Positions 1 to 64,000 of a stretch of 64,000 bases of DNA are shown here, in pieces; the stretch's first letter is position 1, and every line of letters starts with the position of its first letter. The notes beneath the pieces were generated by a model. That model did not search any database. It had not been told where the DNA came from and saw nothing but the letters and a program-made list of their open reading frames with translations. Origin of the DNA: a virus; IMG/VR virus record IMGVR_UViG_3300034062_003747, positions 1 to 64,000 of that record. The stretch is one strand, 5' to 3'. A program made the position numbers and the translations under genes.

Positions 1-491
1 TTATTTATTATTATTTTTTCGTTTTTACGTGTTACCTTTAGATTAAAAGTAAAATCTCTACGAAGATTATCGGTTTCAATTACCCCAGTCATATGTTGAA
101 TACCATCTATCCAATGATTTGGTGGGTTTATTGTCATTAAATTAATATCCGGTGGGGTTCTGAATGTAAATCGGTTTTGTATAGTAACTGTACCCATACC
201 AAAATGAGAATTTATTGATTGATAACCAGTATGTTCACCTTCATCTAAAATTTCAATTTTTGTGTGTTGTGAACCCTCCCCACCATCCCAAATAACCGAA
301 AAAGTTTTTAATGATTTTATAGCAAAACCATATTGGTTTCCAATTGTCAAAGGTAAACAAAAATAAGCGTGTTTTACAAACCAATCTCTTTTTATTTTAC
401 CCTTCAATGGTTCAATTATTATTTCATTTGAATTAATAAAATTTTCACTTTCGGGTATTGTAACTATTTTATTTTTTGGTATTGTTATCAT
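1..491 (-). CDS. DUF6065-like protein (3' end runs off the window)
   Basis: Not in the ORF track. Translated by hand from the ATG at 491 (ATGA overlap with the upstream stop): MITIPKNK...KRDWFVKHAYFCLPLTIGNQYGF...SHFGMGTVT...GVIETDNLRRDFTFNLK. The HAYxCLPLxxxNQYG motif is characteristic of DUF6065. Confidence 0.7.
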   Translation of the reverse strand, partial: MITIPKNKIVTIPESENFINSNEIIIEPLKGKIKRDWFVKHAYFCLPLTIGNQYGFAIKSLKTFSVIWDGGEGSQHTKIEILDEGEHTGYQSINSHFGMGTVTIQNRFTFRTPPDINLMTINPPNHWIDGIQHMTGVIETDNLRRDFTFNLKVTRKNEKIIIN

Positions 492-1210
492 AACCTATTT
501 ATTTTCATTAATATTGAATCGTTAATTTCAACCTTATAATTAGTATTTTCCACATCCCAAAGATATTGACTTAATACACCCTCAGGATGATGTATATATT
601 TATATATATTAGAATTAATTATTTTATATAATTTACAATACCAATCCATAGAATCAGACGAACCATATGCTAATTGGTCATTTGGCATATATTTTGGTCC
701 AACATCTTTTAACATCCGTTTCATTTCAGATGTAAATGGGTTATTTATATTTTCATTTGGAGGTAAATAAATTGTATTATTATTTACGTCATTTATTATA
801 AAATTTTTAAAAAACAAATCAAATCTGCAACGTATAATTACATCATACTTTATATTGTTTTCAAATTCATATTCTTTTCGTAATTCATTTGATTTATCAA
901 TACTATACCACATCATTAAAGTGTTATAAAATCTAGATTCACCAATTTTTTTCTTAAAGGTATCATATTCAGTAGAATCTATTTGAATTTTTTTGGGTTT
1001 ATAAAAATCAATAAATTCATAATTAATTTTATCAAAATTATCATTATAATTTTCTATATAATGATGTGGCACCATTTTACCCTTAACATCCCAAGTGTGT
1101 ATAAACACATCTACATTATATTTTTCTATAATTTTATTTTTTATAGAATCATATGATGATTTCCAATTACGAGTTTGACCTGATAGACATAGTGCTATTT
1201 TCATAACCAT
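488..1210 (-). CDS. Putative glycosyltransferase-like protein
   Basis: KIALCLSGQxR, DVFIHTW and YDxIIRxRFD motifs, typical of phage/NCLDV GT-like proteins. The start may be at 1204. Confidence 0.55.
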   Translation of the reverse strand: MVMKIALCLSGQTRNWKSSYDSIKNKIIEKYNVDVFIHTWDVKGKMVPHHYIENYNDNFDKINYEFIDFYKPKKIQIDSTEYDTFKKKIGESRFYNTLMMWYSIDKSNELRKEYEFENNIKYDVIIRCRFDLFFKNFIINDVNNNTIYLPPNENINNPFTSEMKRMLKDVGPKYMPNDQLAYGSSDSMDWYCKLYKIINSNIYKYIHHPEGVLSQYLWDVENTNYKVEINDSILMKINRL

Positions 1211-1736
1211 TCATTTTATATTTTGCATCAAACGTCCAAAAAGAAGTTAGTGTATATCTTATACCATTTGTTATTTCGTTTACCCCGTGTAAATATTCTA
1301 AGGTACCTGGAAAAAATACCAACGTATTTGGTTTTGGTTTTAGTTCAATATTTTGATTTGGAAAATATATCTTACCCCCGTCATAATCATCGTTTAAATA
1401 ATAAACACAACCAAAATTTCTCCAAAAAAACGGGTGTTCATCATTTTTATTTTCACCATCTGCATGAGGATGTTGTATATCGCCTACCTCCCACTTTACT
1501 AATCCTAAATAATCAGGATATATTTTATCAGTTAATTCAAAATCAGATTTTATTTTATTTTCCAAGCCTTTTAAATAATTAAAATTAGTTTCAGCAGGTT
1601 CGTAAATAACTCTTCCACTCCAATTATCGTTTGGAATACGATTACCCCATTCCTTTGTTTCTTTGGAATAATTTAAATATTTTTCAAATTCACCATCTGA
1701 TAAATAGTTTTCAGTTATTGATATAAAATTTTTCAT
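1167..1736 (-). CDS. 2OG-Fe(II) oxygenase, prolyl 4-hydroxylase-like
   Basis: HxD (HAD), YLNDDYDGG, distal His (HGV) and the 2OG-binding Arg (GIRYT). Confidence 0.85.
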   Translation of the reverse strand: MKNFISITENYLSDGEFEKYLNYSKETKEWGNRIPNDNWSGRVIYEPAETNFNYLKGLENKIKSDFELTDKIYPDYLGLVKWEVGDIQHPHADGENKNDEHPFFWRNFGCVYYLNDDYDGGKIYFPNQNIELKPKPNTLVFFPGTLEYLHGVNEITNGIRYTLTSFWTFDAKYKMNGYENSTMSIRSNS

Positions 1737-1753
1737 TTTAAATATTTTATTAA

Positions 1754-2878
1754 TTAAAATTCGTCATTTAAATTTCCACAATTGGCATTACTTGTAAAAC
1801 TTACACCATCCCAATATCTCACAACAGTTCCGTTTGAGTAATAATCTCCTGTGGCAGCCGTTCCACTACTATCTGAATATAATGATGTTGCATTACCAAA
1901 TGATGAAAGAGGTGGTAAATAGTAAGTATCTTCACTAGCTTGACTATCACATGCCGCTTGAGCACTACCCGCACGTCTTAACGCCACTGCCACATTACTC
2001 GCCGGTGGAGGCGGAGGAGGAGGAGGTGGTGGCGGTGCCGGACAACTACTTATTGTATTAATAACCCCACTACCTTCCACATAATAAACCGTTGTTCCAT
2101 TTGAATAATACCCATCAGCTGCGTTCGCACTACCATCACTTGCTGATTTTAATACACATTGTGTAATAAGTGTTGAACAAGTACTCCAAACTCCGGTAGT
2201 TACTCCCATACCGCAAGCCAATGCATCATCTCCCGCATTATATCCAAAAGTAAATGCATGATATACTATCGCCGGTGGTGGTGGCGGTGGTGGAGGCGGT
2301 GGCGGTGGCGGTGGAGCTACAAAACATACAAAATTAATTGTTCCATAATTTTTATTTGATGGATTATTTTTATCTCTTACACCCACCCAATATTGTCCAT
2401 CTGCCTGACCATAAAATACTTTAGTAGCAGTTCCATAATCAGTCCAATCTCCATCAGGTGCACTAAATACCGCGGACTCAGAAGTTTTAAGACCGGTAAT
2501 TTGATAAGTTCCACTACCATTTACAGGATTACTAATTGTAATTGTTGCCTGACCAGGATTCGTGCTAGTACAAGTATTAGACACCGTAATCGCAACGACA
2601 GCCGGTGGAGGCGGTGGAGGTGGAGGTGGCGGAGGCGGTGGCGGTGGTGGAGGCGGTGGTGGCGGTGGCGGTGGTGGAGGCGGTGGTGGAGGAGGGGCTG
2701 GCCCACCTGCACTTTTTCCATAAAACTCATCCATACCCAATTGATTAGTACCATCTGTTGTAAATGAAACCGAATACGCAGTTCCAGCTGCAGCCATATC
2801 AACTTGAGTACCAGATGCGATTGCTCTATCGGTATTAAACAAATCAAATGATATTTCGCCTGAAGGTGGTAATGCCAT
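1754..2878 (-). CDS. Polyproline-linked tail-fibre-associated adhesin/virion protein
   Basis: MALPxSGxISF...DEFYGKS N-terminal module, as seen in genes downstream of S74 tail fibres. Three Pro tracts separate Cys-bounded beta-rich domains, two of which contain YYSNGT. Confidence 0.65.
   Translation of the reverse strand: MALPPSGEISFDLFNTDRAIASGTQVDMAAAGTAYSVSFTTDGTNQLGMDEFYGKSAGGPAPPPPPPPPPPPPPPPPPPPPPPPPPPPPPPPAVVAITVSNTCTSTNPGQATITISNPVNGSGTYQITGLKTSESAVFSAPDGDWTDYGTATKVFYGQADGQYWVGVRDKNNPSNKNYGTINFVCFVAPPPPPPPPPPPPPPAIVYHAFTFGYNAGDDALACGMGVTTGVWSTCSTLITQCVLKSASDGSANAADGYYSNGTTVYYVEGSGVINTISSCPAPPPPPPPPPPPASNVAVALRRAGSAQAACDSQASEDTYYLPPLSSFGNATSLYSDSSGTAATGDYYSNGTVVRYWDGVSFTSNANCGNLNDEF
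2603..2695 (-). repeat. Pro-codon tract (31 consecutive CCN codons); shorter tracts at 2273-2314 (14) and 2003-2035 (11)
   Basis: Counted directly from the GGN-rich plus-strand sequence; mixed CCA/CCG/CCT codons. Confidence 0.95.
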
Positions 2879-5800
2879 TATTTACGTTTTTTTAACTCTT
2901 CTATTTCCCTTTTCAATTCCTTTACTGCTTCTACTAAAAGTGGAACTATTTTATCGTAATCTATTGTTAAATAGTTTTCACCTGTTTTTGAACTACCATC
3001 TTCTTCATTGATATCAAACGGGGCTCTTTGTATAACCTCAGGTAATACCTCTTCAACTTCCTGAGCTATTAATCCAACTTGTCTTTTATTATTATTATAA
3101 CCAAACTCTTTTGCTAATTCATTTTGTCTATAATATACTCCATTTATTTTATCTAATTTTTCTAATGGATTATCTATTTTTCCTTCTATATTTTTTAATC
3201 TTCTATCAGAATAATATGCTATAATATTTCCTGTTGCAGATAAAATACCACCAACTTGTACAAATGGTGTATTTGTATTTAGATATGTACCCTCTCTTTT
3301 TACTCTAAAATAAATATTAGTATCATTTATTACTTGAAATCCCTCATCAGTTAATTCAGTAATCAGAACAGATTGACCTAATGCTGAATTTGTAAAAGTG
3401 CTAACAGCGGAAGAAAATGTTGTGGGTGCAGTAGTATCGCTAAATAATATTCGTGTCCAAAAAACTCTAAGATAATGTGTTCCGGTTTGGGAAAATGCAA
3501 TACTAAATGCTTTACTACCCGCAGAAATTGCCTGTCCATTACTACTTGCAATTACTTCTTCTGCAACTATACTATTAAATCCACTATCAGTTGCTATTTG
3601 AATACCCATACCTATGTATAGATATCCATCAAACCCACCCGGAGTAGTTGCTAGTGTCCCTGTAGCACCATAACCCACAGCTCCAGAATATGTTCCGGTA
3701 TTTGGAACATTAAATGTATTACCAGACCCATAAATTCTTTGACCACTTGCTTGTGAGGTTGAATCATTAAATGCACTTATATTGATATTAGGGCTGTTCA
3801 ATGGTAATGTTACTGAACCAGCACCACCTATTGTTGAAAGTGGACCAGATTTAATTGTCAATTTTGGTGTACCTGCTGCGTTATTAATTGCAATTAAAGG
3901 AGTTGGTTTAAATTCTAATCTCCTAACACCGCCAACCAAAGGCGATGATAATTTATCAGTTTCAATAGTCCACCCACCAATTGTTCCTTGCGTAGCTACA
4001 ACCCCCGCAGTATTAAGAGAAAATCCGGTACCGACTAATCCACTACTATTTAGAACAACAGAATTTCCTATTGATATAGCTGAACTTGCATTTGTTAAAT
4101 TTAATCCTGAATTATTTAAACTATATCCAGTACCTGAAATACCACCTGTAAATGTACCGGTGGCTGCGGAGATATTACCATTAAACGTTCCGGTTGCTGC
4201 CGATAACGCACCACTAAAAGTTCCTCCACCAGTTATAGTTAGATTAGTACCATCCCATTTTAAAGAATTAGTAGCAGATTTTAGGGATAATCTATATACG
4301 GGTGCATTATTAACATTAACCACCCCTATAAAAATACCATTTACATCATATCCCTGTGAACCTGCAGTTGAACTTTGGCCGATAGATATATACGGATATG
4401 CACTACCACCTGCTAAAGTAATATTTGCTGCATTTACTGCGGTTGCAGCCGTACCAATGTTTAAAGTATTTTGAATAAATGATTCTTCAAATATACCTAT
4501 TTTAGCTGCTACAAAAAAATCTTGTGTACCTAATGATGTCCAACCTGTTTGTGCTGCTTGAGATGGTGAACCATTTATTACGTTTCCTGTCTCTGAAAGA
4601 TGTCCTCTAGTAGTAGCATAGTATGTGTTATATGGTGCGTTTCCAGTTGAACTCCATAAGACAGTATCTCTCCTACCCGTAGCATCCGTTAACCCATTTG
4701 AAAATTGATATGTTCTACCACTTGTCCAAACTCCGGTATGAACTACACCAGGACCGGTTACACCAGTACTACCGGGTGCACCGGGGTCACCATTCGTTCC
4801 ATTCGTTCCTGCAATAGATTTAGAAATTGTAAATTTAATAGTAGCTGTATTCGGAGTTCCCTCCGAATCGACATATGAAATGGTTACTATACCTGTATTA
4901 TCAGTTGCAGAAATAGCAGTTACATCTATTGTTGATGTTGATGGGGTTGTACTTGTAACTGTAACACCGGTTACATTTGTTATTTTATATTGAGAAGTAG
5001 TTAATGTACCACTATTGTATGTCAAAGCAGTTGAACCCTCAAATGCAGTTAATATTGGGTCTACAATTGTACCAGTCAACGTTCCTGCACTATTTGCTGC
5101 TACTGTTTGCGAAGCAGGGGTAATTGCAAATGTTATAGTAGGCACCGCCTTTTTAGCTTTAGCTAAAGAAATATTTCCAAATACATTTCTTGTTGTATTT
5201 TCTGAATCAACCACCGAACCTGTTACTGATATATCAACCGAATCCGTGCCATTTGCTATGTTTGGTAACGCAATTGTTGTAGTTGTTTTATTACCAATTG
5301 TATACGAATTTGTAGTAGTTGTATCTGGTGCTGATACTAATGTTTTTGTAGAACTAATACCATCGTATGCTTCGATTACTGATAAACTTGCAGTCACAAA
5401 TGCATCAATTTGTGCACCTGTTGATTTTGCAGTTGCAGTTTGATTATTATTACCAATTACAAAACTTAAAACAGGTGCAGCCTTTTTATTTTTAGTATAG
5501 GTTGCTACTTTGGTTACATCGGTTGTATCACCCGCACCATCTTTATATCGTACTCTTAATTCTAGAGAACCACTATCCGCATCTAATTGTTTAATCCAAT
5601 AATTAGTAGTTGAATAATCTAAATAGTTTGAACTACCAAATGAACCAGTATTAACACCGGTTGCTACTGCTGAAACGACATCAAATGAATTACTAATAAG
5701 TAATCCATTACTATGTGTTATACTTTCATTACCAACTTTTACACTCACCGAACCACTTGTCAATACAAATGAACCACTAGCTACAAATCCATTGGAAAGT

Positions 5801-8163
5801 GCGGGTAAGGATGCATTTTCATTTGTTAATGAAACTGATAACCCATCTAATATTTTTATAGGAGTTATTTTAATTGCATCTGAAAATTCATTACCAAATT
5901 GGTCAGAACCTGAAATAAAATAAGAGGTTTCGCCTGTTGAGAATGGGTAGGATGAGCCGGCTATTGTATAAGTATCAACCCCATTAGTTGCATTTGTAGA
6001 TACTAATGTTAGTGGTGGTTTTCCGCTATCCGAATTTACGGTCAATGGAATTATTGATGATGCTAAATTTTTTCTTTTTGCTTCTATTGTTATTATTTGA
6101 CCACTTGGATTTAGGGATAAATCAGTTGCTTTATAAATAAATTGATTTGTATTTGCAGTTACAAAAACACCAGGTGCATTATCACCATCTTCAAATCTAT
6201 AAATTGTTTCAAACTCATTTAATCCATCACATGATGCAGTATAAGCTATAGAACCAATCATTATTGAACTACTCAATTCGCCTTTAAAACTATCTATACT
6301 TAAATTTGCACCACCATCTCCTGCGTTAGTTAACCCGCCAGGATATGTTCCCACATAACTAGCAGGAACTATATAATTACCATCTGTATCAAACGCAGCA
6401 GATGCGTAGGTAACCGAACCGGTTAAATTTTGTCTTGTTACTTTGAATCCAACTTGTTGAAAAGCAGGATTACCAAATGAACCAGTACTAAAACGAAATG
6501 CGGTTCTATCTGATTCAAATGTTAGGATTTTGGATGTGGTTGTAAAACTATTACCACCATTAAATGTTTTTGAAGTTTTTACATCGACGGGGATATAGTT
6601 GTTATTTATATCGTAAAATTCAAATTTAAAATCATATGTCTCACTTGCAAGTTTACGAGGAATATCTTGTATTAGGGTAAATTCATCAGGTGAAAACGAA
6701 GTTTCTTGTGCGTTTTGTAAACTTACATTAGCTAAATACCAATCATCACCCGCAAACTCAAATACTAATTTAGCATCTCCGGTCTTAGTGGCCTTTACAT
6801 TTTGAGTTACGTTTTGTTTTGTAGTATATATCGCCGAATTAGCAACATTTACAATAGTTTGTTGTGGATAATCCGAACCACTAAAATATGCTTTTAAAGT
6901 TTTGTTTGGGTCAACCGAACCACTTAAAAGAGTTTTAAATGAAAGGGTATACTCTACCCCCTCAGTAAGAGATAGGGATTGGGATGTGATAAAAAGGGCG
7001 GTATTATCGTAATTTGTACCAGTATAATCTACTTGAATTGATGCGTTTAATTTATCTACATTGATTGTAATTGGATGTGTATTCGAACCACTTACCCAAT
7101 AATTTGTTATATTTGTGTCCGTAAACTGACCATAGGATAATTCCGTATTGGCAGTTGTAGTTATATCTTTTAGTATTTCTGATGATTCTAATTTAGTATC
7201 TTGTATGAATTGATAATCACCAACTTCGTTTCTAGATTTTCTATAAACCTTTACTCTCGCTACATCACCAACAAATGTTTTTAAATCTGATAATTGAATT
7301 TTAGCAAAAGAACCCGTCAATGCTGAGTTGATTATTGTTTGTCCTTCAATATGGTCAAATGTAGTTGTGTATGCAGTAGGCGGGAAATTTGAAACGGATG
7401 ATGAGAATGTATATGGAATATCTACAAATAGTTCTTTATTATTTAGGACCTCACGTATGGTTGCGGAATACCCTAATGATGGTATTTCTATTGTGTTTTC
7501 ATCAACGGATGATGTCCAATTTGAACCATCAGTAATCTTTAATTTATATAAAGTTCCGGCTGTCCAAGTTCTAATATCAGTACCATAAACCGGTTGTTGT
7601 GGTATACCCTCAACCAATCCCGTTTGAGTAATTGATGGGGTTGTTATGTTAAAAACGGGCTTATTTATCTCATCAATTGTAATTTTTGGTCTTTTATAAA
7701 ACCTAACAATTGTTTCGTTAGCAAGATTTTTATTTATATTAAATGTTCTTTCCCACTTAATATTATAGATACCACGCCACTCTGCAGGAACATCTCTAAC
7801 TACCCCATTATCATCAATATAGGTTTTTAATTCACCTAATACAGTAATTTTTCCTAAACCAATAGGAGTGTCCTCATAAACGTGAACTGATATAATTTTT
7901 GATATACCCTCATAATATTCAGGTATACCATCACCTGGTTCATAATAAATTGGAGTACCGGTGACATCTAATATTTCTATTTTAATTTCAGTCGTTTCTT
8001 TTAAATGTTCAGAACCCTCTATAAGAAATCCATTCTTACCACCTGTAAACGTATCTTTGAATTCGGTAATTCTAAAATATTCAGACGTTCTAACTTGGTC
8101 ATTTATAAATGTCCCAAAGTTTGATAGGTTTTGATAAGAAGCGAACGATTTAATTATTGCCAT
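2878..8163 (-). CDS. Long tail fibre/virion protein with C-terminal intramolecular chaperone (peptidase S74) domain
   Basis: 1761 aa, G/S/T-rich, with a short collagen-like GxY run. C-terminal SDRRLKNI...GLIAQEVEEVLPE...DYDKIVPLLVEAVKEL. Confidence 0.85.
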   Translation of the reverse strand: MAIIKSFASYQNLSNFGTFINDQVRTSEYFRITEFKDTFTGGKNGFLIEGSEHLKETTEIKIEILDVTGTPIYYEPGDGIPEYYEGISKIISVHVYEDTPIGLGKITVLGELKTYIDDNGVVRDVPAEWRGIYNIKWERTFNINKNLANETIVRFYKRPKITIDEINKPVFNITTPSITQTGLVEGIPQQPVYGTDIRTWTAGTLYKLKITDGSNWTSSVDENTIEIPSLGYSATIREVLNNKELFVDIPYTFSSSVSNFPPTAYTTTFDHIEGQTIINSALTGSFAKIQLSDLKTFVGDVARVKVYRKSRNEVGDYQFIQDTKLESSEILKDITTTANTELSYGQFTDTNITNYWVSGSNTHPITINVDKLNASIQVDYTGTNYDNTALFITSQSLSLTEGVEYTLSFKTLLSGSVDPNKTLKAYFSGSDYPQQTIVNVANSAIYTTKQNVTQNVKATKTGDAKLVFEFAGDDWYLANVSLQNAQETSFSPDEFTLIQDIPRKLASETYDFKFEFYDINNNYIPVDVKTSKTFNGGNSFTTTSKILTFESDRTAFRFSTGSFGNPAFQQVGFKVTRQNLTGSVTYASAAFDTDGNYIVPASYVGTYPGGLTNAGDGGANLSIDSFKGELSSSIMIGSIAYTASCDGLNEFETIYRFEDGDNAPGVFVTANTNQFIYKATDLSLNPSGQIITIEAKRKNLASSIIPLTVNSDSGKPPLTLVSTNATNGVDTYTIAGSSYPFSTGETSYFISGSDQFGNEFSDAIKITPIKILDGLSVSLTNENASLPALSNGFVASGSFVLTSGSVSVKVGNESITHSNGLLISNSFDVVSAVATGVNTGSFGSSNYLDYSTTNYWIKQLDADSGSLELRVRYKDGAGDTTDVTKVATYTKNKKAAPVLSFVIGNNNQTATAKSTGAQIDAFVTASLSVIEAYDGISSTKTLVSAPDTTTTNSYTIGNKTTTTIALPNIANGTDSVDISVTGSVVDSENTTRNVFGNISLAKAKKAVPTITFAITPASQTVAANSAGTLTGTIVDPILTAFEGSTALTYNSGTLTTSQYKITNVTGVTVTSTTPSTSTIDVTAISATDNTGIVTISYVDSEGTPNTATIKFTISKSIAGTNGTNGDPGAPGSTGVTGPGVVHTGVWTSGRTYQFSNGLTDATGRRDTVLWSSTGNAPYNTYYATTRGHLSETGNVINGSPSQAAQTGWTSLGTQDFFVAAKIGIFEESFIQNTLNIGTAATAVNAANITLAGGSAYPYISIGQSSTAGSQGYDVNGIFIGVVNVNNAPVYRLSLKSATNSLKWDGTNLTITGGGTFSGALSAATGTFNGNISAATGTFTGGISGTGYSLNNSGLNLTNASSAISIGNSVVLNSSGLVGTGFSLNTAGVVATQGTIGGWTIETDKLSSPLVGGVRRLEFKPTPLIAINNAAGTPKLTIKSGPLSTIGGAGSVTLPLNSPNINISAFNDSTSQASGQRIYGSGNTFNVPNTGTYSGAVGYGATGTLATTPGGFDGYLYIGMGIQIATDSGFNSIVAEEVIASSNGQAISAGSKAFSIAFSQTGTHYLRVFWTRILFSDTTAPTTFSSAVSTFTNSALGQSVLITELTDEGFQVINDTNIYFRVKREGTYLNTNTPFVQVGGILSATGNIIAYYSDRRLKNIEGKIDNPLEKLDKINGVYYRQNELAKEFGYNNNKRQVGLIAQEVEEVLPEVIQRAPFDINEEDGSSKTGENYLTIDYDKIVPLLVEAVKELKREIEELKKRK

Positions 8164-8182
8164 TGTAATCCTTTGTTATAGC

Positions 8183-8191
8183 AATAAATAT
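8183..8191 (-). promoter_or_regulatory. Putative late promoter motif (ATATTTATT) upstream of the tail fibre
   Basis: Recurrent ATATTTAT(A/T) motif about 20 nt upstream of the ATG at 8163. Confidence 0.5.
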
Positions 8192-8212
8192 AACTTTTTA
8201 AATTTAATTTGA

Positions 8213-8221
8213 ATATTTATA
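8213..8221 (+). promoter_or_regulatory. Putative late promoter motif (ATATTTATA) for the plus-strand genes
   Basis: Same motif on the plus strand, 26 nt upstream of the ATG at 8248. Confidence 0.5.
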
Positions 8222-8247
8222 TTACAGAATGTAAGAAAACTAATATT

Positions 8248-8424
8248 ATGAAAAAATACAAAATGGTTCAAATTTCAGAAGAACATCATTTAAAACTAAA
8301 AGAATATTGTGAAACCCATGATAAAAAAATGAGTAAGGTATTAGAAAGAATTATCGATACTAACTTTTCAGTAATAAAATTAAAGGTAGATACTAATAAA
8401 AATGAAAATACATTACGTGTATAA
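8248..8424 (+). CDS. Small ribbon-helix-helix-like DNA-binding protein
   Basis: MKKYKMVQISEEHHLKLKEYC...KMSKVLERII has an RHH-like pattern. The ATG at 8248 is preferred over the TTG at 8209. Confidence 0.55.
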   Translation: MKKYKMVQISEEHHLKLKEYCETHDKKMSKVLERIIDTNFSVIKLKVDTNKNENTLRV

Positions 8425-8860
8425 ACTTACACACATTCATACTAATGAATTTTATTTTGGAAGTAGAACAACAAATAATAAAGCATTATTTGATGAATAT
8501 TACGGGTCTGGAAAATGGAAACCAAACAAAGAATTATTGAAAAAAGAAATAATCAAAGAAGATTTTACTAATAGAAATAGTGCCGTTGAATTTGAATCTA
8601 ATTTAATATCTGAACATATTACAAATCCATTAAATAGAAATTATCATATCCCAAATAGTGGGTTTCATAGAGAAGGGTCTGCGGGAATGTTATTTAGAGA
8701 TATAAAAACTTTATATACTATGGCAGAAAAAGTTGGTGTGGAAATAAAATCAAAATGGGGATTGGATGAACAAGAATTAGTTTATGAATTATTACAAAAC
8801 GAAAAAACCCTCAATGATAAACAAAGAGGGTTTAATATAACAATAGCTAAATGTAATTAA
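8402..8860 (+). CDS. GIY-YIG-like (Seg-type) homing endonuclease, short
   Basis: YVYKLTH...FYFGSR...YYGSG, with a conserved Glu helix (AVEFESNLI) and Asn. Confidence 0.65.
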   Translation: MKIHYVYKLTHIHTNEFYFGSRTTNNKALFDEYYGSGKWKPNKELLKKEIIKEDFTNRNSAVEFESNLISEHITNPLNRNYHIPNSGFHREGSAGMLFRDIKTLYTMAEKVGVEIKSKWGLDEQELVYELLQNEKTLNDKQRGFNITIAKCN

Positions 8861-11800
8861 AACTTTACATAACTAAATCCATTTGTTTTTTTAATTTCTA
8901 TTAAACCATCCACCACATCTCTCATTGAGTCGATATGGGATATAATCATTACAAAATCGAATTGTGTCTTCAAATAAGTGAATAACATGAATAGAGATTG
9001 TAAGTTCTCACTATCTAATGTTCCGAACCCCTCATCTATAACTAGGAAGTTAGGACGAGGAAGGTTACATACATTGATTAAAGCCACCCTAATTGCAAGT
9101 CCAGAGATAAACCTCTCCATACCACTACACATCTCCAAAGACCACTTATTATCCCCGTATACGAGGTAAGCATTGATGTTTTTACCATCCATCTCTAATT
9201 GCATTCCAAACTCCACAATTTGTGCCAAAATGTTATTAACCTCACCCTCAATCATTGGTAGTGATTTTTCAATCAATTCATACGATACCCCATCTTTATT
9301 TAGGGCGTTAAGGTAATATTCGTATAATTTCGATTGTTCCTCTAAATCCTTAACCTCTTTGATTTTATCCTCTAATGTATCTCTTTGTGATTGTAGGGAT
9401 GAAACTCTACCATTTAATTCTAATAACTTTTTATTTGTTTTTGTAAACTGAGTCTTGTTAGTATCAAGGGTTTCTCTTACAAATTTGATTTCTTCCCTAA
9501 TTTCACCATTCTTTTTGATTTGTTCTTCATTCTTATAATACTCATCAATTAGTTTAATTTGTTCGGCAATTTGTGTTTGAACTCTGATTTCCTCAGTTTC
9601 GGATGTTGATAACTTGTTAATAAGTGAAGAAATTTCTCTATCAATTTTGGTTTCCTTTTCCTTAGTATCCGTTAAATTAACCCAATCTGTCTCATATGGG
9701 GTCAATGATGCAATCGTTAACTCTAACGCATCCTTTGTAGTATTTGCAGTAGTAATATATCCATTTACCTCATTTAACGTTGTTTCAACCTCATCTTTAC
9801 TTTGTAGGATTGTTTCCGAATTTTCCATACAAATATTACAATCTGGGTTATATTTGTGTAAATCCAAATGTTCTTTTTTATCAACCAAAGATGTATGCCA
9901 AATCCCTAATTTATCTAATTCATGCTTAGTATTACCTAAATCCGTTTTAGCAACCCCCAATTCGGTTATCTTTGTTTCTAACTCATCTTCGTTAAAACCA
10001 TCAATTATTTCCTCTAATTGTAATTGTAAAGCCTCTAATTTATCAATACGGTCTTGTGTAGCATTTTTAGTATCTAATATCTCAGTCTCCTTATCAGTAA
10101 GAATTTTCTTTCTTTTTTCTAATTCCTCTATTCCAATATTATCTGAGTTTAATTTAACAATTTTACCGTTTAAACGAATTAAATCCTTGTTTAAAGTTTC
10201 CTCTTCCGTTTTAATTCCACCCAATTCAATATCAACTAATTTGTATTCATTTGTTGTTTCTGTCAATTGAGTTTTAATTTCAGCTAACTTAGAGGTAAAA
10301 TCATCAGATTTGAATTTTTTGATTAAAGTGGCGTTATCTCTATTTTCATCTGCTGCAACTGTATATAGTTTATCAAAGATATCTACACCGATAAATTGAG
10401 AAAGTATTTCTTTTCTTTCTGATTGTGATTTATCAATGAATAAAGCATTGTTTCCTTGTAGAGAAAGGGAGGTTAGAACAAAATCCTCAAATTTACCTAA
10501 ATATCGTTCAATATTTTTATTCGTATCTCTACGTTGTTCACCATTTAATGAGGTAGTAACTCCGGCATCTTCTTTCCAAAAATTTACATTTACGGAAAGA
10601 TTAGTTCCCTTACGTGTCCATCGTGCACTACGTTCAATGAAGTAATCTACACCATCAATTTCAAAGTTAAATTTACAATAGAAATTATCTTTTTGATTAT
10701 TTAGAATATTTTTTGATGATGAACTCCTTGATGTTTTATCAAAGATACAAAATGAAAGGGCATCGAAAAGGGATGATTTACCACTTGCATTTGGTGCAAA
10801 TATACCAATCACTCCCTGTGCGTTTTCAAATCTAACTTTGTTACCTTCACCATATGAGAACATATTTGAGAACTCTAAAGTCTTAGGCACCCAAAGTATA
10901 TTTTCAGCCAATTCTGAATCATCAATTCGGTGATTCATCTCTTTATTGATTTCAGAAATTTTATCTAAATCAGAATCCTCTAATAGAAATTGTCTTTCTA
11001 AATAATCTCTAATCAATTGATTTTGAAAAGTTTCATCTTTTACATTACCAACAATATTTTTGTTTAATTTTGAATTTGTTTTTAATTGACCAATAGTATC
11101 CGTTCTTGTTACGGTCACCTCTGCAACATTAAATAATTCTTTAAGTTCAGTAATACGCAACTTCATTTCTGATGCTTCGGTATTAGTGAATCTTAATCTT
11201 AAACGTGGGTTCTTAGGTAATTTTGTATCAATCTCATCATATACCCATTGTGGTATCTGTCCGTTGACTACATCAATTGTAAGGAATCCATAATCATTAT
11301 GAAGATGGTGTTCGGTAAATGTACGAGTTGGAACATCCCATAATAAATACCCGTGATTCTCCAACATCTCTCCGTGATTTTGTTGAACCATTGAACCTGC
11401 ATATGCTACGTGTTCCCATCCTTCACCAAATGTTTGACGTTTGTGGATATCACCTAACATTGCCATATCAAATCCTTCAAACATATCGACGGTGAATGAA
11501 TTTGATGATACTACATAACCAATATCAGTTTGTGCTTTGTTTACCGGCCCGTGGAAAAGACAGATTTTGTTTTCACCCTCAATATCCTTAGCCAACGGCC
11601 AGTTTTCTTTTTTATCCAATATGGAATAAACAACAAAAGTAATATTGTTGTAATTGTAGACACCAGTATCGCGTAGATAATGGATGTGAGGATTGTTAAG
11701 ATTATCAATAATGGGCGTAAGAACATCTAGTCTATGGTTGTTGTTTAAGTTACAATCGTGGTTACCGGTTATTAAGAAAGTTTCTCTTAATTTTGAACAT

Positions 11801-12012
11801 TCGGTTAAAAACCAACTAATCTCTCTAATAAGTTCAGGAGACATCTCAGTTTTAGCATGAGCAATATCTCCTGCTAAATAAATAATAGAATCTTCAATTT
11901 TATCGTCTTCTACTTGTTTTAAAAACTTTTTGAATACTTCTTTGTATTCTTTGTGTCTTTGCAAATTTCTAATGTGTAAATCTGCTAAGTGATATATTTT
12001 GTTAATAATCAT
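8857..12012 (-). CDS. Fused SbcD (Mre11/gp47-like) nuclease and SbcC (Rad50/gp46-like) ATPase
   Basis: N-terminal DLH, GD, GNHD and GDIH phosphoesterase motifs; Walker A (NASGKSS); coiled coil with CxxC zinc hook (CNIC); signature SGMER; Walker B IDEGFG. Confidence 0.92.
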   Translation of the reverse strand: MIINKIYHLADLHIRNLQRHKEYKEVFKKFLKQVEDDKIEDSIIYLAGDIAHAKTEMSPELIREISWFLTECSKLRETFLITGNHDCNLNNNHRLDVLTPIIDNLNNPHIHYLRDTGVYNYNNITFVVYSILDKKENWPLAKDIEGENKICLFHGPVNKAQTDIGYVVSSNSFTVDMFEGFDMAMLGDIHKRQTFGEGWEHVAYAGSMVQQNHGEMLENHGYLLWDVPTRTFTEHHLHNDYGFLTIDVVNGQIPQWVYDEIDTKLPKNPRLRLRFTNTEASEMKLRITELKELFNVAEVTVTRTDTIGQLKTNSKLNKNIVGNVKDETFQNQLIRDYLERQFLLEDSDLDKISEINKEMNHRIDDSELAENILWVPKTLEFSNMFSYGEGNKVRFENAQGVIGIFAPNASGKSSLFDALSFCIFDKTSRSSSSKNILNNQKDNFYCKFNFEIDGVDYFIERSARWTRKGTNLSVNVNFWKEDAGVTTSLNGEQRRDTNKNIERYLGKFEDFVLTSLSLQGNNALFIDKSQSERKEILSQFIGVDIFDKLYTVAADENRDNATLIKKFKSDDFTSKLAEIKTQLTETTNEYKLVDIELGGIKTEEETLNKDLIRLNGKIVKLNSDNIGIEELEKRKKILTDKETEILDTKNATQDRIDKLEALQLQLEEIIDGFNEDELETKITELGVAKTDLGNTKHELDKLGIWHTSLVDKKEHLDLHKYNPDCNICMENSETILQSKDEVETTLNEVNGYITTANTTKDALELTIASLTPYETDWVNLTDTKEKETKIDREISSLINKLSTSETEEIRVQTQIAEQIKLIDEYYKNEEQIKKNGEIREEIKFVRETLDTNKTQFTKTNKKLLELNGRVSSLQSQRDTLEDKIKEVKDLEEQSKLYEYYLNALNKDGVSYELIEKSLPMIEGEVNNILAQIVEFGMQLEMDGKNINAYLVYGDNKWSLEMCSGMERFISGLAIRVALINVCNLPRPNFLVIDEGFGTLDSENLQSLFMLFTYLKTQFDFVMIISHIDSMRDVVDGLIEIKKTNGFSYVKF

Positions 12013-12025
12013 AAATTAATTTAAG

Positions 12026-13162
12026 TTATAGTAACTTAGTGTTTGGTGGGGTTTTATATTTATTTAAATCATATTTAAATTCTGCATATTTTATTAAATT
12101 AAAATTTTTTTCTATATTTCTTATATTTGTCTGATAATAAGAAAATAGGTCATCCATAGTCATTTTATGAATAACATCTAAATTTTTTTTATATTGTTCT
12201 AATATACTACTGATATTAAATTTTGGAGTTATATCGAAAAGGTCTTCCGCTAACCAAAAACCACAATCTTTTAGGTATGAATTTAAATGAGTACTACCTA
12301 ATATTAGGGGTATGTTTTGTGATATAAACGGATTCCAACTTTTTTCACTTACATGAATTAACTCTTCCGTTAATATTTGCGTTTCTAATATACAACTAAC
12401 GTATGATGTCATAGTAATTGGTAATGGAGGTAATTCAACATTAACCGACCCCTGCATACTTCTTTCCATCGGTGTGTCCAATATTACTGGCAATTTATTT
12501 TTTTTAAATTCTAATAATTTTTTATTAATATCAGAATCATTATAATTACAATTAAATCCACTATATCCTAACCAGGAATCTGTGTCTAATCCTATATTAT
12601 AAACATATTTAAAAACTTCTAATCTTTCTACTTTATCTACCCCAATAATCATATTCATCTTTTTCTGACGTACATTATGTTTATATATTTGGGTGATGTA
12701 TTCTAAATGAGGCCAATATTCTTGTAATGGTACACGATATCTATAATAATTACAATTTAAATTATAAGTTGATGGGTCTATATTAATAGTTTGGAACTTA
12801 TTTGAAAAAATTGTGTAGTGTTCAGTATCCATATACTCCATCTGATTATCATCATCAAATATAATGATTTTACAATTATTATATTTTTTTGATAATTCTA
12901 CTATGGTTTCTAATGCTTTTGGTATACCATCATCATTACCAATATATTTTGTATCAAATACAACAACATCACCGGGTTGAGGATTTATTTTATCAAATTT
13001 TTCGATTAGTTTATCATAATAAGGGGGGTCACCAATTAACTTTTGTTCAATTTCCTCTTTATCATCAAATGAATGAAAAGTATATTCTTGTTTTGGATTT
13101 AAAATATCATACCATGCCGTATATGACCCTTTACCTATGTGTTGTGCTATAATATGAATCAT
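12026..13162 (-). CDS. Putative glycosyltransferase-like protein (distant paralog of 55076 and 63009)
   Basis: Shared C-terminal block ILET...SEKS/T...PLI/PFI. Ends in KLL. Confidence 0.45.
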   Translation of the reverse strand: MIHIIAQHIGKGSYTAWYDILNPKQEYTFHSFDDKEEIEQKLIGDPPYYDKLIEKFDKINPQPGDVVVFDTKYIGNDDGIPKALETIVELSKKYNNCKIIIFDDDNQMEYMDTEHYTIFSNKFQTINIDPSTYNLNCNYYRYRVPLQEYWPHLEYITQIYKHNVRQKKMNMIIGVDKVERLEVFKYVYNIGLDTDSWLGYSGFNCNYNDSDINKKLLEFKKNKLPVILDTPMERSMQGSVNVELPPLPITMTSYVSCILETQILTEELIHVSEKSWNPFISQNIPLILGSTHLNSYLKDCGFWLAEDLFDITPKFNISSILEQYKKNLDVIHKMTMDDLFSYYQTNIRNIEKNFNLIKYAEFKYDLNKYKTPPNTKLL

Positions 13163-14097
13163 AATTGATTTAATTTTTGAAGAATTATATCTTCGTAATT
13201 TGTTTCTATTTTATTTTTAATAATTTTATTTATTTCAGTAAACCCAATATCCGCTGCATCTTTACCAGATGGAATAATATTTTTTATTTGGAATCCTTGC
13301 TTTTGAAAATACATTGTATAGTATAAGGCTTGGTCTTGTGCATCGGTATCTAATAAAATGTTTAGATTACGAACACCTCTTTCATATATACTATCCATTA
13401 ATTTTTTGGGAATAAATTTTCCTAATATCGGAATAGCGTTTCTTCTAACCGCCATTGCATCAAAAGCACCTTCACAAATAGTAATGGGTTCGTTCCAATT
13501 AATTTGGTTTTCAAACATAATTACATTCTTTGAAACAGGCGGGTTTTTATATTTGTATGGTTCATCATCAAATACGGAACGTGCAATAAAGTAATTTAAT
13601 TTATTGTTTATATCATATGATGGTATAATAATTCTACCCGAATATAACCCACCATCACAATATCCAATATTATATTTAATAATATCTGAATTTCGTATTC
13701 CTCTTAGGGTTGCGTAGTGTCTTACCTTTTTATATATGGGTTTAAAACCAGTTGGTATTTCTGCTAACGATTTAAATTCTTTCGGTAATCGTAATTCAAT
13801 TTGGTCTTCCTCTATTTGAGATGATACGATATAATCATCACCATATATCTCATATACCTTACGAAGTTTAGAAACATCGACTTGTAATTTTTTAAGTAAT
13901 CCTTGTATTCTCTTACCCTTAGAATCACACACCCAACAATGCCATTGTTGTGTATCTAAATTCACTTGGAGTTTCTTTTTATGATGATGACAGAATGGAC
14001 AATAATGAGCCTGTTCATTTCCCTTTAAGGCCGACCCCGGTCCTAAGACATCATCTAAAATACTAACGATTGTTAATTTATCTGTGTTTGATACCAT
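13159..14097 (-). CDS. DNA primase (zinc finger + TOPRIM)
   Basis: CPFC...HCWVC zinc finger, RIIIP, KYKNP, EGAFDA and DxD TOPRIM motifs. Confidence 0.9.
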   Translation of the reverse strand: MVSNTDKLTIVSILDDVLGPGSALKGNEQAHYCPFCHHHKKKLQVNLDTQQWHCWVCDSKGKRIQGLLKKLQVDVSKLRKVYEIYGDDYIVSSQIEEDQIELRLPKEFKSLAEIPTGFKPIYKKVRHYATLRGIRNSDIIKYNIGYCDGGLYSGRIIIPSYDINNKLNYFIARSVFDDEPYKYKNPPVSKNVIMFENQINWNEPITICEGAFDAMAVRRNAIPILGKFIPKKLMDSIYERGVRNLNILLDTDAQDQALYYTMYFQKQGFQIKNIIPSGKDAADIGFTEINKIIKNKIETNYEDIILQKLNQL

Positions 14098-14120
14098 ATA
14101 TTATAACGCTACTAATATAG

Positions 14121-14152
14121 TAAAGATACGAAATAAATCTGATATTTCCAAA
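14121..14152 (-). promoter_or_regulatory. Bacteroidota-type primary-sigma promoter (TTTG-N20-TATCTTTA)
   Basis: -33 TTTG at 14152-14149, 20-nt spacer, -7 box at 14128-14121; upstream of the primase. Confidence 0.7.
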
Positions 14153-14187
14153 TTTATGTACGTTTATTATATTTGCATTAAGTCTAA

Positions 14188-14219
14188 CAAAGATACGACA
14201 AATTTATGAGATTTCCAAA
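14188..14219 (-). promoter_or_regulatory. Bacteroidota-type promoter (TTTG-N20-TATCTTTG)
   Basis: Perfect consensus; in tandem with the previous promoter. Confidence 0.75.
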
Positions 14220-14608
14220 TCTCTTTTGAAGAATTTTCCCATTAAGTTCTCATTTAGAGATTTTTCATCTGCTAATACGTTGTTTGCAAATTGTTCTTGT
14301 AATTCGTAATATGTGAGGGCTTTCTTTGATTGACAAAATCGTAGGATTTCTTTGGTAATGGGTTCATTTGTCCATGTTTTAACAACATCATTTGATGAAC
14401 AATAATCTTGCCATTTCATTTCTTTGACAACTTTACGATTTCGTTTATACCCCTTTAATGGGGCTAGAGTTCTATGTGAGTATAAACTTTTTTTACCAAT
14501 ATAATATTGGCCGGTTATATTGTGGGTTATTTTATAAATAAAACCAATTGTACCTTCGGGCATTTCAGATATTTCTGATATAACTTTTTCTTTATATATC
14601 CAATTCAT
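14204..14608 (-). CDS. GIY-YIG family endonuclease
   Basis: GFIYKIT...YYIGKK motif, W.DY.SS, and conserved Glu and Asn. Confidence 0.75.
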   Translation of the reverse strand: MNWIYKEKVISEISEMPEGTIGFIYKITHNITGQYYIGKKSLYSHRTLAPLKGYKRNRKVVKEMKWQDYCSSNDVVKTWTNEPITKEILRFCQSKKALTYYELQEQFANNVLADEKSLNENLMGKFFKRDLEIS

Positions 14609-15164
14609 AATTAAAATTTTGAAAATCGTCTTTATATTTAGTTCTAACCCAATCTTTTATCCAATCTTCCCTATACAAAGATTTATAATATTTGTGTTGA
14701 TTTAAAGTTGGGTGTCTTTCGTATATAGAGTTTTTATTCAGATGTGGTATTCTAGGAGTAGGGTGTCCTAATTTTTGGAATAGGAAATTTACATCGTTTG
14801 AGTAATTTTCATACCTGCCTATAAAACTAATGTTTCGTTTTTCAGTTTTATTATTATTTACAAAAAATGTTTGAGGGAAATATAAGAAGTTGTATTCAAA
14901 AATAGATTTAATAAAATTACCAAAGGTTTTATTACACCCCATTCTCAATTCATGATGATACCACGATGCTAATCTTGTAAAAGGATTTCTAACAAATGTA
15001 AAAATAAAATAATCTTCAATATCTCCAAATGCGGATAAATCGTTATGTGTAGTTACAAACTCCGTTCCTTTAATTGTTGAGAGAATTTCACTAAGGGAGT
15101 TACCACCAGTTTTAGGTATATGAAGAAACGCCCACTTTTCGGAATGGTTTATTAATAACGCCAA
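14592..15164 (-). CDS. Sulfotransferase family protein
   Basis: PAPS-binding FLHIPKTGGNS and FVRNPFTRLAS motifs; FIGRYE. Confidence 0.85.
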   Translation of the reverse strand: MALLINHSEKWAFLHIPKTGGNSLSEILSTIKGTEFVTTHNDLSAFGDIEDYFIFTFVRNPFTRLASWYHHELRMGCNKTFGNFIKSIFEYNFLYFPQTFFVNNNKTEKRNISFIGRYENYSNDVNFLFQKLGHPTPRIPHLNKNSIYERHPTLNQHKYYKSLYREDWIKDWVRTKYKDDFQNFNYELDI

Positions 15165-15174
15165 ACGGATTTAT

Positions 15175-15357
15175 TTAAGGTTTAACGGTAGTAGAATACT
15201 TTGTATCTTTTAACTTACCACCTCTAGATTTAGCAAGTTTTGCTTCATCTACATTTGCTTTGAAAGATTTATCTTCAGAAAGAGGTGTCTTATCTTTAGA
15301 TTTATCTGCCAATTTAGCAAAATCAGAATTTTTATATAAGTCTAATATACTAGCCAT
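15175..15357 (-). CDS. Small basic hypothetical protein
   Basis: 60-aa ORF tightly packed in the operon. Confidence 0.6.
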   Translation of the reverse strand: MASILDLYKNSDFAKLADKSKDKTPLSEDKSFKANVDEAKLAKSRGGKLKDTKYSTTVKP

Positions 15358-15362
15358 ATTGA

Positions 15363-15569
15363 TTAATCCTCGTTATTTCTTTTTACAAATCTAACATTAT
15401 CACCATGTTGGTTGGTTAAATCTGTACGAACTTCTTCTTCTGCTGGATACCAGAAGTAAGCAAACTCTGGTGTATTTTCTTGATTTACAAACAATTGGTC
15501 TGCAGTTTCTTGAGAAATATTTTCTTCAATTATAGAATTATCTATCTTAATAATATTAAATGTTGCCAT
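15363..15569 (-). CDS. Hypothetical protein
   Basis: 68-aa ORF downstream of a late-motif copy (15597-15605). Confidence 0.6.
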   Translation of the reverse strand: MATFNIIKIDNSIIEENISQETADQLFVNQENTPEFAYFWYPAEEEVRTDLTNQHGDNVRFVKRNNED

Positions 15570-15596
15570 AGTATGTTTTTGGTTTTTTATTACTTA

Positions 15597-15605
15597 TATA
15601 AATAT
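15597..15605 (-). promoter_or_regulatory. Putative late promoter motif ATATTTATA
   Basis: Intergenic, 27 nt upstream of the ATG at 15569. Confidence 0.5.
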
Positions 15606-15618
15606 AACATTTTTATTT

Positions 15619-16749
15619 TTAAGTATCAAATCGAACTAAAAAGTTAAGATTGTAATCTGGTAAGTTTTTTATTGGTTTTGGTAATTTAGCAACAACTAAT
15701 AGATTATCATCATCATCGTATAATCCAATTGTAGTAATGTAGGTAGTTAAATAAGAACCATTCGGGTCAATTGAACCACTTGTATAGTAATCCTCCCACG
15801 AACCACTAACCGAACCATACGACCCGCTAAAAAACTCTCTACGGGATATATCTGATACCTCTTTTATTCTTTTAGTTCCTGCCGGGAATGAGTTGTTCAC
15901 TCCTGTTATTTCAACATCATATGAACCACTAACTAATACGTTAACTGCAGTTGGGTTTTGTGAATAATTAAATTCTCCGCTATTAGCAGAAATTAAAACT
16001 TCGGTTTCATATATTGTTTGAGTTGAACGATAATCTAATGAATATTCATCAAAAAGAATATCATCAGTCATAACAATTAATCCATCATCATAAAATACGT
16101 TACCATGTACTTTTGTTTTTATATCAGTATTATCAAACGTTAATTTAGCCGTAAAATTAATTTTATTATTTTGAAAATCAATTGCAATTATAAAATATTC
16201 ATCAGTATCTCCATTATAAATTAAAGTAGATGACCCATCATTTAAATCCATTGATACGACTTCGATATTATAAACACCGATTCCATCATTAATAGTTAAA
16301 TACCCAACCCCATTATTATCTAAATCAAGACTAACTAATGTATATGAATTACCAACTTCTCTAATAATACCATGTCCATCATCAACAAAATCTAATCCAC
16401 CTGCAGTCAATACAACACTTTGTTTTTTTATCTCCTCACCAAATCGATTTCTATCAATTGGTATTATCTGAAATGTATTAGGAAGTTTTCGTTCATATGC
16501 TAACTCTGCTAAATTTTCTGATGAACCAAATGTTGTAAATGCATTACCTTCTTGTGAATAGTATTTACTTTTTAATGAATTATATAAGGTATGAACAAAA
16601 TAACCTTCACTTTTGTCTGAGTTTTCATCAAATAAACCTGTTTCATTATATACCTTTATGATAGGATATTCTCCCTCATTAGTATTCCAAAGTTTATATA
16701 CATTGAAAGACCTTTTAGATATATTTGATTTGGGTATTGATTTAAACAT
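15619..16749 (-). CDS. Virion structural protein (baseplate/tail-collar-like C-terminus)
   Basis: C-terminal EFNYSQNPT...YITTIGLYDDDDNLLVVAKLPKPI, shared with 16867. Confidence 0.65.
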   Translation of the reverse strand: MFKSIPKSNISKRSFNVYKLWNTNEGEYPIIKVYNETGLFDENSDKSEGYFVHTLYNSLKSKYYSQEGNAFTTFGSSENLAELAYERKLPNTFQIIPIDRNRFGEEIKKQSVVLTAGGLDFVDDGHGIIREVGNSYTLVSLDLDNNGVGYLTINDGIGVYNIEVVSMDLNDGSSTLIYNGDTDEYFIIAIDFQNNKINFTAKLTFDNTDIKTKVHGNVFYDDGLIVMTDDILFDEYSLDYRSTQTIYETEVLISANSGEFNYSQNPTAVNVLVSGSYDVEITGVNNSFPAGTKRIKEVSDISRREFFSGSYGSVSGSWEDYYTSGSIDPNGSYLTTYITTIGLYDDDDNLLVVAKLPKPIKNLPDYNLNFLVRFDT

Positions 16750-16785
16750 AGTGAATTCCTTACCTATATAAGTATTTTAATAACT

Positions 16786-16816
16786 AAAAACCCAACTTTT
16801 TAGGGTTGGGTTCTTT
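16786..16816 (-). terminator. Rho-independent terminator
   Basis: AACCCAAC/GTTGGGTT stem followed by a U-run on the minus strand, downstream of 16867. Confidence 0.7.
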
Positions 16817-16866
16817 AAATATGTTATTTGGTTTTTGTTCTACGATACTCCCAAATAATTTTTTAA

Positions 16867-18084
16867 TTAGAAATCTAATTTAACCGCTATTAAAACTTCT
16901 TTATCAAACGATTTTGCAATCGGTTGTGAAGTTTTAGCAACTGCTAACATTTCGTTAGCATCGTTGTATAGACCAATTGTTGTAATATATGTTCTCGGGT
17001 CTCTTTCAAATGTTGATTCTTGAAAAGAACCATCAGATGAACCACTTGTAAATGTTGGATTATTTGTAAAATTAAATTCTCTATTTGTTGCTCTCACAAA
17101 GTAATGAGATGTAGAAACGTTTTCGGTTCTTCTTGCTTGAAAATCACCACCACCCTTTATTGCGTTGTACAATAAAAATTGATTTTTACCTTCATATGCA
17201 ACACCATCATAAATTGATTTTCCACCAACTGAACCACTATCTATTGATGTACCTATTTTTGAATGAATTGCTGTGGGATTTAATACAATAAGACCCTGGT
17301 CTGGGTAAAATAATCCAAATCCACGTCCATTACTATCATATCTACCATCAATCGTTGCTTCAGACTCTTGTCCTAAATTTAAAGAACCAGATACTACATA
17401 AAATAATCTACCTGCTTTACCAACGGTATCAGAGAATTTTTTACCACTATCATCTATAAAGGTAGTTATACCATTTGAGCCACTTAGGGATAATTCCCAG
17501 TTCCCCGCATCCATTGTTTCTTTATATCTAGCCCTTGCTACGTTAATAATGTAGATATCGTTTGAATTATGTAATCCTTCACCTGATGCTGAATCAAATG
17601 TGAAAAATTCATCCGTTTGGTCTAATAAAATAGAACGATATTGTGCATATGTTGCTTTTGTTGCTAGGGTTGAATCATCATCAATGTTTAATGAAACCGA
17701 ACCACTCGCATATTTGTGTCCATATGCTACAGCAAATTGAATATCATCCGAACCAGATTTATAAACATTTAAATAATAATTTGAACTTACTGCTACAGCT
17801 TGAGTTGAAGATGTTGCATAGGCAGTTAAACTTCCCGTATCACCACTCCAAAGACCAGTTGTTACAACTTCTACCTTACCTGTAATTTGGTCGAATTCGC
17901 CAAATCTTTTGTAAATACCGGTTGTAATTGAACCACCCTGTGCAGCTAATTTATCACCACCTGTCACATATTGGTTTATAAGATTTGATAATTGCTCGGT
18001 AGTTATATTTCCATTACTAGATTGCAAATATGCTGCTAATTCTGATGTTAAATTTACTCCTGCTTGTCCTGTAATTTGTGCCAT
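16867..18084 (-). CDS. Virion structural protein (baseplate/tail-collar-like C-terminus)
   Basis: C-terminal EFNFTNNPT...YITTIGLYNDANEMLAVAKTSQPI; structural operon context. Confidence 0.65.
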   Translation of the reverse strand: MAQITGQAGVNLTSELAAYLQSSNGNITTEQLSNLINQYVTGGDKLAAQGGSITTGIYKRFGEFDQITGKVEVVTTGLWSGDTGSLTAYATSSTQAVAVSSNYYLNVYKSGSDDIQFAVAYGHKYASGSVSLNIDDDSTLATKATYAQYRSILLDQTDEFFTFDSASGEGLHNSNDIYIINVARARYKETMDAGNWELSLSGSNGITTFIDDSGKKFSDTVGKAGRLFYVVSGSLNLGQESEATIDGRYDSNGRGFGLFYPDQGLIVLNPTAIHSKIGTSIDSGSVGGKSIYDGVAYEGKNQFLLYNAIKGGGDFQARRTENVSTSHYFVRATNREFNFTNNPTFTSGSSDGSFQESTFERDPRTYITTIGLYNDANEMLAVAKTSQPIAKSFDKEVLIAVKLDF

Positions 18085-18101
18085 ATTATTTTATTCTCCG
18101 T

Positions 18102-18725
18102 TTAAGCTATATAAGATACGGTCACAGGGATAGTTTGAGAACCACCTGTTTCGTTACCATATACTGTTATAGTTGTCTTAATAGTTTGTGTTGTATTTGG
18201 GTTAGGAATGAATGAGAATGTTAATCCTCTTTCTACTGCTGCAGTTGTTGTGATTTCATCGCCTAAGAATACCGGAATTGTACCCGTTCCTGCTGCGATA
18301 CCACTACCAACAATTGAACCTGCATTTTTATTTGCTAATACAATTGTGTATCCTGCTTGTCCGTTTCCACTTGGTGATGTTGTTGGAGTTAAAGATACCT
18401 GACCACTTCTTTGGTTTACTGAAATTGAAGGAACACCAAATTCTACTTTAGGAATTTTAGTTGTACCTTTTGGTAAAGTTACCAATTTATATTTTAGAAC
18501 TTGAGTTTCATCAGGAGATGCTTCAGTTACAGGAATCGCAATGATTGCTGCATCATAATAAGCAGAACCCTTTGGGTGTGCTGGTTCATAAAGTGTGTAA
18601 TCAATCTCATCATCACCTAATGCGAATTTAGTAATGTTAAGACCTTCTCCAGATGCTAATTTTTCTCTACCTTTCTTAGTAAGAATCGCATCAACTGTGA
18701 TTTCGGAATTATCTAAGTATGCCAT
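18102..18725 (-). CDS. Virion structural protein (tail-collar-like N-terminus)
   Basis: DAILTKKGREKLA...ITKFALGDDEIDY motif. Confidence 0.65.
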   Translation of the reverse strand: MAYLDNSEITVDAILTKKGREKLASGEGLNITKFALGDDEIDYTLYEPAHPKGSAYYDAAIIAIPVTEASPDETQVLKYKLVTLPKGTTKIPKVEFGVPSISVNQRSGQVSLTPTTSPSGNGQAGYTIVLANKNAGSIVGSGIAAGTGTIPVFLGDEITTTAAVERGLTFSFIPNPNTTQTIKTTITVYGNETGGSQTIPVTVSYIA

Positions 18726-18755
18726 AATTTTTGTATTTTCTTTTTTACTTTCGTA

Positions 18756-18764
18756 TATAAATAT
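18756..18764 (-). promoter_or_regulatory. Putative late promoter motif ATATTTATA
   Basis: Intergenic, 30 nt upstream of the ATG at 18725. Confidence 0.5.
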
Positions 18765-18783
18765 AAGTATTTAATAATTTTCA

Positions 18784-21700
18784 TTAATCAACCACTAAAA
18801 TTGGTTCTCCACTTCCTCTACCTGTATCTGAAACTTTTAGTATATTAGGGTTAGTTGTGAACGTTTGAACCGGTGCACCACCTAAAATATTAGTTGCAGC
18901 GGTTTGTTTGGACCCATTAAAATAACTATTTTGTAATCCGGTTGATAAATCACCAGTATTTCTATAATGGGTTGAGAAATACCCATTTAAAGGAGTTACC
19001 TCTACGATATTTCCACCGACTGCAGGAGCAGTGATTTCAAACCCATCGGAACCAGTAAATGGTAGTATAGTAACTTTTGTTCTATAAAACGGAGTCGAAA
19101 CTAATTGTGTTCCCATACTTTTATCTAACGCGTTTATGTTTTCAGGTATATTTTTTAAATAACTTTCTTTTATTAAAAATACTTTATTTCTTTCTTTTAT
19201 AAAATTACCCCAAACATCTATATATGTTCTAATTACATTTCCATCCGAACCAAACAACCCAAATCCGGCAACAGATAAAGAATTTTTATCTAATCCGATT
19301 TGAATAAATTCAGTTTGGTCGTATTCACCAGTTATCGAACCTGTTATTGTAGCATCAATATGTGCAAATATTCCACCCATTGTTTTGGTTGAATCGGTTG
19401 TAATTGTTCCAAACACGTTTGTAGTACTAAATGTATCTACTTCTCCATTATAAGAATTATTTGTTGCAACTAAATTTAAATCCTCCTGTGTTTGTATTTC
19501 AACAGAATATTGTGGGGTTGTTACATTTAAAGCAATTGCATTAGATGTGGAAATAAATGCATTTATATTTTGGTATGATGCAAATTGGTTTGTAGTTTCA
19601 TTAGTATCAATAGTAACTTCATGTTGAGCATTTACTGCGGATGGCTTGTTCCATTTAACTTTACTTCTTTCTAAAATATGTGGTTCAATTAATAAACCAG
19701 ATGAAACCTTTGCCCTTGCAGGAACTAATGATTCTAATGTTTCAAAAAGTGATTTATCAATATATCTTACTAATTGAATATATTCGTGAGTATTTAAATT
19801 ATATCGTTGAAAATAATAATTTCTTAAAGTAGCTAAATCTGAATATGAATCGCTATATTCATCTGCAGGATTACCAATATAATCATCTATATTAAATTCA
19901 CCCAAAGAACGTAGAATATCCATATTCACTTCTTTCATAGGTGAGAAAAATAATCCCAATCTATCCGTATCTATTGGTGCCTGGTCATATGATTTTTTAG
20001 TTGCTCTACTTTTATAGTTTAAATCTGATTCTAAAGTTTGTGTTTCAAAACGGAATTTATTTCCTACGGTCAATCCACTTGAAGGAACTTTTGCTGTTAC
20101 AGTTCTTTCATATGGAATGTAATTATATGGATAATCCGCTATTCCATCAGCTGGGTTTGATATATCAACTAATGGGAAATTATGAACACTTGCACTAGTT
20201 GCATAATTTTGTATAATTGCAACATTATTAATACTACCTCCTACACTTAAATCTTTTGGATATTCAAAATCTAAACGGAATAATAAATCAACCGATGATG
20301 CAGAAATATGTGAACCATCAATTGCATCTGGTAATAGAGTATGATTATCAATACGAGATTCTGGTAATGGTGTTCTCCATAAACGGAATTCATCTAATGA
20401 ACCGGTTAATCCTTCACCAACGTATAATATAGAACCACTTTTCCAAGTAGTTGAACCAATTGGTAATGGGTCTGAAATTTTGATTACTTCATTTCGGATT
20501 CTTCCTTGAAATCCTTCTTTTAAATATAATTCAAATACTTCAGTAGTAGAACCAGTTCTTCTATTTAAAACAATATTTGTATATGCATCATTGTAGAATG
20601 GCATATAATCAGTAGATACTGACGAGGCTGAATTGCTGCCTGTAATTTTAAATTCTAATTTAGCAAGAGAACCAGTGCCTGGTACTAAATCTAATACCCA
20701 TTTATCAGTTCTTAATAAACGTTGAGTAACACTACTTTGTAAAGTATTAATACTAAATTCAATTGCATTAGGAAAATCAGTTCCATTAGTATCAGAATAA
20801 TTTTTAAACGGAATTTGTAAGAATGAACCGGTTTCAAAGTGTAAAGCACAGGTTCTATCATCAAATGTAAATGTTGTAGTCGCATCAGATGATGGGTCTT
20901 GTGGTCCACCATATTCCATTATTGTTAACATGGATGTCGGGATACCATAACAAGCCATTGCTGCACTTAATGCCCTTTTTGTACCCTTATGTTTTAATAG
21001 GTATGGTAAGTTATTTAGTATTCGTCTCCATATTTGATGTTGACGAGATTTTCCACTCATTGATGATGAAGATGAACCATCTGAATTCTTACCGAATGCA
21101 TATTCCCATAGGTATTGAGATTGAACCCCCATATCGGCGTTCCAACCCAATGATTCTAGCATATGATATATTAAATCATTACCAATACCATCTTCGTATT
21201 TGTGTTCTAATTTTTTAGATTGTGCAATTCCTTTTGTATATGACCATAGGGTATCAAAGTGTTGACCCATCATATTCAAAAATAAAACAAACTCAGCATT
21301 TTCAGCATCGTTTGTAATATGTGCCGGAATATTATTTACTAATATATTTTTGTTATTGTAATCGTATTGTTGTGCATCATCTATGATTCCATTATACCAA
21401 TCGGTAACTGAAGAATCCGTAGATTGACTTACAGAATTACCTCCGGCACCGGGATATGTTAATTCATATGAACCAGATGTTGTGTAGAGATATTTTTCAA
21501 ATCCATCAAATCCGGCTTTAACTTTATTTTTACTTTCAACGTGTTTTTGTAATTCTAATGATGATGTTACCGAACCAGATATATATGATAAACTACTTGA
21601 TACAAAATTTATTTTAGTATCATAAAATTCAATTAATTCTACTTTATATAAAAAGTTTTTTACTCGTTCTTCTGCTGATGAGTATTTTACAAAATTAGAC

Positions 21701-23907
21701 CACGCATAAGTTGAACCACTTTCATACTGAATGTTTAAATTCTCTAATGAAAATTCGCTTGAACTTACATATGAGTTAATTAAATCAGTTGATGTGTTAG
21801 ACCCACTTGCTAATAAATCATCTAATATTTGATACCCAATTTCATCACCAATTGTTACATTAAAATTTGGTTTTAATGGAGTACAATCACTTTTTAATTC
21901 ATCAATAATAGTAACTTGTTCTATTATAGGAATTGATTGAATTTTAGATATCCATAATTGTTGGTTAGGTTGTATTTCACGAGGAAGAGGTTCGTATAAC
22001 TTTAAAACTAAAGATTTTTGTTCTTTAGATTTAGTACGAGTTCCTGTTTCTGCATCCGTTTTATATTCAGAAAAAGTTTCAGTATCAACTCCCCACGTCG
22101 CAATTAATTTATTATCACCATCACCTAAGTGTAGATAGTGAGTTAAAAATTTAGAAATTTCTTCCTCTAATATTTTTTCGTCTAAATTAATTTCAAACGC
22201 ACTTCTAATATCTGCAATTACTTTACCTCTTCGTAATTTTAAATCTCCCTTATCAAATAAAATAGAAATTCTTTCAATCTTACCTTCGGTTAATTCATCA
22301 CCTTCTTGATTAAATGGAATTAATAAAATTTCAAATTGAACCTTATCAGTATCTTCATTAAATTGATTTTGTGCTTTCTTTAAAACATCCTCTACATTTA
22401 ATGTAATTAATCCTGCAGGTGATAATTTACCAATTGCATATTGTTTATCATACTTTGAGACATACATCTCAATGTAGTTTGTATTAATTGATTGCCAACT
22501 AATATCAAACTCAACATTAAATCCTTTAAAATCCGCACCTTTAATATTCTGCGGATAATTAATATGGGTAATATCTGGTCCTGGTAGATAGTATTTGTTA
22601 ACTACATTAATTGTAATCTTTGTAGTCTGACCACTACCTGCTCTATCCGAACGAGGTTGTAGATAAACTACATAGTTACCAACCCCATTATAAAAATCGT
22701 TTTTAGATAAAACAAGTGAACCATTTGGGGATAGTGTACGCTGAGTAGACCCTAATGAATAGATAATCTCCGATGCATTAACACTATTATATGGTATGTT
22801 TAAATTATTATTACCTGCTATATTAAATTCAAACGATATACCCTCAGTTCGTAATGTAGGTGCATCTGCTTGGGGTATATTATCATTTGATTTTTTAGAT
22901 ACTGAAATATTAACTATTGCATCATCAATTCCTGGTTCTAATTTAAAATCTAATCTATCATACTTAACACTATTTCCTTTTGTAATTACTTCATATACAA
23001 CCGAATGTGTTTGTGTAGATAATCCATTTGAAATAAAATCAATACAGTAAGCACTATCTAAATTAGGTGAAAAATTAAATTCAGTTCTACCAGATATAAC
23101 GTTTCCTGTCACACCATTTGATATACGATATGATATTAAATCATTTTGATAAACATCACCATTTATTTGTATCCTTGCAAAAGCCTGAGGAAGTGGGTCA
23201 ATTGGTACTGGAAATGTTTTTAAATCAAATTTTAATGTCGTACTTAATACGGCATCAGTTTCAGTACTTTTTTCTAATATATTTTGTTGAATAAAATTAC
23301 CACCAATTAATTTTTCAATTATCAACTGATAATAGGTAAAATATACTACACTTTCATATACTTTTGGTCTTTCTACCCTTTTTCTAATTACTGCGTTTGG
23401 ATTATTAGGGTCTTCTTCAAATGTATAGCCAACCACATCATCAAATGGAATTTCTACAAGAGTTTGTTTTCTATTTTCTTTTTTTAGAGTATAAACCTTA
23501 TAAACATCTGAAGATTCTACTCCTGATTTTTGAAGTGTTATTTGTTTGGGAGTAAGTAATTCTTTTTGATTAAATCGTAATTCGGTAGGGGTTGATTTTA
23601 CATTTTGAATTACACCATCTACCAATACTATTCCATCTTGTGGATTAGATTGTATTCCAATTTGAATTTCTAAATTTTGTGTATTGTATACATCAGTTGG
23701 TGCATAGGTACATGAACCATCATTATATGTAGCAGATGAATCATAATTATTGGCACGTGGGTCAGTACAACCAAATTTTGGTGAAGTTGGATTTCCACCA
23801 CCTCCACTATTTGGTGCCGGTATATTATTACTCCCACCGCCGCTAAATGAACCACCAGTATCTACATACACCGCGTTTCCGTCATTTATATTATACCCAT
23901 TTGCCAT
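18784..23907 (-). CDS. Large baseplate wedge/structural protein
   Basis: 1707 aa. Contains LLKHKGT (P2 gpI/T4 wedge-like), a LamG-like GSLDEFRLW segment and an N-terminal GCTD...DGSC module. Confidence 0.65.
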   Translation of the reverse strand: MANGYNINDGNAVYVDTGGSFSGGGSNNIPAPNSGGGGNPTSPKFGCTDPRANNYDSSATYNDGSCTYAPTDVYNTQNLEIQIGIQSNPQDGIVLVDGVIQNVKSTPTELRFNQKELLTPKQITLQKSGVESSDVYKVYTLKKENRKQTLVEIPFDDVVGYTFEEDPNNPNAVIRKRVERPKVYESVVYFTYYQLIIEKLIGGNFIQQNILEKSTETDAVLSTTLKFDLKTFPVPIDPLPQAFARIQINGDVYQNDLISYRISNGVTGNVISGRTEFNFSPNLDSAYCIDFISNGLSTQTHSVVYEVITKGNSVKYDRLDFKLEPGIDDAIVNISVSKKSNDNIPQADAPTLRTEGISFEFNIAGNNNLNIPYNSVNASEIIYSLGSTQRTLSPNGSLVLSKNDFYNGVGNYVVYLQPRSDRAGSGQTTKITINVVNKYYLPGPDITHINYPQNIKGADFKGFNVEFDISWQSINTNYIEMYVSKYDKQYAIGKLSPAGLITLNVEDVLKKAQNQFNEDTDKVQFEILLIPFNQEGDELTEGKIERISILFDKGDLKLRRGKVIADIRSAFEINLDEKILEEEISKFLTHYLHLGDGDNKLIATWGVDTETFSEYKTDAETGTRTKSKEQKSLVLKLYEPLPREIQPNQQLWISKIQSIPIIEQVTIIDELKSDCTPLKPNFNVTIGDEIGYQILDDLLASGSNTSTDLINSYVSSSEFSLENLNIQYESGSTYAWSNFVKYSSAEERVKNFLYKVELIEFYDTKINFVSSSLSYISGSVTSSLELQKHVESKNKVKAGFDGFEKYLYTTSGSYELTYPGAGGNSVSQSTDSSVTDWYNGIIDDAQQYDYNNKNILVNNIPAHITNDAENAEFVLFLNMMGQHFDTLWSYTKGIAQSKKLEHKYEDGIGNDLIYHMLESLGWNADMGVQSQYLWEYAFGKNSDGSSSSSMSGKSRQHQIWRRILNNLPYLLKHKGTKRALSAAMACYGIPTSMLTIMEYGGPQDPSSDATTTFTFDDRTCALHFETGSFLQIPFKNYSDTNGTDFPNAIEFSINTLQSSVTQRLLRTDKWVLDLVPGTGSLAKLEFKITGSNSASSVSTDYMPFYNDAYTNIVLNRRTGSTTEVFELYLKEGFQGRIRNEVIKISDPLPIGSTTWKSGSILYVGEGLTGSLDEFRLWRTPLPESRIDNHTLLPDAIDGSHISASSVDLLFRLDFEYPKDLSVGGSINNVAIIQNYATSASVHNFPLVDISNPADGIADYPYNYIPYERTVTAKVPSSGLTVGNKFRFETQTLESDLNYKSRATKKSYDQAPIDTDRLGLFFSPMKEVNMDILRSLGEFNIDDYIGNPADEYSDSYSDLATLRNYYFQRYNLNTHEYIQLVRYIDKSLFETLESLVPARAKVSSGLLIEPHILERSKVKWNKPSAVNAQHEVTIDTNETTNQFASYQNINAFISTSNAIALNVTTPQYSVEIQTQEDLNLVATNNSYNGEVDTFSTTNVFGTITTDSTKTMGGIFAHIDATITGSITGEYDQTEFIQIGLDKNSLSVAGFGLFGSDGNVIRTYIDVWGNFIKERNKVFLIKESYLKNIPENINALDKSMGTQLVSTPFYRTKVTILPFTGSDGFEITAPAVGGNIVEVTPLNGYFSTHYRNTGDLSTGLQNSYFNGSKQTAATNILGGAPVQTFTTNPNILKVSDTGRGSGEPILVVD

Positions 23908-23925
23908 AGTTATCTATCCTCGTCT

Positions 23926-23934
23926 TATAAATAT
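23926..23934 (-). promoter_or_regulatory. Putative late promoter motif ATATTTATA
   Basis: In the 28-nt intergenic gap upstream of 23907. Confidence 0.55.
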
Positions 23935-23935
23935 G

Positions 23936-24775
23936 TTATAGATATAAAAATGGTTGTATCATTTTTTCATTCAATAAATAATCATATGTATTTTTAATAT
24001 TACCACCAATTGTTTTATGCTTTTCTACTAATAATTTAATTCCGTTTATTTTTATATCATTTATAAATTTATCATTACCCTGCCAGTGAGAATATGAATT
24101 ATGCCAATCTGGTCTAATTTCATCATACTCTAATGAATAATAATCAATTAATCTTTCTAACAAATGTTCACATATTAAATGTGAAATCAATGATTTATGA
24201 GAATCCAATTCATCATTTGCTTCAACTAATATGTTTTTATTTTCAAAATACCAATTTCTTAATTTTTCATATGATTCAATAAAATATTGAAGTAATCCAT
24301 TATTTTCTTTCCAATAAATTAGATTAGTTGAAAAACTTCGTTTTGATTCTATGTTCCATTCTGGTATTAGTGATGTAAACGTATTTAAGTTATTCAAAGT
24401 ATTTAATCCAATTTCAATCTCATTCGTTGCCGGTTTTTTTACTATTTCATCAAATGATAAAAATGTTTTTGAGTTTCTATTAAAAATTAATGGAGAATAC
24501 AAAAACATATCACCATCAATTGTTATATACTCATCATTTCTAGTTTTCCAAATATAAATTTTCAAATCATCAAATAAAATATATTCAATATTATCTATAT
24601 TGTGTACTTCATCTACATAATTACCCAATCTATCAACGGCATCTGTTGTACCATATAATACTGTTTGATATCCTAAATCCTTAGCCATTTGTATTGAAAC
24701 ATAAAACATATCATACACATATTGACCATGTGGGGTTAATGGGTTTTTATTTGCTAAACTCCATATTAATTTCAT
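23936..24775 (-). CDS. Hypothetical protein, possibly GT-A-like (DxD motif)
   Basis: YITIDGDMFL DxD context, followed by ICEH and YSHWQG motifs. Confidence 0.4.
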   Translation of the reverse strand: MKLIWSLANKNPLTPHGQYVYDMFYVSIQMAKDLGYQTVLYGTTDAVDRLGNYVDEVHNIDNIEYILFDDLKIYIWKTRNDEYITIDGDMFLYSPLIFNRNSKTFLSFDEIVKKPATNEIEIGLNTLNNLNTFTSLIPEWNIESKRSFSTNLIYWKENNGLLQYFIESYEKLRNWYFENKNILVEANDELDSHKSLISHLICEHLLERLIDYYSLEYDEIRPDWHNSYSHWQGNDKFINDIKINGIKLLVEKHKTIGGNIKNTYDYLLNEKMIQPFLYL

Positions 24776-24780
24776 ATAAT

Positions 24781-26592
24781 TTACGTTGTATTAAAATTAT
24801 TTGGATTATAATTTACATTATTGATATCACCACCTTGTGAATATCCGGCACCACCGAATGTATTTCCTCCACCACCACCCGTTGTAGGAGTGGTTGGAGT
24901 AGTCGGTGTAGTTATACCACCACATGGACCTATAAATGTAACTCGCACGTTTGGTCCTTCGGATATAGTATTTTCAACTGCACATATTTCTACTTCTTGG
25001 CCGGGTAGTAATCCATTTATTGTAGCAGGTGCACCTGATGAATCTTTATAAAATATAGGAACAGATACTCCGTTATTATAGTTATACCCATTGTTATTAT
25101 ATTGGTATCCATTATATCCAGTTCCACCATACGAATCGTATCCATTATAACCATATGGATTATAGGTATAATATGAATCATTTAAAACTCTATATAACCC
25201 CGTAGTTAATACTTCTCTAATTTTTGGTACTTCTCTTACATCACCACTAAATGATTCAATTGTTTGATATGTAATTGTCAATGAATCATATTCTCTACCA
25301 AATACGTTAGTTTGTTTATTACCATTCGCATCAGTAAATATTATTCCACCCTCTGAAGACCAAACATAGAATGTTTTGGTTATTGTTGATGGTTTAGTTG
25401 CATCTGCATATTTACAAGAACCATCATCCATAACTGCAAATTTATTATAATTTAAAGCAGATGAATCCATACATCCTTTAACCTTTTCTATTGGGGTTGC
25501 ATCTTGTATTGGATTATATTGACATGAACCATCTGATTCAGTTGCTAATGGATTATAGTTTTTAGCATTTTTATCAGTACACCCTCTAACCACTCCTTGT
25601 TTATTACCTATACCATTAGTCTCATTTGCGTTAGCACTAATTATTGATTTTAAAATCTCTTTAGTTGCATCTAATGTGATTTGCTCTTCTTTTGTTAATA
25701 TGTTATCTTCTTGTATATCTTGTTTAGGTAAATAAAAACTTATAATTTGAATAAGTGAACTAATTATAAATTCTTTTATTTTAACTATTGATAATTCTAT
25801 TGGTTTTGGGGTAGAAAGCGGTTTACCATAATTAAGAGAGGTTATATTAGTATCTCTATTACCAACAAAATGTTTAGTAGTTTCAATTAATTTTTCTCTA
25901 ATTGTATTTATAAAATTTTCCCAATTCTGAATTTTAAATTCGGTTTGAATTAATTTTCTATATTGTTCTCCTTCCGCAATCGTTCCCTTTTGCATTAAGA
26001 ATGATTTCAGAATATTTTCTACTTTTAATGATTGTACAAATGGTTCTACAAAATAAATCGTATCATCTTTAAATTGACCATCTTTTAATAAAATATTTAA
26101 TCTGATATCCAAATCTTCAATTGTATTTTCATTAACATCTTTTAATGGTAAAACTCTAATTTCAGTTCGTGATGGTGATATTTCATGTATCCATAATTTA
26201 TCCTTATCAATTGTTTCAGAACCAACTCTTCTATTTAATAGAGTTGTTTGAGTTTTAAATATACCATTAGAATATCCAGAATCTCTTACTAATTTTTCAG
26301 TATCAATAATATATTCTCTAGCACCATTGGTTTTTATATTAGATTTGTTTTCACTAAAAATAAAATATTTTGTAATATTTGCATCATCTAAGAAAATATA
26401 TCTAACTAAATCCCCATTCTCACCTTGTGGTAACAAATTATCACTTGAATCATATAAGATAAATTCAATAGTATCGGCATCACCTAACCCAAAGTAAGAT
26501 TTGGCAACTTCTTTTTCAAAAATTGCTCTATCTTTACTATCAACTTTGTAGCCTTTTTTTTCTACTATTTCTTTGAATTGATTTATTGCCAT
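24781..26592 (-). CDS. Virion structural protein with two GCxD..A.NY...A...DGSC modules
   Basis: EISPSRTEIR motif, two Cys-bounded repeats and a G/N/Y low-complexity tail; baseplate operon context. Confidence 0.6.
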   Translation of the reverse strand: MAINQFKEIVEKKGYKVDSKDRAIFEKEVAKSYFGLGDADTIEFILYDSSDNLLPQGENGDLVRYIFLDDANITKYFIFSENKSNIKTNGAREYIIDTEKLVRDSGYSNGIFKTQTTLLNRRVGSETIDKDKLWIHEISPSRTEIRVLPLKDVNENTIEDLDIRLNILLKDGQFKDDTIYFVEPFVQSLKVENILKSFLMQKGTIAEGEQYRKLIQTEFKIQNWENFINTIREKLIETTKHFVGNRDTNITSLNYGKPLSTPKPIELSIVKIKEFIISSLIQIISFYLPKQDIQEDNILTKEEQITLDATKEILKSIISANANETNGIGNKQGVVRGCTDKNAKNYNPLATESDGSCQYNPIQDATPIEKVKGCMDSSALNYNKFAVMDDGSCKYADATKPSTITKTFYVWSSEGGIIFTDANGNKQTNVFGREYDSLTITYQTIESFSGDVREVPKIREVLTTGLYRVLNDSYYTYNPYGYNGYDSYGGTGYNGYQYNNNGYNYNNGVSVPIFYKDSSGAPATINGLLPGQEVEICAVENTISEGPNVRVTFIGPCGGITTPTTPTTPTTGGGGGNTFGGAGYSQGGDINNVNYNPNNFNTT

Positions 26593-27668
26593 GCTAGTAT
26601 TTTTCTTTTACTCATTTGTTTATTATAAACATAATAACAATATTGTTTACCAACCTTATGAATTATTTTTCCTATCCAATTATCATTAGGTAGGATTCCA
26701 ACTTCGTATGCCATATGTTCTGTCCACGGCTTTACCATTGTGTAAATCCATTTTGTATATTGTGGTTTTGCTTTCATAAACCCAACCACATTCTTAGCCC
26801 ACATCATATATCCTAAAACTAATGATGGGTCTTTCTTAAACATCATTTCACCATATAACTCATCCGCGTTCCAAATATGTTGAGGTAAGAATCCTTGTTT
26901 GTAAAGTTCATTACAAATAATTTTCTTTTTCTTAGTAGTTGCAGCAGTAAGTTGTTGATTAGCAGTTGCTGCTGCTGCACTTGCCTGTGATGCTTGTAGT
27001 TGAGCTGATGCTAATAGTTGTTGTGCGTTTGTAACTTGAGTTTGTAAGTTTGTAGCTCTATCATTTGCACTATCTAATTGAGTTGTTAAATTTTTTTGTA
27101 ATTCATCAAAGGTTACTTTCTCAGCCTGTAATCCCCTAAGTTGTGCTTCTAATGAAACCCTCTCAATACCTTCTTTAATACCTTTTGAAAGTGCGTTTTG
27201 AAAATCTTGAATTAGTGAAACATATTTATTATTTGTAATTTCAGATTCATTTTCAGCCGATGCTCTTAATAATCTTTCTACATCTATTTGAGTAGCCAAT
27301 GCCTCGTTTGCAGTATTTAGGGTTTCAATCTCAGCCAGGGCATCACTTAATTGTTTACTTAAATCAGTATTTTTTGCTAATGATTCATTATATAATGCTT
27401 CTAATCTATCGTATGTTTTTTGAGGAACAACTTTTGGTTGTGGTTTTGCAGGTGCTGCTATTAATTCATCAACAACTACATTAACTGCCTTTTTTAATTG
27501 CTCTTCGTTATACTTTGGTCTTTCAACATATCCAGAGGTTTCACCATCAAAATCTTCAGCAGTGGGTTTGACATAAAAAGTATGATTACCTTGCTCATCT
27601 TGAGAGGTAATCACAGCAGAACCACTTGATATTAATTCTGAAACTCTAAATTCGTTTTGTAATGACAT
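26583..27668 (-). CDS. Coiled-coil virion protein with C-terminal KIICxELY domain
   Basis: Long heptad region, A/Q-rich linker, then KKIICNELYKQG...GYMMWA. Confidence 0.55.
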   Translation of the reverse strand: MSLQNEFRVSELISSGSAVITSQDEQGNHTFYVKPTAEDFDGETSGYVERPKYNEEQLKKAVNVVVDELIAAPAKPQPKVVPQKTYDRLEALYNESLAKNTDLSKQLSDALAEIETLNTANEALATQIDVERLLRASAENESEITNNKYVSLIQDFQNALSKGIKEGIERVSLEAQLRGLQAEKVTFDELQKNLTTQLDSANDRATNLQTQVTNAQQLLASAQLQASQASAAAATANQQLTAATTKKKKIICNELYKQGFLPQHIWNADELYGEMMFKKDPSLVLGYMMWAKNVVGFMKAKPQYTKWIYTMVKPWTEHMAYEVGILPNDNWIGKIIHKVGKQYCYYVYNKQMSKRKILAWQ

Positions 27669-27671
27669 ATT

Positions 27672-28736
27672 TTATTTCTCTATTGTAAACGTTAAATCTT
27701 TATCTGAAAAATATTCTATTACACCACTTCTATCTATTTTTATTTCAACATAATAACTTCTATTAGTTTCCCAATTTGTTAAATTTAATTTAAAATAATT
27801 TCCGTTACTATTACAACTTACTTTTGTATAATCACTAAATGGAACAATAATTTCATCAGTAATCACATCTTTAATTTGATAATAAGTTGTAGATGGTAAA
27901 TATTTTATATCGTTATATGCAAAGGTATTTGAATAAGTTTTAAGTGGATATTTTTCTCTAGCAAAAACTCCAATTTCAATAATACTTCCTACTTTATATT
28001 TTGTTTTTAATTTTTTAAATGTTACATGAATATCATCAGAAGTCAGTTGAGTTAACGAACCGGTTACAAATGACTGGTCATTCCAACCAATTCTAACTTT
28101 TGGTTGATATATGGTATTGGTTTCTTTTGAAAAGAATTTCAATTGTCCGTAATCTTCCTCATCGTTTTCTAATACACTTGAATGTCTTAAAATCATACCC
28201 TCATTTGGTAAAGAACCCGATATCCAAGAAGTAAACATAGTTTTTACATTCATATTGATATCTGCACTTTGATAACTAAATGATTGTGATGTTGCTGAAC
28301 CCGTCCACCATACTCCACCCTTACCATTGTACGAGCCGGTTACACTACCTGTAATATATAATTCATTTGTAATCCAATCTACTCCAGTTGTTCTATGATT
28401 CCAAGTAACACCATCCGTTGAGATATCATCAAAACGAGTACCAATTCCCATATCCCAACTTTGTGTAATTGGATTTGCATAGATTACATAATCTATTGGT
28501 ATTTCATTTGCTTCACATTCTCTAAGAATTAATTCTGCAGAACTCATAGTAACTGCACCACTAGCAAGAGATGCAGAAAGAGCAGTTGTTTCAAACTTTA
28601 TTAAAGTATGGGCAACATCTTTTAAATTTCCATAGTATACTTTAGAAATTTCTAATATCTCATCTAAACCAGTGTTTTGAGTTGGTTGTTGTAAATAGAT
28701 TGTTGCATCTTTTGATGCTGTTAAAAAAGTATACAT
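27672..28736 (-). CDS. Virion structural protein (DNRLRE-like beta-sandwich)
   Basis: ASKDATIY...NTGLDEILE...LIKF...SWDMGIG pattern; adjacent to the gp6-like gene. Confidence 0.6.
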   Translation of the reverse strand: MYTFLTASKDATIYLQQPTQNTGLDEILEISKVYYGNLKDVAHTLIKFETTALSASLASGAVTMSSAELILRECEANEIPIDYVIYANPITQSWDMGIGTRFDDISTDGVTWNHRTTGVDWITNELYITGSVTGSYNGKGGVWWTGSATSQSFSYQSADINMNVKTMFTSWISGSLPNEGMILRHSSVLENDEEDYGQLKFFSKETNTIYQPKVRIGWNDQSFVTGSLTQLTSDDIHVTFKKLKTKYKVGSIIEIGVFAREKYPLKTYSNTFAYNDIKYLPSTTYYQIKDVITDEIIVPFSDYTKVSCNSNGNYFKLNLTNWETNRSYYVEIKIDRSGVIEYFSDKDLTFTIEK

Positions 28737-30754
28737 TAAACAACCCTCCCTTTAATATCTTTTGCCGGAAACTTAACTTCAAATATTGATGGGTCTAATG
28801 ATGGGTACACCATTTTACCTTTTGTTGCTTCTGCAATGTTATATGAATTACTCGAATATTGGCCTAAACATTTATTTACTATTTCACATTTTGGAACTGA
28901 TTGAACTCCTTCTATTCCTGCAATTAATAATTCTAATTCACTTATGTTAATTGCCATATTAAATGTCCAATCATCTATATTAAAGTAATTTGTAACTTCA
29001 TCAATACATCTTACTAATACTTCCCTTTTATTATATCCACTATAAGTTCTAATTTCAAAATCAACCCCAATGTTTATAATATATCCATCCATTAAATTCA
29101 CACCATCTGTCAACAAACGATATTCATTTAAATAAGTTTTAAGATTTTCTTTTAATGCCTGATTTGTTCCAATTTGTACTAAATTCTTATTAGAATTATA
29201 TCCTAAAATATATAAGTTAATTGCAAATGGATTATTCTTTTCGTTTGTATTATTTTTCTTTCCTACTAAAAATTTGTTAACCGCATCTTTAATTTCCATT
29301 TCACTCTTACCTTGTAAACTTGTTACAATATCAGTAAATTCACTTAGAGTATCTGGATTTGCAAGGATAGATGATGGTGAGTTGTTATCCAATTCTCCAT
29401 CCGGTGCACAATATGCTTTAGCAATACCACCATACTTTGCAGGTAGTGATAGGGCTCTTACTTGATAATCTTTACGAGTTACTGCTCTATTTTGAGAACC
29501 AAAGGTTGCCAATGCGTTTTCTCTGATTTCATCGATAGTTTCTGCACCTCTTGCCCCATTTGCTGCTGTTTCGTTTTCAACTGCGATTGACCCTTTAGCA
29601 ACTTTATATGCTGTCAATTCATCTCCACTAAGTGAAATTGTATCTTCATCAAATGAAACGTTTGTTATTCTATTTAATTCACCTTTTGGTGTATTTGCAG
29701 AAATTCCACCTCCTACTAAATACGAAACTGTAATAGTAGTATTAGCAGGTGCCTGGCCGTAACTTCTTGTTTTCAAAAAGTTTGCAGGGTCAAATGATGC
29801 ACCTAAATTATCTATTGATGAATTTAATCCCAATCCCACATTTTTAAAATTTGGTATAAGAGTTTCATCAGATGAGGTAGAATTACCTCCACCAAATACA
29901 ATTGTTGTAGTATTATCGGCGTTTACTTTTGTTACAAACCTACGAGAAGTTTTTACTAATTTTAAAATGTTTGGAACTGAATCTTTGAATTGAACTAAAT
30001 CTTTATCAGTTTGGTTTGATACCGGATAATCAACAAATACCATCTCTTGTGCAAGATATGGAACTTCATACCATTTATTTCCACTACTATCTCTTACATC
30101 ATATATTTGAATTATATTTGTTTCTGCCAAATCTATTTTTGAAAATTCTTGTGCAGTTCCAAATGTAATATCTATTGTCTTTAATTCTGCAGAGATTGCG
30201 TTAACGTACTTTTTAACTAAATAAAAGGTTGGTTCACCATCGGCATCTTTTCTATATATTGTAATTTCTCTCTCATCTTCAACACTAAAATCTAATAATT
30301 CAGTTGTTCTAAATAGTGTACCGGTTGTATTTGCTTCTACTACCATTCCCTCTTTGATTCTAAGGAAATACTCAGAATTAGGTCTGTTATTAGCCCCTCT
30401 ACCTATATTTGGAACTAATTGATAAACTGATAATCTTACTAATGCAGGTGATGTTACTTTTGGTTTGTATCCTAAATATTGTGCAAGTGCGATAACATTT
30501 TCTTTATCCTCTGCGTATAACATTAAGGATTCTTTTAATGTATCATCGATATAATACCCCAAAACATCTCCAATATACGATGCCATTTCGATGAACATCA
30601 TACCTGGTGAGGTTTCGTTAAAATCTGAATATGTTTGTGGGAAATAAGTTTTTGCGTACTCAATTAAGTTTTGACGGAAACCGGCAAAATCTTTATTAAG
30701 ATATTTTATATCTCTACCTTGATTACTTTTTCTTGTTATACTATTTAATGCCAT
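28736..30754 (-). CDS. Baseplate wedge subunit (T4 gp6-like/baseplate J)
   Basis: DFAGFRQNL...YSDFNETSPGMMFIEMASY; GAETIDEIR...QNRAVTRKDY; directly downstream of gp25. Confidence 0.85.
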   Translation of the reverse strand: MALNSITRKSNQGRDIKYLNKDFAGFRQNLIEYAKTYFPQTYSDFNETSPGMMFIEMASYIGDVLGYYIDDTLKESLMLYAEDKENVIALAQYLGYKPKVTSPALVRLSVYQLVPNIGRGANNRPNSEYFLRIKEGMVVEANTTGTLFRTTELLDFSVEDEREITIYRKDADGEPTFYLVKKYVNAISAELKTIDITFGTAQEFSKIDLAETNIIQIYDVRDSSGNKWYEVPYLAQEMVFVDYPVSNQTDKDLVQFKDSVPNILKLVKTSRRFVTKVNADNTTTIVFGGGNSTSSDETLIPNFKNVGLGLNSSIDNLGASFDPANFLKTRSYGQAPANTTITVSYLVGGGISANTPKGELNRITNVSFDEDTISLSGDELTAYKVAKGSIAVENETAANGARGAETIDEIRENALATFGSQNRAVTRKDYQVRALSLPAKYGGIAKAYCAPDGELDNNSPSSILANPDTLSEFTDIVTSLQGKSEMEIKDAVNKFLVGKKNNTNEKNNPFAINLYILGYNSNKNLVQIGTNQALKENLKTYLNEYRLLTDGVNLMDGYIINIGVDFEIRTYSGYNKREVLVRCIDEVTNYFNIDDWTFNMAINISELELLIAGIEGVQSVPKCEIVNKCLGQYSSNSYNIAEATKGKMVYPSLDPSIFEVKFPAKDIKGRVV

Positions 30755-30759
30755 TATTA

Positions 30760-31191
30760 TTATCCCCTAACTGTAAAAGTTATTTCTTGTGTTTCAATTG
30801 TATTTCCGACCGTAAACTGAATTGTCATCCGTGCTGTGTGGTTATCCTTCATAGCATCAGTCATTTCTACATCAATTTCTTCAATATTAATATATGGTAA
30901 CCAATAACTGACAGTTTGGGTGATTACATCTTGTAATCGGTCTTCAAACGTATCATCCATTGGTTCAAACAAAAGTGATTGTAATCCCGTACCAAACTCT
31001 GGTTGCATTATCCTCTCACCCTTTGCCGTTAATAGTAAATTTTTTAAATTAGCTTTTGCTTGTTCGAAAGATGTAAAGGCTTGTTCAAAATAACCAGTAT
31101 TACCCTTTTTAATGGGTAAAGTTATCCCGTATGCGTAAGAATCAAATTCTTTCGTATCCTTTACAATTTTACTACCAAGTACATAAGCCAT
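30760..31191 (-). CDS. Baseplate wedge protein gp25-like
   Basis: NLKNLLLTAKGERIMQPEFGTGL...LFEP motif. Confidence 0.9.
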   Translation of the reverse strand: MAYVLGSKIVKDTKEFDSYAYGITLPIKKGNTGYFEQAFTSFEQAKANLKNLLLTAKGERIMQPEFGTGLQSLLFEPMDDTFEDRLQDVITQTVSYWLPYINIEEIDVEMTDAMKDNHTARMTIQFTVGNTIETQEITFTVRG

Positions 31192-31192
31192 A

Positions 31193-31822
31193 TTATTTCT
31201 TAAACCTCTTAACTAATTCCGAATTATCTCTATTTAAAATTCTGTCTAATCCTGCTAATCCAGTCGTAACACCTAACCCACCTTTTTTAATACCACTTCC
31301 TCCCATATCTCCATAACCCATTTTAGAAGCCATTTGACTTCTCATTGTTTCAATCCCACCTTGTGCTCCACCTCTGTACGATATTGTTTCATCTATATCA
31401 GGTTCCGCATCCATATAATTTGGAATGTGTGAATTTGCGTAACCCTCATTTATTGGTTGTTCCATTTGGTAATTATCTAAAATAGATGAACCACCTCCCA
31501 CCTGTCCCGCACTTCTTTGTGCAGCAGTAAATGGTTTAGTTTGATTTAATATTTCATTTATAGTTGAATTTCTACTCAATTGTTTTACTGGTTGAACTTG
31601 TCTTACTTCTTCTTTAATAGTAGTAGTTGTTCTATCTTTTTCTAATAATAGAGTTGCCAATTCAAACGGGTCAACTTCCTCCAAAATATCTTTTTTAGGT
31701 TTTGGAGCAGGAGTTTCGTTTAATAATTTACTAACTTCCTCTTTAATCATTTTAGGAAGCTGTTTCTTAATTTCTTGTTCTACAACTAATTTTATCAGTT
31801 GTGCTAATTTTTTAGAATCCAT
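31193..31822 (-). CDS. Hypothetical (probable virion/internal) protein
   Basis: Follows a late-motif copy (31846-31854); contains several (I/L)xE motifs and ILNQT. Confidence 0.5.
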   Translation of the reverse strand: MDSKKLAQLIKLVVEQEIKKQLPKMIKEEVSKLLNETPAPKPKKDILEEVDPFELATLLLEKDRTTTTIKEEVRQVQPVKQLSRNSTINEILNQTKPFTAAQRSAGQVGGGSSILDNYQMEQPINEGYANSHIPNYMDAEPDIDETISYRGGAQGGIETMRSQMASKMGYGDMGGSGIKKGGLGVTTGLAGLDRILNRDNSELVKRFKK

Positions 31823-31845
31823 TTTTAAAATATTTGTTAACTTAG

Positions 31846-31854
31846 TATAAATAT
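31846..31854 (-). promoter_or_regulatory. Putative late promoter motif ATATTTATA
   Basis: Intergenic, 23 nt upstream of the ATG at 31822. Confidence 0.5.
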
Positions 31855-31876
31855 ATCGTTTGAGTATTTTGCATTT

Positions 31877-32860
31877 TTATGAGTACAAATTGGGGTTTTC
31901 TTTTAATTTTTTCCAATATCCACAAAACTTTTGTTTCCTATCCTCTAATCCATTATACCCACCATTGATTCGTTTTGTAATATATTTTAATGTTCCCATT
32001 GAATCATCTACTGCTGCTTCATTTAATTTACGCGTTCTCCAAAACCAACAAGCAGTTTCTGCAACATATTTTTTTTCAACCAATGTAGAATTTTCAACCA
32101 CATCATCAGATACTCCTTTTCTAAATTGACTATAATTTGCTCGACCTGTAAGTTGAATATAACCTCTACCTGCATATCTAAACCCATCACCCGCTTGTAA
32201 ATTACCCAAATCCTTTCTACCCTCATATCTTTGTTGAGTTGCCGATGGGCCCCATATTTCTTTTGTATAAATAAAATTACCACTCTCGTGTGCACATTGG
32301 GCTAGAAAGTGTGCCTTTTGTAAAGGAGTAGTTATACCCCACTTCCTCATAGCCTGAATAACAACTTGTGGTGGTTCTTTTAGTTTTATATTTCCGCATT
32401 CTTCAATCTTTTCAGAATTAGAAGCGTTTGATACGGCAGAATTATCTTCATTATTTTGTGGTGTATTATTACCATCATTATTTCTAACTGCAGGACTTGA
32501 TTGTGGTTGACCACTTAAACCTGCTGAGGTTGATTCGTTTATACCATATCCCTTTTCAGTAGCATCATCTGCTATAACTTCTTGTTCCGGTGATAATTTT
32601 ATAGCCTCTTCAACTTGTTTTTGTTCTGCTGCTTTTTCTTCAGGTGTTGCTGGTATATCATTACTACCTCCGGCCGGAACACCTTTCCCTGCAGGTGGTA
32701 TTGTATAACCAACAAATGGAACTGCACCCGGCCCAGGTGTTAATAGTGGTGGATATAACGAAGTGGTTAAATACATTCCTTGAATAGTGGGCAGATGGGT
32801 TTGAATTGATGCAATCAATTGGTCTAAAAATACTGCCGAATCATTTGTTGGTTTTGCCAT
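31877..32860 (-). CDS. Baseplate-associated GH19 family lysozyme/chitinase-like hydrolase
   Basis: AHFLAQCAHESG, GRGYIQLTGRANY and INGGYNGLEDR GH19 motifs. Confidence 0.9.
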   Translation of the reverse strand: MAKPTNDSAVFLDQLIASIQTHLPTIQGMYLTTSLYPPLLTPGPGAVPFVGYTIPPAGKGVPAGGSNDIPATPEEKAAEQKQVEEAIKLSPEQEVIADDATEKGYGINESTSAGLSGQPQSSPAVRNNDGNNTPQNNEDNSAVSNASNSEKIEECGNIKLKEPPQVVIQAMRKWGITTPLQKAHFLAQCAHESGNFIYTKEIWGPSATQQRYEGRKDLGNLQAGDGFRYAGRGYIQLTGRANYSQFRKGVSDDVVENSTLVEKKYVAETACWFWRTRKLNEAAVDDSMGTLKYITKRINGGYNGLEDRKQKFCGYWKKLKENPNLYS

Positions 32861-32882
32861 TTCGTTTAACTATATTATAATT

Positions 32883-34130
32883 TTATTTTTTATCCACACA
32901 AGTTGGAGGAATTACAAAACCAGAAATAGTTGATACTTTTGGAGTTTTTACAAAACATCCACATCCATTTCTATTGAAGCCACCACCGCCAGTATTTCCT
33001 TCTATTGTAGTTATTTTACCATCTTTTGATATTGCTGCTACAACTCCAATATGATGTTCCTTGCCTTCAGGTCCATACAACGCTGCAGCTCCTATTTTTG
33101 GAGTTTTACTATATGTACCATTTTTTTTACCCCATATAGCCCAATTTTTACACGATGCAGCACCAGGAGGAGTTTTTAACCCCGCAGACTTCCACCAAGC
33201 AGTTACAGCAGATGCACACCAATAATATCCCTCACCTGTTGCTCGGACCTGTCCCTGATTATCTAAACCCGTTAGTTGAACCATTATATCAATACGACCA
33301 GGTTTACCCGGCGGGGTCTCTCCTCCCGCTTGATTTCCTCCATAGTTCAATCCTGCACCTTTATTTGCCTTCGTGCCGGTTTCTAATATACCAACATCTT
33401 TTTTGGCAAATTCAACTATCTTTAATCCAATAGGACATGAAGTATCAACATTACCATCAATTTTAACCGGAGTTGAATTTATAGGTTCATTTGATTCTAT
33501 TGAACTTGCTTGTCTTGTATCAATTTCTTTTTGTGTTTTATCAATATATTCTCTAGCACCATCACGTTGTTCTTCCGTTGCACCGGAATTATTAATTGTG
33601 TTAGATGCCCTTTTAATTTCTTCTTTTTTCACCTCAATATCTTCATCTGATAATTCATATGGGTCTTCAAATACTTTTCCAGTAGGTGCAGTAACAGCAG
33701 TATCGGTTGGTTTTATTAATACAGGTTCTAAACTTTGCATATCAGTTGGTTGCCAAGTTCCGGGATTTGTAATCATACTACTAACTGTCACAATATTTAT
33801 AATTGCACCGGGAGATGGTATGATTGGAGGTGGGACTTGACTCATCGTTGCACCTGTCCAATAAGCTAGAAACGCAGGACCCATATTAGTAATAATAGGA
33901 TGTTCACCTGATGGTTGTTGAAATGCGGTTGCAAGAATACCATTTAAGGTACTCTCCATTAATTCAGTATTACCCTTTGCAACTGTAATATTATTAACGG
34001 AATCAAATCCTCGTTTAACTGCCATATCATATTCTAATGTAAGTTTTTTTGCAAAAGCACCATAGGAATTAATTCCTGCTTGGTTTTGCATATAACTCAA
34101 CATATTTTGTTTGAATATTTCTAATGACAT
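32883..34130 (-). CDS. Baseplate-associated protein with C-terminal CHAP peptidoglycan hydrolase domain
   Basis: WCASAV (catalytic Cys), HIGVV (His) and TIEGNT. Confidence 0.85.
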   Translation of the reverse strand: MSLEIFKQNMLSYMQNQAGINSYGAFAKKLTLEYDMAVKRGFDSVNNITVAKGNTELMESTLNGILATAFQQPSGEHPIITNMGPAFLAYWTGATMSQVPPPIIPSPGAIINIVTVSSMITNPGTWQPTDMQSLEPVLIKPTDTAVTAPTGKVFEDPYELSDEDIEVKKEEIKRASNTINNSGATEEQRDGAREYIDKTQKEIDTRQASSIESNEPINSTPVKIDGNVDTSCPIGLKIVEFAKKDVGILETGTKANKGAGLNYGGNQAGGETPPGKPGRIDIMVQLTGLDNQGQVRATGEGYYWCASAVTAWWKSAGLKTPPGAASCKNWAIWGKKNGTYSKTPKIGAAALYGPEGKEHHIGVVAAISKDGKITTIEGNTGGGGFNRNGCGCFVKTPKVSTISGFVIPPTCVDKK

Positions 34131-34131
34131 C

Positions 34132-35400
34132 TTATTCAGTAAAATTTAAAGTTGATTTGAATTTTTCCAATCTACCTTTAATATCGTTAAATGTACCTCT
34201 ATTTTCAGGACCAGTTGCAGTCGGACCAGAAGGGGTTTTAAATATTTGTGCATTAATTGCATCAATAAGTTCTCCCAATAATCCTTGTAAGGTTTCTCCC
34301 CTTACTAATGGTTCGGCATCACTTTCGGTATTAAGATATATCTGTCCTTTACCACCTAAAATGTAAGTATTGTTATCATTTGTAGTAACCCTAACATCTC
34401 CATTAAAATCTAAGTCTGCACCAGCTTTACCATTATCAATTGACATTTTACCATCTGATATAAATCCATAATTTCCTTTTGAATAGAAAATCATTTCTTT
34501 AGATTTAGCAGATATTATAATTCTTTCGGAATTTACTAATAACTGGTCATTGCCTTTTAGTTCTGATGGGTATGATTCAAAATGAGTTGGTTTAGTTTCA
34601 AAATTTGAAGAACCACCATCATCTATAATACCCGGTTGAAAATTTAATTTATAATCACCTGATGTAATTGCAATAGTTGTTCCATCTTTATTTACATCCT
34701 CTTCAGTCAGTTCACCTTTTTTAAGTTTACTAAGTGATTCACTATTTTGTCTATTTCTTAAAATAATAGTTGGTGCAAATTTTCTATCCGTACCTTCTCC
34801 ATTATTATATCCACTAAAACGAATTGATTGACCAAAACGAGATTGAATTATTTTATCACCTTCATATAATTTTAGAGGATTAACTTGTTGTTCTTTAAAA
34901 TATTTACCGATTTCTGTTTTTCTATCATCCGTACCACCTCCACCACTTGGAGTACCGGTTGTATTTGCAGTATTATATTCAGTTGAACCTCCTGCTGCAG
35001 GTGGTTGTGTTTGGGGATAGGTTTTTACATCTATATCCGTTCTAGCATTACCAATATTAATATTTCCGGTAATAGTTCTTTTATAGTGTAATCTACCAGC
35101 AATATCTATAAGTTGAACCGTCTCACCTACTAATGGTATACCCTCCTCTACGTTAAATGGAGGATATGCTTTATTTTTTTTAGTAGATGATGTAGCATCT
35201 CCCAATGGTCTAATTGCAGCAAATCCAATATTAGATGTGTTCTTTTGTTCTACCTGACTGAAATCATATTTAAGTAATAAATCACTTGTATCATCTAATA
35301 TAATATCTACAACAATACCAGTTTCACCTGCTCCATTAGAACCTGCTACGGAGTCAGAATTGAATCCACTATTTGATATACCTAATCTACTATTAGCCAT
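34132..35400 (-). CDS. Baseplate hub/central spike (gp5-like)
   Basis: N-terminal OB-like PLVGETV, EGDKIIQSRFGQSIRF, beta-helical middle and a C-terminal EPLVRGE...TPSGPT; located upstream of gp25/gp6. Confidence 0.7.
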   Translation of the reverse strand: MANSRLGISNSGFNSDSVAGSNGAGETGIVVDIILDDTSDLLLKYDFSQVEQKNTSNIGFAAIRPLGDATSSTKKNKAYPPFNVEEGIPLVGETVQLIDIAGRLHYKRTITGNINIGNARTDIDVKTYPQTQPPAAGGSTEYNTANTTGTPSGGGGTDDRKTEIGKYFKEQQVNPLKLYEGDKIIQSRFGQSIRFSGYNNGEGTDRKFAPTIILRNRQNSESLSKLKKGELTEEDVNKDGTTIAITSGDYKLNFQPGIIDDGGSSNFETKPTHFESYPSELKGNDQLLVNSERIIISAKSKEMIFYSKGNYGFISDGKMSIDNGKAGADLDFNGDVRVTTNDNNTYILGGKGQIYLNTESDAEPLVRGETLQGLLGELIDAINAQIFKTPSGPTATGPENRGTFNDIKGRLEKFKSTLNFTE

Positions 35401-35810
35401 TACTTCTTAATTTTTTGTTTTATCTCTTCTACTTCATTTGTCAATTCATCAACCTTAGCATCTTGTTCATCTTTTACCTCTAAGACAGTTATTTCAATTT
35501 CTCTTAATAATTGTTCTTTTTCAGCATCAGATAAAAATCCAACATCTCCTTCAGATTTTGAATTTGCACTAATTATTCTTTGTGCAATTGCTGCAAGTTT
35601 TATTAGAGAATCATCATTCCTAACCGATACATCGACTAGGTCTTTTATGATTGGCCCAATAACTGCCATATCACCAGCGTGACGAATAATATTTTTCATT
35701 TCTGCTATTAATTCAGAAATTCTTTTTCTTTTGTTTTGTTGGTTATCATAGATGTCTTTAAACAATCCACTTAAATCCTTACCAGGAAATAACTCAAAAT
35801 TTATACTCAT
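35400..35810 (-). CDS. Hypothetical helical protein
   Basis: The ATG at 35810 is preferred because the longer frame would overlap the late motif and terminator. Confidence 0.65.
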   Translation of the reverse strand: MSINFELFPGKDLSGLFKDIYDNQQNKRKRISELIAEMKNIIRHAGDMAVIGPIIKDLVDVSVRNDDSLIKLAAIAQRIISANSKSEGDVGFLSDAEKEQLLREIEITVLEVKDEQDAKVDELTNEVEEIKQKIKK

Positions 35811-35832
35811 ATTTTTATGATTAAGTTCATTA

Positions 35833-35841
35833 TATAAATAT
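35833..35841 (-). promoter_or_regulatory. Putative late promoter motif ATATTTATA heading the baseplate operon
   Basis: Immediately after a terminator and 22 nt upstream of the ATG at 35810. Confidence 0.55.
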
Positions 35842-35848
35842 AAGGAAT

Positions 35849-35876
35849 AAAAAAACCCCATTTTAGTGGGGTTTTT
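35849..35876. terminator. Rho-independent terminator (possibly bidirectional)
   Basis: AAAAACCCCA-TTTTAG-TGGGGTTTTT hairpin. Confidence 0.8.
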
Positions 35877-35881
35877 CTTAT

Positions 35882-35986
35882 TTAAGATTTCTTTTTATAA
35901 TTTCCTTTTTTCTGCTGTTCTGATACTGTCTTTTTAGCAATTTTTTTTCGGTTCTTATCTTTTACCTCTTTTTTTGTGGTTGCCAT
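35882..35986 (-). CDS. Very basic 34-aa micro-protein
   Basis: Translated by hand: MATTKKEVKDKNRKKIAKKTVSEQQKKGNYKKKS. Fills the gap between 35991 and the terminator. Confidence 0.55.
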   Translation of the reverse strand: MATTKKEVKDKNRKKIAKKTVSEQQKKGNYKKKS

Positions 35987-35990
35987 TGCG

Positions 35991-36818
35991 TTATTCCTTT
36001 TCTAGTTTGTTTATAATAATTTTTATTTTAGGAGTATATCCTTTAGGTAGTTTATTGATAATTCCGTTAAAAGATTTGATTTTATGGTCGTAATAGTTTA
36101 CCTCTAATATGGTTTCGGTTAAGTTCATTATAGTTTGAGATGATGTCCACATTTTAGGAGTATCCTTTCTCATATTCAATACACTATCTTTTTTAAAGAA
36201 TTGTTTTCTTAATGCAATACCTACTTGTTTCCAATCGGTAATTTTATCAATTATCTTTTCAGCACTTAATTTTCTCATTTTAGAACTTAAATACTTTTTA
36301 CCATCAGAATAACCCGTACCAACATAAACATGCCCGTGATTTGTTCTAACAACTGGACTCTCCGTATTTTGTAATTCTAATTGAGGTTTAAGATTTGGTA
36401 TATTTTCAACACTTACCATTTGTTTAGGGGTAGAAATAAATGTATGACCGGTTAATCCTTTTTTCTTGTTTCCTTTCCAAACTATTGTTGCTTTGATTGC
36501 TTCTTTAAGAGTTTTCTTTGAGAATATACTTCTCATCTTTGCACCATCTGCACCATACCCTCTCATATTTTGAATTAACTTTCCTTCCGCCTCATCGTAT
36601 CCAACTAAAAGGGCTGAATTAACTACTCCTAATCCATACTCGTTCATTCCCTCACTCCAATCAGTTACCTCATCGTGTAAATAGGCAACTTCAACTCCAT
36701 CAATTAATTCGTGGATTACTTCTAATTTAGGATGATACCCTCTATCGCGATTCTTTGCTAAAATAAATTTATCATCTATTTCTTTAGAAACTATAATACA
36801 TTCTTGTATGATATTCAT
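35991..36818 (-). CDS. Ntn-hydrolase (C45/choloylglycine hydrolase-like) family protein
   Basis: C-I-I-V...AKNRD N-terminal nucleophile motif, EGMNEYGL and RTNH. Confidence 0.7.
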   Translation of the reverse strand: MNIIQECIIVSKEIDDKFILAKNRDRGYHPKLEVIHELIDGVEVAYLHDEVTDWSEGMNEYGLGVVNSALLVGYDEAEGKLIQNMRGYGADGAKMRSIFSKKTLKEAIKATIVWKGNKKKGLTGHTFISTPKQMVSVENIPNLKPQLELQNTESPVVRTNHGHVYVGTGYSDGKKYLSSKMRKLSAEKIIDKITDWKQVGIALRKQFFKKDSVLNMRKDTPKMWTSSQTIMNLTETILEVNYYDHKIKSFNGIINKLPKGYTPKIKIIINKLEKE

Positions 36819-36874
36819 TTTAGGTGTTCGTATGAGTTGGTTACAAATCTCTATAATAAATATAGTTATAAATA

Positions 36875-36896
36875 AAAAAAGGAGATAAACTCCTTT
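36875..36896 (-). terminator. Rho-independent terminator
   Basis: AAAGGAG-ATAAA-CTCCTTT hairpin with a U-run on the minus strand, after the carbamoyltransferase. Confidence 0.7.
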
Positions 36897-36911
36897 CTTA
36901 TTAATTCTATT

Positions 36912-38627
36912 CTATTTTATTTTTTTCTTAACGATATAGTTGTTAAGAACTAAGGTATCCATATCACAATCTAAAAATGTATCTATTGCATCTTTGGGGG
37001 TGTTTACAATGGTCTTATCTTTGACGTTGAATGATGTATTCAAAACAATTGGATACCCATTATCAATTTCTAATTGGTCAAGTAATTTGTGAATTCTATA
37101 ATGTTGTTTACGGCTAATAGTTTGAATTCTAGCAGAACCATCTATATGTGTAATTGCTGGTAACTTTTTTCTATGTTCTTCTTTTACACTCACTACTTGA
37201 TTCATATATGGAACAGAGTGTTTATAATCAAAATATTTTGTAAATACTTCTAGTTTTACTATTGGTGCAAAAGGTCTAAAACCTTCTCTCTTTTTAATTA
37301 CCTTATTTACTCTTGCTTTCATTTGTGGGTCTCTAGGATTTGCAAGTATAGAACGATTACCTAATGCTCTTGAACCAAATTCCATTCTACCTTCATACCA
37401 ACCAATAACATTACCATTTGTAATTTCTTTCGAAATAATTTCAATTAGTTCTGAGTGGTTTTTATATTCATACCAAACATCATCTTTAAAATTTTCTAAT
37501 TCTGTTAAAAATTCATCATTTGATTGATATGGTCCTAAATATGGATTTGAATTATCCACTTTAGTTGCCGTTTGGTTATGTCTGTAATAATATTCTAATG
37601 CGGCACCAATAGATGAACCGGCATCAGATGGTGCAGGTGGAATCCATAATTGTTTATATCGGGTTTCTTTAAAAATCTTTCCGTTTGCAGTTCCATTATA
37701 TGCACAACCACCACTCAAACACAAATTGTTTGTTGCTTTAATAAAAAACATTTTATTTAATAGTTTAAAAAAATATTTTTCATATTGTGATTGAATTGTT
37801 GCTGCTAAATCTTTATGTTGTTGTGTTAACTCTTCTTCTGGTAATCTATTTGGAAACCCAAATAAATTTCCTAATTTTTCGTTAAACATTGCTGAATCCG
37901 AATAGTCGTATTCAAAATATTCCATATTAATTTCAAACCCATCATCGTCTGTTGGTTTAATTAAATTTGAATATTGTTCAGAATATATTTCAGAATTACC
38001 ATATCCTGCTAATCCCATTACCTTATATTCACCTTCGTTTGGTTTAAATCCTAAAAAAGCAGTCATAGCAGAATATAACATTCCTAATGAATGTGGAAAC
38101 TTTATACTTTGCATTTTAATAATTAAGTTTTGTTCCGCATAAGCCATAACTACTGTATCCCATTCTCCCACCCCATCGACTGATATAATTGCTGTTTTAT
38201 CAAATGGTGATGTATAATATGAATATGCTATATGTGACATATGATGGTCACCATATTCTAAGATTATAGTTGGATTCGTAATCTCATATATTTTAGATTC
38301 AATTTCTTTAGCCTGTTGTTTATTTGAATCAATAATAGTTTTTCGTTTGAAGAAATTAATTAATCCGCCTCGTTTAGTAGATTCTTCAATTCGTTGTAAT
38401 TTTATTTTCGGGTTTTCATAAAATGCAACTACTGATATATCATCACCAGTAATATTATTGACATCATATAACCATTTAATTGCATTGGATGGAAATGAGG
38501 CATCATGTTTAATACCTGTAAATCTTTCTTCCTCTACCGCACCAATAACTTTTCCATCTAATATTAATGCAGCAGATGCATCGTGATAACCACATGCAAT
38601 GCCTAAAATATATTTTTTATTCATCAT
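36912..38627 (-). CDS. Carbamoyltransferase (CmcH/NodU family)
   Basis: HDASAAL, EEERF, HHMSH, DGVGE, GGCAYN, EFGSRALGNRS, KKREGFRPFAP and LNTSFN motifs. Confidence 0.95.
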   Translation of the reverse strand: MMNKKYILGIACGYHDASAALILDGKVIGAVEEERFTGIKHDASFPSNAIKWLYDVNNITGDDISVVAFYENPKIKLQRIEESTKRGGLINFFKRKTIIDSNKQQAKEIESKIYEITNPTIILEYGDHHMSHIAYSYYTSPFDKTAIISVDGVGEWDTVVMAYAEQNLIIKMQSIKFPHSLGMLYSAMTAFLGFKPNEGEYKVMGLAGYGNSEIYSEQYSNLIKPTDDDGFEINMEYFEYDYSDSAMFNEKLGNLFGFPNRLPEEELTQQHKDLAATIQSQYEKYFFKLLNKMFFIKATNNLCLSGGCAYNGTANGKIFKETRYKQLWIPPAPSDAGSSIGAALEYYYRHNQTATKVDNSNPYLGPYQSNDEFLTELENFKDDVWYEYKNHSELIEIISKEITNGNVIGWYEGRMEFGSRALGNRSILANPRDPQMKARVNKVIKKREGFRPFAPIVKLEVFTKYFDYKHSVPYMNQVVSVKEEHRKKLPAITHIDGSARIQTISRKQHYRIHKLLDQLEIDNGYPIVLNTSFNVKDKTIVNTPKDAIDTFLDCDMDTLVLNNYIVKKKIK

Positions 38628-39378
38628 CTATATCATCTTCAGTTAAATCAATATTTGACATATCAACCCAAAATGGTTCTTTTTTAATTGTAAAATCTCC
38701 TGTTTCTAAATAATCGTTTAACATTTTTTTCTGATGTTGTTTCATCACATTTACAACTTTTGTAATATAGTGAGTTTTACAATCAGTCATTTCTCGTATG
38801 AGTAGGTATAAATGCTTTTTATTAAAATTTTCTATAAATTCACTTCTACGAAATAACTCTAATACTGCATCAGCAATTTGTATATCTCTTTTTTTATTAA
38901 AAATAGTAGTAAGATGTTTATCCCAATACATTAACATTAGGTCTTTAAATTCTCTAAATTCACTACCCTCTTCTACTTCATAAAAATCATTGGATGGATT
39001 CCAACTTTCTGGCATATCAGATATTAAAGCGTTTTGTTTCCAACGTTTATAATTACCATTATTTTTTAAGATTAAATGATTCTTTGCAATAATAGTGAAA
39101 TAGGAGAATGCACGACCTTTACCTTCTTGAAACATGTGCATTTTTTCTACTAATGTTGAAACTACTTCGGTTTGAATATCTTTTTTAGATACATCAAAAT
39201 AAGAAAATTTAAAAGTGTTTAAAACATTTTCTGCTAATTTTTCAAAAGGTGCTTTAATTCTTTCTTCGTAAATTTTACTTCTTTCAACTGGATTTTTTGA
39301 TTTGTTATATTCGATTATTGCTTCTTGCGCAGGTGCACCGAAATATATTTTTGATTTTGGTTTTCTTTGTTTTGCCAT
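38617..39378 (-). CDS. Phage sigma-factor-like protein (gp55-like late sigma candidate)
   Basis: KLAENVLNTFKFSY...GKGRAFSYFTIIAKN resembles sigma region 2 as found in T4-like gp55. Confidence 0.6.
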   Translation of the reverse strand: MAKQRKPKSKIYFGAPAQEAIIEYNKSKNPVERSKIYEERIKAPFEKLAENVLNTFKFSYFDVSKKDIQTEVVSTLVEKMHMFQEGKGRAFSYFTIIAKNHLILKNNGNYKRWKQNALISDMPESWNPSNDFYEVEEGSEFREFKDLMLMYWDKHLTTIFNKKRDIQIADAVLELFRRSEFIENFNKKHLYLLIREMTDCKTHYITKVVNVMKQHQKKMLNDYLETGDFTIKKEPFWVDMSNIDLTEDDIDDE

Positions 39379-39385
39379 TTGGTAA

Positions 39386-39649
39386 TTATAATATTTCGTT
39401 TAGATTTTCAACAATAGTTTTTAATTCGGTAAAGGTAGCACCAACTTCATCATCGGATTCAAATGAACCACGAGAATCTATATTCCTTAAATTTTCTAAT
39501 GCGTTAGATACTTTAACTTTAACTTCTAATGTAGTTTCAATAATGGTGTCTTCCAATTCTTCAGTTTGTTTCAGTAAATTGAATATACTGATAATAAATG
39601 TTATATTTAACACTATTGAAATCAATAAAATGATGTAAATGTATGTCAT
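39386..39649 (-). CDS. Small protein with N-terminal TM helix
   Basis: Hydrophobic N-terminus followed by a coiled coil. Confidence 0.6.
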   Translation of the reverse strand: MTYIYIILLISIVLNITFIISIFNLLKQTEELEDTIIETTLEVKVKVSNALENLRNIDSRGSFESDDEVGATFTELKTIVENLNEIL

Positions 39650-39658
39650 AGTTTGTTT

Positions 39659-39913
39659 TTATGCTTCACCCATTGGTCCGTAATAGATTCCTAACTTAGA
39701 ATCATCATCGGATGTTTGAGTATTTGCTTTTTTTATATTATTTTCTAATTGTTTTATTTTTAATTGAACTCTTTCATACCATTCTTTTTCTGATAGTATA
39801 CCTTTATCTATTAAAAGATTTACAAGGGCATCAATTACAATACTATGATTTAAAGTATGTTGTTCTATCTGTTGAAGAATCAATTTCTTCTGCTCCTTTT
39901 TGGTTAATTTCAT
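39659..39913 (-). CDS. Hypothetical protein
   Basis: ORF in the operon. Confidence 0.55.
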   Translation of the reverse strand: MKLTKKEQKKLILQQIEQHTLNHSIVIDALVNLLIDKGILSEKEWYERVQLKIKQLENNIKKANTQTSDDDSKLGIYYGPMGEA

Positions 39914-40133
39914 TTATTAAATCTTTTATAGTAAAATTATTAGTTTCATCTAAATTACCAAATGCTTTTTTAATCGATTCTTCATGATAACCCAATGCAG
40001 ATGCTAATCTTGCACATATAGTTTTAAATTCAAAAATATTCAATTCATCTGGTATTGTAAATTCTATTTCGGATGCTTCTCTTGCATGTTCAATGTAATC
40101 ATCATCGGTGTACTTAAATATTAGTTTGGCCAT
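39843..40133 (-). CDS. Hypothetical protein
   Basis: ORF in the operon. Confidence 0.55.
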   Translation of the reverse strand: MAKLIFKYTDDDYIEHAREASEIEFTIPDELNIFEFKTICARLASALGYHEESIKKAFGNLDETNNFTIKDLINEINQKGAEEIDSSTDRTTYFKS

Positions 40134-40143
40134 TTTATTGTTT

Positions 40144-41097
40144 TTAGTTTCTATTTATTTTTTTTGTAATATCTCTTGTATATTTGTTGTCGTGGAAAAA
40201 ACTATCAAATAACGATTCGTTTTTTATATATCCATCCGTACACATTAAATCAAACATATAATCAGCGTTTGCTTTAGATACGATTTCAGTTGAATTAAAC
40301 ATATCTAATATAAATTTTTTAATTCCATTTATTATTTCATTTTTTTTATCAAAATGAGTTTGATTCTCACCCGGTTGTTCATTTATGAATTCACCATTTA
40401 TAATATCAATATAAGTGCCAACTTTATCAGTTAATACTGATTCTAAAAATATTATATTATCTTTTAATTTATGGGTTTCAAAATCATAAAAACCTTTTAC
40501 ATCATCTAATAGGGGGTTTCCTTTATAAGTAATGTATCTACCTTTAAATTTTAATCCATATGTTTTTTCTATATTATATTGAGTAGTTCCTTGATAACCA
40601 GTATCAACCATCAATAGGTTTTGAGAATTTCCTATAACCTCTAATATATATTTTTTATACTCATCTCGTGTTCTTTTAGCTTTTTGTATTATTTCTGTTA
40701 AATACAAATCTAAATTTGGTAAATTTACATTACTATCTACCATTGTATCATTTTCAATAGGTGGAGTTATACCAAATCTATCTTTTAACAAATTAGATAA
40801 TTTTCCATTATATCTATGCAAATCAAATGTCCTAAATACATCGGCCGTGTTAAAAATTGAAACTATTGTTGATAATGTACGCGATGTTTTAAAATATACT
40901 GAGGGTGGTAGTTCATATTTCTCTCTAAATAATTCGTATATTTCTTGTAAAAATAATCCTTCTCTTGAATTAAAAAGGATTTTATCACTATTACCAATTT
41001 CACTTTTTAACCAATCAAAATAATTGAATAGTAATGGGCCAAAATAATTATAACCTAATTTTTCTAATGATTTTGTATGATTGTCTATTTCTGTCAT
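40144..41097 (-). CDS. HAD-associated domain protein (polysaccharide-locus type)
   Basis: FGPLL...FNSREG...VDTGYQGTTQ, resembling the C-terminal half of capsule-locus HAD hydrolases. Confidence 0.55.
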   Translation of the reverse strand: MTEIDNHTKSLEKLGYNYFGPLLFNYFDWLKSEIGNSDKILFNSREGLFLQEIYELFREKYELPPSVYFKTSRTLSTIVSIFNTADVFRTFDLHRYNGKLSNLLKDRFGITPPIENDTMVDSNVNLPNLDLYLTEIIQKAKRTRDEYKKYILEVIGNSQNLLMVDTGYQGTTQYNIEKTYGLKFKGRYITYKGNPLLDDVKGFYDFETHKLKDNIIFLESVLTDKVGTYIDIINGEFINEQPGENQTHFDKKNEIINGIKKFILDMFNSTEIVSKANADYMFDLMCTDGYIKNESLFDSFFHDNKYTRDITKKINRN

Positions 41098-41534
41098 TAT
41101 ATTACAAAAACTTTAAAAGAGGTTATTCCTAATTCAACCCAAACATCTATTACTCGTTGGTCATCATCATACGCACAAAATACATTTTCTTTTATTTTGG
41201 TTTCATATATTTTTCTTTTAAAAACAGGTGCCTTTAAAAAGTTATCTTCCCAACTTCTCATATACAAATTATCGTATGGTATGTTATATTTTTCTAACCA
41301 CTCTTTTGTAACCTTCCTTGTTGATTCTGGTCTACCGGTTAATACAATAACTTCAAACCCATTTTCTTTATAATTCTTTGCCAATTCAATCATTGGTAGA
41401 TTTGGTTTGTCTTTTATAAGGTTTTCGGATGAATGTACAATATCCCAGTCGAGTTTCCCATTTTCTTTTTCCGCTAATTTAAATCTATCATTAGCTATTG
41501 ACAATGTATTATCTATATCAATTATTATTTTCAT
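41097..41534 (-). CDS. HAD phosphatase (polynucleotide kinase 3'-phosphatase domain-like)
   Basis: DIDNT, LTGR, K and YDDD HAD motifs. Confidence 0.85.
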   Translation of the reverse strand: MKIIIDIDNTLSIANDRFKLAEKENGKLDWDIVHSSENLIKDKPNLPMIELAKNYKENGFEVIVLTGRPESTRKVTKEWLEKYNIPYDNLYMRSWEDNFLKAPVFKRKIYETKIKENVFCAYDDDQRVIDVWVELGITSFKVFVI

Positions 41535-42730
41535 AATTCTCTTATACCTTGTTTTTCATAACTTACTGGCACTTTAATTCCCGTGTTACATCCATTACAA
41601 TTATCACAAAATGTAATATATCCTAAATCCGTATAACCTAAATCAAATTTAATTAATTCTTCATTTGATATGTTATTTAAAGTAACAAAATCATTATCAC
41701 TTAAAGGAAATAAGTTTGTTCTAACTGCTGAGGTATTAAGATGACAATAATAAAACTTACCATCATTTAATCCTCTAAATGGTGCTGTGCAACTATCAAA
41801 GTGTTTAATTAACTTATCTATTTCTAAATTCTTTTTAACTCTTAAATCTCCAAAATCATACCACTCTATTTCATTTCTAACATAATGTTTAATCCCATAG
41901 TTTTTATATTCCTCAATGGTACGCATAACTTTATTTTTAAGTTTAGGTAATTTATCCGAATAATCACTTATACTTAAAATAACATCACTATCTTTTAATA
42001 ATTGAAGAATACTTTCTTTTGGAGTAACTGTGCCATTAGTAGTGATTATAAGTTTATCTAATTTATCTATATGGTTTAATAAGATATGTTGGATTATATT
42101 TTCAATATCTGGGTGTAGGAAGGGTTCCCCACCAACTAAATGAAACACACTTACAAAATCTACAACTTTAAAATATGAATCTATATCGGTTATAATAGTT
42201 GATAAATTTCTATGATTTGGGTTATCATAATGTGGTATAAACATATTACAATGCGAACACGCTAAATTACACCTTTCAGTTACTAATACATCCGTTTGAA
42301 ATATATGAACTAAATTCTTATACATCAATGGCCAAATTCCTGCTATATGTTTGTATGTAGTATGGGTTACATTACATTCATCCAAATACTTTATATAACG
42401 TTGTCTATATTCATCCGTTGTAATAATAACTTTCTCATTACCATTAAACTCATCTATATGAATTAATTTTATATTCTTTCTATCACTCTTATATTGCTTG
42501 GATTCGCGATAATAAGAACTAATTTCATTCAAATTATTTATAATCGTACTACTTTTTACATCGTGGTCAACAATATATTTTATTTTTAATCTACCACTTC
42601 CAAGCAAAAAATCCATACTCCTAATAAATTGGACACATTCTTTACTTGCACCAAATAAAACATATTCAGTTTCAATATCCCAATTAGATATAAATTGTTT
42701 AAAATTATGTAATTCTGGATTATAAATCAT
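41531..42730 (-). CDS. Radical SAM protein
   Basis: CNLACSHC, GGEPFLHP and TTNGT, with a C-terminal Cys cluster. Confidence 0.9.
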   Translation of the reverse strand: MIYNPELHNFKQFISNWDIETEYVLFGASKECVQFIRSMDFLLGSGRLKIKYIVDHDVKSSTIINNLNEISSYYRESKQYKSDRKNIKLIHIDEFNGNEKVIITTDEYRQRYIKYLDECNVTHTTYKHIAGIWPLMYKNLVHIFQTDVLVTERCNLACSHCNMFIPHYDNPNHRNLSTIITDIDSYFKVVDFVSVFHLVGGEPFLHPDIENIIQHILLNHIDKLDKLIITTNGTVTPKESILQLLKDSDVILSISDYSDKLPKLKNKVMRTIEEYKNYGIKHYVRNEIEWYDFGDLRVKKNLEIDKLIKHFDSCTAPFRGLNDGKFYYCHLNTSAVRTNLFPLSDNDFVTLNNISNEELIKFDLGYTDLGYITFCDNCNGCNTGIKVPVSYEKQGIREL

Positions 42731-42737
42731 AATTTAC

Positions 42738-43355
42738 TTATAGGATTTTTCCTCCTTGTTCAATTAAACTTTGTGCTTTTTTATATTTCACAAATTCAGT
42801 AGTACCATCTTTTAATTGAACCATTACCATTTCATTTCTACCATAAGTTTTTGGTGCAGTATAAGTTGTTGAATATCTGCGATTTGGATTTGTAATTAGA
42901 ATTCCATTTAAGTGGTCTATTTCATGTTGTGCAACAACACATTCCATCAATCCTAAATCATTAAAAAATTCTTCAGAATCTTTCCAATCACCCAACTCAT
43001 TATCGGGTGAAAATACAACCGTCCCTAAGTTATCACATTCGACCGTAATCTTCTTTGCACGGATTGTTTTAACCGGACTCTTCATTGTTTTATCAATTGA
43101 TAAACATTGTTCTACATATGCAACTGAATCCTGTGAGTATTCTACAATCTTTGGATTGATTAATACTAATGGGTCTTTTACATTAATTATACATGCTCTC
43201 ACATCTAATCCTAATTGATTAGCAGATAAACCAATACCACCAAATTTAACTAACCCACTCGCTAATATTGTAGAAATAGATTCTATATCAGCAGGTGTGA
43301 ATTTTGTTTCACTAATTGGTTTTGATAATTTTAATTTGTCTTTTATTATGTTCAT
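42738..43355 (-). CDS. def: Peptide deformylase
   Basis: GIGLSANQ, EQCLS and QHEIDHLNG motifs. Confidence 0.92.
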   Translation of the reverse strand: MNIIKDKLKLSKPISETKFTPADIESISTILASGLVKFGGIGLSANQLGLDVRACIINVKDPLVLINPKIVEYSQDSVAYVEQCLSIDKTMKSPVKTIRAKKITVECDNLGTVVFSPDNELGDWKDSEEFFNDLGLMECVVAQHEIDHLNGILITNPNRRYSTTYTAPKTYGRNEMVMVQLKDGTTEFVKYKKAQSLIEQGGKIL

Positions 43356-43360
43356 TTTAA

Positions 43361-43576
43361 TTATTTTCTTAATGGATTATATGGATTTATATAATTTGGT
43401 TTAAAGTATTCATCAGTATATTCTAACTCATCTGGAAATATAGATAATTGTTTACCATATTCATTTTTAGGTTCTACTAATTTGTTTGCTAACTTTCTAA
43501 CTTTCTCACCCAATTCATAATTGTTTGGTGTTTCGTTTATTAATGAAAGTGGAATTTCAATTGTTAATTTATTCAT
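43361..43576 (-). CDS. Hypothetical protein
   Basis: First ORF after the promoter at 43603-43634. Confidence 0.6.
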   Translation of the reverse strand: MNKLTIEIPLSLINETPNNYELGEKVRKLANKLVEPKNEYGKQLSIFPDELEYTDEYFKPNYINPYNPLRK

Positions 43577-43602
43577 ACTATTTATTTTAAAATATTATCT
43601 TA

Positions 43603-43634
43603 CAAAGATACAACATTTTTTTGATAAAACCAAA
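43603..43634 (-). promoter_or_regulatory. Bacteroidota-type promoter (TTTG-N20-TATCTTTG)
   Basis: Perfect consensus in an intergenic gap. Confidence 0.75.
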
Positions 43635-43643
43635 TGTTTTTCA

Positions 43644-43889
43644 TTATTTGAATTTAGATAATGTTTTTTCGTTACTTTTTGTCTTTGCTTTCTTTGCCTC
43701 TTTGGTTTGAGTTTGTATTAATTTCATTCGTTGTGTCCAAGCGGGTTTGTATTTATATTCAACTGATATTGGGCCGTTAGGGAATTTAGTTTTATCGTAT
43801 TTCCAAACAGATATACATTCATCATCTTCAAATGTGTGTTCGAATTTTAATGGTTTATCTTTTACGGATGGTTCTGGTTTCTTTGCCAT
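43644..43889 (-). CDS. Hypothetical protein
   Basis: ORF in the operon. Confidence 0.6.
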   Translation of the reverse strand: MAKKPEPSVKDKPLKFEHTFEDDECISVWKYDKTKFPNGPISVEYKYKPAWTQRMKLIQTQTKEAKKAKTKSNEKTLSKFK

Positions 43890-43898
43890 ATAGTAAAT

Positions 43899-45074
43899 TT
43901 AAAATGAAAAAAATTGATTTACCTTTTCGGTATCTACTCTACATCCCAATCGAAGTTCCCCAATTGGTTTTAGTAAATCTGAATATCCTTCGATGGTATC
44001 TCCATCATATTCGTGACAATATGATGCTCTTACTTTTATTGTTTTATATACATCCGAATGTTCATTGTTATCATGTCTAACCTTACCATTGAATAACGTA
44101 GGTTTCCAATTATCAGTATGATTATTTCTATAAATTCCTAATGCAGGATTAATAGTTTTGGTATAGAATTTACCACCAATACTTTTTAATATACCCCCAC
44201 AAAATTCTGATATCTTACTTCCAATTCCCATACCTTGATAATCTGGGTGTACTACGATTCTACTTTCTCTAAACACTTTAAACCCACCATTCTTTCCTAA
44301 GTGTCTACCTATAACGTTTATTGCAATGGGTTTATTGTTCCATTCAAACAAAAGAAATATATAAGTGCGATTTACACTTTCAGTTAGATAATGATGTTTT
44401 TTGAAGAAGTCAAAAGTTTCAGGTTCGACCCTACTAACTTGTAAAGAGATTTCGGGTCTTCCGAGCCGAAGATAGTCAGGCCTTTCGAGCCCGCCTCCTT
44501 TTAATGGGGTATAAATCCAATCCGGCATAACCCATTCCATAATATCAAAATGACAAGATGCAAGTATAACCTTTTTCTTTTCTCTACGAATATACTTTTG
44601 TAATGCCAAACTCATTGCCTTAGCAACATCTCTATCCACTACTGATGTGTACTCATCTACTAAAATAGTTTCACCTTCTTTTGATGATGCAACTAAATAG
44701 GCAAGATATGCACGATATTGTTCTCCATTACTTAATAAACGAAATGGTCTTAACCAAGTTGGAACTGATGATAATCCAATTGATGTTAGGACTCTACTTG
44801 CTTCATCTGGTTCTAACCAATCAAAATTTGAAATAAGGGGTTTATCTACATCAAACTCAATAGTTTTAATACCACCTAATTCTTTTAAGATTGTGGATTT
44901 ACCACTACCACTTCCGCCATATATCACACCTACATTCCACTCAAATGAATTAAGACCATCAATATCCATTGGAATGGTTACACTGGTCTCTTCTCTATTT
45001 TGAATATCAAACGCATCATACACATATTCGGTGTACTTATCATTTTGTATTTTTGATGTAAGTGTAATGTTCAT
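43899..45074 (-). CDS. ABC-type ATPase fused to a GNAT/Mom-like acetyltransferase
   Basis: GGSGSGKS, LSNGEQ and VDEYTS; C-terminal KHHYL...RIVVHPDYQGMGIG acetyl-CoA-binding motif. Confidence 0.85.
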   Translation of the reverse strand: MNITLTSKIQNDKYTEYVYDAFDIQNREETSVTIPMDIDGLNSFEWNVGVIYGGSGSGKSTILKELGGIKTIEFDVDKPLISNFDWLEPDEASRVLTSIGLSSVPTWLRPFRLLSNGEQYRAYLAYLVASSKEGETILVDEYTSVVDRDVAKAMSLALQKYIRREKKKVILASCHFDIMEWVMPDWIYTPLKGGGLERPDYLRLGRPEISLQVSRVEPETFDFFKKHHYLTESVNRTYIFLLFEWNNKPIAINVIGRHLGKNGGFKVFRESRIVVHPDYQGMGIGSKISEFCGGILKSIGGKFYTKTINPALGIYRNNHTDNWKPTLFNGKVRHDNNEHSDVYKTIKVRASYCHEYDGDTIEGYSDLLKPIGELRLGCRVDTEKVNQFFSF

Positions 45075-45075
45075 A

Positions 45076-45339
45076 TTAATGTTTTATTTTATTATCTTCA
45101 TCTAACATTTTATGTGACCTTAACATAATACTACCTTTGATTGTTCCTTTTAAATTATCTTCATCAATTACTCTATCCACACCAACGTATGATGTAGTTT
45201 TTACTTTAATCATTTCAGCTAATGCTGCCTTTGCAATCATATCCGTTCTACTTCGTTTACCCCTTGTTGTATCAGTACCCAATAATGGTGCATCAAAGTC
45301 TACATCTATTTCTAAATTAATTTTGTATTTAAATGTCAT
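45076..45339 (-). CDS. Hypothetical protein
   Basis: The ATG at 45339, just after the upstream stop, is preferred. Confidence 0.55.
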   Translation of the reverse strand: MTFKYKINLEIDVDFDAPLLGTDTTRGKRSRTDMIAKAALAEMIKVKTTSYVGVDRVIDEDNLKGTIKGSIMLRSHKMLDEDNKIKH

Positions 45340-45340
45340 A

Positions 45341-45613
45341 TTAAGCAATTGCTTTTACTTTTGTAAAATTAAAACTTCTCCAGCCGGTTTTTTCTATATC
45401 CCAAACTGTAATTAAATCTGATTCAACTACGTTTCCGTTTTCATCTAACTTAACAACCTTATCAGTTTTAGGATGAAACTCTTGTGGGATTTTACTAATT
45501 AGCTTTGTACATAACATTGTTCTATCAGTACCATCTGCTTTTGTAAAAGTTACTGATACCACTTCCGTTTGTAATTTTTCTACTAATTCGTGTTTTGTAA
45601 TAATTAATTCCAT
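45341..45613 (-). CDS. WYL_2/Sm-like SH3-fold protein
   Basis: VTFTKADGTDRTMLCT...VWDIEKTGWRSF. Confidence 0.75.
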   Translation of the reverse strand: MELIITKHELVEKLQTEVVSVTFTKADGTDRTMLCTKLISKIPQEFHPKTDKVVKLDENGNVVESDLITVWDIEKTGWRSFNFTKVKAIA

Positions 45614-46026
45614 TTTTCGTTTATTTTTATTGTTTTTAAATCGTTTCGTTGTTTAAATTCTCTTTCGGTTTCTCTATCATAGCGTTCTTTAAATTGTGAA
45701 ATTCTAACAAACTCTTCGTATGCTTCTCTATGATAATGTTTAATGTGCTCGATTCCTAATTCATATCTGAATATGATTTCTTCATATCTTAATTCTTTAT
45801 AATCAAACCCATCTCCTTGAACTTTTATTTCAAGTTGTAATGAATCAATTGTACGTTGTAACGAATCTATTGTATGAGTTTGAATCTGATAGTTTTCTCT
45901 ACTCATTACAACAACCGGTTTATCTTTGTTATTCATACTAAATCCTATTGATACTATTGCCACTGCTATAATTCCAACTATTAGTATTGTACCTAATGTA
46001 ATTTTTAATTTATCGCCAATATCCAT
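45604..46026 (-). CDS. Membrane-anchored hypothetical protein
   Basis: N-terminal TM helix and IDSL-repeat coiled coil. Confidence 0.6.
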   Translation of the reverse strand: MDIGDKLKITLGTILIVGIIAVAIVSIGFSMNNKDKPVVVMSRENYQIQTHTIDSLQRTIDSLQLEIKVQGDGFDYKELRYEEIIFRYELGIEHIKHYHREAYEEFVRISQFKERYDRETEREFKQRNDLKTIKINEKWN

Positions 46027-46027
46027 A

Positions 46028-46312
46028 TTAATTAATGTTTATAAACTGTGAACGTTTATACTCTTTTTTCAGTTGGTAATCGTATTTCCAATTTTTAATA
46101 ATTTCTTCTGCTTGAGATTTATTTTGAAATGGATAATCACCCGATACCCATACTTTAAATGGTAGTATACCCATGCTTGTTCTGAACCACACTTTTTGTT
46201 GTGGTTGATACATTCGGATTCCGTTGACAACAAAAGTTTCGATTCGATACTTTGGTTTTGCTTCTAACGTTATTACTCCCAATAACATTAGTACTATTAA
46301 TAGTTTTTTCAT
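46028..46312 (-). CDS. Hypothetical secreted protein
   Basis: Signal peptide MKKLLIVLMLLGVITLEA. Confidence 0.6.
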   Translation of the reverse strand: MKKLLIVLMLLGVITLEAKPKYRIETFVVNGIRMYQPQQKVWFRTSMGILPFKVWVSGDYPFQNKSQAEEIIKNWKYDYQLKKEYKRSQFININ

Positions 46313-46320
46313 ATCAAAAG

Positions 46321-46352
46321 CTAAGATACGAAAAAAATCTTAGAATACCAAA
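46321..46352 (-). promoter_or_regulatory. Bacteroidota-type promoter (TTTG-N20-TATCTTAG)
   Basis: One mismatch to the -7 box, with an exact 20-nt spacer. Confidence 0.65.
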
Positions 46353-47738
46353 TTATTTCCTAAGATTTTCTAAACGAAGAATTTCATCTTTAATTTTCTG
46401 ATTATATGGATTCCATTTTATGTTATCCAATAACCATTTACGATAGTAGGGTGGAATCGATGCTACTGGTTTGTTTGCATACTTACCAAACGTCATATAA
46501 ATCTTTTGTATCTCCCCCTCTTCGTTTCGTTGTTCAGATAAATTAATACCACCCTCTAAATGGATTCCAATTTCATGCATTGGGATACCGGTAAGTTTCT
46601 TTTTATTTTCACCATACAATTCCCATATACCATCCTCATCTTCTTTATAGTAAAGAGATTCTACTTTACCGAACTTATCAACTGCTCCAACAAAATCTAC
46701 AACTAAACAATTTTGTTTATTATCGTGAATACGAGTTCCTCTCCCCACAAACTGATACCACCACGAAATTGATGCAGTAGGTCGACCTGTGATTAAACAA
46801 TCTAATTCTGGATAATCAAATCCAACTGTCAATACGTTGACTTGAACAATAACTCTAATTTTTTGATTACGAAATTCTTCGATGATTCGGTTACGTTCTC
46901 CAGTTGGGGTTTCTCCATGTACTACTGCGGCAGATGGAATCTTTCCTGCTAATTGTGTTGCTTGAATAATGGTTGGTACTGCAATTAATATTGATTTTCT
47001 ATCTTGTAGTTCTCTAACTTTCTTTACAATTTTATCTTGTAGGTTTTGATTCTCATATGCACGTGCAATGGAATCATTTGTATATTCAGCACCAGATGAA
47101 TTATATACTAATGCTCCGGTATCAAAATCATATGATTGATATTCTAATGGAGTCCAAAATCCCATCTTCACAATTTCTTCAATTTGAGAAACGTGAATAA
47201 TATGTTTAAAAAATGTTCCATGTTTAGAACGATTAGTTAACATTACCAATTTAGAATATGGACCAGTCTCACTCATATTAGTTTGTAGTTTAAGTGGAGT
47301 TGCGGTTAACCCCAATACATGAGTTGCCTTCATACCATCTATAAACTTTCTTAGTTGTCCGTTCTTATCTCTTGGGTATCTATCACACTCATCTATTATA
47401 ACTTTGGTAATTCCTAACTCTCTGAATTTCCACGCAATGTTTATGATAGAACCGATTGTTGCATAGGTAATATCACCAATCTCTTTCTCACCCATTGATG
47501 CAGAATAGATTGATGCCTTACCACCTAAGTTAATAAGTTTATTGTAGTTTTGTTCTAATAATTCTTTTGAAGGTTGGATTACCAATACCTTTTCATTGAT
47601 ACCCTTTGCGATATAGGCAATAACAATCGACTTACCGAATGCAGTAGGTGCAACGATAATCGATGGTGCCATTTTTGGTGTGTTAAAAAACTCAATACCA
47701 ATAGCAACTGGTTCTAATTGATAATCTCTTAATTTCAT
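46353..47738 (-). CDS. Superfamily II helicase (RadD/UvsW-like)
   Basis: LRDYQ, PTAFGKS, DECD, TAT and QFVGRGTR motifs; C-terminal MTFGKY module. Confidence 0.9.
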   Translation of the reverse strand: MKLRDYQLEPVAIGIEFFNTPKMAPSIIVAPTAFGKSIVIAYIAKGINEKVLVIQPSKELLEQNYNKLINLGGKASIYSASMGEKEIGDITYATIGSIINIAWKFRELGITKVIIDECDRYPRDKNGQLRKFIDGMKATHVLGLTATPLKLQTNMSETGPYSKLVMLTNRSKHGTFFKHIIHVSQIEEIVKMGFWTPLEYQSYDFDTGALVYNSSGAEYTNDSIARAYENQNLQDKIVKKVRELQDRKSILIAVPTIIQATQLAGKIPSAAVVHGETPTGERNRIIEEFRNQKIRVIVQVNVLTVGFDYPELDCLITGRPTASISWWYQFVGRGTRIHDNKQNCLVVDFVGAVDKFGKVESLYYKEDEDGIWELYGENKKKLTGIPMHEIGIHLEGGINLSEQRNEEGEIQKIYMTFGKYANKPVASIPPYYRKWLLDNIKWNPYNQKIKDEILRLENLRK

Positions 47739-47858
47739 TTAAAAAAGAAATTCAATTAAAATTATACTCAATAGTGTAAAGATTCCTCCAATTATTGCTA
47801 TTGATGTAAAATTTTCTGAATCTTCAACCTGTTGTTTTGTTTTTCCTTGATTTTCCAT
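47739..47858 (-). CDS. 39-aa membrane micro-protein
   Basis: Translated by hand: MENQGKTKQQVEDSENFTSIAIIGGIFTLLSIILIEFLF. Exactly fills the gap between uvsE and the helicase. Confidence 0.6.
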   Translation of the reverse strand: MENQGKTKQQVEDSENFTSIAIIGGIFTLLSIILIEFLF

Positions 47859-47859
47859 A

Positions 47860-48753
47860 TTATTTTATAAAAGGTAATATTGCTAATTCTTTTGCTTTTG
47901 CTTCAACCATAATATCTACATTGTTACCATATGTGTTAGGTAATGAATTGATATAAAGGGAATGGGCTTGTAGTTTTTCTTTTGGATTATTTTCGTGTAA
48001 TGCTTTTGATTCTGAATAGTGTACAACGGGAGTAATTCCTTCGGGCCAAGTTGTGATTGCTAATTTAAGTGCTTGTTCTTCGGATAAATCACCGGTACAA
48101 AATTGGTGGTGGTGGTAATCGAATACAATAGGAATACCAATTGCATTATGGACATACATAAGGTCTTTAACTGAATACATAGATGCCTTATCATCATTCT
48201 CTATTGTTAACCGCTTACGAACCGATGGAGAGAGTCTTTGGAAGTTAGTGATGAATCTATCCAATGCGGATTTTTTATCTCCATAAACACCATTACAATG
48301 AATATTAATCTTATTGTAAGGAGTTTTAGATAATCCCATCATGTCGAATATCTTACCATGCAATTCTAAATCAGCAAGTGTTTTTAATACAACCGATTCG
48401 TTAGGTGAAACTAATACATTGAATGGACCAGGGTGGGAAGTAATACGAATATTATGAAACTTAGCAAAATCACCAGCCTTTTTAAGTTCTGATTTGATTT
48501 CCTTATAATCTTTGAGTTGAGTAATATCGATATGGTCACCCCACGGGATAAGAGTAGATGATAAACGAAACAATTTAATTCCGTTCATTCTATTCCATTC
48601 TAAAATCTTAATGATATCTTTGGAGTTAAGTAGGGCTAGTTCGGAAACGTAATCCATGCCTTTGGCTTGGAATGTCCGGTTAACCATACTTCGGTTAGTA
48701 GTAACTTTTTTACCCATACTCATATTAATACAAGCATATCCTAAATTCATCAT
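47860..48753 (-). CDS. uvsE: UV damage endonuclease
   Basis: LGYACIN, FRLSS, HPGPF, IENDD, FDYHHH and DIMVEAKAKE motifs. Confidence 0.92.
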   Translation of the reverse strand: MMNLGYACINMSMGKKVTTNRSMVNRTFQAKGMDYVSELALLNSKDIIKILEWNRMNGIKLFRLSSTLIPWGDHIDITQLKDYKEIKSELKKAGDFAKFHNIRITSHPGPFNVLVSPNESVVLKTLADLELHGKIFDMMGLSKTPYNKINIHCNGVYGDKKSALDRFITNFQRLSPSVRKRLTIENDDKASMYSVKDLMYVHNAIGIPIVFDYHHHQFCTGDLSEEQALKLAITTWPEGITPVVHYSESKALHENNPKEKLQAHSLYINSLPNTYGNNVDIMVEAKAKELAILPFIK

Positions 48754-48775
48754 TCTAATACAATTTGTTGTTATA

Positions 48776-48807
48776 CAAATATACGAAATATATCTGATAA
48801 TACCAAA
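48776..48807 (-). promoter_or_regulatory. Bacteroidota-type promoter (TTTG-N20-TATATTTG)
   Basis: Perfect consensus upstream of uvsE. Confidence 0.75.
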
Positions 48808-49206
48808 TTATTTATCATATAATTTATTTATTATATGTGTTGAACTAAAGCCTTCCATTTGAGGGAAATAGATAATTTCACCCACATACTCACTTCCTAT
48901 AATTCTTTTACCCCTATATTCTTCACCGATAACCATAATGGCCGGCATCATAGTTTTAATAAGTATTTCTAACTCTTCATCTGAATTAAATGATACTACC
49001 CTATCCACATATTTAATAGCATCTAATAGGGCAATTCTACTTACTAAATTATTTATGGGTCTTTGTTCGCCTTTTAATTCCTTAACTCTTCTGTCACCAT
49101 CAACCCCAACAATTAGGAAATCACCTAAATCGGCCGCCCTCTTTAATAATTGAATATGACCTAAGTGGACGATATCAAATGTACCATTTACCCAAACTTT
49201 TATCAT
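48808..49206 (-). CDS. Cytidylyltransferase-family nucleotidyltransferase (RfaE domain II-like)
   Basis: NGTFDIVHLGH (HIGH), KGEQRPIN and FSST. Confidence 0.88.
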   Translation of the reverse strand: MIKVWVNGTFDIVHLGHIQLLKRAADLGDFLIVGVDGDRRVKELKGEQRPINNLVSRIALLDAIKYVDRVVSFNSDEELEILIKTMMPAIMVIGEEYRGKRIIGSEYVGEIIYFPQMEGFSSTHIINKLYDK

Positions 49207-49577
49207 AATAAATCATTTGGTGTTTTTCTATAAATTCTATATGAATCCGAATCAAAGTGTTCCGTACTTACCTCGTACACAACTCCCTTTTCTTGCAAGG
49301 AAGTAAGTTGGTGTGGTGTTCCCTTTTCAATATAAACTGAATCGCCGGGGTTTAGAATTTCTTTTTTTATTATACCAATCTTAGTATCAATCCATCTGAA
49401 CTCAAATTGTCCATCTTGTATATACCACGTTTCGTTTTTAAGCATATGATAATGCATTGAAAACTTGTCACCTTTTTCTGCGAAAACTAAAAGTTTACCA
49501 CAATATTGTGCATCGTTATGAACCCATAGTTCATATCCCCACGACTTTTGTACTTTTGTTGGTCTTGTTATTATCAT
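49203..49577 (-). CDS. Cupin (sugar isomerase-like)
   Basis: KSWGYE...SMHYHMLKNETW...PHQL...EVST. The ATG at 49577 overlaps the iscA stop. Confidence 0.8.
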   Translation of the reverse strand: MIITRPTKVQKSWGYELWVHNDAQYCGKLLVFAEKGDKFSMHYHMLKNETWYIQDGQFEFRWIDTKIGIIKKEILNPGDSVYIEKGTPHQLTSLQEKGVVYEVSTEHFDSDSYRIYRKTPNDLL

Positions 49578-49897
49578 ACTGCAAAACTTTCTCCACATCC
49601 ACATGTACGGGATGCGTTTGGGTTTATAAATTCAAATCCTTTACCATTTAATCCGTCTGAGAAATTTAATTCTGTTCCGTAAAGATATAATAGGGATTTG
49701 TTGTCTACTAAAATTTTTACTCCTTTATCTTCTGCTAGATTATCTCTTGCCTGTTGGTCAGTATCAAATGAAAGGTCATATGACAATCCACTACATCCAC
49801 CACCTTTAATGGAAACTCTAACGAAGGGAGTTTTAAATCCACTTTCTTCAATGAGTGAACTTAGTTTTTTAGCTGCCGTTTCTGATACTGTTACCAT
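49574..49897 (-). CDS. iscA: HesB/IscA iron-sulfur cluster carrier
   Basis: GGGCSG and NPNASRTCGCGESF. Confidence 0.93.
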   Translation of the reverse strand: MVTVSETAAKKLSSLIEESGFKTPFVRVSIKGGGCSGLSYDLSFDTDQQARDNLAEDKGVKILVDNKSLLYLYGTELNFSDGLNGKGFEFINPNASRTCGCGESFAV

Positions 49898-49899
49898 TG

Positions 49900-51102
49900 T
49901 TAATAAGTTTTGCTTGAAAAATCGGTTGGATATTGAGATGGTTTTATGTATCTAATCCAATAGTTAACCGCGTTCTGGTCGTTTATCCATTTTGTTTTAT
50001 CTGCCCAATCAAACCCTTCCGATGCGTAATAGGGTTTATAATCTCTGATTATTTGAGCCCTATTTGGGTGTGCAGTTACTTCATCTATTAATCCATCACC
50101 ATCCGTATCGTATCCATCAATAGAACCATCCCTATCGTAATCAATTGGTCTGACTGTATAATCGGGTTGGAGGTTTAATAACTCTTCATCTGGATTATCT
50201 ACTAATGGGTTATCAAATGGTGGTTCGTATAATCCCGCTTGTTGATTATCTTCCACCATACCACCTAAGATATCGTCTTTAGTAGAATTTTTTCCACTAT
50301 CTTTATATATTTGATAATTTTTTTCCACTAACGGGTCATTCTCACCATACATATTTTTCTTACCAATCAATCCATTAAATGCAATGATAAGGGCAACTGC
50401 AAGTGGGTCAAACACAAATACAATAATAAATATAAAAAACTTAACAACGGAGTTAAGGGGTACATTGAACGCCTCTGCTACAAAACGAAACCCACCAACT
50501 TCTTTTTCTAATTCGATATTATTATTTTTAATAACATTTATAGAATCTAACGCTGCATTATTTTTTATAGTTAATTCATCAATTCGTTTTGATATGGAAC
50601 TAATTTCTCTATCTGCAGATTTAATCATCTGAGATACTCTTGATGTAGATTTATCCTTATCAATTTGTTTAGATAAGTTACTCTCTTGAGAATTACGAAT
50701 ATTTTGTTGGTTAGTTAATTGAGTAGAGTAACGGGTTATCTCCCCATCGTTCTTAGTGATTTGAGTTTGATACACTGCAATATCTCTATCTACCTTTTGT
50801 AATCCTAAATTTTGTTGTTGGAAAGCATTAGAAAGGTATCCAAAAATACCGGCAGAGGTAATCAACATAAGAATACCTACGGCACTTGTTAGATACCACT
50901 TATTAAACCCACCAATATCATCCCACTTTTGTTTTAGATAAGTGGCTGCAACTAATTTAGCAAATTCTAATGAACCTGCCATTACCATTACTGAAAGTGA
51001 AGCACCGGCAAATAGAACACCCAATCCCGTTACTGAAAAGTACGCAGCACATCCAGCAACGATTACTGCTGATAATCCGACCAAATACTTTAACCAATTC
51101 AT
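49900..51102 (-). CDS. Multi-pass membrane protein with coiled coil and acidic Ca-binding-like repeat
   Basis: Three N-terminal TM helices, a coiled coil, a further TM (VFDPLA) and DYDRDGSIDGYDTDGDGLID. Confidence 0.65.
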   Translation of the reverse strand: MNWLKYLVGLSAVIVAGCAAYFSVTGLGVLFAGASLSVMVMAGSLEFAKLVAATYLKQKWDDIGGFNKWYLTSAVGILMLITSAGIFGYLSNAFQQQNLGLQKVDRDIAVYQTQITKNDGEITRYSTQLTNQQNIRNSQESNLSKQIDKDKSTSRVSQMIKSADREISSISKRIDELTIKNNAALDSINVIKNNNIELEKEVGGFRFVAEAFNVPLNSVVKFFIFIIVFVFDPLAVALIIAFNGLIGKKNMYGENDPLVEKNYQIYKDSGKNSTKDDILGGMVEDNQQAGLYEPPFDNPLVDNPDEELLNLQPDYTVRPIDYDRDGSIDGYDTDGDGLIDEVTAHPNRAQIIRDYKPYYASEGFDWADKTKWINDQNAVNYWIRYIKPSQYPTDFSSKTY

Positions 51103-51103
51103 T

Positions 51104-51283
51104 TTACGATAAATCTACGAGGTTTGTTGTTAGTTCTACTAATTTTTCAATTTCATTTGATAACTTAACGGCTTCTGCTTGATTAGCAGGGCGTTCACCT
51201 TTTAACATTTCTGCGATAACTTTAGCTCTTTTAGTAATTGCTTCTAAATTTTCTTGAGCTCTCATTTTGTATTCTTGTTTCAT
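51104..51283 (-). CDS. 59-aa hypothetical protein
   Basis: Translated by hand: MKQEYKMRAQENLEAITKRAKVIAEMLKGERPANQAEAVKLSNEIEKLVELTTNLVDLS. Preceded by the late motif. Confidence 0.65.
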   Translation of the reverse strand: MKQEYKMRAQENLEAITKRAKVIAEMLKGERPANQAEAVKLSNEIEKLVELTTNLVDLS

Positions 51284-51305
51284 AATTTGTATTTAAATGT
51301 ACACC

Positions 51306-51314
51306 TATAAATAT
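51306..51314 (-). promoter_or_regulatory. Putative late promoter motif ATATTTATA
   Basis: 22 nt upstream of the ATG at 51283. Confidence 0.5.
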
Positions 51315-51358
51315 GTCCGATATAAAAAAGAGGTAATTTTATATATTTATATATTTAA

Positions 51359-52198
51359 TTAAATTAATTTAGGAACTTGTTTCCAACTAGGGTATGGTAA
51401 ATTATATGTTGGGAAGTTTAATCTTAAATACTCATATACATTACATGCATAATCGTAGTTAGTTTTTGGACCAGGATGTACCCCATCTACTCCCTTATCT
51501 ATTTGTGGTGAAAAATAATTACCATCAAACCTATTATTATTATATTCTTTTGGTATCCCATACCATGTAGGTGGAAACGTGGGTATCTCAAACCAACCAT
51601 TCCATAACCAATTACATCCCTTTGACTCTAAAAAATATTTGATTAATTGATGATTTTTATACCAATTAATTAAATCCTCATTATCATTTTGCAATTCAGT
51701 TAAATATTTTTGTATTTTTTTACCATCTTCAGTTTCTTCCATATATTCTTGTGCCGATGTTGGCATATATGGTTCTACCCCATTATCCTTAGTATATATC
51801 TCTCGTCTTAGAGGTGAGGTATACATAATTAAAACTAAATCAGGTTTAAGTATTTCATAAAAGGTTATTAGTGCTCTACTTATATAATCATTACTTCCAC
51901 CAACCCATCCTAAATTAAAATCAACCCCATTAGGAATAAGTTTTGAAATTTGATGTGACCAAGTTTCATCATCATTTACTCCCACTCCTTCGGTATTTGA
52001 ACACCCTATCGACATTATCTTAAATCCTTTTTTATGAATTGAATCTCCTCTAAACCCCAATTCATTGTAAGTATATGTACATAATCCAGTACTATCACCA
52101 CCGGTAGTATTGAATGATTTATTTATTCTTTCTTTAAATGAGTTTTTATAAGATAAGGTTTCAAATCCATCTGATGTCCAATATTCTAATGGTTTCAT
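51359..52198 (-). CDS. SGNH/GDSL-like hydrolase or acyltransferase
   Basis: NELGFRG, IGCSNTEG, NLGWVGGSN and DGVHPG. Confidence 0.7.
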   Translation of the reverse strand: MKPLEYWTSDGFETLSYKNSFKERINKSFNTTGGDSTGLCTYTYNELGFRGDSIHKKGFKIMSIGCSNTEGVGVNDDETWSHQISKLIPNGVDFNLGWVGGSNDYISRALITFYEILKPDLVLIMYTSPLRREIYTKDNGVEPYMPTSAQEYMEETEDGKKIQKYLTELQNDNEDLINWYKNHQLIKYFLESKGCNWLWNGWFEIPTFPPTWYGIPKEYNNNRFDGNYFSPQIDKGVDGVHPGPKTNYDYACNVYEYLRLNFPTYNLPYPSWKQVPKLI

Positions 52199-52971
52199 AT
52201 TGAGTTATTTAAAACAATAAAATCATAAAGGGTATTTGCAATTAATTTATATCCATCACCATTTGGGTGTTGAGCCACTTCAATTGGATTTGGTATTTTC
52301 TTCTCCCAAATATCTTTATCTTTAAAATTTTTTATTAACCACGACTCTAAAGATTCAATTCCAAACCCCCAATAATTTGTGGTGTCAATGAGGTGAGTAG
52401 TATCGTCATTTTTATTTAAATTCTGAACCATCAAATCAAACCCATCACACATAATGTATTTTATATTATATTCATTTAACATGTGTTGTAAATAAATTAT
52501 ATAATTTTGATTTATAATATTATAATAATTTTGTGTAAATAAATTGCCTAAAAAGAATTTTTTATACTCAGTCAAAAAATTATTAAACTTTTCATCCCCA
52601 TATGTGTATGATTCTATAAATTTATTAGGTAGTTTAGATAGTTCTAATTGACCCCAACTTATCCATTCTCCTTTTGGTAGAAAGGGAACATAATCTCTTA
52701 AAGATGAACTCCACATGATAACGACAAAATCATCTTTTTTAATTTTATTATTTCTTAAATCATTTATAACCTCATTAAAAATAATATTATTTGCTTTACC
52801 GCTCCATCCATTGTTTACAGCCTCTAACCCCATCTTATTTGCAAGGTGAGTAACCCAACTATTTTTATTTCTAAATAATTGTAATTGATTTCTATCCTTA
52901 TAAGATTGTTCGGTGGGCCAATCAATTCCTACCCCCTCTGTCCAACTATCTCCGTATGCGTATAATTTCAT
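52195..52971 (-). CDS. SGNH/GDSL-like protein
   Basis: YGDSWTEG, NNGWSGKAN and QHPNGDGY. Confidence 0.7.
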   Translation of the reverse strand: MKLYAYGDSWTEGVGIDWPTEQSYKDRNQLQLFRNKNSWVTHLANKMGLEAVNNGWSGKANNIIFNEVINDLRNNKIKKDDFVVIMWSSSLRDYVPFLPKGEWISWGQLELSKLPNKFIESYTYGDEKFNNFLTEYKKFFLGNLFTQNYYNIINQNYIIYLQHMLNEYNIKYIMCDGFDLMVQNLNKNDDTTHLIDTTNYWGFGIESLESWLIKNFKDKDIWEKKIPNPIEVAQHPNGDGYKLIANTLYDFIVLNNSI

Positions 52972-53648
52972 ATTATATTTTTTAGTTTACCGTTTAAATT
53001 ATCTAAGGGCGAATATAACACATGAGGTTTCCAACATTTAATATAATTATAAAAATTTTTAAAATTATCTAATGGTGGATATAATACAGCCGGATTCCAG
53101 TTATCAATTTGATTTATAAAATAATTTTCTGCAGAATATCTATTTTCTAATGTTCCCCATCCATTTTTAACATATTGCGGTATTCTATTAATTGATTTAA
53201 TGGTAGTCCACCAAAAATTACCACCATAAAAATTATTAGGACACCAATGTTTAATAATCTCAGGATATTTGATTATATAATTATCAATTCTCATCAACAC
53301 TCCAGATGTGTCAAACCCCATATTTAACAACTTAATATGTTCTTTATAATTATCTATCAATGATGCCTCCATATATTTTCTCCACTCAATTTCATATAAC
53401 TTAGTTGGTTTCGATGCTCCCTTAGTGTGAATATATAAAATATAATCGGTATTATCAAACTCCTTTACTTCTTCTAACATTTTTAAAAAAGTGTGACATT
53501 CGTTTTCGTTAATATTGACAATATTGGGGTGATATGTGAATTCATCGGTAATCTGATTAAACACTCTTTCCTTTTGTTCCTCAGCTATTTTTAAACCAAT
53601 GTTATCTGATGTATTACCTGACCATATGTGATGATATATCCGTATCAT
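52968..53648 (-). CDS. Putative glycosyltransferase-like protein
   Basis: NENE...YIHTKG...WRKYM...GNFWW...RYSAE motif set. Confidence 0.5.
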   Translation of the reverse strand: MIRIYHHIWSGNTSDNIGLKIAEEQKERVFNQITDEFTYHPNIVNINENECHTFLKMLEEVKEFDNTDYILYIHTKGASKPTKLYEIEWRKYMEASLIDNYKEHIKLLNMGFDTSGVLMRIDNYIIKYPEIIKHWCPNNFYGGNFWWTTIKSINRIPQYVKNGWGTLENRYSAENYFINQIDNWNPAVLYPPLDNFKNFYNYIKCWKPHVLYSPLDNLNGKLKNII

Positions 53649-53706
53649 ATTAATACTTTTTTATTTGTTCTTCTTGTAATTTCTTTTGTTTCATATATTA
53701 CGATAG

Positions 53707-54330
53707 TTATTTCCAAATAGAAAATTGGTTTTGAATCTTATACCAAAATAATTCATCAGTTTTTAATAAAGTATTAATTTCAATCCATTGTTGGGGATAT
53801 GTTTTGATTAAATACTGTATTAGTTCAGATTTGGATAACCATATTGGATAGTTTGAAAAATTATACTTTACTTCATCAAAAATAGGTAATTTTTCAATAC
53901 CCATTTCTTTGGTTAAGAAATCGTTTAAATCATCCAACATTACAATAGTAGGTGGTGTAGGTAAAGAGACTCCAAACAAATATAGATATTTAAACAATTG
54001 ATGATGCCAATGTAATTGGGAGTTAATATCTATAATAAATTTATTTAACAGTTTCTTTTCTTCTAAAAATTTATTCTCCTTACTCAAACCCCCCAATAAA
54101 GATTGACTTTTTCTATTCCAACACCACTCTATAAACTCCGTATGTAATGCGGATATTAGCAAATCCATTGGAGTTCTTAAAACTACCCATTTAATATTTG
54201 AAGTTAGTGGAATTTTTATTATATCAAACAAATCAATATATTCTCTATCAATGTTATACACCTCATATAAAAAACGTGAACCACATTTTGGAGGAGTTAG
54301 AATTTGCTTGTTGAAGACGTATAATTTCAT
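53707..54330 (-). CDS. Divergent sulfotransferase-like protein
   Basis: PPKCGSRF and VLRTP...SA resemble the PAPS-binding motifs. Confidence 0.45.
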   Translation of the reverse strand: MKLYVFNKQILTPPKCGSRFLYEVYNIDREYIDLFDIIKIPLTSNIKWVVLRTPMDLLISALHTEFIEWCWNRKSQSLLGGLSKENKFLEEKKLLNKFIIDINSQLHWHHQLFKYLYLFGVSLPTPPTIVMLDDLNDFLTKEMGIEKLPIFDEVKYNFSNYPIWLSKSELIQYLIKTYPQQWIEINTLLKTDELFWYKIQNQFSIWK

Positions 54331-54336
54331 TTTACA

Positions 54337-55074
54337 TCATATTAATTTGTTGGTTTTTTCATTCAAAATTCTATTACGAATTTCTTTTGCGATAAATTTA
54401 TGTCCGGCATCATTTTCGTGTGCATATAAATCTTTAGATAATCCATTTTTTATAATAAATTCAAAAAGACCTGTAAATAATAAATCATCAATATTACTAA
54501 ATTTAATAAACTTACTTAAATCAATTTTTTTAAATATATTTAATTTTTTAACAGATTTATCTAATTTAATATAGTTAAAAAAAAGATAATCAATATTATT
54601 TTTAATAAAATATTCCTGTAATATAAACATATAGTGTAAGGTTTCCTCACTTGCCCACGGTTCAGATTTTACTTTGTTATTATTATACATAAATGTATTA
54701 AGTTCACTATCCTTTATATATAAATAATCTTTTGAATTATTTAAATAATATTCTTCACCCGTTTCAGTTAGGGTTCTTCTTCTATTCGGCCAAGTCCATT
54801 CTATAATAACTAAATCAGGTTTTTGATTTTGGGAAATTAAATGTTCTATTTCTTCTAAAGTGGTGTGTAATATCCTATCATTTCCTCCACCATAAAAAGC
54901 ACTATTAAATAATATATTATCTTCATTATTTGTATTTTTATAAGAAATTATGTTTTGTATTAAAATTTCTTTAAAATTATCCACAATTGAATACATGAGT
55001 ATTTTAGGCCAATTTAAACTGAATTCAGCCCAATCACCCGCAGAATATGAACATCCGTTTACATATAATTTCAT
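54337..55074 (-). CDS. SGNH/GDSL-like protein
   Basis: NGCSYSAG, GGGNDRI and HENDAGH. Confidence 0.65.
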   Translation of the reverse strand: MKLYVNGCSYSAGDWAEFSLNWPKILMYSIVDNFKEILIQNIISYKNTNNEDNILFNSAFYGGGNDRILHTTLEEIEHLISQNQKPDLVIIEWTWPNRRRTLTETGEEYYLNNSKDYLYIKDSELNTFMYNNNKVKSEPWASEETLHYMFILQEYFIKNNIDYLFFNYIKLDKSVKKLNIFKKIDLSKFIKFSNIDDLLFTGLFEFIIKNGLSKDLYAHENDAGHKFIAKEIRNRILNEKTNKLI

Positions 55075-55075
55075 T

Positions 55076-56332
55076 TTACATTATATTTTGTTTAATTGTG
55101 TTATTTTTTTTCAAATCATTATTTAAAATCAAATCCAATAATGAATTTTCATTGTTCATTCTAAACATAAATTTAGTATGTACCACATCAGACCATTCTT
55201 TACATAATATATAATTTTCATCAAAGTTTTCCATAAATTCTTTTACGAATTTTGAAAATAATTTACCATCAACTTTATAATTTTTAGATTCTTTATAAAA
55301 CGGATGTGGTGGAACATCAAATATTTTTTCAACCATTTCAATTGGGTATTCGTGTGTTGATATAAATGGTATCCCAGCTAATAATAATCCAATTGTTTTC
55401 TCCGAAAGGTACTGTGATGTAAATTTTTGTGTACTCCATGACCAACTCTCACATAGTATTTGCATTTTGGCTTTTGTTAAAACTCTAAAGAATATATCAC
55501 CACATCCTTTTAAATTTTCAATATAACTTATATCATCAAAATCAGTATTACCAAGTATTGAATTATTTTTAATATCATTTGAAACCAATGACCCATTTTT
55601 TTTATAATATTTATTATGATTTAACGCATCACATGTTTTTAAATAAATTTTATTGTTATTTAAATTTTTTAATTCATTTAAAATACTAACTCTGTTTGAT
55701 TTATGATTTCTTACACTATACATTAAATCATAATCAAAATTTAATTTATCATAGACCTGTTTAAATTCATACCACCATCTAATATTTAAATTTTTGTTCC
55801 ATTGAAAAATAGAATTTGTAAGTGCAAAGTGAACGTTTTGATATTTGGATTTTACATGATTATTTAGAAAAAAATTATCAGTTATAATATAATGTTGATT
55901 TAATTGTTCTAATAGTGATTCTATTTCATTTGCTTTTTCATCAAACGCAATTTCTTCATATTTTTGAAATATTTTTTCCGTTCTGAAATAAGTGATTAAC
56001 CACTTTTGGTTCTTTGGACAATCTTTTAATAGGTTTATAAATATTTTTAATATTTGTTGATTTTCCCTATCCATATAACTTCTATCTGGTAAGATTGGGC
56101 CTATTTTTGAATCTGTACTTGAATTAAAATATGCACTGAAATAATCTAATATATGATATCCATCCTCTTCAAAACTAATTTCTTCTTTAAAGATAAATTC
56201 AATATCAGTATTTTTGTATTTACAAAACACACTACCTGTATTGTTTTCAATAAAATATTTTCTATCGGTTGTATTATTTCCTAAAGTATATAATAACGAT
56301 TTATCAAACTGATGATGTATATATATTTTCAT
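55076..56332 (-). CDS. Putative glycosyltransferase-like protein (paralog of 63009)
   Basis: KMQILCESW...YLSEKTIG...GIPFIST; extensive identity to the 63009 ORF. Confidence 0.5.
   Translation of the reverse strand: MKIYIHHQFDKSLLYTLGNNTTDRKYFIENNTGSVFCKYKNTDIEFIFKEEISFEEDGYHILDYFSAYFNSSTDSKIGPILPDRSYMDRENQQILKIFINLLKDCPKNQKWLITYFRTEKIFQKYEEIAFDEKANEIESLLEQLNQHYIITDNFFLNNHVKSKYQNVHFALTNSIFQWNKNLNIRWWYEFKQVYDKLNFDYDLMYSVRNHKSNRVSILNELKNLNNNKIYLKTCDALNHNKYYKKNGSLVSNDIKNNSILGNTDFDDISYIENLKGCGDIFFRVLTKAKMQILCESWSWSTQKFTSQYLSEKTIGLLLAGIPFISTHEYPIEMVEKIFDVPPHPFYKESKNYKVDGKLFSKFVKEFMENFDENYILCKEWSDVVHTKFMFRMNNENSLLDLILNNDLKKNNTIKQNIM
55191..55251. repeat. 61-bp near-identical direct repeat (other copy at 63121-63181)
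   Basis: GACCATTCTTTACATAA..TATAATTTTCATCAAAGTTTTCCATAAATTCTTTTACGAATT, with 2 mismatches. Confidence 0.9.
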
Positions 56333-56341
56333 AACTTTAGT

Positions 56342-56812
56342 TTATAAAAGTGTTATGCATTTTGCACCAAATGAATATACAAGTTTAATCGCCGCTATAT
56401 TCCATTCAAATATTTCCATTCTAATTTCTCTAAATTTTTTAAAAATAATTTTAGTTGTATTGCTATAAAACCAGTTCGAAGATTCATTTGGTCTTTCTAT
56501 TACATTTGTAATGTATAAATTATAAGTAAAGCAACTGTCATTATTTATTTTTTTAAACCACCTATAACCAACCGGTTGTTCTTTATAATAAAATATAAAC
56601 ACATAATGACCATCATTAATTCTAGTATACACGTCAGTTATATTAAACATTCCGTCCCATTTATATTCTATATTAAAATAGTCAATCAATGTTTTCATTG
56701 AGTTTATATTTTTTTCTAACGTATCTAAATCCTCCACCAAAACATAACTTAAATCTTCATGTTCGGTTGTATATTCTATAAAAGTTTCTTTTGTTAGTTT
56801 AAAGGTTTTCAT
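56342..56812 (-). CDS. GNAT-fold protein
   Basis: PVGYRWF...YNLYI...WNIAAIKL GNAT-like pattern. Confidence 0.55.
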   Translation of the reverse strand: MKTFKLTKETFIEYTTEHEDLSYVLVEDLDTLEKNINSMKTLIDYFNIEYKWDGMFNITDVYTRINDGHYVFIFYYKEQPVGYRWFKKINNDSCFTYNLYITNVIERPNESSNWFYSNTTKIIFKKFREIRMEIFEWNIAAIKLVYSFGAKCITLL

Positions 56813-57411
56813 AATATTGTTTGGTATTTTTTATTAACAAATAAAATATTTAAATCTTTCCAATTTATTTTTTTATTAATCTCCTCTTTATTAATTACTA
56901 TAAAGTTATTTTTTTCTAAATATTCAATAAGATAGGTGTGCCTATTTTCAGTATTATATAAATTTTCATTTCTACTCCCTTCAACTTGTCCTCTTTTTAT
57001 TAAAGATATTTTTTCATTTAGGGATTTAAGAATATCCAAATCACTACCTTGAGCATCACAATGAAAGTAATCAATTGAATCTATATTATTTTCATCTATA
57101 AATGTATCTAATCTTATAACTTCTACATCCACTTCCATTTCATATTCGGTGATTTTATTTTCAATACTATAATTGGATAGTTCATTTATTGAAGATGACA
57201 TTTTATTTTTTCCAATATAAAATTTTGAAATTCCATTTATCATTCCCACCGCTTTATTTATTATTTTAATATTTTTTTTATTAAAAAATCTTAATTTTAA
57301 TTTTTCCGCGTGATAGTTGTCCGGTTCAAAACAATAAACAAACGAATCATCTTTGAGATATTTTTCAGTATCTTCACCATCAAATCCACCTATTTCTATA
57401 ATTGTTTTCAT
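56809..57411 (-). CDS. FkbM family SAM methyltransferase
   Basis: IEIGGFDG, CFEP, NKAV, RLDTF and HCDAQGSD. Confidence 0.88.
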   Translation of the reverse strand: MKTIIEIGGFDGEDTEKYLKDDSFVYCFEPDNYHAEKLKLRFFNKKNIKIINKAVGMINGISKFYIGKNKMSSSINELSNYSIENKITEYEMEVDVEVIRLDTFIDENNIDSIDYFHCDAQGSDLDILKSLNEKISLIKRGQVEGSRNENLYNTENRHTYLIEYLEKNNFIVINKEEINKKINWKDLNILFVNKKYQTIL

Positions 57412-57412
57412 T

Positions 57413-58006
57413 TTAAATTAGTTTAGTAATGACATTATTTGAAGGATAAATAAAAATACAACCTCTTTTTTTAACTCCATTCATATATGATTCTTTACTA
57501 ACATATTTTTCGTAACTATTTTTTCCATAAATCAACTCAACGTTAGATTTAATATGTTTCCAATTCAATTCTATGTTATTTCCGTTTTCATCAATATAAC
57601 GTTCATAATCCCAATTCTCGTGGCCACAATCAAAATCATGTATAATAATAATTGGTTTATAATTAAAATTTGAAATTATTTTCAATTCATCATTTATCGG
57701 CCAAGTACCCCAATGAGCATCTAAAAATATAAAAAATTTATCATGCCCTATTTCTATAAAAAATTTCTCTAAACATTCGGGTGAATTTCCTTTTAATATT
57801 TTAATATTCGGATTATTATTAAATCTATAATATAAAGGGAAATATTTACTATCTAATTCACAGCTATAAACTTTATCAAAAATGTGTTGTAAAATATCGA
57901 CAGATTCTCCTTTGTTTGTACCCGTTTCTATTATAATGTTATAATCAAATTTTTGTTTTAATTTCATTATATCAATTATTAACATGCTATCTTGCTTAAA
58001 CCCCAT
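57413..58006 (-). CDS. Class I SAM-dependent methyltransferase-like protein
   Basis: IETGTNKG, SCEL, GNS, FLDAH and IIHD. Confidence 0.75.
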   Translation of the reverse strand: MGFKQDSMLIIDIMKLKQKFDYNIIIETGTNKGESVDILQHIFDKVYSCELDSKYFPLYYRFNNNPNIKILKGNSPECLEKFFIEIGHDKFFIFLDAHWGTWPINDELKIISNFNYKPIIIIHDFDCGHENWDYERYIDENGNNIELNWKHIKSNVELIYGKNSYEKYVSKESYMNGVKKRGCIFIYPSNNVITKLI

Positions 58007-58042
58007 AGTAATATATTTTTTTATTTTCTATTAAGATGTTTA

Positions 58043-58798
58043 TCATAATAATCTTAAAGGTTTTTTTTTATACTTTGTTAGATTATAATTTATTGTTTCA
58101 TACTCAACATCTTCAATTGTAATTTGAATTTTTGATTTACAATTTTGATTTAGATTATCGGTTTTTTTTAAAATAACATTTGCTAACATGGGTTGGACTC
58201 CGATTGAATAATGAACATCTTCATTGTTATGAAAATTATTTTTAATTAACCAATTAGCAAACCCATCTTCAAATTTAATATTTGTTCCATAATTTAATAG
58301 TGTATCCGTATAAGATGACTCCTCAATGAAAATATAAAATATAGATATTTTTTTAGATATTAAATATTCAAATAACGGATTTATTAATTTAAATAATCTA
58401 AAATTATAATCTAATGAATTTTTTAAATAATAATCTACTAAAGATAAAACTCCTTCGTTTTCTTCTAACACTCTACTATATTTTTTTTTGTTAATAATTT
58501 CATTATCATATAGTTCATTAAATAATACATTAGTAGATTCAATTGTATTAGTTACTTTATTTAAAAAACAACCTCTGGAAAGAAAAGAAAAATTAATGAG
58601 TATTATATCCCCCTCCCTATAATTTTGTAATTGTTCTAATATTTTTCTAAAAATAATTTCGTTTGATGCTCCTCCAACTGTGAATGCGGGAATATATTTA
58701 TACTCTATACTATCCGCAATATGATGACAAAAATGTTTATTATCACCATAATAATTTACTGTTCCATAACTATCACCAAAATGAAATAATTTTTTCAT
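58043..58798 (-). CDS. SGNH/GDSL-like protein
   Basis: FGDSY, GGASN and DVHY. Confidence 0.6.
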   Translation of the reverse strand: MKKLFHFGDSYGTVNYYGDNKHFCHHIADSIEYKYIPAFTVGGASNEIIFRKILEQLQNYREGDIILINFSFLSRGCFLNKVTNTIESTNVLFNELYDNEIINKKKYSRVLEENEGVLSLVDYYLKNSLDYNFRLFKLINPLFEYLISKKISIFYIFIEESSYTDTLLNYGTNIKFEDGFANWLIKNNFHNNEDVHYSIGVQPMLANVILKKTDNLNQNCKSKIQITIEDVEYETINYNLTKYKKKPLRLL

Positions 58799-58799
58799 A

Positions 58800-59963
58800 T
58801 TAAAAATTTGTGAATATTTGTATATTTTGATAATCCGTTTTCAATTTTTTTAATTTATTAACTTCGTCTAAAAACATTACATGCTCAGGATGTTCTGAGT
58901 TTCTTACATTTTTTATTTTAAATTGTCCTTCTGTAAATGTTCCCCAGTTATTAATATGGATAAAGTTTACTTCCGTTTTCATACCATTTAGTTTTTGTAA
59001 GTAATCTGCCAATTCCACAAACCCAATCATTTCCGTATAATTATTATTTTGAACTACGAATGTTAATCTTACAAAATCTAAATTTGGTATTTTAGTGAAT
59101 ATAAATTGTAAGTTTTTATAAAGAATATCCCAATTACCACCTAATCTTATTTGTTCATAAGTTTCCTTTGTACATGCGTCTATACTAATTTCTGCCGTTA
59201 TTCTTGGTATTGAATGTAGATTTTCTAATCTATCCCATATTTTTTCTGTCCATCCGTTTCCGTTTGTGTGTAAATGTAAATTTTTTGTATTTGGGTATTT
59301 TTCCATTGTAATGGATTTTAAAAGATTACGCCAAAACTCACTCCCAAATCCATCGCCACTTGCGGTAATGTATAATTCGTGAGCATCATTCATTGCAAAT
59401 TCTAAAATTTTATCCTGTATGGTTTCTGATTTTTCTCTTTCTTTGCCCGTAGTATTAATAAAATCGGTTCTACATGATGGGCATTTAAGGTTACAACTTC
59501 TATCATGTGAAAAAATAACACACTCGGGCCCCCATGGTAAATCTGATATTTTTTCTTCAATAATTTTTTTAAACTTCTCTTCTCCGTCTGGGTTAATGGT
59601 TTTATTGTTCCAAAGTTTATGAAATGTTTTTTCGTCAAAAATTGGGAAATACCCATTATCATAAACACTTTCATCTATTTCTTCATTATTCCATTTTTGT
59701 AAAAATCCACATTCTTTTTCATCACAATATTTCATACTACCATCGTGCATAGAATCTCTCAATTTGATTGCAACCTCACTATTCCAAATATTATTCCAAT
59801 TATCTGTCAATGCATTACCAGCAGGTCCACACTTAACCCAAGCGTTTACCCATCGTTTTTCTTCCTCACTCCAAGCACCGGAACAACATTGCCAAACTAA
59901 ACCATTTGACTGAAATTCGGCATTTCTGAATGGTGCTACACAAAATCCTTTTTTATTACTCAT
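58800..59963 (-). CDS. Radical SAM protein with N-terminal SPASM/twitch-like Cys domain
   Basis: FCVAPF...CC...C, CNLKCPSC, HTNG and SIDA. Confidence 0.88.
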   Translation of the reverse strand: MSNKKGFCVAPFRNAEFQSNGLVWQCCSGAWSEEEKRWVNAWVKCGPAGNALTDNWNNIWNSEVAIKLRDSMHDGSMKYCDEKECGFLQKWNNEEIDESVYDNGYFPIFDEKTFHKLWNNKTINPDGEEKFKKIIEEKISDLPWGPECVIFSHDRSCNLKCPSCRTDFINTTGKEREKSETIQDKILEFAMNDAHELYITASGDGFGSEFWRNLLKSITMEKYPNTKNLHLHTNGNGWTEKIWDRLENLHSIPRITAEISIDACTKETYEQIRLGGNWDILYKNLQFIFTKIPNLDFVRLTFVVQNNNYTEMIGFVELADYLQKLNGMKTEVNFIHINNWGTFTEGQFKIKNVRNSEHPEHVMFLDEVNKLKKLKTDYQNIQIFTNF

Positions 59964-61186
59964 ATTAACGTTGTATTTTTTTTAGGAAAATTTCCATTAT
60001 TGATTAATATGTAACTTTCAATTGGAAAATTTAATCTTGTTGATTTAGGTACATTTAACACTTTTTTTAATTGGGAATTATTTTTAATACATACTAAATT
60101 TTTATTTGATATTATCTTTTCTAATTCATTTGGTAATTTTTTTTCTTTATATGTTTTCCAAAAAGTAGTATTGTTTTTTGAACAATTATAATGATGTCTA
60201 ATTATAATCATATTTTGTCTTTGTATATTATTTATACTTTCATTAAATTCATTTTCACTTAAAGTATTATTTAAATATTTTTTAAAAGTTTTTAATTGTA
60301 CCACAATTGTCATAATTGAGGTTGCTTCCAATGGTTCTAAAAAACCAGAACTTAACCCTACAATTAAACAATTATTTATTAATGTTTTTTCATAAGTTCC
60401 TGGTTCAAAAGTAATTGTTTTATTAATTTGTATATCATTTCCAAATTTGTTTATTATTTCCGTTTTTGCAATATCTTCTGAAATAAGTTTTTTGTCAAAA
60501 ATATATCCACACCCCCATCTATTTTGTAATGGTATTTGCCAAACCCACCCATAATCCATTGCAATTGCATTTGTTCTTGTATTAACCGTAACATCATTCC
60601 TTTTTAAGAAAAAAGGTATTGCTGTATTAACTATTAATTCATCAGCATAAGTTTTCCACTTTAATTTAAATAGTTTTGGGGTTAACCTATGAAATCCACT
60701 ACAATCAAATACAAAATCCGTATCATAATTGATATTATTTTCTAATTTAATACTATTAATATCACCTTTTTCATTTTGTTCAATATTTTTTATTTTCCCA
60801 TCTATGTGTTCTACTCCTCTGATTATCGCAATTTCTTTTAAATAATCTGCTAATAATCTTGCATCAAAATGATATGCATATACACTTTTATCTTCTTCCA
60901 TTAAATCACCAAATCCATGAACATATGAATAATCTATATCTGACCAGTTGTGGAAATGAATACCTATTTTTTTTGTTCCATTTACTTTTTTTAATAAATC
61001 GCTTTCATCAATTTCTAATTCCGATAGGAAATTTACCAAATTTGGAGTACTCCCTTCACCGGCACCTAGTATACCAATTTCCGAACTTTCTATTAGTTTT
61101 ACGTTTGAATTTTTGTAATATTTTTTTGCAAAAATTGCAGTTAACCATCCGGCTGTTCCTCCACCAATTATTATAATATTGTTCAT
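59960..61186 (-). CDS. Flavin-dependent (tryptophan) halogenase family protein
   Basis: GGGTAGW, GAGEGST, AYHFDA, DCSGF, GWVWQIP (WxWxIP) and FLEPLEATSI. Confidence 0.9.
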   Translation of the reverse strand: MNNIIIIGGGTAGWLTAIFAKKYYKNSNVKLIESSEIGILGAGEGSTPNLVNFLSELEIDESDLLKKVNGTKKIGIHFHNWSDIDYSYVHGFGDLMEEDKSVYAYHFDARLLADYLKEIAIIRGVEHIDGKIKNIEQNEKGDINSIKLENNINYDTDFVFDCSGFHRLTPKLFKLKWKTYADELIVNTAIPFFLKRNDVTVNTRTNAIAMDYGWVWQIPLQNRWGCGYIFDKKLISEDIAKTEIINKFGNDIQINKTITFEPGTYEKTLINNCLIVGLSSGFLEPLEATSIMTIVVQLKTFKKYLNNTLSENEFNESINNIQRQNMIIIRHHYNCSKNNTTFWKTYKEKKLPNELEKIISNKNLVCIKNNSQLKKVLNVPKSTRLNFPIESYILINNGNFPKKNTTLI

Positions 61187-61665
61187 ATCAACGTTGTTTT
61201 TTTAATTAAATCCTCATAGTTAACAAATAACAAAGCACTTTTTCTAATTCCTTTTGTTATTTTACTTATTTCATGTAATCTATCTGATTTAAAAAAATAA
61301 GGAATTCCTGGTGTTTTGTCAACAATAGAATCGGGATTATATAAAATATATTCCCCTCCATCGTAATCATCATTTATATGAAATCCCACAACATACGCCC
61401 TATTTTTATAACCCCTTTCAACTGAATCAATATGTTTACCAAAATAATCACCCACATTATATTTATGGAGTGTTAAATTATAATCGTAAGATTTTAGTTT
61501 TTCACCACTTTCAATTTCAAACCAATTTAATAGTTTAGTGGTTATATTCATTTCATTATTTGTAAGAACCGCAAATTCGTAACTTCGGTTTTTTAATTTT
61601 CTAAAATCCGTATTATTCCAAAAAGATTTTAAAAAATCTAATTCAATATCACTATATAACTTCAT
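61183..61665 (-). CDS. 2OG-Fe(II) oxygenase
   Basis: HID, NDDYDGGE and HEI...GIRKS. Confidence 0.85.
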   Translation of the reverse strand: MKLYSDIELDFLKSFWNNTDFRKLKNRSYEFAVLTNNEMNITTKLLNWFEIESGEKLKSYDYNLTLHKYNVGDYFGKHIDSVERGYKNRAYVVGFHINDDYDGGEYILYNPDSIVDKTPGIPYFFKSDRLHEISKITKGIRKSALLFVNYEDLIKKTTLI

Positions 61666-61667
61666 TT

Positions 61668-62276
61668 TTAATATATATTTTTTTTAGAACCATAATCCTT
61701 AGTATAATCTAATATTGTAAATCCTCCTGCATAAACGATTCGTTCTATATCCGAACTACGATTTAATTCAGGTTTGTGTAATAAATTTGCTGGAAATAAA
61801 ATTAAATCTCCTACTTGTGGTAAATACGATACTTCTATACCTTCATTTGTTCTAAATAATATTTTTCCTTCTTGCTCGTTTAAATTATCAGGCATTTGTG
61901 CATAATAAACAAATGACCAATCTATATCCGTTTTTAAAGTATCGCTAAAAGTATGTGTATGAAATCTTGTCCAGTTGTTATTTTTATTAGAGACATATAT
62001 CCATTCGGTACTAAAATATAAATTTATATCATTTGTATTATAATTTAAAAATTTAAAAATTTTTTTATATATTTTAGTATTTAAATTTTTAATTGCTTTT
62101 GTTTTTAAAATTATATATGATTGAATACCATGTTCTTTAACAGATTCGACTGATGTTTTTTTATTTACTTTCATATTAAATTTTAAATCTTTTATTAATT
62201 CAAAATTATTAATAGTTGGTAAATTTGTAATATAAAAAGAAACCACATCAGTTATTTTTATTTCTTTAAATTTCAT
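61668..62276 (-). CDS. Putative 2OG-Fe(II) oxygenase (TIGR02466-like)
   Basis: HTH, SFVYY and GDLILFPANLLH...ERI. Confidence 0.8.
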   Translation of the reverse strand: MKFKEIKITDVVSFYITNLPTINNFELIKDLKFNMKVNKKTSVESVKEHGIQSYIILKTKAIKNLNTKIYKKIFKFLNYNTNDINLYFSTEWIYVSNKNNNWTRFHTHTFSDTLKTDIDWSFVYYAQMPDNLNEQEGKILFRTNEGIEVSYLPQVGDLILFPANLLHKPELNRSSDIERIVYAGGFTILDYTKDYGSKKNIY

Positions 62277-63008
62277 TTATATTAAATTTATTTTATGTTT
62301 TTTTTCTTGTTTTAATAAAAACTCATTTAATTCTTCTGCTATTTTTGCATGGCCAGAAATAGAAAGGTGCGATGATTCTGTATTTAAAAATTTATATTTT
62401 GTTGACCACTTTAAAATAGAATATTCGTTTTCCAAATTAAAAAAATTTCTTTTTTTTAATTCTTCTAACTGATTATCATTGTTTATTTCTGGCCAATACA
62501 TTAATAAAATTTTATTATTTTTTTTCTCCGCATGTGAAACCAACGTATCAATTTGATATAATAAATAATTAAAAGTTTCTTTTTCATTATAATGATGTTC
62601 AATATAAGATGAATACATTTTTAACATTTCATCAATCGTATCATTTTTGTTTATATTTTTATCGTACATTTCCGAAATTAATGGATTTTTAAAATCAACT
62701 TCAAAATTTACAAAATTTGATTTTTCATTATATGTAGGTATAACATTAAATGCGTTGGGTTGGTAATTTACCCATTTTTGAAAATATGAACTATATAAAC
62801 CAAGTCTATGTAACCAAGTAATTTGTAATATTATAAACGAATTTTCTATATTGTGTTTTGTTATATAATCATATATTTTATAAATAATATGATTATTACT
62901 TAATCCCGGATGTGATAAATTACTAACATCGTATCCCATCTCTTTTAATATAGCACCATATGACTTAGTACCACATGAATATGAACAACCGGAAATTAAA
63001 ACTTTCAT
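62277..63008 (-). CDS. SGNH/GDSL-like protein
   Basis: SGCSYS, NLSHPGLSN and SHLSISGH. Confidence 0.65.
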   Translation of the reverse strand: MKVLISGCSYSCGTKSYGAILKEMGYDVSNLSHPGLSNNHIIYKIYDYITKHNIENSFIILQITWLHRLGLYSSYFQKWVNYQPNAFNVIPTYNEKSNFVNFEVDFKNPLISEMYDKNINKNDTIDEMLKMYSSYIEHHYNEKETFNYLLYQIDTLVSHAEKKNNKILLMYWPEINNDNQLEELKKRNFFNLENEYSILKWSTKYKFLNTESSHLSISGHAKIAEELNEFLLKQEKKHKINLI

Positions 63009-64000
63009 TTAAATTAGTTTTGATGTGGTGGTGGTGGAATATTTAAAGTCGTTAATCATCAAATCTAATAAAGAGTTTTCATTATAAAATTTATCCATAA
63101 AAGCTATATGACATATATCTGACCATTCTTTACATAAAGTATAATTTTCATCAAAGTTTTCCATAAATTCTTTTACGAATTCTGCAATCTTAACCGCATC
63201 TCCTTTTATTTTTTTACTTTCATTATAAAATGGGTGAGGTGGTATATCTAAAATTTTATTTAAAACTTCTAATGGGTAACTATGTGTTGATATAAATGGT
63301 ATACCTGATAATACAAACCCTATGGTTTTTTCTGAAAGGTAATGTGATGCAAAATCTGAATCTGCCCACGACCAACTTTCATCTAATATTTGCATTTTTG
63401 AAATATTTAATACTCTATAAAATAAATCTAAACCAAGTCTATTTTTATGTATTAAATGTAAATTATCAAAATCGTTATCACCTTCCATAGAATTTAGGTA
63501 TATATCCGTTACTTTATTTTCATGTGTTAAATTTAGTTCACTATTTTTACGAGCATCTGACCTTTGTAAAAAAATCCTATTATTATTAAGTTTTTTTAAT
63601 TCATTTAATAAAAGTATTCTATTGTATTTATATGACCTAATTGAAAAACACAAATCATAATCAAAATTTAATTTATCATATATTTTTTTAAATTCATAAT
63701 ACCATCTTATTTCTGCATGAAAATTCCAATACCACATTGAATTTGAAAAAGTATAATAAAAATTAGAGTATTTTAATCTTATTTCATCTTTTATAAAAAC
63801 TTCTTCTAATACTATTTTATGATTTTTTAATTTTAAAAAAGAATTTTCTATATCGTATAATAAATCCATATTTTTCTTATAAAATACATTTTCATATTTA
63901 AATAAAGTCTTTTCACCATTGAAAAACATTATTATCCAATTCGTTTTACCTTCTAATAAATTACATAAATTATCAACGGGATTATTGACTATATTATCTA
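63009..64000 (-). CDS. Putative glycosyltransferase-like protein (paralog of 55076; 5' end beyond the window)
   Basis: The frame stays open upstream of the ATG at 63929 (DNIVNNPVDNLCNLLEGKTNWIIMFF) and aligns with the middle of the 55076 protein. Confidence 0.55.
   Translation of the reverse strand, partial: DNIVNNPVDNLCNLLEGKTNWIIMFFNGEKTLFKYENVFYKKNMDLLYDIENSFLKLKNHKIVLEEVFIKDEIRLKYSNFYYTFSNSMWYWNFHAEIRWYYEFKKIYDKLNFDYDLCFSIRSYKYNRILLLNELKKLNNNRIFLQRSDARKNSELNLTHENKVTDIYLNSMEGDNDFDNLHLIHKNRLGLDLFYRVLNISKMQILDESWSWADSDFASHYLSEKTIGFVLSGIPFISTHSYPLEVLNKILDIPPHPFYNESKKIKGDAVKIAEFVKEFMENFDENYTLCKEWSDICHIAFMDKFYNENSLLDLMINDFKYSTTTTSKLI

What the first reader, a model, noticed from the sequence alone, without database searches (positions are those of the whole stretch)
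1..2878. Polyproline adhesin directly followed by a prolyl-hydroxylase-like oxygenase and a glycosyltransferase-like gene: possible extensin-style hydroxyproline glycosylation
Seen: the gene order on the minus strand is S74 tail fibre, protein with Pro31/Pro14/Pro11 linkers, 2OG-Fe(II) oxygenase of the P4H type, GT-like protein, DUF6065, all closely spaced or overlapping. Established: P4H enzymes act on polyproline-II substrates, and plants and algae then O-glycosylate hydroxyproline. Inference: the phage hydroxylates and glycosylates its own fibre-tip linkers to stiffen or shield them.
Basis: partly seen in the sequence, partly recalled or inferred. Interest (0 to 1): 0.75.

Follow-up and report, generated by a model that had tools for sequence, protein, structure and literature searches.

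The report
Phage polyproline fibre protein with hydroxylase
An uncultured lake-type phage encodes, right behind its tail-fibre gene, a small protein whose domains are joined by pure proline rods, followed by a collagen-type proline hydroxylase, a sugar-transferase-like enzyme and a partner protein, so the phage probably modifies its own host-contact protein chemically, though no chemistry has been shown.

Summary
On the minus strand lie an S74-type tail fibre (2878-8163), a 374-aa protein with Pro31, Pro14 and Pro11 linkers (1754-2878), an apparently active prolyl-hydroxylase-type 2OG/Fe(II) oxygenase (1167-1736), DUF7796 (488-1210), which I show has a GT-A glycosyltransferase fold, and DUF6065 (3-491, cut by the contig end), which has a dUTPase-like fold.

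- In relatives of the linker protein, a P4H-type gene follows it in 18 of 18 contigs with Pro-rich linkers and in 0 of 12 contigs with poly-Thr or no linkers.
- Three non-orthologous P4H types are involved. Two of them sit beside HPAT-family (hydroxyproline arabinosyltransferase) and GT60 genes.
- DUF6065 occurs fused to P4H-type and JmjC hydroxylases, to a cyclophilin and to an HPAT-like domain.

Against a strict link:
- The oxygenase-DUF6065 pair often occurs without any Pro-rich neighbour, including in one complete genome with no Pro-rich protein at all.
- Most polyproline phage proteins have no P4H nearby.
- Independent evolutionary contrasts are few.
- Glycosylation in this window rests on a GT-A fold alone.

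Earlier notes of this scan describe similar Pro-repeat, hydroxylase and DUF6065 cassettes in other phage genomes. My literature searches found no published account of it. Confidence in linker hydroxylation is about 0.5.

The parts
2878..8163 (-). Distal tail-fibre protein (1761 aa) with a C-terminal S74 intramolecular-chaperone domain
   Evidence: PF13884 at residues 1652-1710, E 1.7e-12. PHROG tail-fibre families, best phrog_5668 at 1.1e-30.
1754..2878 (-). Fibre-associated protein (374 aa), the candidate substrate. It has a conserved N-terminal module of about 58 aa, then three small globular modules joined by polyproline linkers.
   Evidence: ORF. No Pfam family. The N-module is conserved in homologues that always follow an S74 fibre gene. 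Residues 93-188 give an Ig-like/SprB-like lead only.
2705..2878 (-). Conserved N-terminal module (residues 1-58), ending in the motif MDEFYGK. I infer that it docks the protein to the fibre.
   Evidence: Alignments A1 and A4. The start codon shares base 2878 with the fibre's stop codon. The docking role is inference.
2603..2695 (-). Pro31 linker
   Evidence: 31 Pro codons (14 CCA, 9 CCG, 8 CCT).
2273..2314 (-). Pro14 linker
2003..2035 (-). Pro11 linker
1167..1736 (-). 2OG/Fe(II) oxygenase of the prolyl-hydroxylase type (189 aa). Catalytic residues: His91-x-Asp93, His150 and Arg160.
   Evidence: PF13640. PDB relatives are P3H1 and bacterial or viral P4Hs. Residue conservation.
488..1210 (-). 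DUF7796 protein (240 aa) with a GT-A glycosyltransferase fold. It is the candidate sugar transferase; donor and acceptor are unknown.
   Evidence: PF25072. AF2 pLDDT 92.4. Foldseek and VIA-align top hits are all GT-A transferases.
3..491 (-). DUF6065 protein: the first 163 of about 243 residues, cut by the contig end. It has a dUTPase-like fold and is the recurrent partner of the oxygenase.
   Evidence: PF19541. Full-length copy in L007 (98.8% identical over the 163 residues the window holds): AF2 pLDDT 84.6. In VIA-align the best hit is 1dun, Z 8.9, and 19 of the 21 best rows are dUTPases or dCTP deaminases, the other two (8qdo, 7byf) herpesvirus proteins. Adjacent to or fused with the oxygenase in 50 of 80 loci. 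Fusions.

Best explanation
The window opens on the far end of a tail-fibre module of an uncultured T4-like aquatic myophage.

The 374-aa protein is translationally coupled to the S74 fibre gene. I infer that it rides on the fibre through its conserved N-terminal module and holds three small globular modules apart on rigid polyproline-II rods of 31, 14 and 11 residues.

The next gene product is an active-looking prolyl-hydroxylase-type 2OG/Fe(II) oxygenase. I infer that it works together with the dUTPase-fold protein DUF6065 and converts prolines of these rods to hydroxyproline in the infected cell before virion assembly. The GT-A enzyme DUF7796 may then put sugars on the new hydroxyl groups. 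The expected result is a stiffer, more hydrated and protease- or recognition-shielded fibre tip.

Shown: gene order, domain families, folds, catalytic residues, co-variation of linker type with enzyme set, and fusions of DUF6065 with protein hydroxylases.

Inferred: the substrate, the partnership, the docking, the glycosylation and the benefit.
For: 1. The enzyme type fits. PF13640. 5 of 5 PDB profile hits are prolyl 3-/4-hydroxylases: P3H1 at 2.4e-14, and 3itq/5hv0/5iax, named prolyl 4-hydroxylase or procollagen-proline dioxygenase, at about 3e-10 over profile positions 5-171 of 187. His91, Asp93, His150 and Arg160 are kept in 98-100% of 42 relatives.

2. Linker type and enzyme set co-vary among homologues of the linker protein, which always sit right after an S74 fibre gene. 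A P4H-type ORF is present in 18 of 18 contigs with Pro-rich linkers (11 polyPro, 4 TPAP-type, 3 PTPAP-type). It is present in 0 of 12 contigs with poly-Thr linkers, no linker, or a Hint domain only (anatomy).

3. The three Pro-rich classes use different P4H proteins, 28-29% identical to the window's. TPAP-type loci add a PF23452 HPAT-family protein (39.5 bits against a cut-off of 23.9) and a PF11397/GT60 protein. PTPAP-type loci add GT60 and GT2.

4. On the tree of a conserved flanking gene the classes are interleaved, with 7 class changes where 4 is the minimum. Cassette and linker are therefore swapped together between close backbones.

5. In 80 loci found through DUF6065, each of the 25 loci that hold a Pro run of 9 or more holds it beside the oxygenase: directly upstream in 23, upstream with a frameshifted piece between in L029, convergent downstream in L100. 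On the DUF6065 tree this adjacency needs at least 4-5 changes. The architectures differ: a small protein, 923-1802-aa fibres, a convergent Cys-rich protein.

6. An unbiased scan for 16 Pro codons in viral contigs found a P4H within 3 kb in 3 of 26 polyPro records, against about 0.15 expected (Poisson P about 5e-4, or 0.011 with a pooled rate). One of these, L124, reads fibre, Pro19-Hint protein, sulfotransferase, methyltransferase, DUF6065::P4H fusion.

7. DUF6065 is fused to PF13640 oxygenases in both orders (3 clusters), to Cupin_8/JmjC hydroxylases (13 clusters), to a cyclophilin prolyl isomerase, to TPR repeats (2) and to an HPAT-like domain.
Against: 1. The oxygenase-DUF6065 pair, often with DUF7796, occurs without a Pro-rich neighbour in 22 of 46 scorable loci. 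Four of those 22 have an upstream ORF cut by the contig start.

2. The complete 102-kb record G008 has fibre, oxygenase and DUF6065 but no ORF with more than 6 Pro in any 20 residues. The complete record G007 has no run of 10 Pro codons. Its only Pro-rich repeat lies about 90 kb away.

3. 22 of 25 records with 16 or more Pro codons have no PF13640 gene, among them three records estimated 91-100% complete. PolyPro therefore does not need a P4H.

4. Pro-rich versus not changes only twice on the flank-gene tree, giving 1-2 independent pairs and no valid statistics. Much of the 18-against-0 split is shared descent.

5. DUF7796 has no detectable link to hydroxyproline-specific GT families and is missing from some polyPro loci (L005, L031).

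6. GT60 also holds Thr-directed enzymes (PMC6939170, passage read). The GT60 genes beside Thr-Pro linkers need not act on Hyp.

7. No expression, mass-spectrometry or activity data exist.
Confidence: 0.5

Rival explanations
1. The oxygenase, DUF6065 and DUF7796 form a general protein-modification module. Its target is some other residue or protein, for instance a site in the large fibre itself or a host protein. It lies next to polyproline only because both sit in the swappable far end of the fibre module.
For: The module occurs without Pro-rich neighbours in 22 of 46 scorable loci and in a complete genome with no Pro-rich ORF. L066 and L086 place it after 1797- and 1463-aa fibre-like proteins that have no Pro run. 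DUF6065 is fused mostly to JmjC hydroxylases (13 of 21 long proteins), and these are not proline-specific.
Against: Every Pro run of 9 or more in the 80 loci touches the oxygenase, in at least 4-5 lineages and several architectures. Non-orthologous P4Hs accompany the other Pro-rich linker classes, while poly-Thr and linker-less homologues in the same backbones have none.
Confidence: 0.25
2. The genes are auxiliary tailoring enzymes for a small peptide or secondary metabolite, or for host surface sugars. This is what was proposed for the dioxygenase arrays of cyanophages. They would be unrelated to virion proteins.
For: Iyer et al. 2010 (PMC2938197, passages read) describe the Syn9 array of 10 dioxygenases, two tryptophan halogenases and a dUTPase-fold protein with a conserved cysteine. 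They suggest secondary metabolites. The same record holds further 2OG oxygenases and a tryptophan-halogenase-like gene at 59960-62276 and a tailoring operon noted before. Many oxygenase-DUF6065 loci lie among small non-structural ORFs.
Against: Here there is a single oxygenase, closely spaced on the same strand behind the fibre genes. Its type matches peptidyl-prolyl hydroxylases. Linker class and enzyme set co-vary.
Confidence: 0.12
3. The oxygenase hydroxylates a host translation component, as known relatives do with EF-Tu, RPS23 or EF-P partners (recalled). That would help ribosomes through runs of 31 prolines.
For: Long Pro runs stall ribosomes, and hydroxylases of the translation apparatus belong to related 2OG families (recalled knowledge, no call). 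The enzyme also occurs where no polyPro is encoded.
Against: TPAP-type linkers, which hold few consecutive prolines, also come with a P4H plus HPAT and GT60 genes. Complete polyPro-encoding phage records lack any PF13640 gene. No tRNA gene is found in the window. No EF-P-related gene was looked for.
Confidence: 0.05

Closest known systems
Chlorovirus PBCV-1 prolyl 4-hydroxylase and that virus's own Pro-rich repeats (Eriksson et al. 1999; seen only as a reference and one sentence in PMC9301287; details recalled)
   Same: A virus-encoded P4H-type enzyme whose proposed substrates are Pro-rich low-complexity stretches of the virus's own proteins. The PDB entry 5c5t, 'Prolyl 4-hydroxylase', is hit by the profile at 1.2e-5. 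That 5c5t is the PBCV-1 enzyme comes from recall and from earlier notes.
   Different: That is a virus of a eukaryotic alga. Here the virus is a bacteriophage, the candidate substrate gene is directly adjacent, the linkers are pure polyPro, and the enzyme has a DUF6065 partner.
Plant and algal extensin pathway (P4H, then HPAT/GT95 arabinosylation of Hyp) and the protist Skp1 pathway (PhyA, then Gnt1/GT60)
   Same: The logic is the same: hydroxylate Pro in a PPII-type stretch, then O-glycosylate Hyp. HPAT transfers arabinose to Hyp (PMC12115135, abstract). Gnt1 is a GT60 enzyme specific for HyPro of Skp1 (PMC6939170, passage). HPAT-family and PF11397 genes sit beside the P4H in relatives L014, L024 and L267-269. 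PF11397 was annotated as GT60 in PMC6418280 (passage).
   Different: The window itself has neither HPAT nor GT60, only a GT-A protein of family DUF7796. There is no Ser-Pro(n) motif, no secretory pathway, and no chemistry shown.
Dioxygenase arrays of cyanomyoviruses (Syn9), and bacterial operons pairing hydroxylases with collagen-like or tail-collar proteins (Iyer, Abhiman, de Souza, Aravind 2010, PMC2938197; passages read)
   Same: 2OG oxygenases are clustered in large aquatic phages together with a dUTPase-fold protein that bears a conserved cysteine. For bacterial operons, the authors predicted that co-encoded low-complexity or tail-collar proteins are hydroxylated and then further modified.
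   Different: For the phage arrays they proposed secondary metabolites, not virion proteins. Here a single P4H-type enzyme sits beside an obvious Pro-only candidate substrate. I could not show that the Syn9 dUTPase-fold protein is DUF6065: tblastn against isolate phages found nothing even at E <= 1.
Virion glycosylation of mycobacteriophages (Freeman et al. 2023; seen only as a reference and one sentence in PMC12582341; the paper itself is not held)
   Same: Phage-encoded glycosyltransferases modify the phage's own structural proteins.
   Different: As I recall, those act on capsid and tail-tube proteins without a hydroxylase step.

Membership tests
Prolyl-hydroxylase-type 2OG/Fe(II) oxygenase (PF13640) | Match to the family profile above the curated cut-off | tested here: met
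   40.8 bits against a cut-off of 27, E 4.6e-10.
Prolyl-hydroxylase-type 2OG/Fe(II) oxygenase (PF13640) | His-x-Asp...His iron triad and a basic residue that binds 2-oxoglutarate | tested here: met
   His91, Asp93, His150 and Arg160 are kept in 98-100% of 42 dereplicated relatives and are invariant in alignment A5. They align with P3H1 and with the 3itq/5iax P4H chains.
Prolyl-hydroxylase-type 2OG/Fe(II) oxygenase (PF13640) | Nearest characterised relatives act on peptidyl proline | tested here: met
   5 of 5 PDB hits of the profile at E <= 1e-3 are prolyl 3- or 4-hydroxylases.
Prolyl-hydroxylase-type 2OG/Fe(II) oxygenase (PF13640) | Hydroxylation of peptidyl proline | not testable with these tools
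   Needs an enzyme assay or mass spectrometry.
GT-A glycosyltransferase (for DUF7796) | GT-A nucleotide-sugar transferase fold | tested here: met
   AF2 pLDDT 92.4. Foldseek best hit 4cjc, E 6e-8. VIA-align best hit 4cj8, Z 12.5, rmsd 3.5 over 192 residues. Most of its 50 rows are GT-A glycosyltransferases; the rest are nucleotidyltransferases of the same fold.
GT-A glycosyltransferase (for DUF7796) | DxD or equivalent donor-binding motif | tested here: inconclusive
   Asp131 and Asp178 are invariant in 51 relatives. They were not mapped onto a donor site.
Hydroxyproline O-glycosylation pathway (extensin or Skp1 type) | A Pro-rich acceptor and a P4H encoded together | tested here: met
Hydroxyproline O-glycosylation pathway (extensin or Skp1 type) | A glycosyltransferase of a family known to act on Hyp (GT95 HPAT, GT60 Gnt1) | tested here: not met
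   In the window, DUF7796 gives no HPAT or GT60 hit, and hhalign against the HPAT-like protein of L014 gives probability 0.1%. The feature is met only in relatives of other linker classes (L014, L024, L267-269).
Hydroxyproline O-glycosylation pathway (extensin or Skp1 type) | Ser-Pro(3-5) extensin motif | tested here: not met
   The linkers are uninterrupted Pro31, Pro14 and Pro11.
Hydroxyproline O-glycosylation pathway (extensin or Skp1 type) | Hyp and Hyp-linked sugars in the protein | not testable with these tools
   Needs mass spectrometry.
DUF6065 (PF19541) | Profile match; dUTPase-like beta fold | tested here: met
   E 6.7e-33 for the window fragment and 3.7e-39 for the full-length copy in L007. 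Fold.
dUTPase / dCTP deaminase enzymes | Conserved catalytic motifs of dUTPases | not tested
   Only fold likeness at 4-18% identity. A resemblance of the stretch GVIETD to dUTPase motif III is recalled, not tested.
S74 (endosialidase-chaperone) tail fibre | C-terminal intramolecular chaperone domain | tested here: met
   PF13884 at residues 1652-1710 of 1761.

The most novel reading that the evidence does not exclude
Aquatic phages carry swappable cassettes in which the linker chemistry of a fibre-tip protein is matched by its own modification enzymes. PolyPro goes with a P4H-type oxygenase, DUF6065 and a GT-A enzyme. Thr-Pro repeats go with another P4H plus HPAT- and GT60-type transferases. 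Poly-Thr goes with other enzymes. Bacteriophages would then make hydroxyproline and Hyp-linked glycans on their host-recognition organelle. DUF6065 would be a so-far unrecognised targeting or scaffolding subunit of protein hydroxylases, both P4H and JmjC type. This would give the abundant but unexplained viral 'P4H auxiliary metabolic genes' a structural function in the virion.
Probability: 0.35. Interest if true: 0.85.

Novelty: new variant of a known kind. Interest (0 to 1): 0.7.

Why it matters
Prolyl 4-hydroxylase genes rank among the most abundant 'auxiliary metabolic genes' in aquatic viromes. A 2022 survey states that how viruses use them 'remains cryptic' (PMC9301287, passage read). 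Phage 2OG-oxygenase arrays have lacked a substrate since they were described in 2010 (PMC2938197).

This locus puts a clean, Pro-only candidate substrate directly in front of one such enzyme. The question becomes testable with two or three genes expressed in E. coli and one mass spectrum.

If true, hydroxyproline, and perhaps Hyp-linked glycans, would be part of a bacteriophage's host-recognition apparatus. That has consequences for fibre mechanics, resistance to proteases and phage engineering. DUF6065, with 1784 relatives, would gain a role.

My searches found no paper linking phage P4H genes to Pro-rich fibre proteins. Subscription journals are mostly outside the library searched.

Tried and rejected
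- **Complex prediction, oxygenase alignment A5 with DUF6065 alignment A3.** There is no result of any kind.
- **Isolate phages.** No DNA or protein match for the region, for the linker protein or for DUF6065 (and 128 at E <= 1). The oxygenase finds only cyanophage 2OG oxygenases at under 45% identity, 35% or less over more than half of the query.
- **The conserved 345-399-aa flanking gene.** I first took it for a GT-B glycosyltransferase from a recalled motif. It gives no Pfam hit and no PDB hit for a 12-sequence profile, so I drop that label.
- **DUF7796 against other transferases.** Compared with the HPAT-like protein of L014 and with the 276-aa protein that replaces it in L009, no relation is detectable. 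The HPAT-like protein against the 314-aa neighbour of the poly-Thr homologue also gives none.
- **PDB search with the linker protein.** Only low-complexity proline matches.
- **GT60-like protein of L024 against the PDB.** Nothing.
- **Independent-pairs test of Pro-rich linker against P4H on the flank-gene tree.** Only 1-2 pairs, so no test is possible.
- **A nucleotide or DNA-modification role.** I considered this because DUF6065 has a dUTPase-like fold. I rate it unlikely because the fusion partners of DUF6065 are protein hydroxylases, a prolyl isomerase, TPR repeats and an HPAT-like domain. One fused oxygenase also gives a sub-threshold Tet_JBP hit (22 bits against a cut-off of 34.9).
- **tRNA genes.** None in the window.


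Full report
**1. What is in the window**

The window is the first 64 kb of a 77.8-kb IMG/VR virus record estimated 44% complete. G+C is about 30% and nearly all genes lie on the minus strand. PHROG matches to baseplate wedge proteins, primase, helicase and SbcC-like nuclease, plus many auxiliary enzymes, mark a large T4-like aquatic myophage.

| Coordinates (minus strand) | Product | Evidence |
|---|---|---|
| 2878-8163 | 1761-aa fibre ending in a Peptidase_S74 chaperone domain | |
| 1754-2878 | 374-aa protein with Pro31, Pro14 and Pro11 | |
| 1167-1736 | 189-aa PF13640 oxygenase | |
| 488-1210 | 240-aa DUF7796 protein | |
| 3-491 | first 163 residues of a DUF6065 protein, cut by the contig start | |

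The genes overlap or lie 17 bases apart at most. The fibre stop and the next start share base 2878.

The three proline runs are the only runs of five or more inside a long ORF in the 64 kb (a fourth, of five, lies in a 79-codon frame). They use mixed CCA/CCG/CCT codons. Two other contigs carry identical copies. So the runs are real coding features.

**2. What the proteins are**

*The oxygenase.* A profile of 36 relatives finds only prolyl hydroxylases among solved structures, 5 of 5 at E <= 1e-3:
- prolyl 3-hydroxylase 1 at 2.4e-14;
- the 216-226-residue chains 3itq, 5hv0 and 5iax, named prolyl 4-hydroxylase or procollagen-proline dioxygenase, at about 3e-10 over nearly the whole profile;
- 5c5t at 1.2e-5.

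The iron triad His91-x-Asp93...His150 and the 2-oxoglutarate-binding Arg160 are kept in 98-100% of 42 dereplicated relatives.

*DUF7796.* It had no known function. With 51 homologues it folds at pLDDT 92.4. Its best matches are GT-A glycosyltransferases. The top match is the bacterial GT6 enzyme BoGT6a, Z 12.5.

*DUF6065.* I folded it from the full-length copy in L007 (pLDDT 84.6). It matches dUTPases and dCTP deaminases. In VIA-align, 19 of the 21 best rows are such enzymes and the other two are herpesvirus proteins; the best Z is 8.9, and only 42 of 48,161 chains reach Z 2. The family is large (1784 relatives) and mostly viral. It is absent from isolate phages as far as tblastn sees.

*The linker protein.* It has no Pfam family. 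Residues 93-188 give only an Ig-like/SprB-like lead. 'Adhesin' therefore remains an inference from position.

**3. Relatives of the linker protein: linker type and enzyme set change together**

The first 58 residues form a conserved module. With it I collected homologues from viral and metagenome contigs. All follow an S74 fibre gene. All are followed, after a variable segment, by the same conserved genes: a 345-399-aa protein of unknown family, a Methyltransf_24-like protein and a 283-aa protein. The variable segment depends on the linker.

| Linker class | Contigs | Genes that follow |
|---|---|---|
| Pure polyPro | window; L005, L007, L009-12, L031, L034, L045, L241 | the window's oxygenase type, then DUF6065, with DUF7796 or another 276-aa protein in between in some |
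| TPAP / PNVTPQVTPA repeats plus a C-terminal Hint domain | L014, L267-269 | a different 399-aa P4H, a GDSL-like protein, an HPAT-family protein (PF23452, 39.5 bits against 23.9) and a PF11397 protein |
| (P/T)PAP repeats | L024, L242, L243 | PF11397 and GT2 transferases, then a third, 189-190-aa P4H |
| Poly-Thr | L008, L016-18 | a 314-323-aa unknown protein, a further GT-like protein in L016-18, and a radical-SAM/SPASM protein. No oxygenase. |
| No linker (717-991 aa, BACON/Ig-like), or a bare Hint version | L026-28, L244, L246, L248-249, L250 | the conserved flank directly |

A formal scan with four P4H-type queries found one such ORF in 18 of 18 Pro-rich contigs and none in 12 of 12 others.

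Whole-record searches gave the following:
- no PF13640 gene in the 130-kb poly-Thr record;
- in the linker-less records, PF13640 genes only 38 kb or more from the fibre locus;
- no DUF6065 in any of these records, one of which is a complete 289-kb genome.

PF11397 was annotated as CAZy family GT60 in one genome paper (PMC6418280, passage). GT60 holds Gnt1, the GlcNAc transferase specific for hydroxyproline of Skp1, but also a Thr-directed trypanosome enzyme (PMC6939170, passage). HPATs transfer arabinose to hydroxyproline (PMC12115135, abstract).

**4. How independent is this?**

The three P4H types are 28-29% identical to each other where they align. So three different enzymes have been recruited next to Pro-rich linkers.

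On a tree of the conserved 345-aa flank gene the linker classes are interleaved, with 7 class changes where 4 is the minimum. For example, a polyPro locus (L005) sits within 0.02 substitutions per site of a TPAP locus (L014). The fibre N-terminus of L267 is nearly identical to the window's. Linker and enzymes are thus exchanged as a unit between close backbones.

The simple contrast of Pro-rich against not Pro-rich changes only twice on that tree. That leaves 1-2 independent pairs, so no significance test is possible. The 18-against-0 split must not be read as 30 independent observations.

**5. Starting from the enzymes instead**

Eighty viral loci were found through DUF6065.

| Feature in the locus (within 6 kb) | Loci of 80 |
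|---|---|
| Oxygenase of the window's type present | 74 |
| Oxygenase directly upstream of, or fused to, DUF6065 | 50 |
| DUF7796 present | 27 |
| ORF with 9 or more consecutive Pro | 25 |

In all 25 loci with such a Pro run, that ORF is the direct neighbour of the oxygenase:
- directly upstream in 23;
- upstream with a frameshifted piece in between in L029;
- convergent downstream in L100.

The polyPro carriers differ in kind. They include the small N-module proteins, proteins of 923-953 aa, fibres of 1531-1802 aa with internal Pro14 to Pro36, and a Cys-rich 326-aa protein.

On the DUF6065 tree the polyPro neighbourhood needs at least 5 changes, 4 of them forced by well-supported branches.

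Against this, 22 of the 46 scorable oxygenase-DUF6065 loci have no Pro-rich neighbour. In 4 of those 22 the upstream ORF is cut by the contig start. The complete 102-kb record G008 reads fibre, oxygenase, DUF6065, yet has no ORF with more than 6 Pro in any 20 residues. The complete record G007 lacks any run of 10 Pro codons. Its only Pro-rich repeat, (PKPKPDQPKPGQ)n, lies about 90 kb away.

**6. Starting from polyproline instead**

By the longest covering ORF, about 24 encode polyPro and about 40 encode polyGly on the other strand, which serves as an internal control.
- PF13640 genes occur in 3 of 25 polyPro records searched, and in 2 of 34 polyGly records.
- One of the two 'polyGly' hits is 235 kb away from the repeat.
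- The other, L135, was misclassed. There a P4H with an N-terminal hydrophobic stretch is directly followed by a 172-aa protein with a hydrophobic stretch and 27 prolines. I take this contig to be from an algal or giant virus, from its gene content alone.
- After this correction, a P4H lies within 3 kb of the proline run in 3 of 26 polyPro records. About 0.15 are expected from the control rate (P about 5e-4), or 0.45 with a pooled rate (P about 0.011).
- L124 is the most telling. It reads tail-collar-like fibre, Pro19-Hint protein, sulfotransferase, methyltransferase, and a DUF6065::P4H fusion.

Equally, 22 of 25 polyPro records have no PF13640 gene, including three records that are 91-100% complete. 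Polyproline as such does not require a hydroxylase.

**7. DUF6065 is a partner of protein hydroxylases**

Among 21 longer proteins that contain DUF6065:

| Fusion partner | Number |
|---|---|
| PF13640 oxygenase, in either order | 3 |
| Cupin_8/JmjC hydroxylases | 13 |
| Cyclophilin prolyl isomerase | 1 |
| TPR repeats | 2 |
| HPAT-family domain (24.1 bits, just above the cut-off of 23.9) | 1 |
| Partial VIT1 match | 1 |

L066 and L124 add two further oxygenase fusions.

This argues that the dUTPase-like fold is used here as a protein-modification accessory. It may be a substrate-binding or oligomerising subunit. The idea that a trimer would suit a trimeric fibre is my speculation. The fusions also argue against a nucleotide-modifying role.

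Iyer et al. [quoted passage not shown] DUF6065 has an invariant Cys45. I could not show that the two proteins are the same family.

**8. Reading**

The best-supported explanation is that the oxygenase, probably together with DUF6065, hydroxylates prolines of the adjacent protein's linkers. A sugar may then be added by DUF7796.

I put linker hydroxylation at about 0.5 and glycosylation in this particular window at about 0.3. For glycosylation there is only a GT-A fold in the right place. DUF7796 is neither universal in polyPro loci nor related to known Hyp-transferases.

Rivals:
- The main rival (0.25) is that the oxygenase-DUF6065 module modifies something else, and meets polyproline only because both live at the swappable end of fibre modules.
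- A secondary-metabolite role, as proposed for cyanophage arrays, gets 0.12.
- A role in helping translation of polyproline gets 0.05.

**9. Novelty**

The following are known:
- a viral P4H acting on viral Pro-rich repeats (the chlorovirus case, Eriksson 1999, seen only as a citation);
- Hyp glycosylation in plants, algae and protists;
- glycosylated phage virions (Freeman 2023, seen only as a citation).

I found nothing in print that ties bacteriophage P4H genes to Pro-rich fibre-tip proteins, that reports linker-matched modification cassettes, or that gives DUF6065 a role as hydroxylase partner. The library searched lacks most subscription journals.

Within this scan, similar cassettes were noted before on other genomes. 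They combine Pro/Phe repeat-Hint proteins, arrays of P4H-like genes and DUF6065-like genes in lake phages. Those are unchecked AI notes. My results agree with them and add four things: the pure-polyPro variant, the GT-A fold of DUF7796, the HPAT and GT60 neighbours, and the DUF6065 fusions.

I rate this a new variant of a known kind, with interest 0.7.

Noticed in passing
L014:1539-3242, L267:4573-6192, L250:2554-3243, L124:7415-8089 (minus strand): Several homologues or analogues of the linker protein end in a Hint (intein/hedgehog-like) domain right after the Pro-rich or N-terminal part (Pfam Hom_end_hint and PT-HINT hits below the cut-off). This suggests self-cleavage or transfer of the Pro-rich piece. 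The window's own protein has no Hint domain.
   Followed up: partly
L008:8001-11420, L016:7001-11086: Poly-Thr-linker homologues of the linker protein are followed by a 314-323-aa protein of unknown family and a radical-SAM/SPASM protein; L016-18 also hold a weakly Mannosyl_trans3-like 340-aa protein. There is no oxygenase. This may be a Thr-directed modification cassette.
   Followed up: partly
proteins P0241-P0261: DUF6065 is fused to JmjC/Cupin_8 hydroxylases (13 clusters), PF13640 oxygenases (3), a cyclophilin, TPR repeats (2) and an HPAT-like domain. The family's Pfam model scores best on the JmjC fusions (E 1e-96 to 2e-100).
   Followed up: partly
L007:7159-8305 (= L029): In one close relative the linker-protein gene is split over two reading frames just after its second proline run (229-aa and 260-aa ORFs). 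This could be a slip in the CCN repeat, an assembly error or a programmed shift.
   Followed up: no
L009, L010: The first proline run differs in length between otherwise near-identical relatives (23 against 29 residues). The linkers therefore expand and contract quickly.
   Followed up: no
L135:7001-8402: This contig has eukaryote-virus-like content. It holds a P4H with an N-terminal hydrophobic stretch, directly followed by a 172-aa protein with a hydrophobic stretch and 27 prolines, among glycosyltransferase-like and sugar-epimerase-like genes that I read from their sequences alone.
   Followed up: no
G007:C1:105712-118332: A complete 166-kb phage record with DUF6065 encodes a protein of more than 3000 aa with (PKPKPDQPKPGQ)n repeats, about 90 kb from the DUF6065 gene.
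   Followed up: no
window 8402-8860 (+): The only sizeable plus-strand ORF near the fibre gene is homing-endonuclease-like (phrog_314, E 6e-11). It sits between the fibre gene and an SbcC-like gene.
   Followed up: no
window 14592-15164, 36912-38627, 59960-62276 (minus strand): Further modification-type genes lie in the same window: a galactose-3-O-sulfotransferase-like gene, a Nol-like carbamoyltransferase, a tryptophan-halogenase-like gene and two more 2OG oxygenases.
   Followed up: no
L003:2818-3855, L005:9295-10332 and homologues: A strongly conserved 345-399-aa protein flanks every class of cassette (54 invariant columns in 12 sequences). It has no Pfam or PDB relative.
   Followed up: partly

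Follow-up and report, generated by a model that had tools for sequence, protein, structure and literature searches.

The cassette and its shared ending

The window analysed here, a stretch of 64,000 nucleotides (IMGVR_UViG_3300034062_003747:1-64000), is taken from a contig representing part of a large T4-like phage that has not been cultured. Its last part (51359-64000) holds 16 ORFs, all on the minus strand, and the first-pass annotation had noticed that 12 of them terminate in the same tripeptide class, [KRTN]-[LI]-[LIM], hereafter the tag; all 16 endings were found as it had given them. The last gene of the cassette (51359..52198) encodes an enzyme-like protein of 279 aa with no Pfam match, ends in PKLI and is followed by no gene start within 75 nt. 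Next to it lie a GDSL/SGNH hydrolase assigned by Pfam (258 aa, 52195..52971), whose NNSI ending is an untagged near miss in a family tagged in 22 of 23 members at related loci, an ORF of unknown family whose translation finishes in KNII (226 aa, 52968..53648), and an untagged ORF with the ending SIWK (207 aa, 53707..54330), three relatives of which at other loci end in IKLI, KKFL and TKFI. A DUF6071/SGNH-like ORF supported by Pfam (245 aa, NKLI, 54337..55074; 6-nt gap to the next start) is joined by an ORF of unknown family (418 aa, QNIM, 55076..56332) with orthologues ending in KNLM and KKLL, an ORF of 156 aa (ITLL, 56342..56812; 9-nt gap to the next start), an FkbM methyltransferase identified by Pfam (200 aa, QTIL, 56809..57411), an ORF of 197 aa (TKLI, 57413..58006) and an ORF of 251 aa terminating in KKKPLRLL (58043..58798; 36-nt gap to the next start).

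The remaining genes of this part begin with a radical SAM/SPASM protein (Pfam; 387 aa, 58800..59963), which is untagged (FTNF) and is the best conserved of the cassette, sharing 88-91% identity with relatives that are untagged too. There follow a flavin-dependent halogenase of the tryptophan type (Pfam Trp_halogenase; 408 aa, PKKNTTLI, 59960..61186) from a family tagged in 67 of 78 cases, a 2OG-Fe(II) oxygenase (Pfam; 160 aa, KKTTLI, 61183..61665) from a family tagged in 138 of 142, a second 2OG-Fe(II) oxygenase of the Oxy_5 type (Pfam; 202 aa, 61668..62276) whose KNIY is a near miss in a family tagged in 57 of 59, mostly as KSLI, an ORF of 243 aa ending in KKHKINLI (62277..63008), and an ORF of 420 aa ending in SKLI, of which the window contains the 3' part (63009..64000; contig 63009-64271). 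Beyond the window the contig continues with two more cassette genes (64272-64886, KKIL; 64886-65458, KKLI), a conserved ORF of 47 aa (65479-65622) and an untagged gene encoding an ATP-grasp domain and two Hint domains (65630-67456). Some tag carriers are mutual paralogues, namely the proteins starting at 55076 and 63009 and those at 64272 and 64886. An Hsp20 gene adjoins the cassette, both here and in complete relatives, and a small DUF2061-like membrane protein is part of typical cassettes. The carriers had been described as unrelated folds: Pfam supports this for GDSL/SGNH, DUF6071, FkbM, Trp_halogenase and two 2OG families, but gives no support to the proposed GNAT, class I methyltransferase and GT-like members. 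Nothing pointed to the Bacteroidota host that had been presumed.

The shared ending is real and lies far above chance. Including the two genes past the window end, 14 of 18 cassette proteins are tagged, while the frequency of the same class at internal positions of these proteins (1.07%) predicts 0.19 C-terminal matches. The corresponding binomial p is ~7e-25, and comparison with the rest of the contig, where 4 of 66 other ORFs match, gives a Fisher p of 2e-9; both values are inflated because the motif class was set post hoc, although not by so large a margin. When codons were shuffled while keeping the A forced by ATGA overlaps, no more than 3 of 18 matches were obtained in 20,000 trials.

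A flexible add-on selected as amino acids

The tail follows the consensus K-x-x-K-[S/T/K/N]-[L/I]-[I/L]-COOH and constitutes a flexible extension of 5-10 residues. The 6-10 residues ahead of the two final hydrophobics are rich in Lys, Asn, Ser and Thr; Ser/Thr is found at position -3, and position -2 is Leu in 68% and Ile in 23% of the tags. The Lys-rich character noticed at first holds across 80 related loci, in which at least one Lys is present at -8 to -3 in 94% of tagged tails versus 50% of untagged ones, with peaks at -4 (52%) and -7 (41%) and no invariant Lys position. The lack of structure was confirmed for the halogenase, whose AlphaFold model reaches a mean pLDDT of 92.7 but falls to ~60 over the last 8 residues and below 50 at 406-408, secondary structure being absent past residue 399. 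Untagged halogenases finish in ...NNGNFDLQ, whereas tagged ones run on as ...NNGNF-PKKNTTLI, and distant FkbM proteins (<43% identity) end at the last strand, 5-7 residues earlier. In both families, then, relatives without the tag are 5-8 residues shorter at the C-terminus, which makes the tail an add-on; it lies outside the fold and is flexible.

The composition of the cassette raises the question of whether AT-rich codons and the translational-coupling sequence (TTAATATGA, TAATTTAAATG) just happen to encode K/N/T-L/I-I/L. The G+C content is indeed 21-30%, ATGA overlaps occur at 5 of 18 junctions, and the last Ile over-uses ATA (77% versus 46% in gene bodies), an excess that is explained by the overlaps. 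However, the ending is fixed in register with the stop codon whereas the next ATG falls at -4, -1, 0, +1, +2, +6, +9 or +36, or is absent. Of the 12 genes free of an overlap with the following start, 9 are tagged, and these include the final one of the cassette; the coupling context thus does not explain the ending. Thr and Ser at -3 require G/C-containing codons, and tag codons follow the usage of the gene bodies, with Ser encoded by TCN and AGY and Leu by TTR and CTN in body proportions. Of the codon triplets quoted in the first-pass annotation, AAG-TTA-CTA belongs to an ORF outside the cassette (12026-13162). Other equally compact AT-rich genes of the contig lack the motif, and the tag is conserved in orthologues whose downstream genes differ. 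Nearly all halogenase homologues at 43-90% identity end in K-x-K-T-[LIF]-[ILV], FkbM homologues retain the tail at 43% identity or more, and in orthologous cassettes (55-90% identity) the upstream residues vary while the two final aliphatic residues are kept. Together, the stop-codon register, the tagging of non-overlapping genes, the body-like codons and the conservation in related phages down to 43% identity exclude an artefact of coupling or AT-richness; with the shuffle, the excess of 14 matches over 0.19 and the scarcity of the motif elsewhere in the contig, they led us to reject a nucleotide by-product, to which we assign almost no probability. The ending is thus selected at the protein level, as had been proposed.

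One gene module around an ATP-grasp/Hint protein

The same tail appears in hundreds of related contigs, and almost all the enzymes encoded beside the ligase and self-cleaving (ATP-grasp/Hint) protein carry lysines followed by Ser/Thr/Lys-Leu-Ile at the end. Of 67 families compared over 80 viral loci, 19, unrelated to one another, are tagged in at least 80% of cases and 35 in at most 20%. Tagging reaches 90-94% at gene positions -5 to -1 relative to the ATP-grasp/Hint gene and 83-93% at +1 to +3, in agreement with the interchangeable enzyme module suggested initially, while the gene itself, tagged in only 1 of 48 loci, is the only untagged gene that constantly accompanies the tag. A tagged halogenase is present in each of the 24 loci that have this gene, and in complete genomes of 237 kb and 289 kb the tags cluster around it; a few loci combine the gene with merely 1-3 tagged neighbours. 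Tandem arrays of several kinds of 2OG oxygenases and tryptophan-type halogenases, predicted to modify peptides, were described in T4-like aquatic phages without mention of a shared tail (Iyer et al. 2010, PMC2938197), and our literature search found no description of one. Such arrays in Syn9 and HTVC008M, like a 99%-complete 114-kb phage, have these enzyme families and yet lack both the ATP-grasp/Hint gene and all of the endings, a comparison that draws on few independent negative cases. The tag is therefore confined to one interchangeable gene module. The residue at -3 (S/T versus K/N) co-varies weakly with the clade of the ATP-grasp/Hint protein.

The N-terminal part of this protein (residues 1-290), compared through a model of moderate quality (pLDDT 66), aligns to glutathione synthetase with Z 9.4 (237 residues aligned), to YgiC/YjfC with 9.0-9.1 and to GspS with 8.1 at a Foldseek probability of 1.0; Pfam does not detect the domain. 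Enzymes of this group ligate an amine to the C-terminal carboxylate of a peptide. E22-x-N24, K174, R109 and D119 are invariant across two clades that are 25% identical, and their assignment to a putative active site is one of motif resemblance only. For residues 298-472 the structural matches are inteins and BIL domains (Z up to 9.7). The first Hint domain ends in H471-N472, invariant in both clades, and has no conserved nucleophile at its start, with an invariant Gly close by; the second, in the protein adjoining this window, has retained Cys1, T-x-x-H and the HN at its end, followed by Lys at +1 and the stop, and these residues predict a domain capable of forming a thioester yet unable to splice. 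A splicing intein was rejected on these features of the two domains, which by their sequence motifs are of the autoprocessing Hint/BIL type. The common form of the protein differs in having a single Hint domain without N-terminal nucleophile, which makes no thioester, and a Cys/Trp-rich peptide of ~30 aa behind the self-cleaving domain. Here a single Trp separates the two Hint domains (W or WQ follows Hint1 in the clade, and 0-30 residues among relatives) and the Cys-rich peptide is absent, so the tag is independent of such a peptide. Net charges of the two parts of the protein are about -25 and -14; tails average +1.7.

These features leave room for a covalent role of the tail. The ATP-grasp domain might activate the carboxylate that ends the tail, in the manner of its relatives acting on peptide C-termini, or the amine of a tail Lys might resolve an acyl group activated as a thioester by Hint or as an acyl-phosphate by the ATP-grasp domain, yielding a conjugate of the enzyme with the ATP-grasp/Hint protein or with a peptide. 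Such a chemical handle would fit the peptide-carboxylate chemistry known for all structural relatives of the N-domain, the need for the tag at the extreme end of the protein, the frequency and the two peaks of tail lysines, and the predicted thioester chemistry of Hint2. A precedent is offered by BIL2 of the Tetrahymena BUBL locus, whose Hint domain ranks second in the Foldseek search and makes isopeptide bonds to Lys by this route, without ATP (PMC8616854). By analogy, the Hint domains flanking a small segment could act one by freeing an N-terminus and the other by activating a C-terminus as a thioester, although in the phage protein a single Trp takes the place of the ubiquitin-like domain, an ATP-grasp ligase is added, and conjugation is a candidate activity. 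It is hard to see what purpose a covalent capture of 10-18 enzymes would serve, the common one-Hint form would make no thioester, and no single Lys position is invariant; we consider this role improbable.

Comparison with known signals and possible readers

Short C-terminal labels are known from other systems. The peroxisomal signal PTS1 ([SAC]-[KRH]-[LM]-COOH, typically -SKL-COOH) is read by the TPR domain of Pex5. A further case is the [LIM]-[DES]-[WF]-COO- tripeptide of the CIA targeting complex (Marquez et al., PMC10245660). Both resemble the phage tag in that a few free C-terminal residues are portable and common to unrelated enzymes, and in these known cases they are both required and enough to bring a protein to a single machine. 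In contrast, the phage tag (K-x-x-K-[STKN]-[LI]-[IL]) belongs to a virus of prokaryotes, its carriers come from one cassette, there is no homology to Pex5 or CIA proteins, and its receptor is only a candidate. PTS1 itself was rejected: the phage proteins end in [STKN]-[LI]-[IL], SKL occurs only when I follows, TPR has no match among the contig ORFs scanned with Pfam, and the virus infects prokaryotes. The discovery logic, a shared ending on unrelated proteins plus a co-occurring partner gene, is that of the C-terminal sorting signals of prokaryotes, each served by its own processing enzyme, such as LPXTG/sortase, PEP-CTERM/exosortase and GlyGly-CTERM/rhombosortase. Those signals, however, span ~20-30 residues with a transmembrane helix on secreted proteins, whereas the phage tag is soluble, has 4-8 residues and sits on cytoplasmic-type enzymes without signal peptide or sortase; having just two final hydrophobics after a Lys/Asn/Ser/Thr-rich stretch, it was not accepted as such a signal. 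Class I PDZ ligands (x-[S/T]-x-hydrophobic-COOH) share the free carboxylate, the hydrophobic last residue and a nearby Ser/Thr, but were discarded because Ser/Thr stands at -3 rather than -2, the position taken by Leu or Ile. In natural-product pathways, RiPP leader peptides read by RRE domains and NRPS/PKS docking domains also bring many tailoring enzymes to one substrate-bearing protein, and the Cys/Trp-rich peptide of the common ATP-grasp/Hint form is a RiPP-like trait. The polarity is inverted, the label being on the enzymes rather than on the substrate; Pfam gave no PqqD-type RRE match on the enzymes of the window, and with only W or WQ after Hint1 in this clade, a RiPP leader/RRE pathway was set aside.

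A host factor or another phage factor could instead read the tail as an AAA+ protease degron, a handle for a chaperone or small heat-shock protein, or a weak polybasic-hydrophobic membrane tether, in which case the module would share timing, turnover or location. A basic stretch with two aliphatic residues at a free end would suit such a role, and we take it to resemble the MuA-type ClpX C-motif 2 and polybasic membrane anchors in sequence only. The neighbouring Hsp20 gene and the DUF2061-like membrane protein point the same way, and the Pfam scan of the contig ORFs turned up no reader domain of the PDZ or TPR kind. However, the tag tracks one phage gene over contigs of very different size and context and is missing from related phages that have these enzyme families, a pattern that a general host factor would not predict. 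As a membrane anchor, two aliphatic residues would be very weak, and cyanophages devoid of the tag also have Hsp20, which counts against an Hsp20 handle. We regard an outside factor as rather unlikely.

Our preferred explanation, which we hold to be probable, is that the tail acts as a short linear motif by which the members of a module built around the acidic, untagged ATP-grasp/Hint protein are recognised. The interpretation of the first-pass annotation, an interchangeable set of enzymes recruited through a common C-terminal signal, is partly supported; its PDZ/TPR-like scaffold found no counterpart in the Pfam scan of the contig ORFs (nearly all of at least 100 aa), the contig being a fragment of a ~240-290 kb phage. 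The gene for the reader may lie in another part of the phage genome or in the host. Its best candidate is the ATP-grasp/Hint protein itself, given its constant untagged company, its acidity as opposed to the basic tails and its relatives that bind peptide C-terminal carboxylates, an attribution that we make tentatively and see as not quite evenly balanced. A common partner would recognise the free C-terminal carboxylate together with both aliphatic side chains, assisted by the lysines, and a label of this kind would let interchangeable enzymes be recruited by the phage without co-evolving surfaces.

Tagged endings in the enzyme cassette

The window covers the first 64 kb of one viral contig, 77.8 kb in length, and between positions 51359 and 64000 it holds a cassette of closely packed genes, all of them on the minus strand. 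All sixteen endings listed for this cassette in the first-pass annotation were borne out when the ORFs were read again. The ORF at the window edge extends to 64271, and two additional cassette genes end in KKIL and KKLI. The C-terminal tripeptide [KRTN]-[LI]-[LIM] (the tag) closes 14 of the 18 cassette proteins and 4 of the 66 remaining ORFs of the contig. The same class occurs at 1.07% of internal positions in cassette proteins, the expected number of C-terminal matches being 0.19. In a shuffle that redrew the three final codons of each gene from its own codon pool and kept the A forced by ATGA overlaps, the maximum reached in 20,000 trials was 3/18.

Register and codon usage bear on the alternative that the ending is a by-product of the nucleotide sequence. 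The motif keeps a constant register to the stop codon; the start of the following gene lies at -4, -1, 0, +1, +2, +6, +9 or +36, or is missing altogether, and 9 of the 12 genes without overlap are tagged. Codons were examined in 559 distinct tails with two final aliphatic/hydrophobic residues, pooled from related loci. For Leu at -2, Ser/Thr at -3 and Lys at -4, the choice among synonymous codons is that of gene bodies, both Ser codon blocks included, and the sole skew is that of the last Ile towards ATA, because overlaps require this codon. The tag is not a nucleotide artefact. The earlier claim of protein-level selection is sustained by the shuffle, by the stop-codon register and by the non-overlapping genes.

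Distribution and conservation of the tail

The families that carry the tag were identified by taking 80 viral loci around halogenase homologues and clustering their ORFs; a scan of viral contigs with the halogenase alone gave no match, and an alignment-based scan of viral contigs did. Tagging is bimodal, with 19 families at 80% or above and 35 at 20% or below. The tagged families comprise two kinds of 2OG oxygenase, the halogenase, SGNH hydrolases, radical SAM enzymes, FkbM methyltransferases, a 95-aa Cys-rich protein, several unknowns and proteins with a sulfotransferase-like P-loop motif (recognized by eye, with no Pfam match). The neighbours without a tag encode an APS-kinase-like protein, an HxGH nucleotidyltransferase, a small membrane protein and, in one gene of about 496 aa, an ATP-grasp/Hint protein, here called the hub. 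Around the hub gene, tagging reaches 90-94% at positions -5 to -1 and 83-93% at +1 to +3, while the hub gene carries a tag in 1 of 48 loci. A tagged halogenase was found in 24/24 loci where the hub gene would be visible and is present. Syn9 and HTVC008M have the same enzyme families, with hub gene and tag both absent, and the same holds for a 99%-complete 114-kb phage searched with a positive control. The best conserved protein of the cassette is a radical SAM/SPASM protein (window 58800-59963), 88-91% identical to its counterparts in relatives with 55-60% hub identity; it is always untagged in this clade (FTNF, FTNS), and elsewhere its family is tagged in 8 of 10 cases.

Most of the contig shows synteny with the complete 237-kb and 289-kb genomes of two relatives (G008 and G009), and it carries T4-like markers (gp25, a gp6-like wedge, SegE, PhoH, RNA ligase and Hsp20), so it represents a fragment of a jumbo T4-like phage. 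In both complete relatives strict tags occur only near the hub gene (10/12 and 12/17). A 1761-aa protein of the window (2878-8163) ends in a Peptidase_S74 intramolecular-chaperone domain, and because of this domain it is assigned as a tail fibre or spike.

Some tag-like endings lie outside the cassette. An NT5C-like 5'-nucleotidase (contig 69625-70110; 9625-10110 of L082, a fetched locus of this phage) ends in KRLL and its orthologues in NKLL. A 119-aa protein (contig 73430-73789; L082:13430-13789) ends in RKLI, its orthologues in KTLI or IKLI and others in MKIG. Both may be extra clients of the tag system. The GKIL ending of peptide deformylase, noted earlier as an outside match, is a family feature and no tag, since orthologues end in AEIV, YEIV and similar. 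The TKLL ending of ORF 12026-13162 is probably due to chance, judging from its absence in the one relative found.

Comparison of homologues shows that the tail is an addition to the enzymes. Nearly all halogenase homologues (n=120, 43-90% identity) end in K-x-K-T-[LIF]-[ILV], and untagged halogenases finishing in NNGNFDLQ can be set against tagged ones finishing in NNGNF-PKKNTTLI. FkbM homologues of at least 43% identity keep the tail, and those of lower identity stop 5-7 residues sooner, at the final conserved strand. In orthologous metagenome cassettes (55-90% identity) the pre-terminal residues vary (KKTTLI, REGNLI, IEKNLL) and the ending in two aliphatic residues is kept. The structural model of the halogenase (pLDDT 92.7) is confident apart from the last eight residues. 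A logo of 679 tails gives K at -7 (41%) and -4 (52%), S/T/K/N at -3, L/I at -2 and I/L at -1, with Lys somewhere in -8 to -3 in 94% of tails versus 50% of untagged proteins. The tag is, consequently, a selected, flexible C-terminal add-on specific to one module.

The ATP-grasp/Hint gene

The hub gene lies beyond the window, at contig 65630-67456 (L082:5630-7456), immediately 5' of the cassette with respect to transcription. In a moderate model (pLDDT 66), residues 1-290 of its product match glutathione synthetase (Z 9.4), YgiC/YjfC (Z 9.0-9.1) and glutathionylspermidine synthetase (Z 8.1), and the structural matches of residues 298-472 are inteins and BIL domains. The ATP-grasp of the hub is confirmed to be permuted. 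Ligases of the glutathione synthetase, YgiC and glutathionylspermidine synthetase type join an amine to the C-terminal carboxylate of a peptide after activation of that carboxylate. E22-x-N24, K174, H471 and N472 are invariant in both hub clades, whose mutual identity is just 25%, and the protein is strongly acidic. The gene was found neither in the deposited phage genomes searched nor by scanning 185,579 prokaryote genomes with a pattern, and the Atlas clusters that resemble it are 96-100% viral.

In the common form, the Hint His-Asn is followed by a Cys/Trp-rich C-terminal peptide of about 30 residues. The protein encoded here instead reads HN|W|C...HN|K-stop, that is, one Trp separates its two Hint domains, where relatives at 55-60% identity have WQ. 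Its second Hint is canonical (Pfam PT-HINT and Intein_splicing, with Cys1, T-x-x-H and a terminal HN, then Lys and the stop). Among 90 cluster representatives, which contain up to four tandem Hints per protein, the inter-Hint segment spans 0-30 residues: it is empty (13), AP (13), A, SP, GP, YY or IY, or longer, up to the Cys-rich peptide. All forms share the ATP-grasp and the first Hint. Cassettes whose hub segment is AP, SP or empty keep 8-16 tagged enzymes. Because cassettes persist with AP, SP, empty or Trp segments, the tag is independent of the Cys-rich peptide. Some hub variants (L006 and L050, two fetched viral loci) have a self-cleaving Peptidase_S74 domain instead of the second Hint.

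Directly after the hub gene lies a conserved 47-aa ORF (contig 65479-65622; L082:5479-5622; 49-66% identity) that matches no family and whose relatives all end in LKA[KR]HS. Upstream of the hub, relatives encode an APS-kinase-like protein, an HxGH nucleotidyltransferase and a DUF2061-like membrane protein (L085:265-1284, L087:1499-2529 and, in a typical locus, L047:8424-9457), which probably supply PAPS. These three genes are absent from this contig, where two paralogues with an N-terminal sulfotransferase-like P-loop motif (seen by eye; no Pfam match) are kept at 64272-65458.

Possible readers of the tail and significance

The features of the tail suggest that one common partner would read its free carboxylate, its two aliphatic residues and its lysines. 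The best candidate for this reader is the ATP-grasp/Hint protein: it strictly co-occurs with the tag, its charge is complementary to that of the tails, and proteins of related fold bind the C-termini of peptides. A complex prediction of hub residues 1-483 with the tagged 160-aa 2OG oxygenase, run without controls, gave scores of 0.32, 0.00 and 0.00 and counts neither for nor against binding. The -3 residue tends to S/T in the common hub clade and more to K/N here, a weak and phylogenetically non-independent shift. Alternatively, a host factor or another phage factor might read the tail, for instance a protease, a chaperone or the membrane. A Pfam search of nearly all contig ORFs of 100 aa or more found no PDZ, TPR or other known peptide-reading domain. 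The adjoining Hsp20 was discarded as reader, having an I-x-I/V ending of its own and tracking phage synteny, not the tag. A phyletic profile yielded 118 families present in both complete tag-bearing genomes and missing from one complete tag-free genome, which is too distant to discriminate. The first-pass interpretation is partly supported: the selected add-on specific to a module is retained, and recruitment through scaffold binding is a hypothesis.

Another alternative is that the tail takes part covalently in the chemistry of the hub, for which BIL2 offers a precedent of Hint-made Lys isopeptides. The tails would then be handles, with the hub attaching an activated acyl group to a lysine of the tail (from a Hint2 thioester on Trp in this clade, from an acyl-phosphate in the common form) or activating the tail's own carboxylate, a scheme that we regard as improbable. 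If true, it would amount to phage-encoded protein/aminoacyl conjugation without E1/E2, tagging or tethering a whole enzyme set.

PTS1, the CIA tripeptide and prokaryotic sorting signals are precedents for the principle of a C-terminal client tag, but the tag described here matches none of their definitions. Cyanophage arrays of dioxygenases and halogenases have been described (Iyer et al., 2010; PMC2938197), but they lack both tag and hub gene. A literature search returned no description of either the tag or the ATP-grasp/Hint gene. What is new is a variant of the C-terminal-tag principle inside an undescribed viral module, seen only in uncultured aquatic phages when deposited phage genomes and the 185,579 prokaryote genomes were searched. 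The tag provides a simple handle for retrieving all members of this modification system from metagenomes and for capturing its partner and product, and it would serve as a compact element for engineered enzyme recruitment. Should the tail prove to be a portable address, it would be the rule whereby phages build and reshuffle multi-enzyme pathways: about six acquired residues would admit any enzyme to the module with no need for a matching surface, which would explain the large cassette differences among related phages, with 18 genes here and other sets elsewhere.
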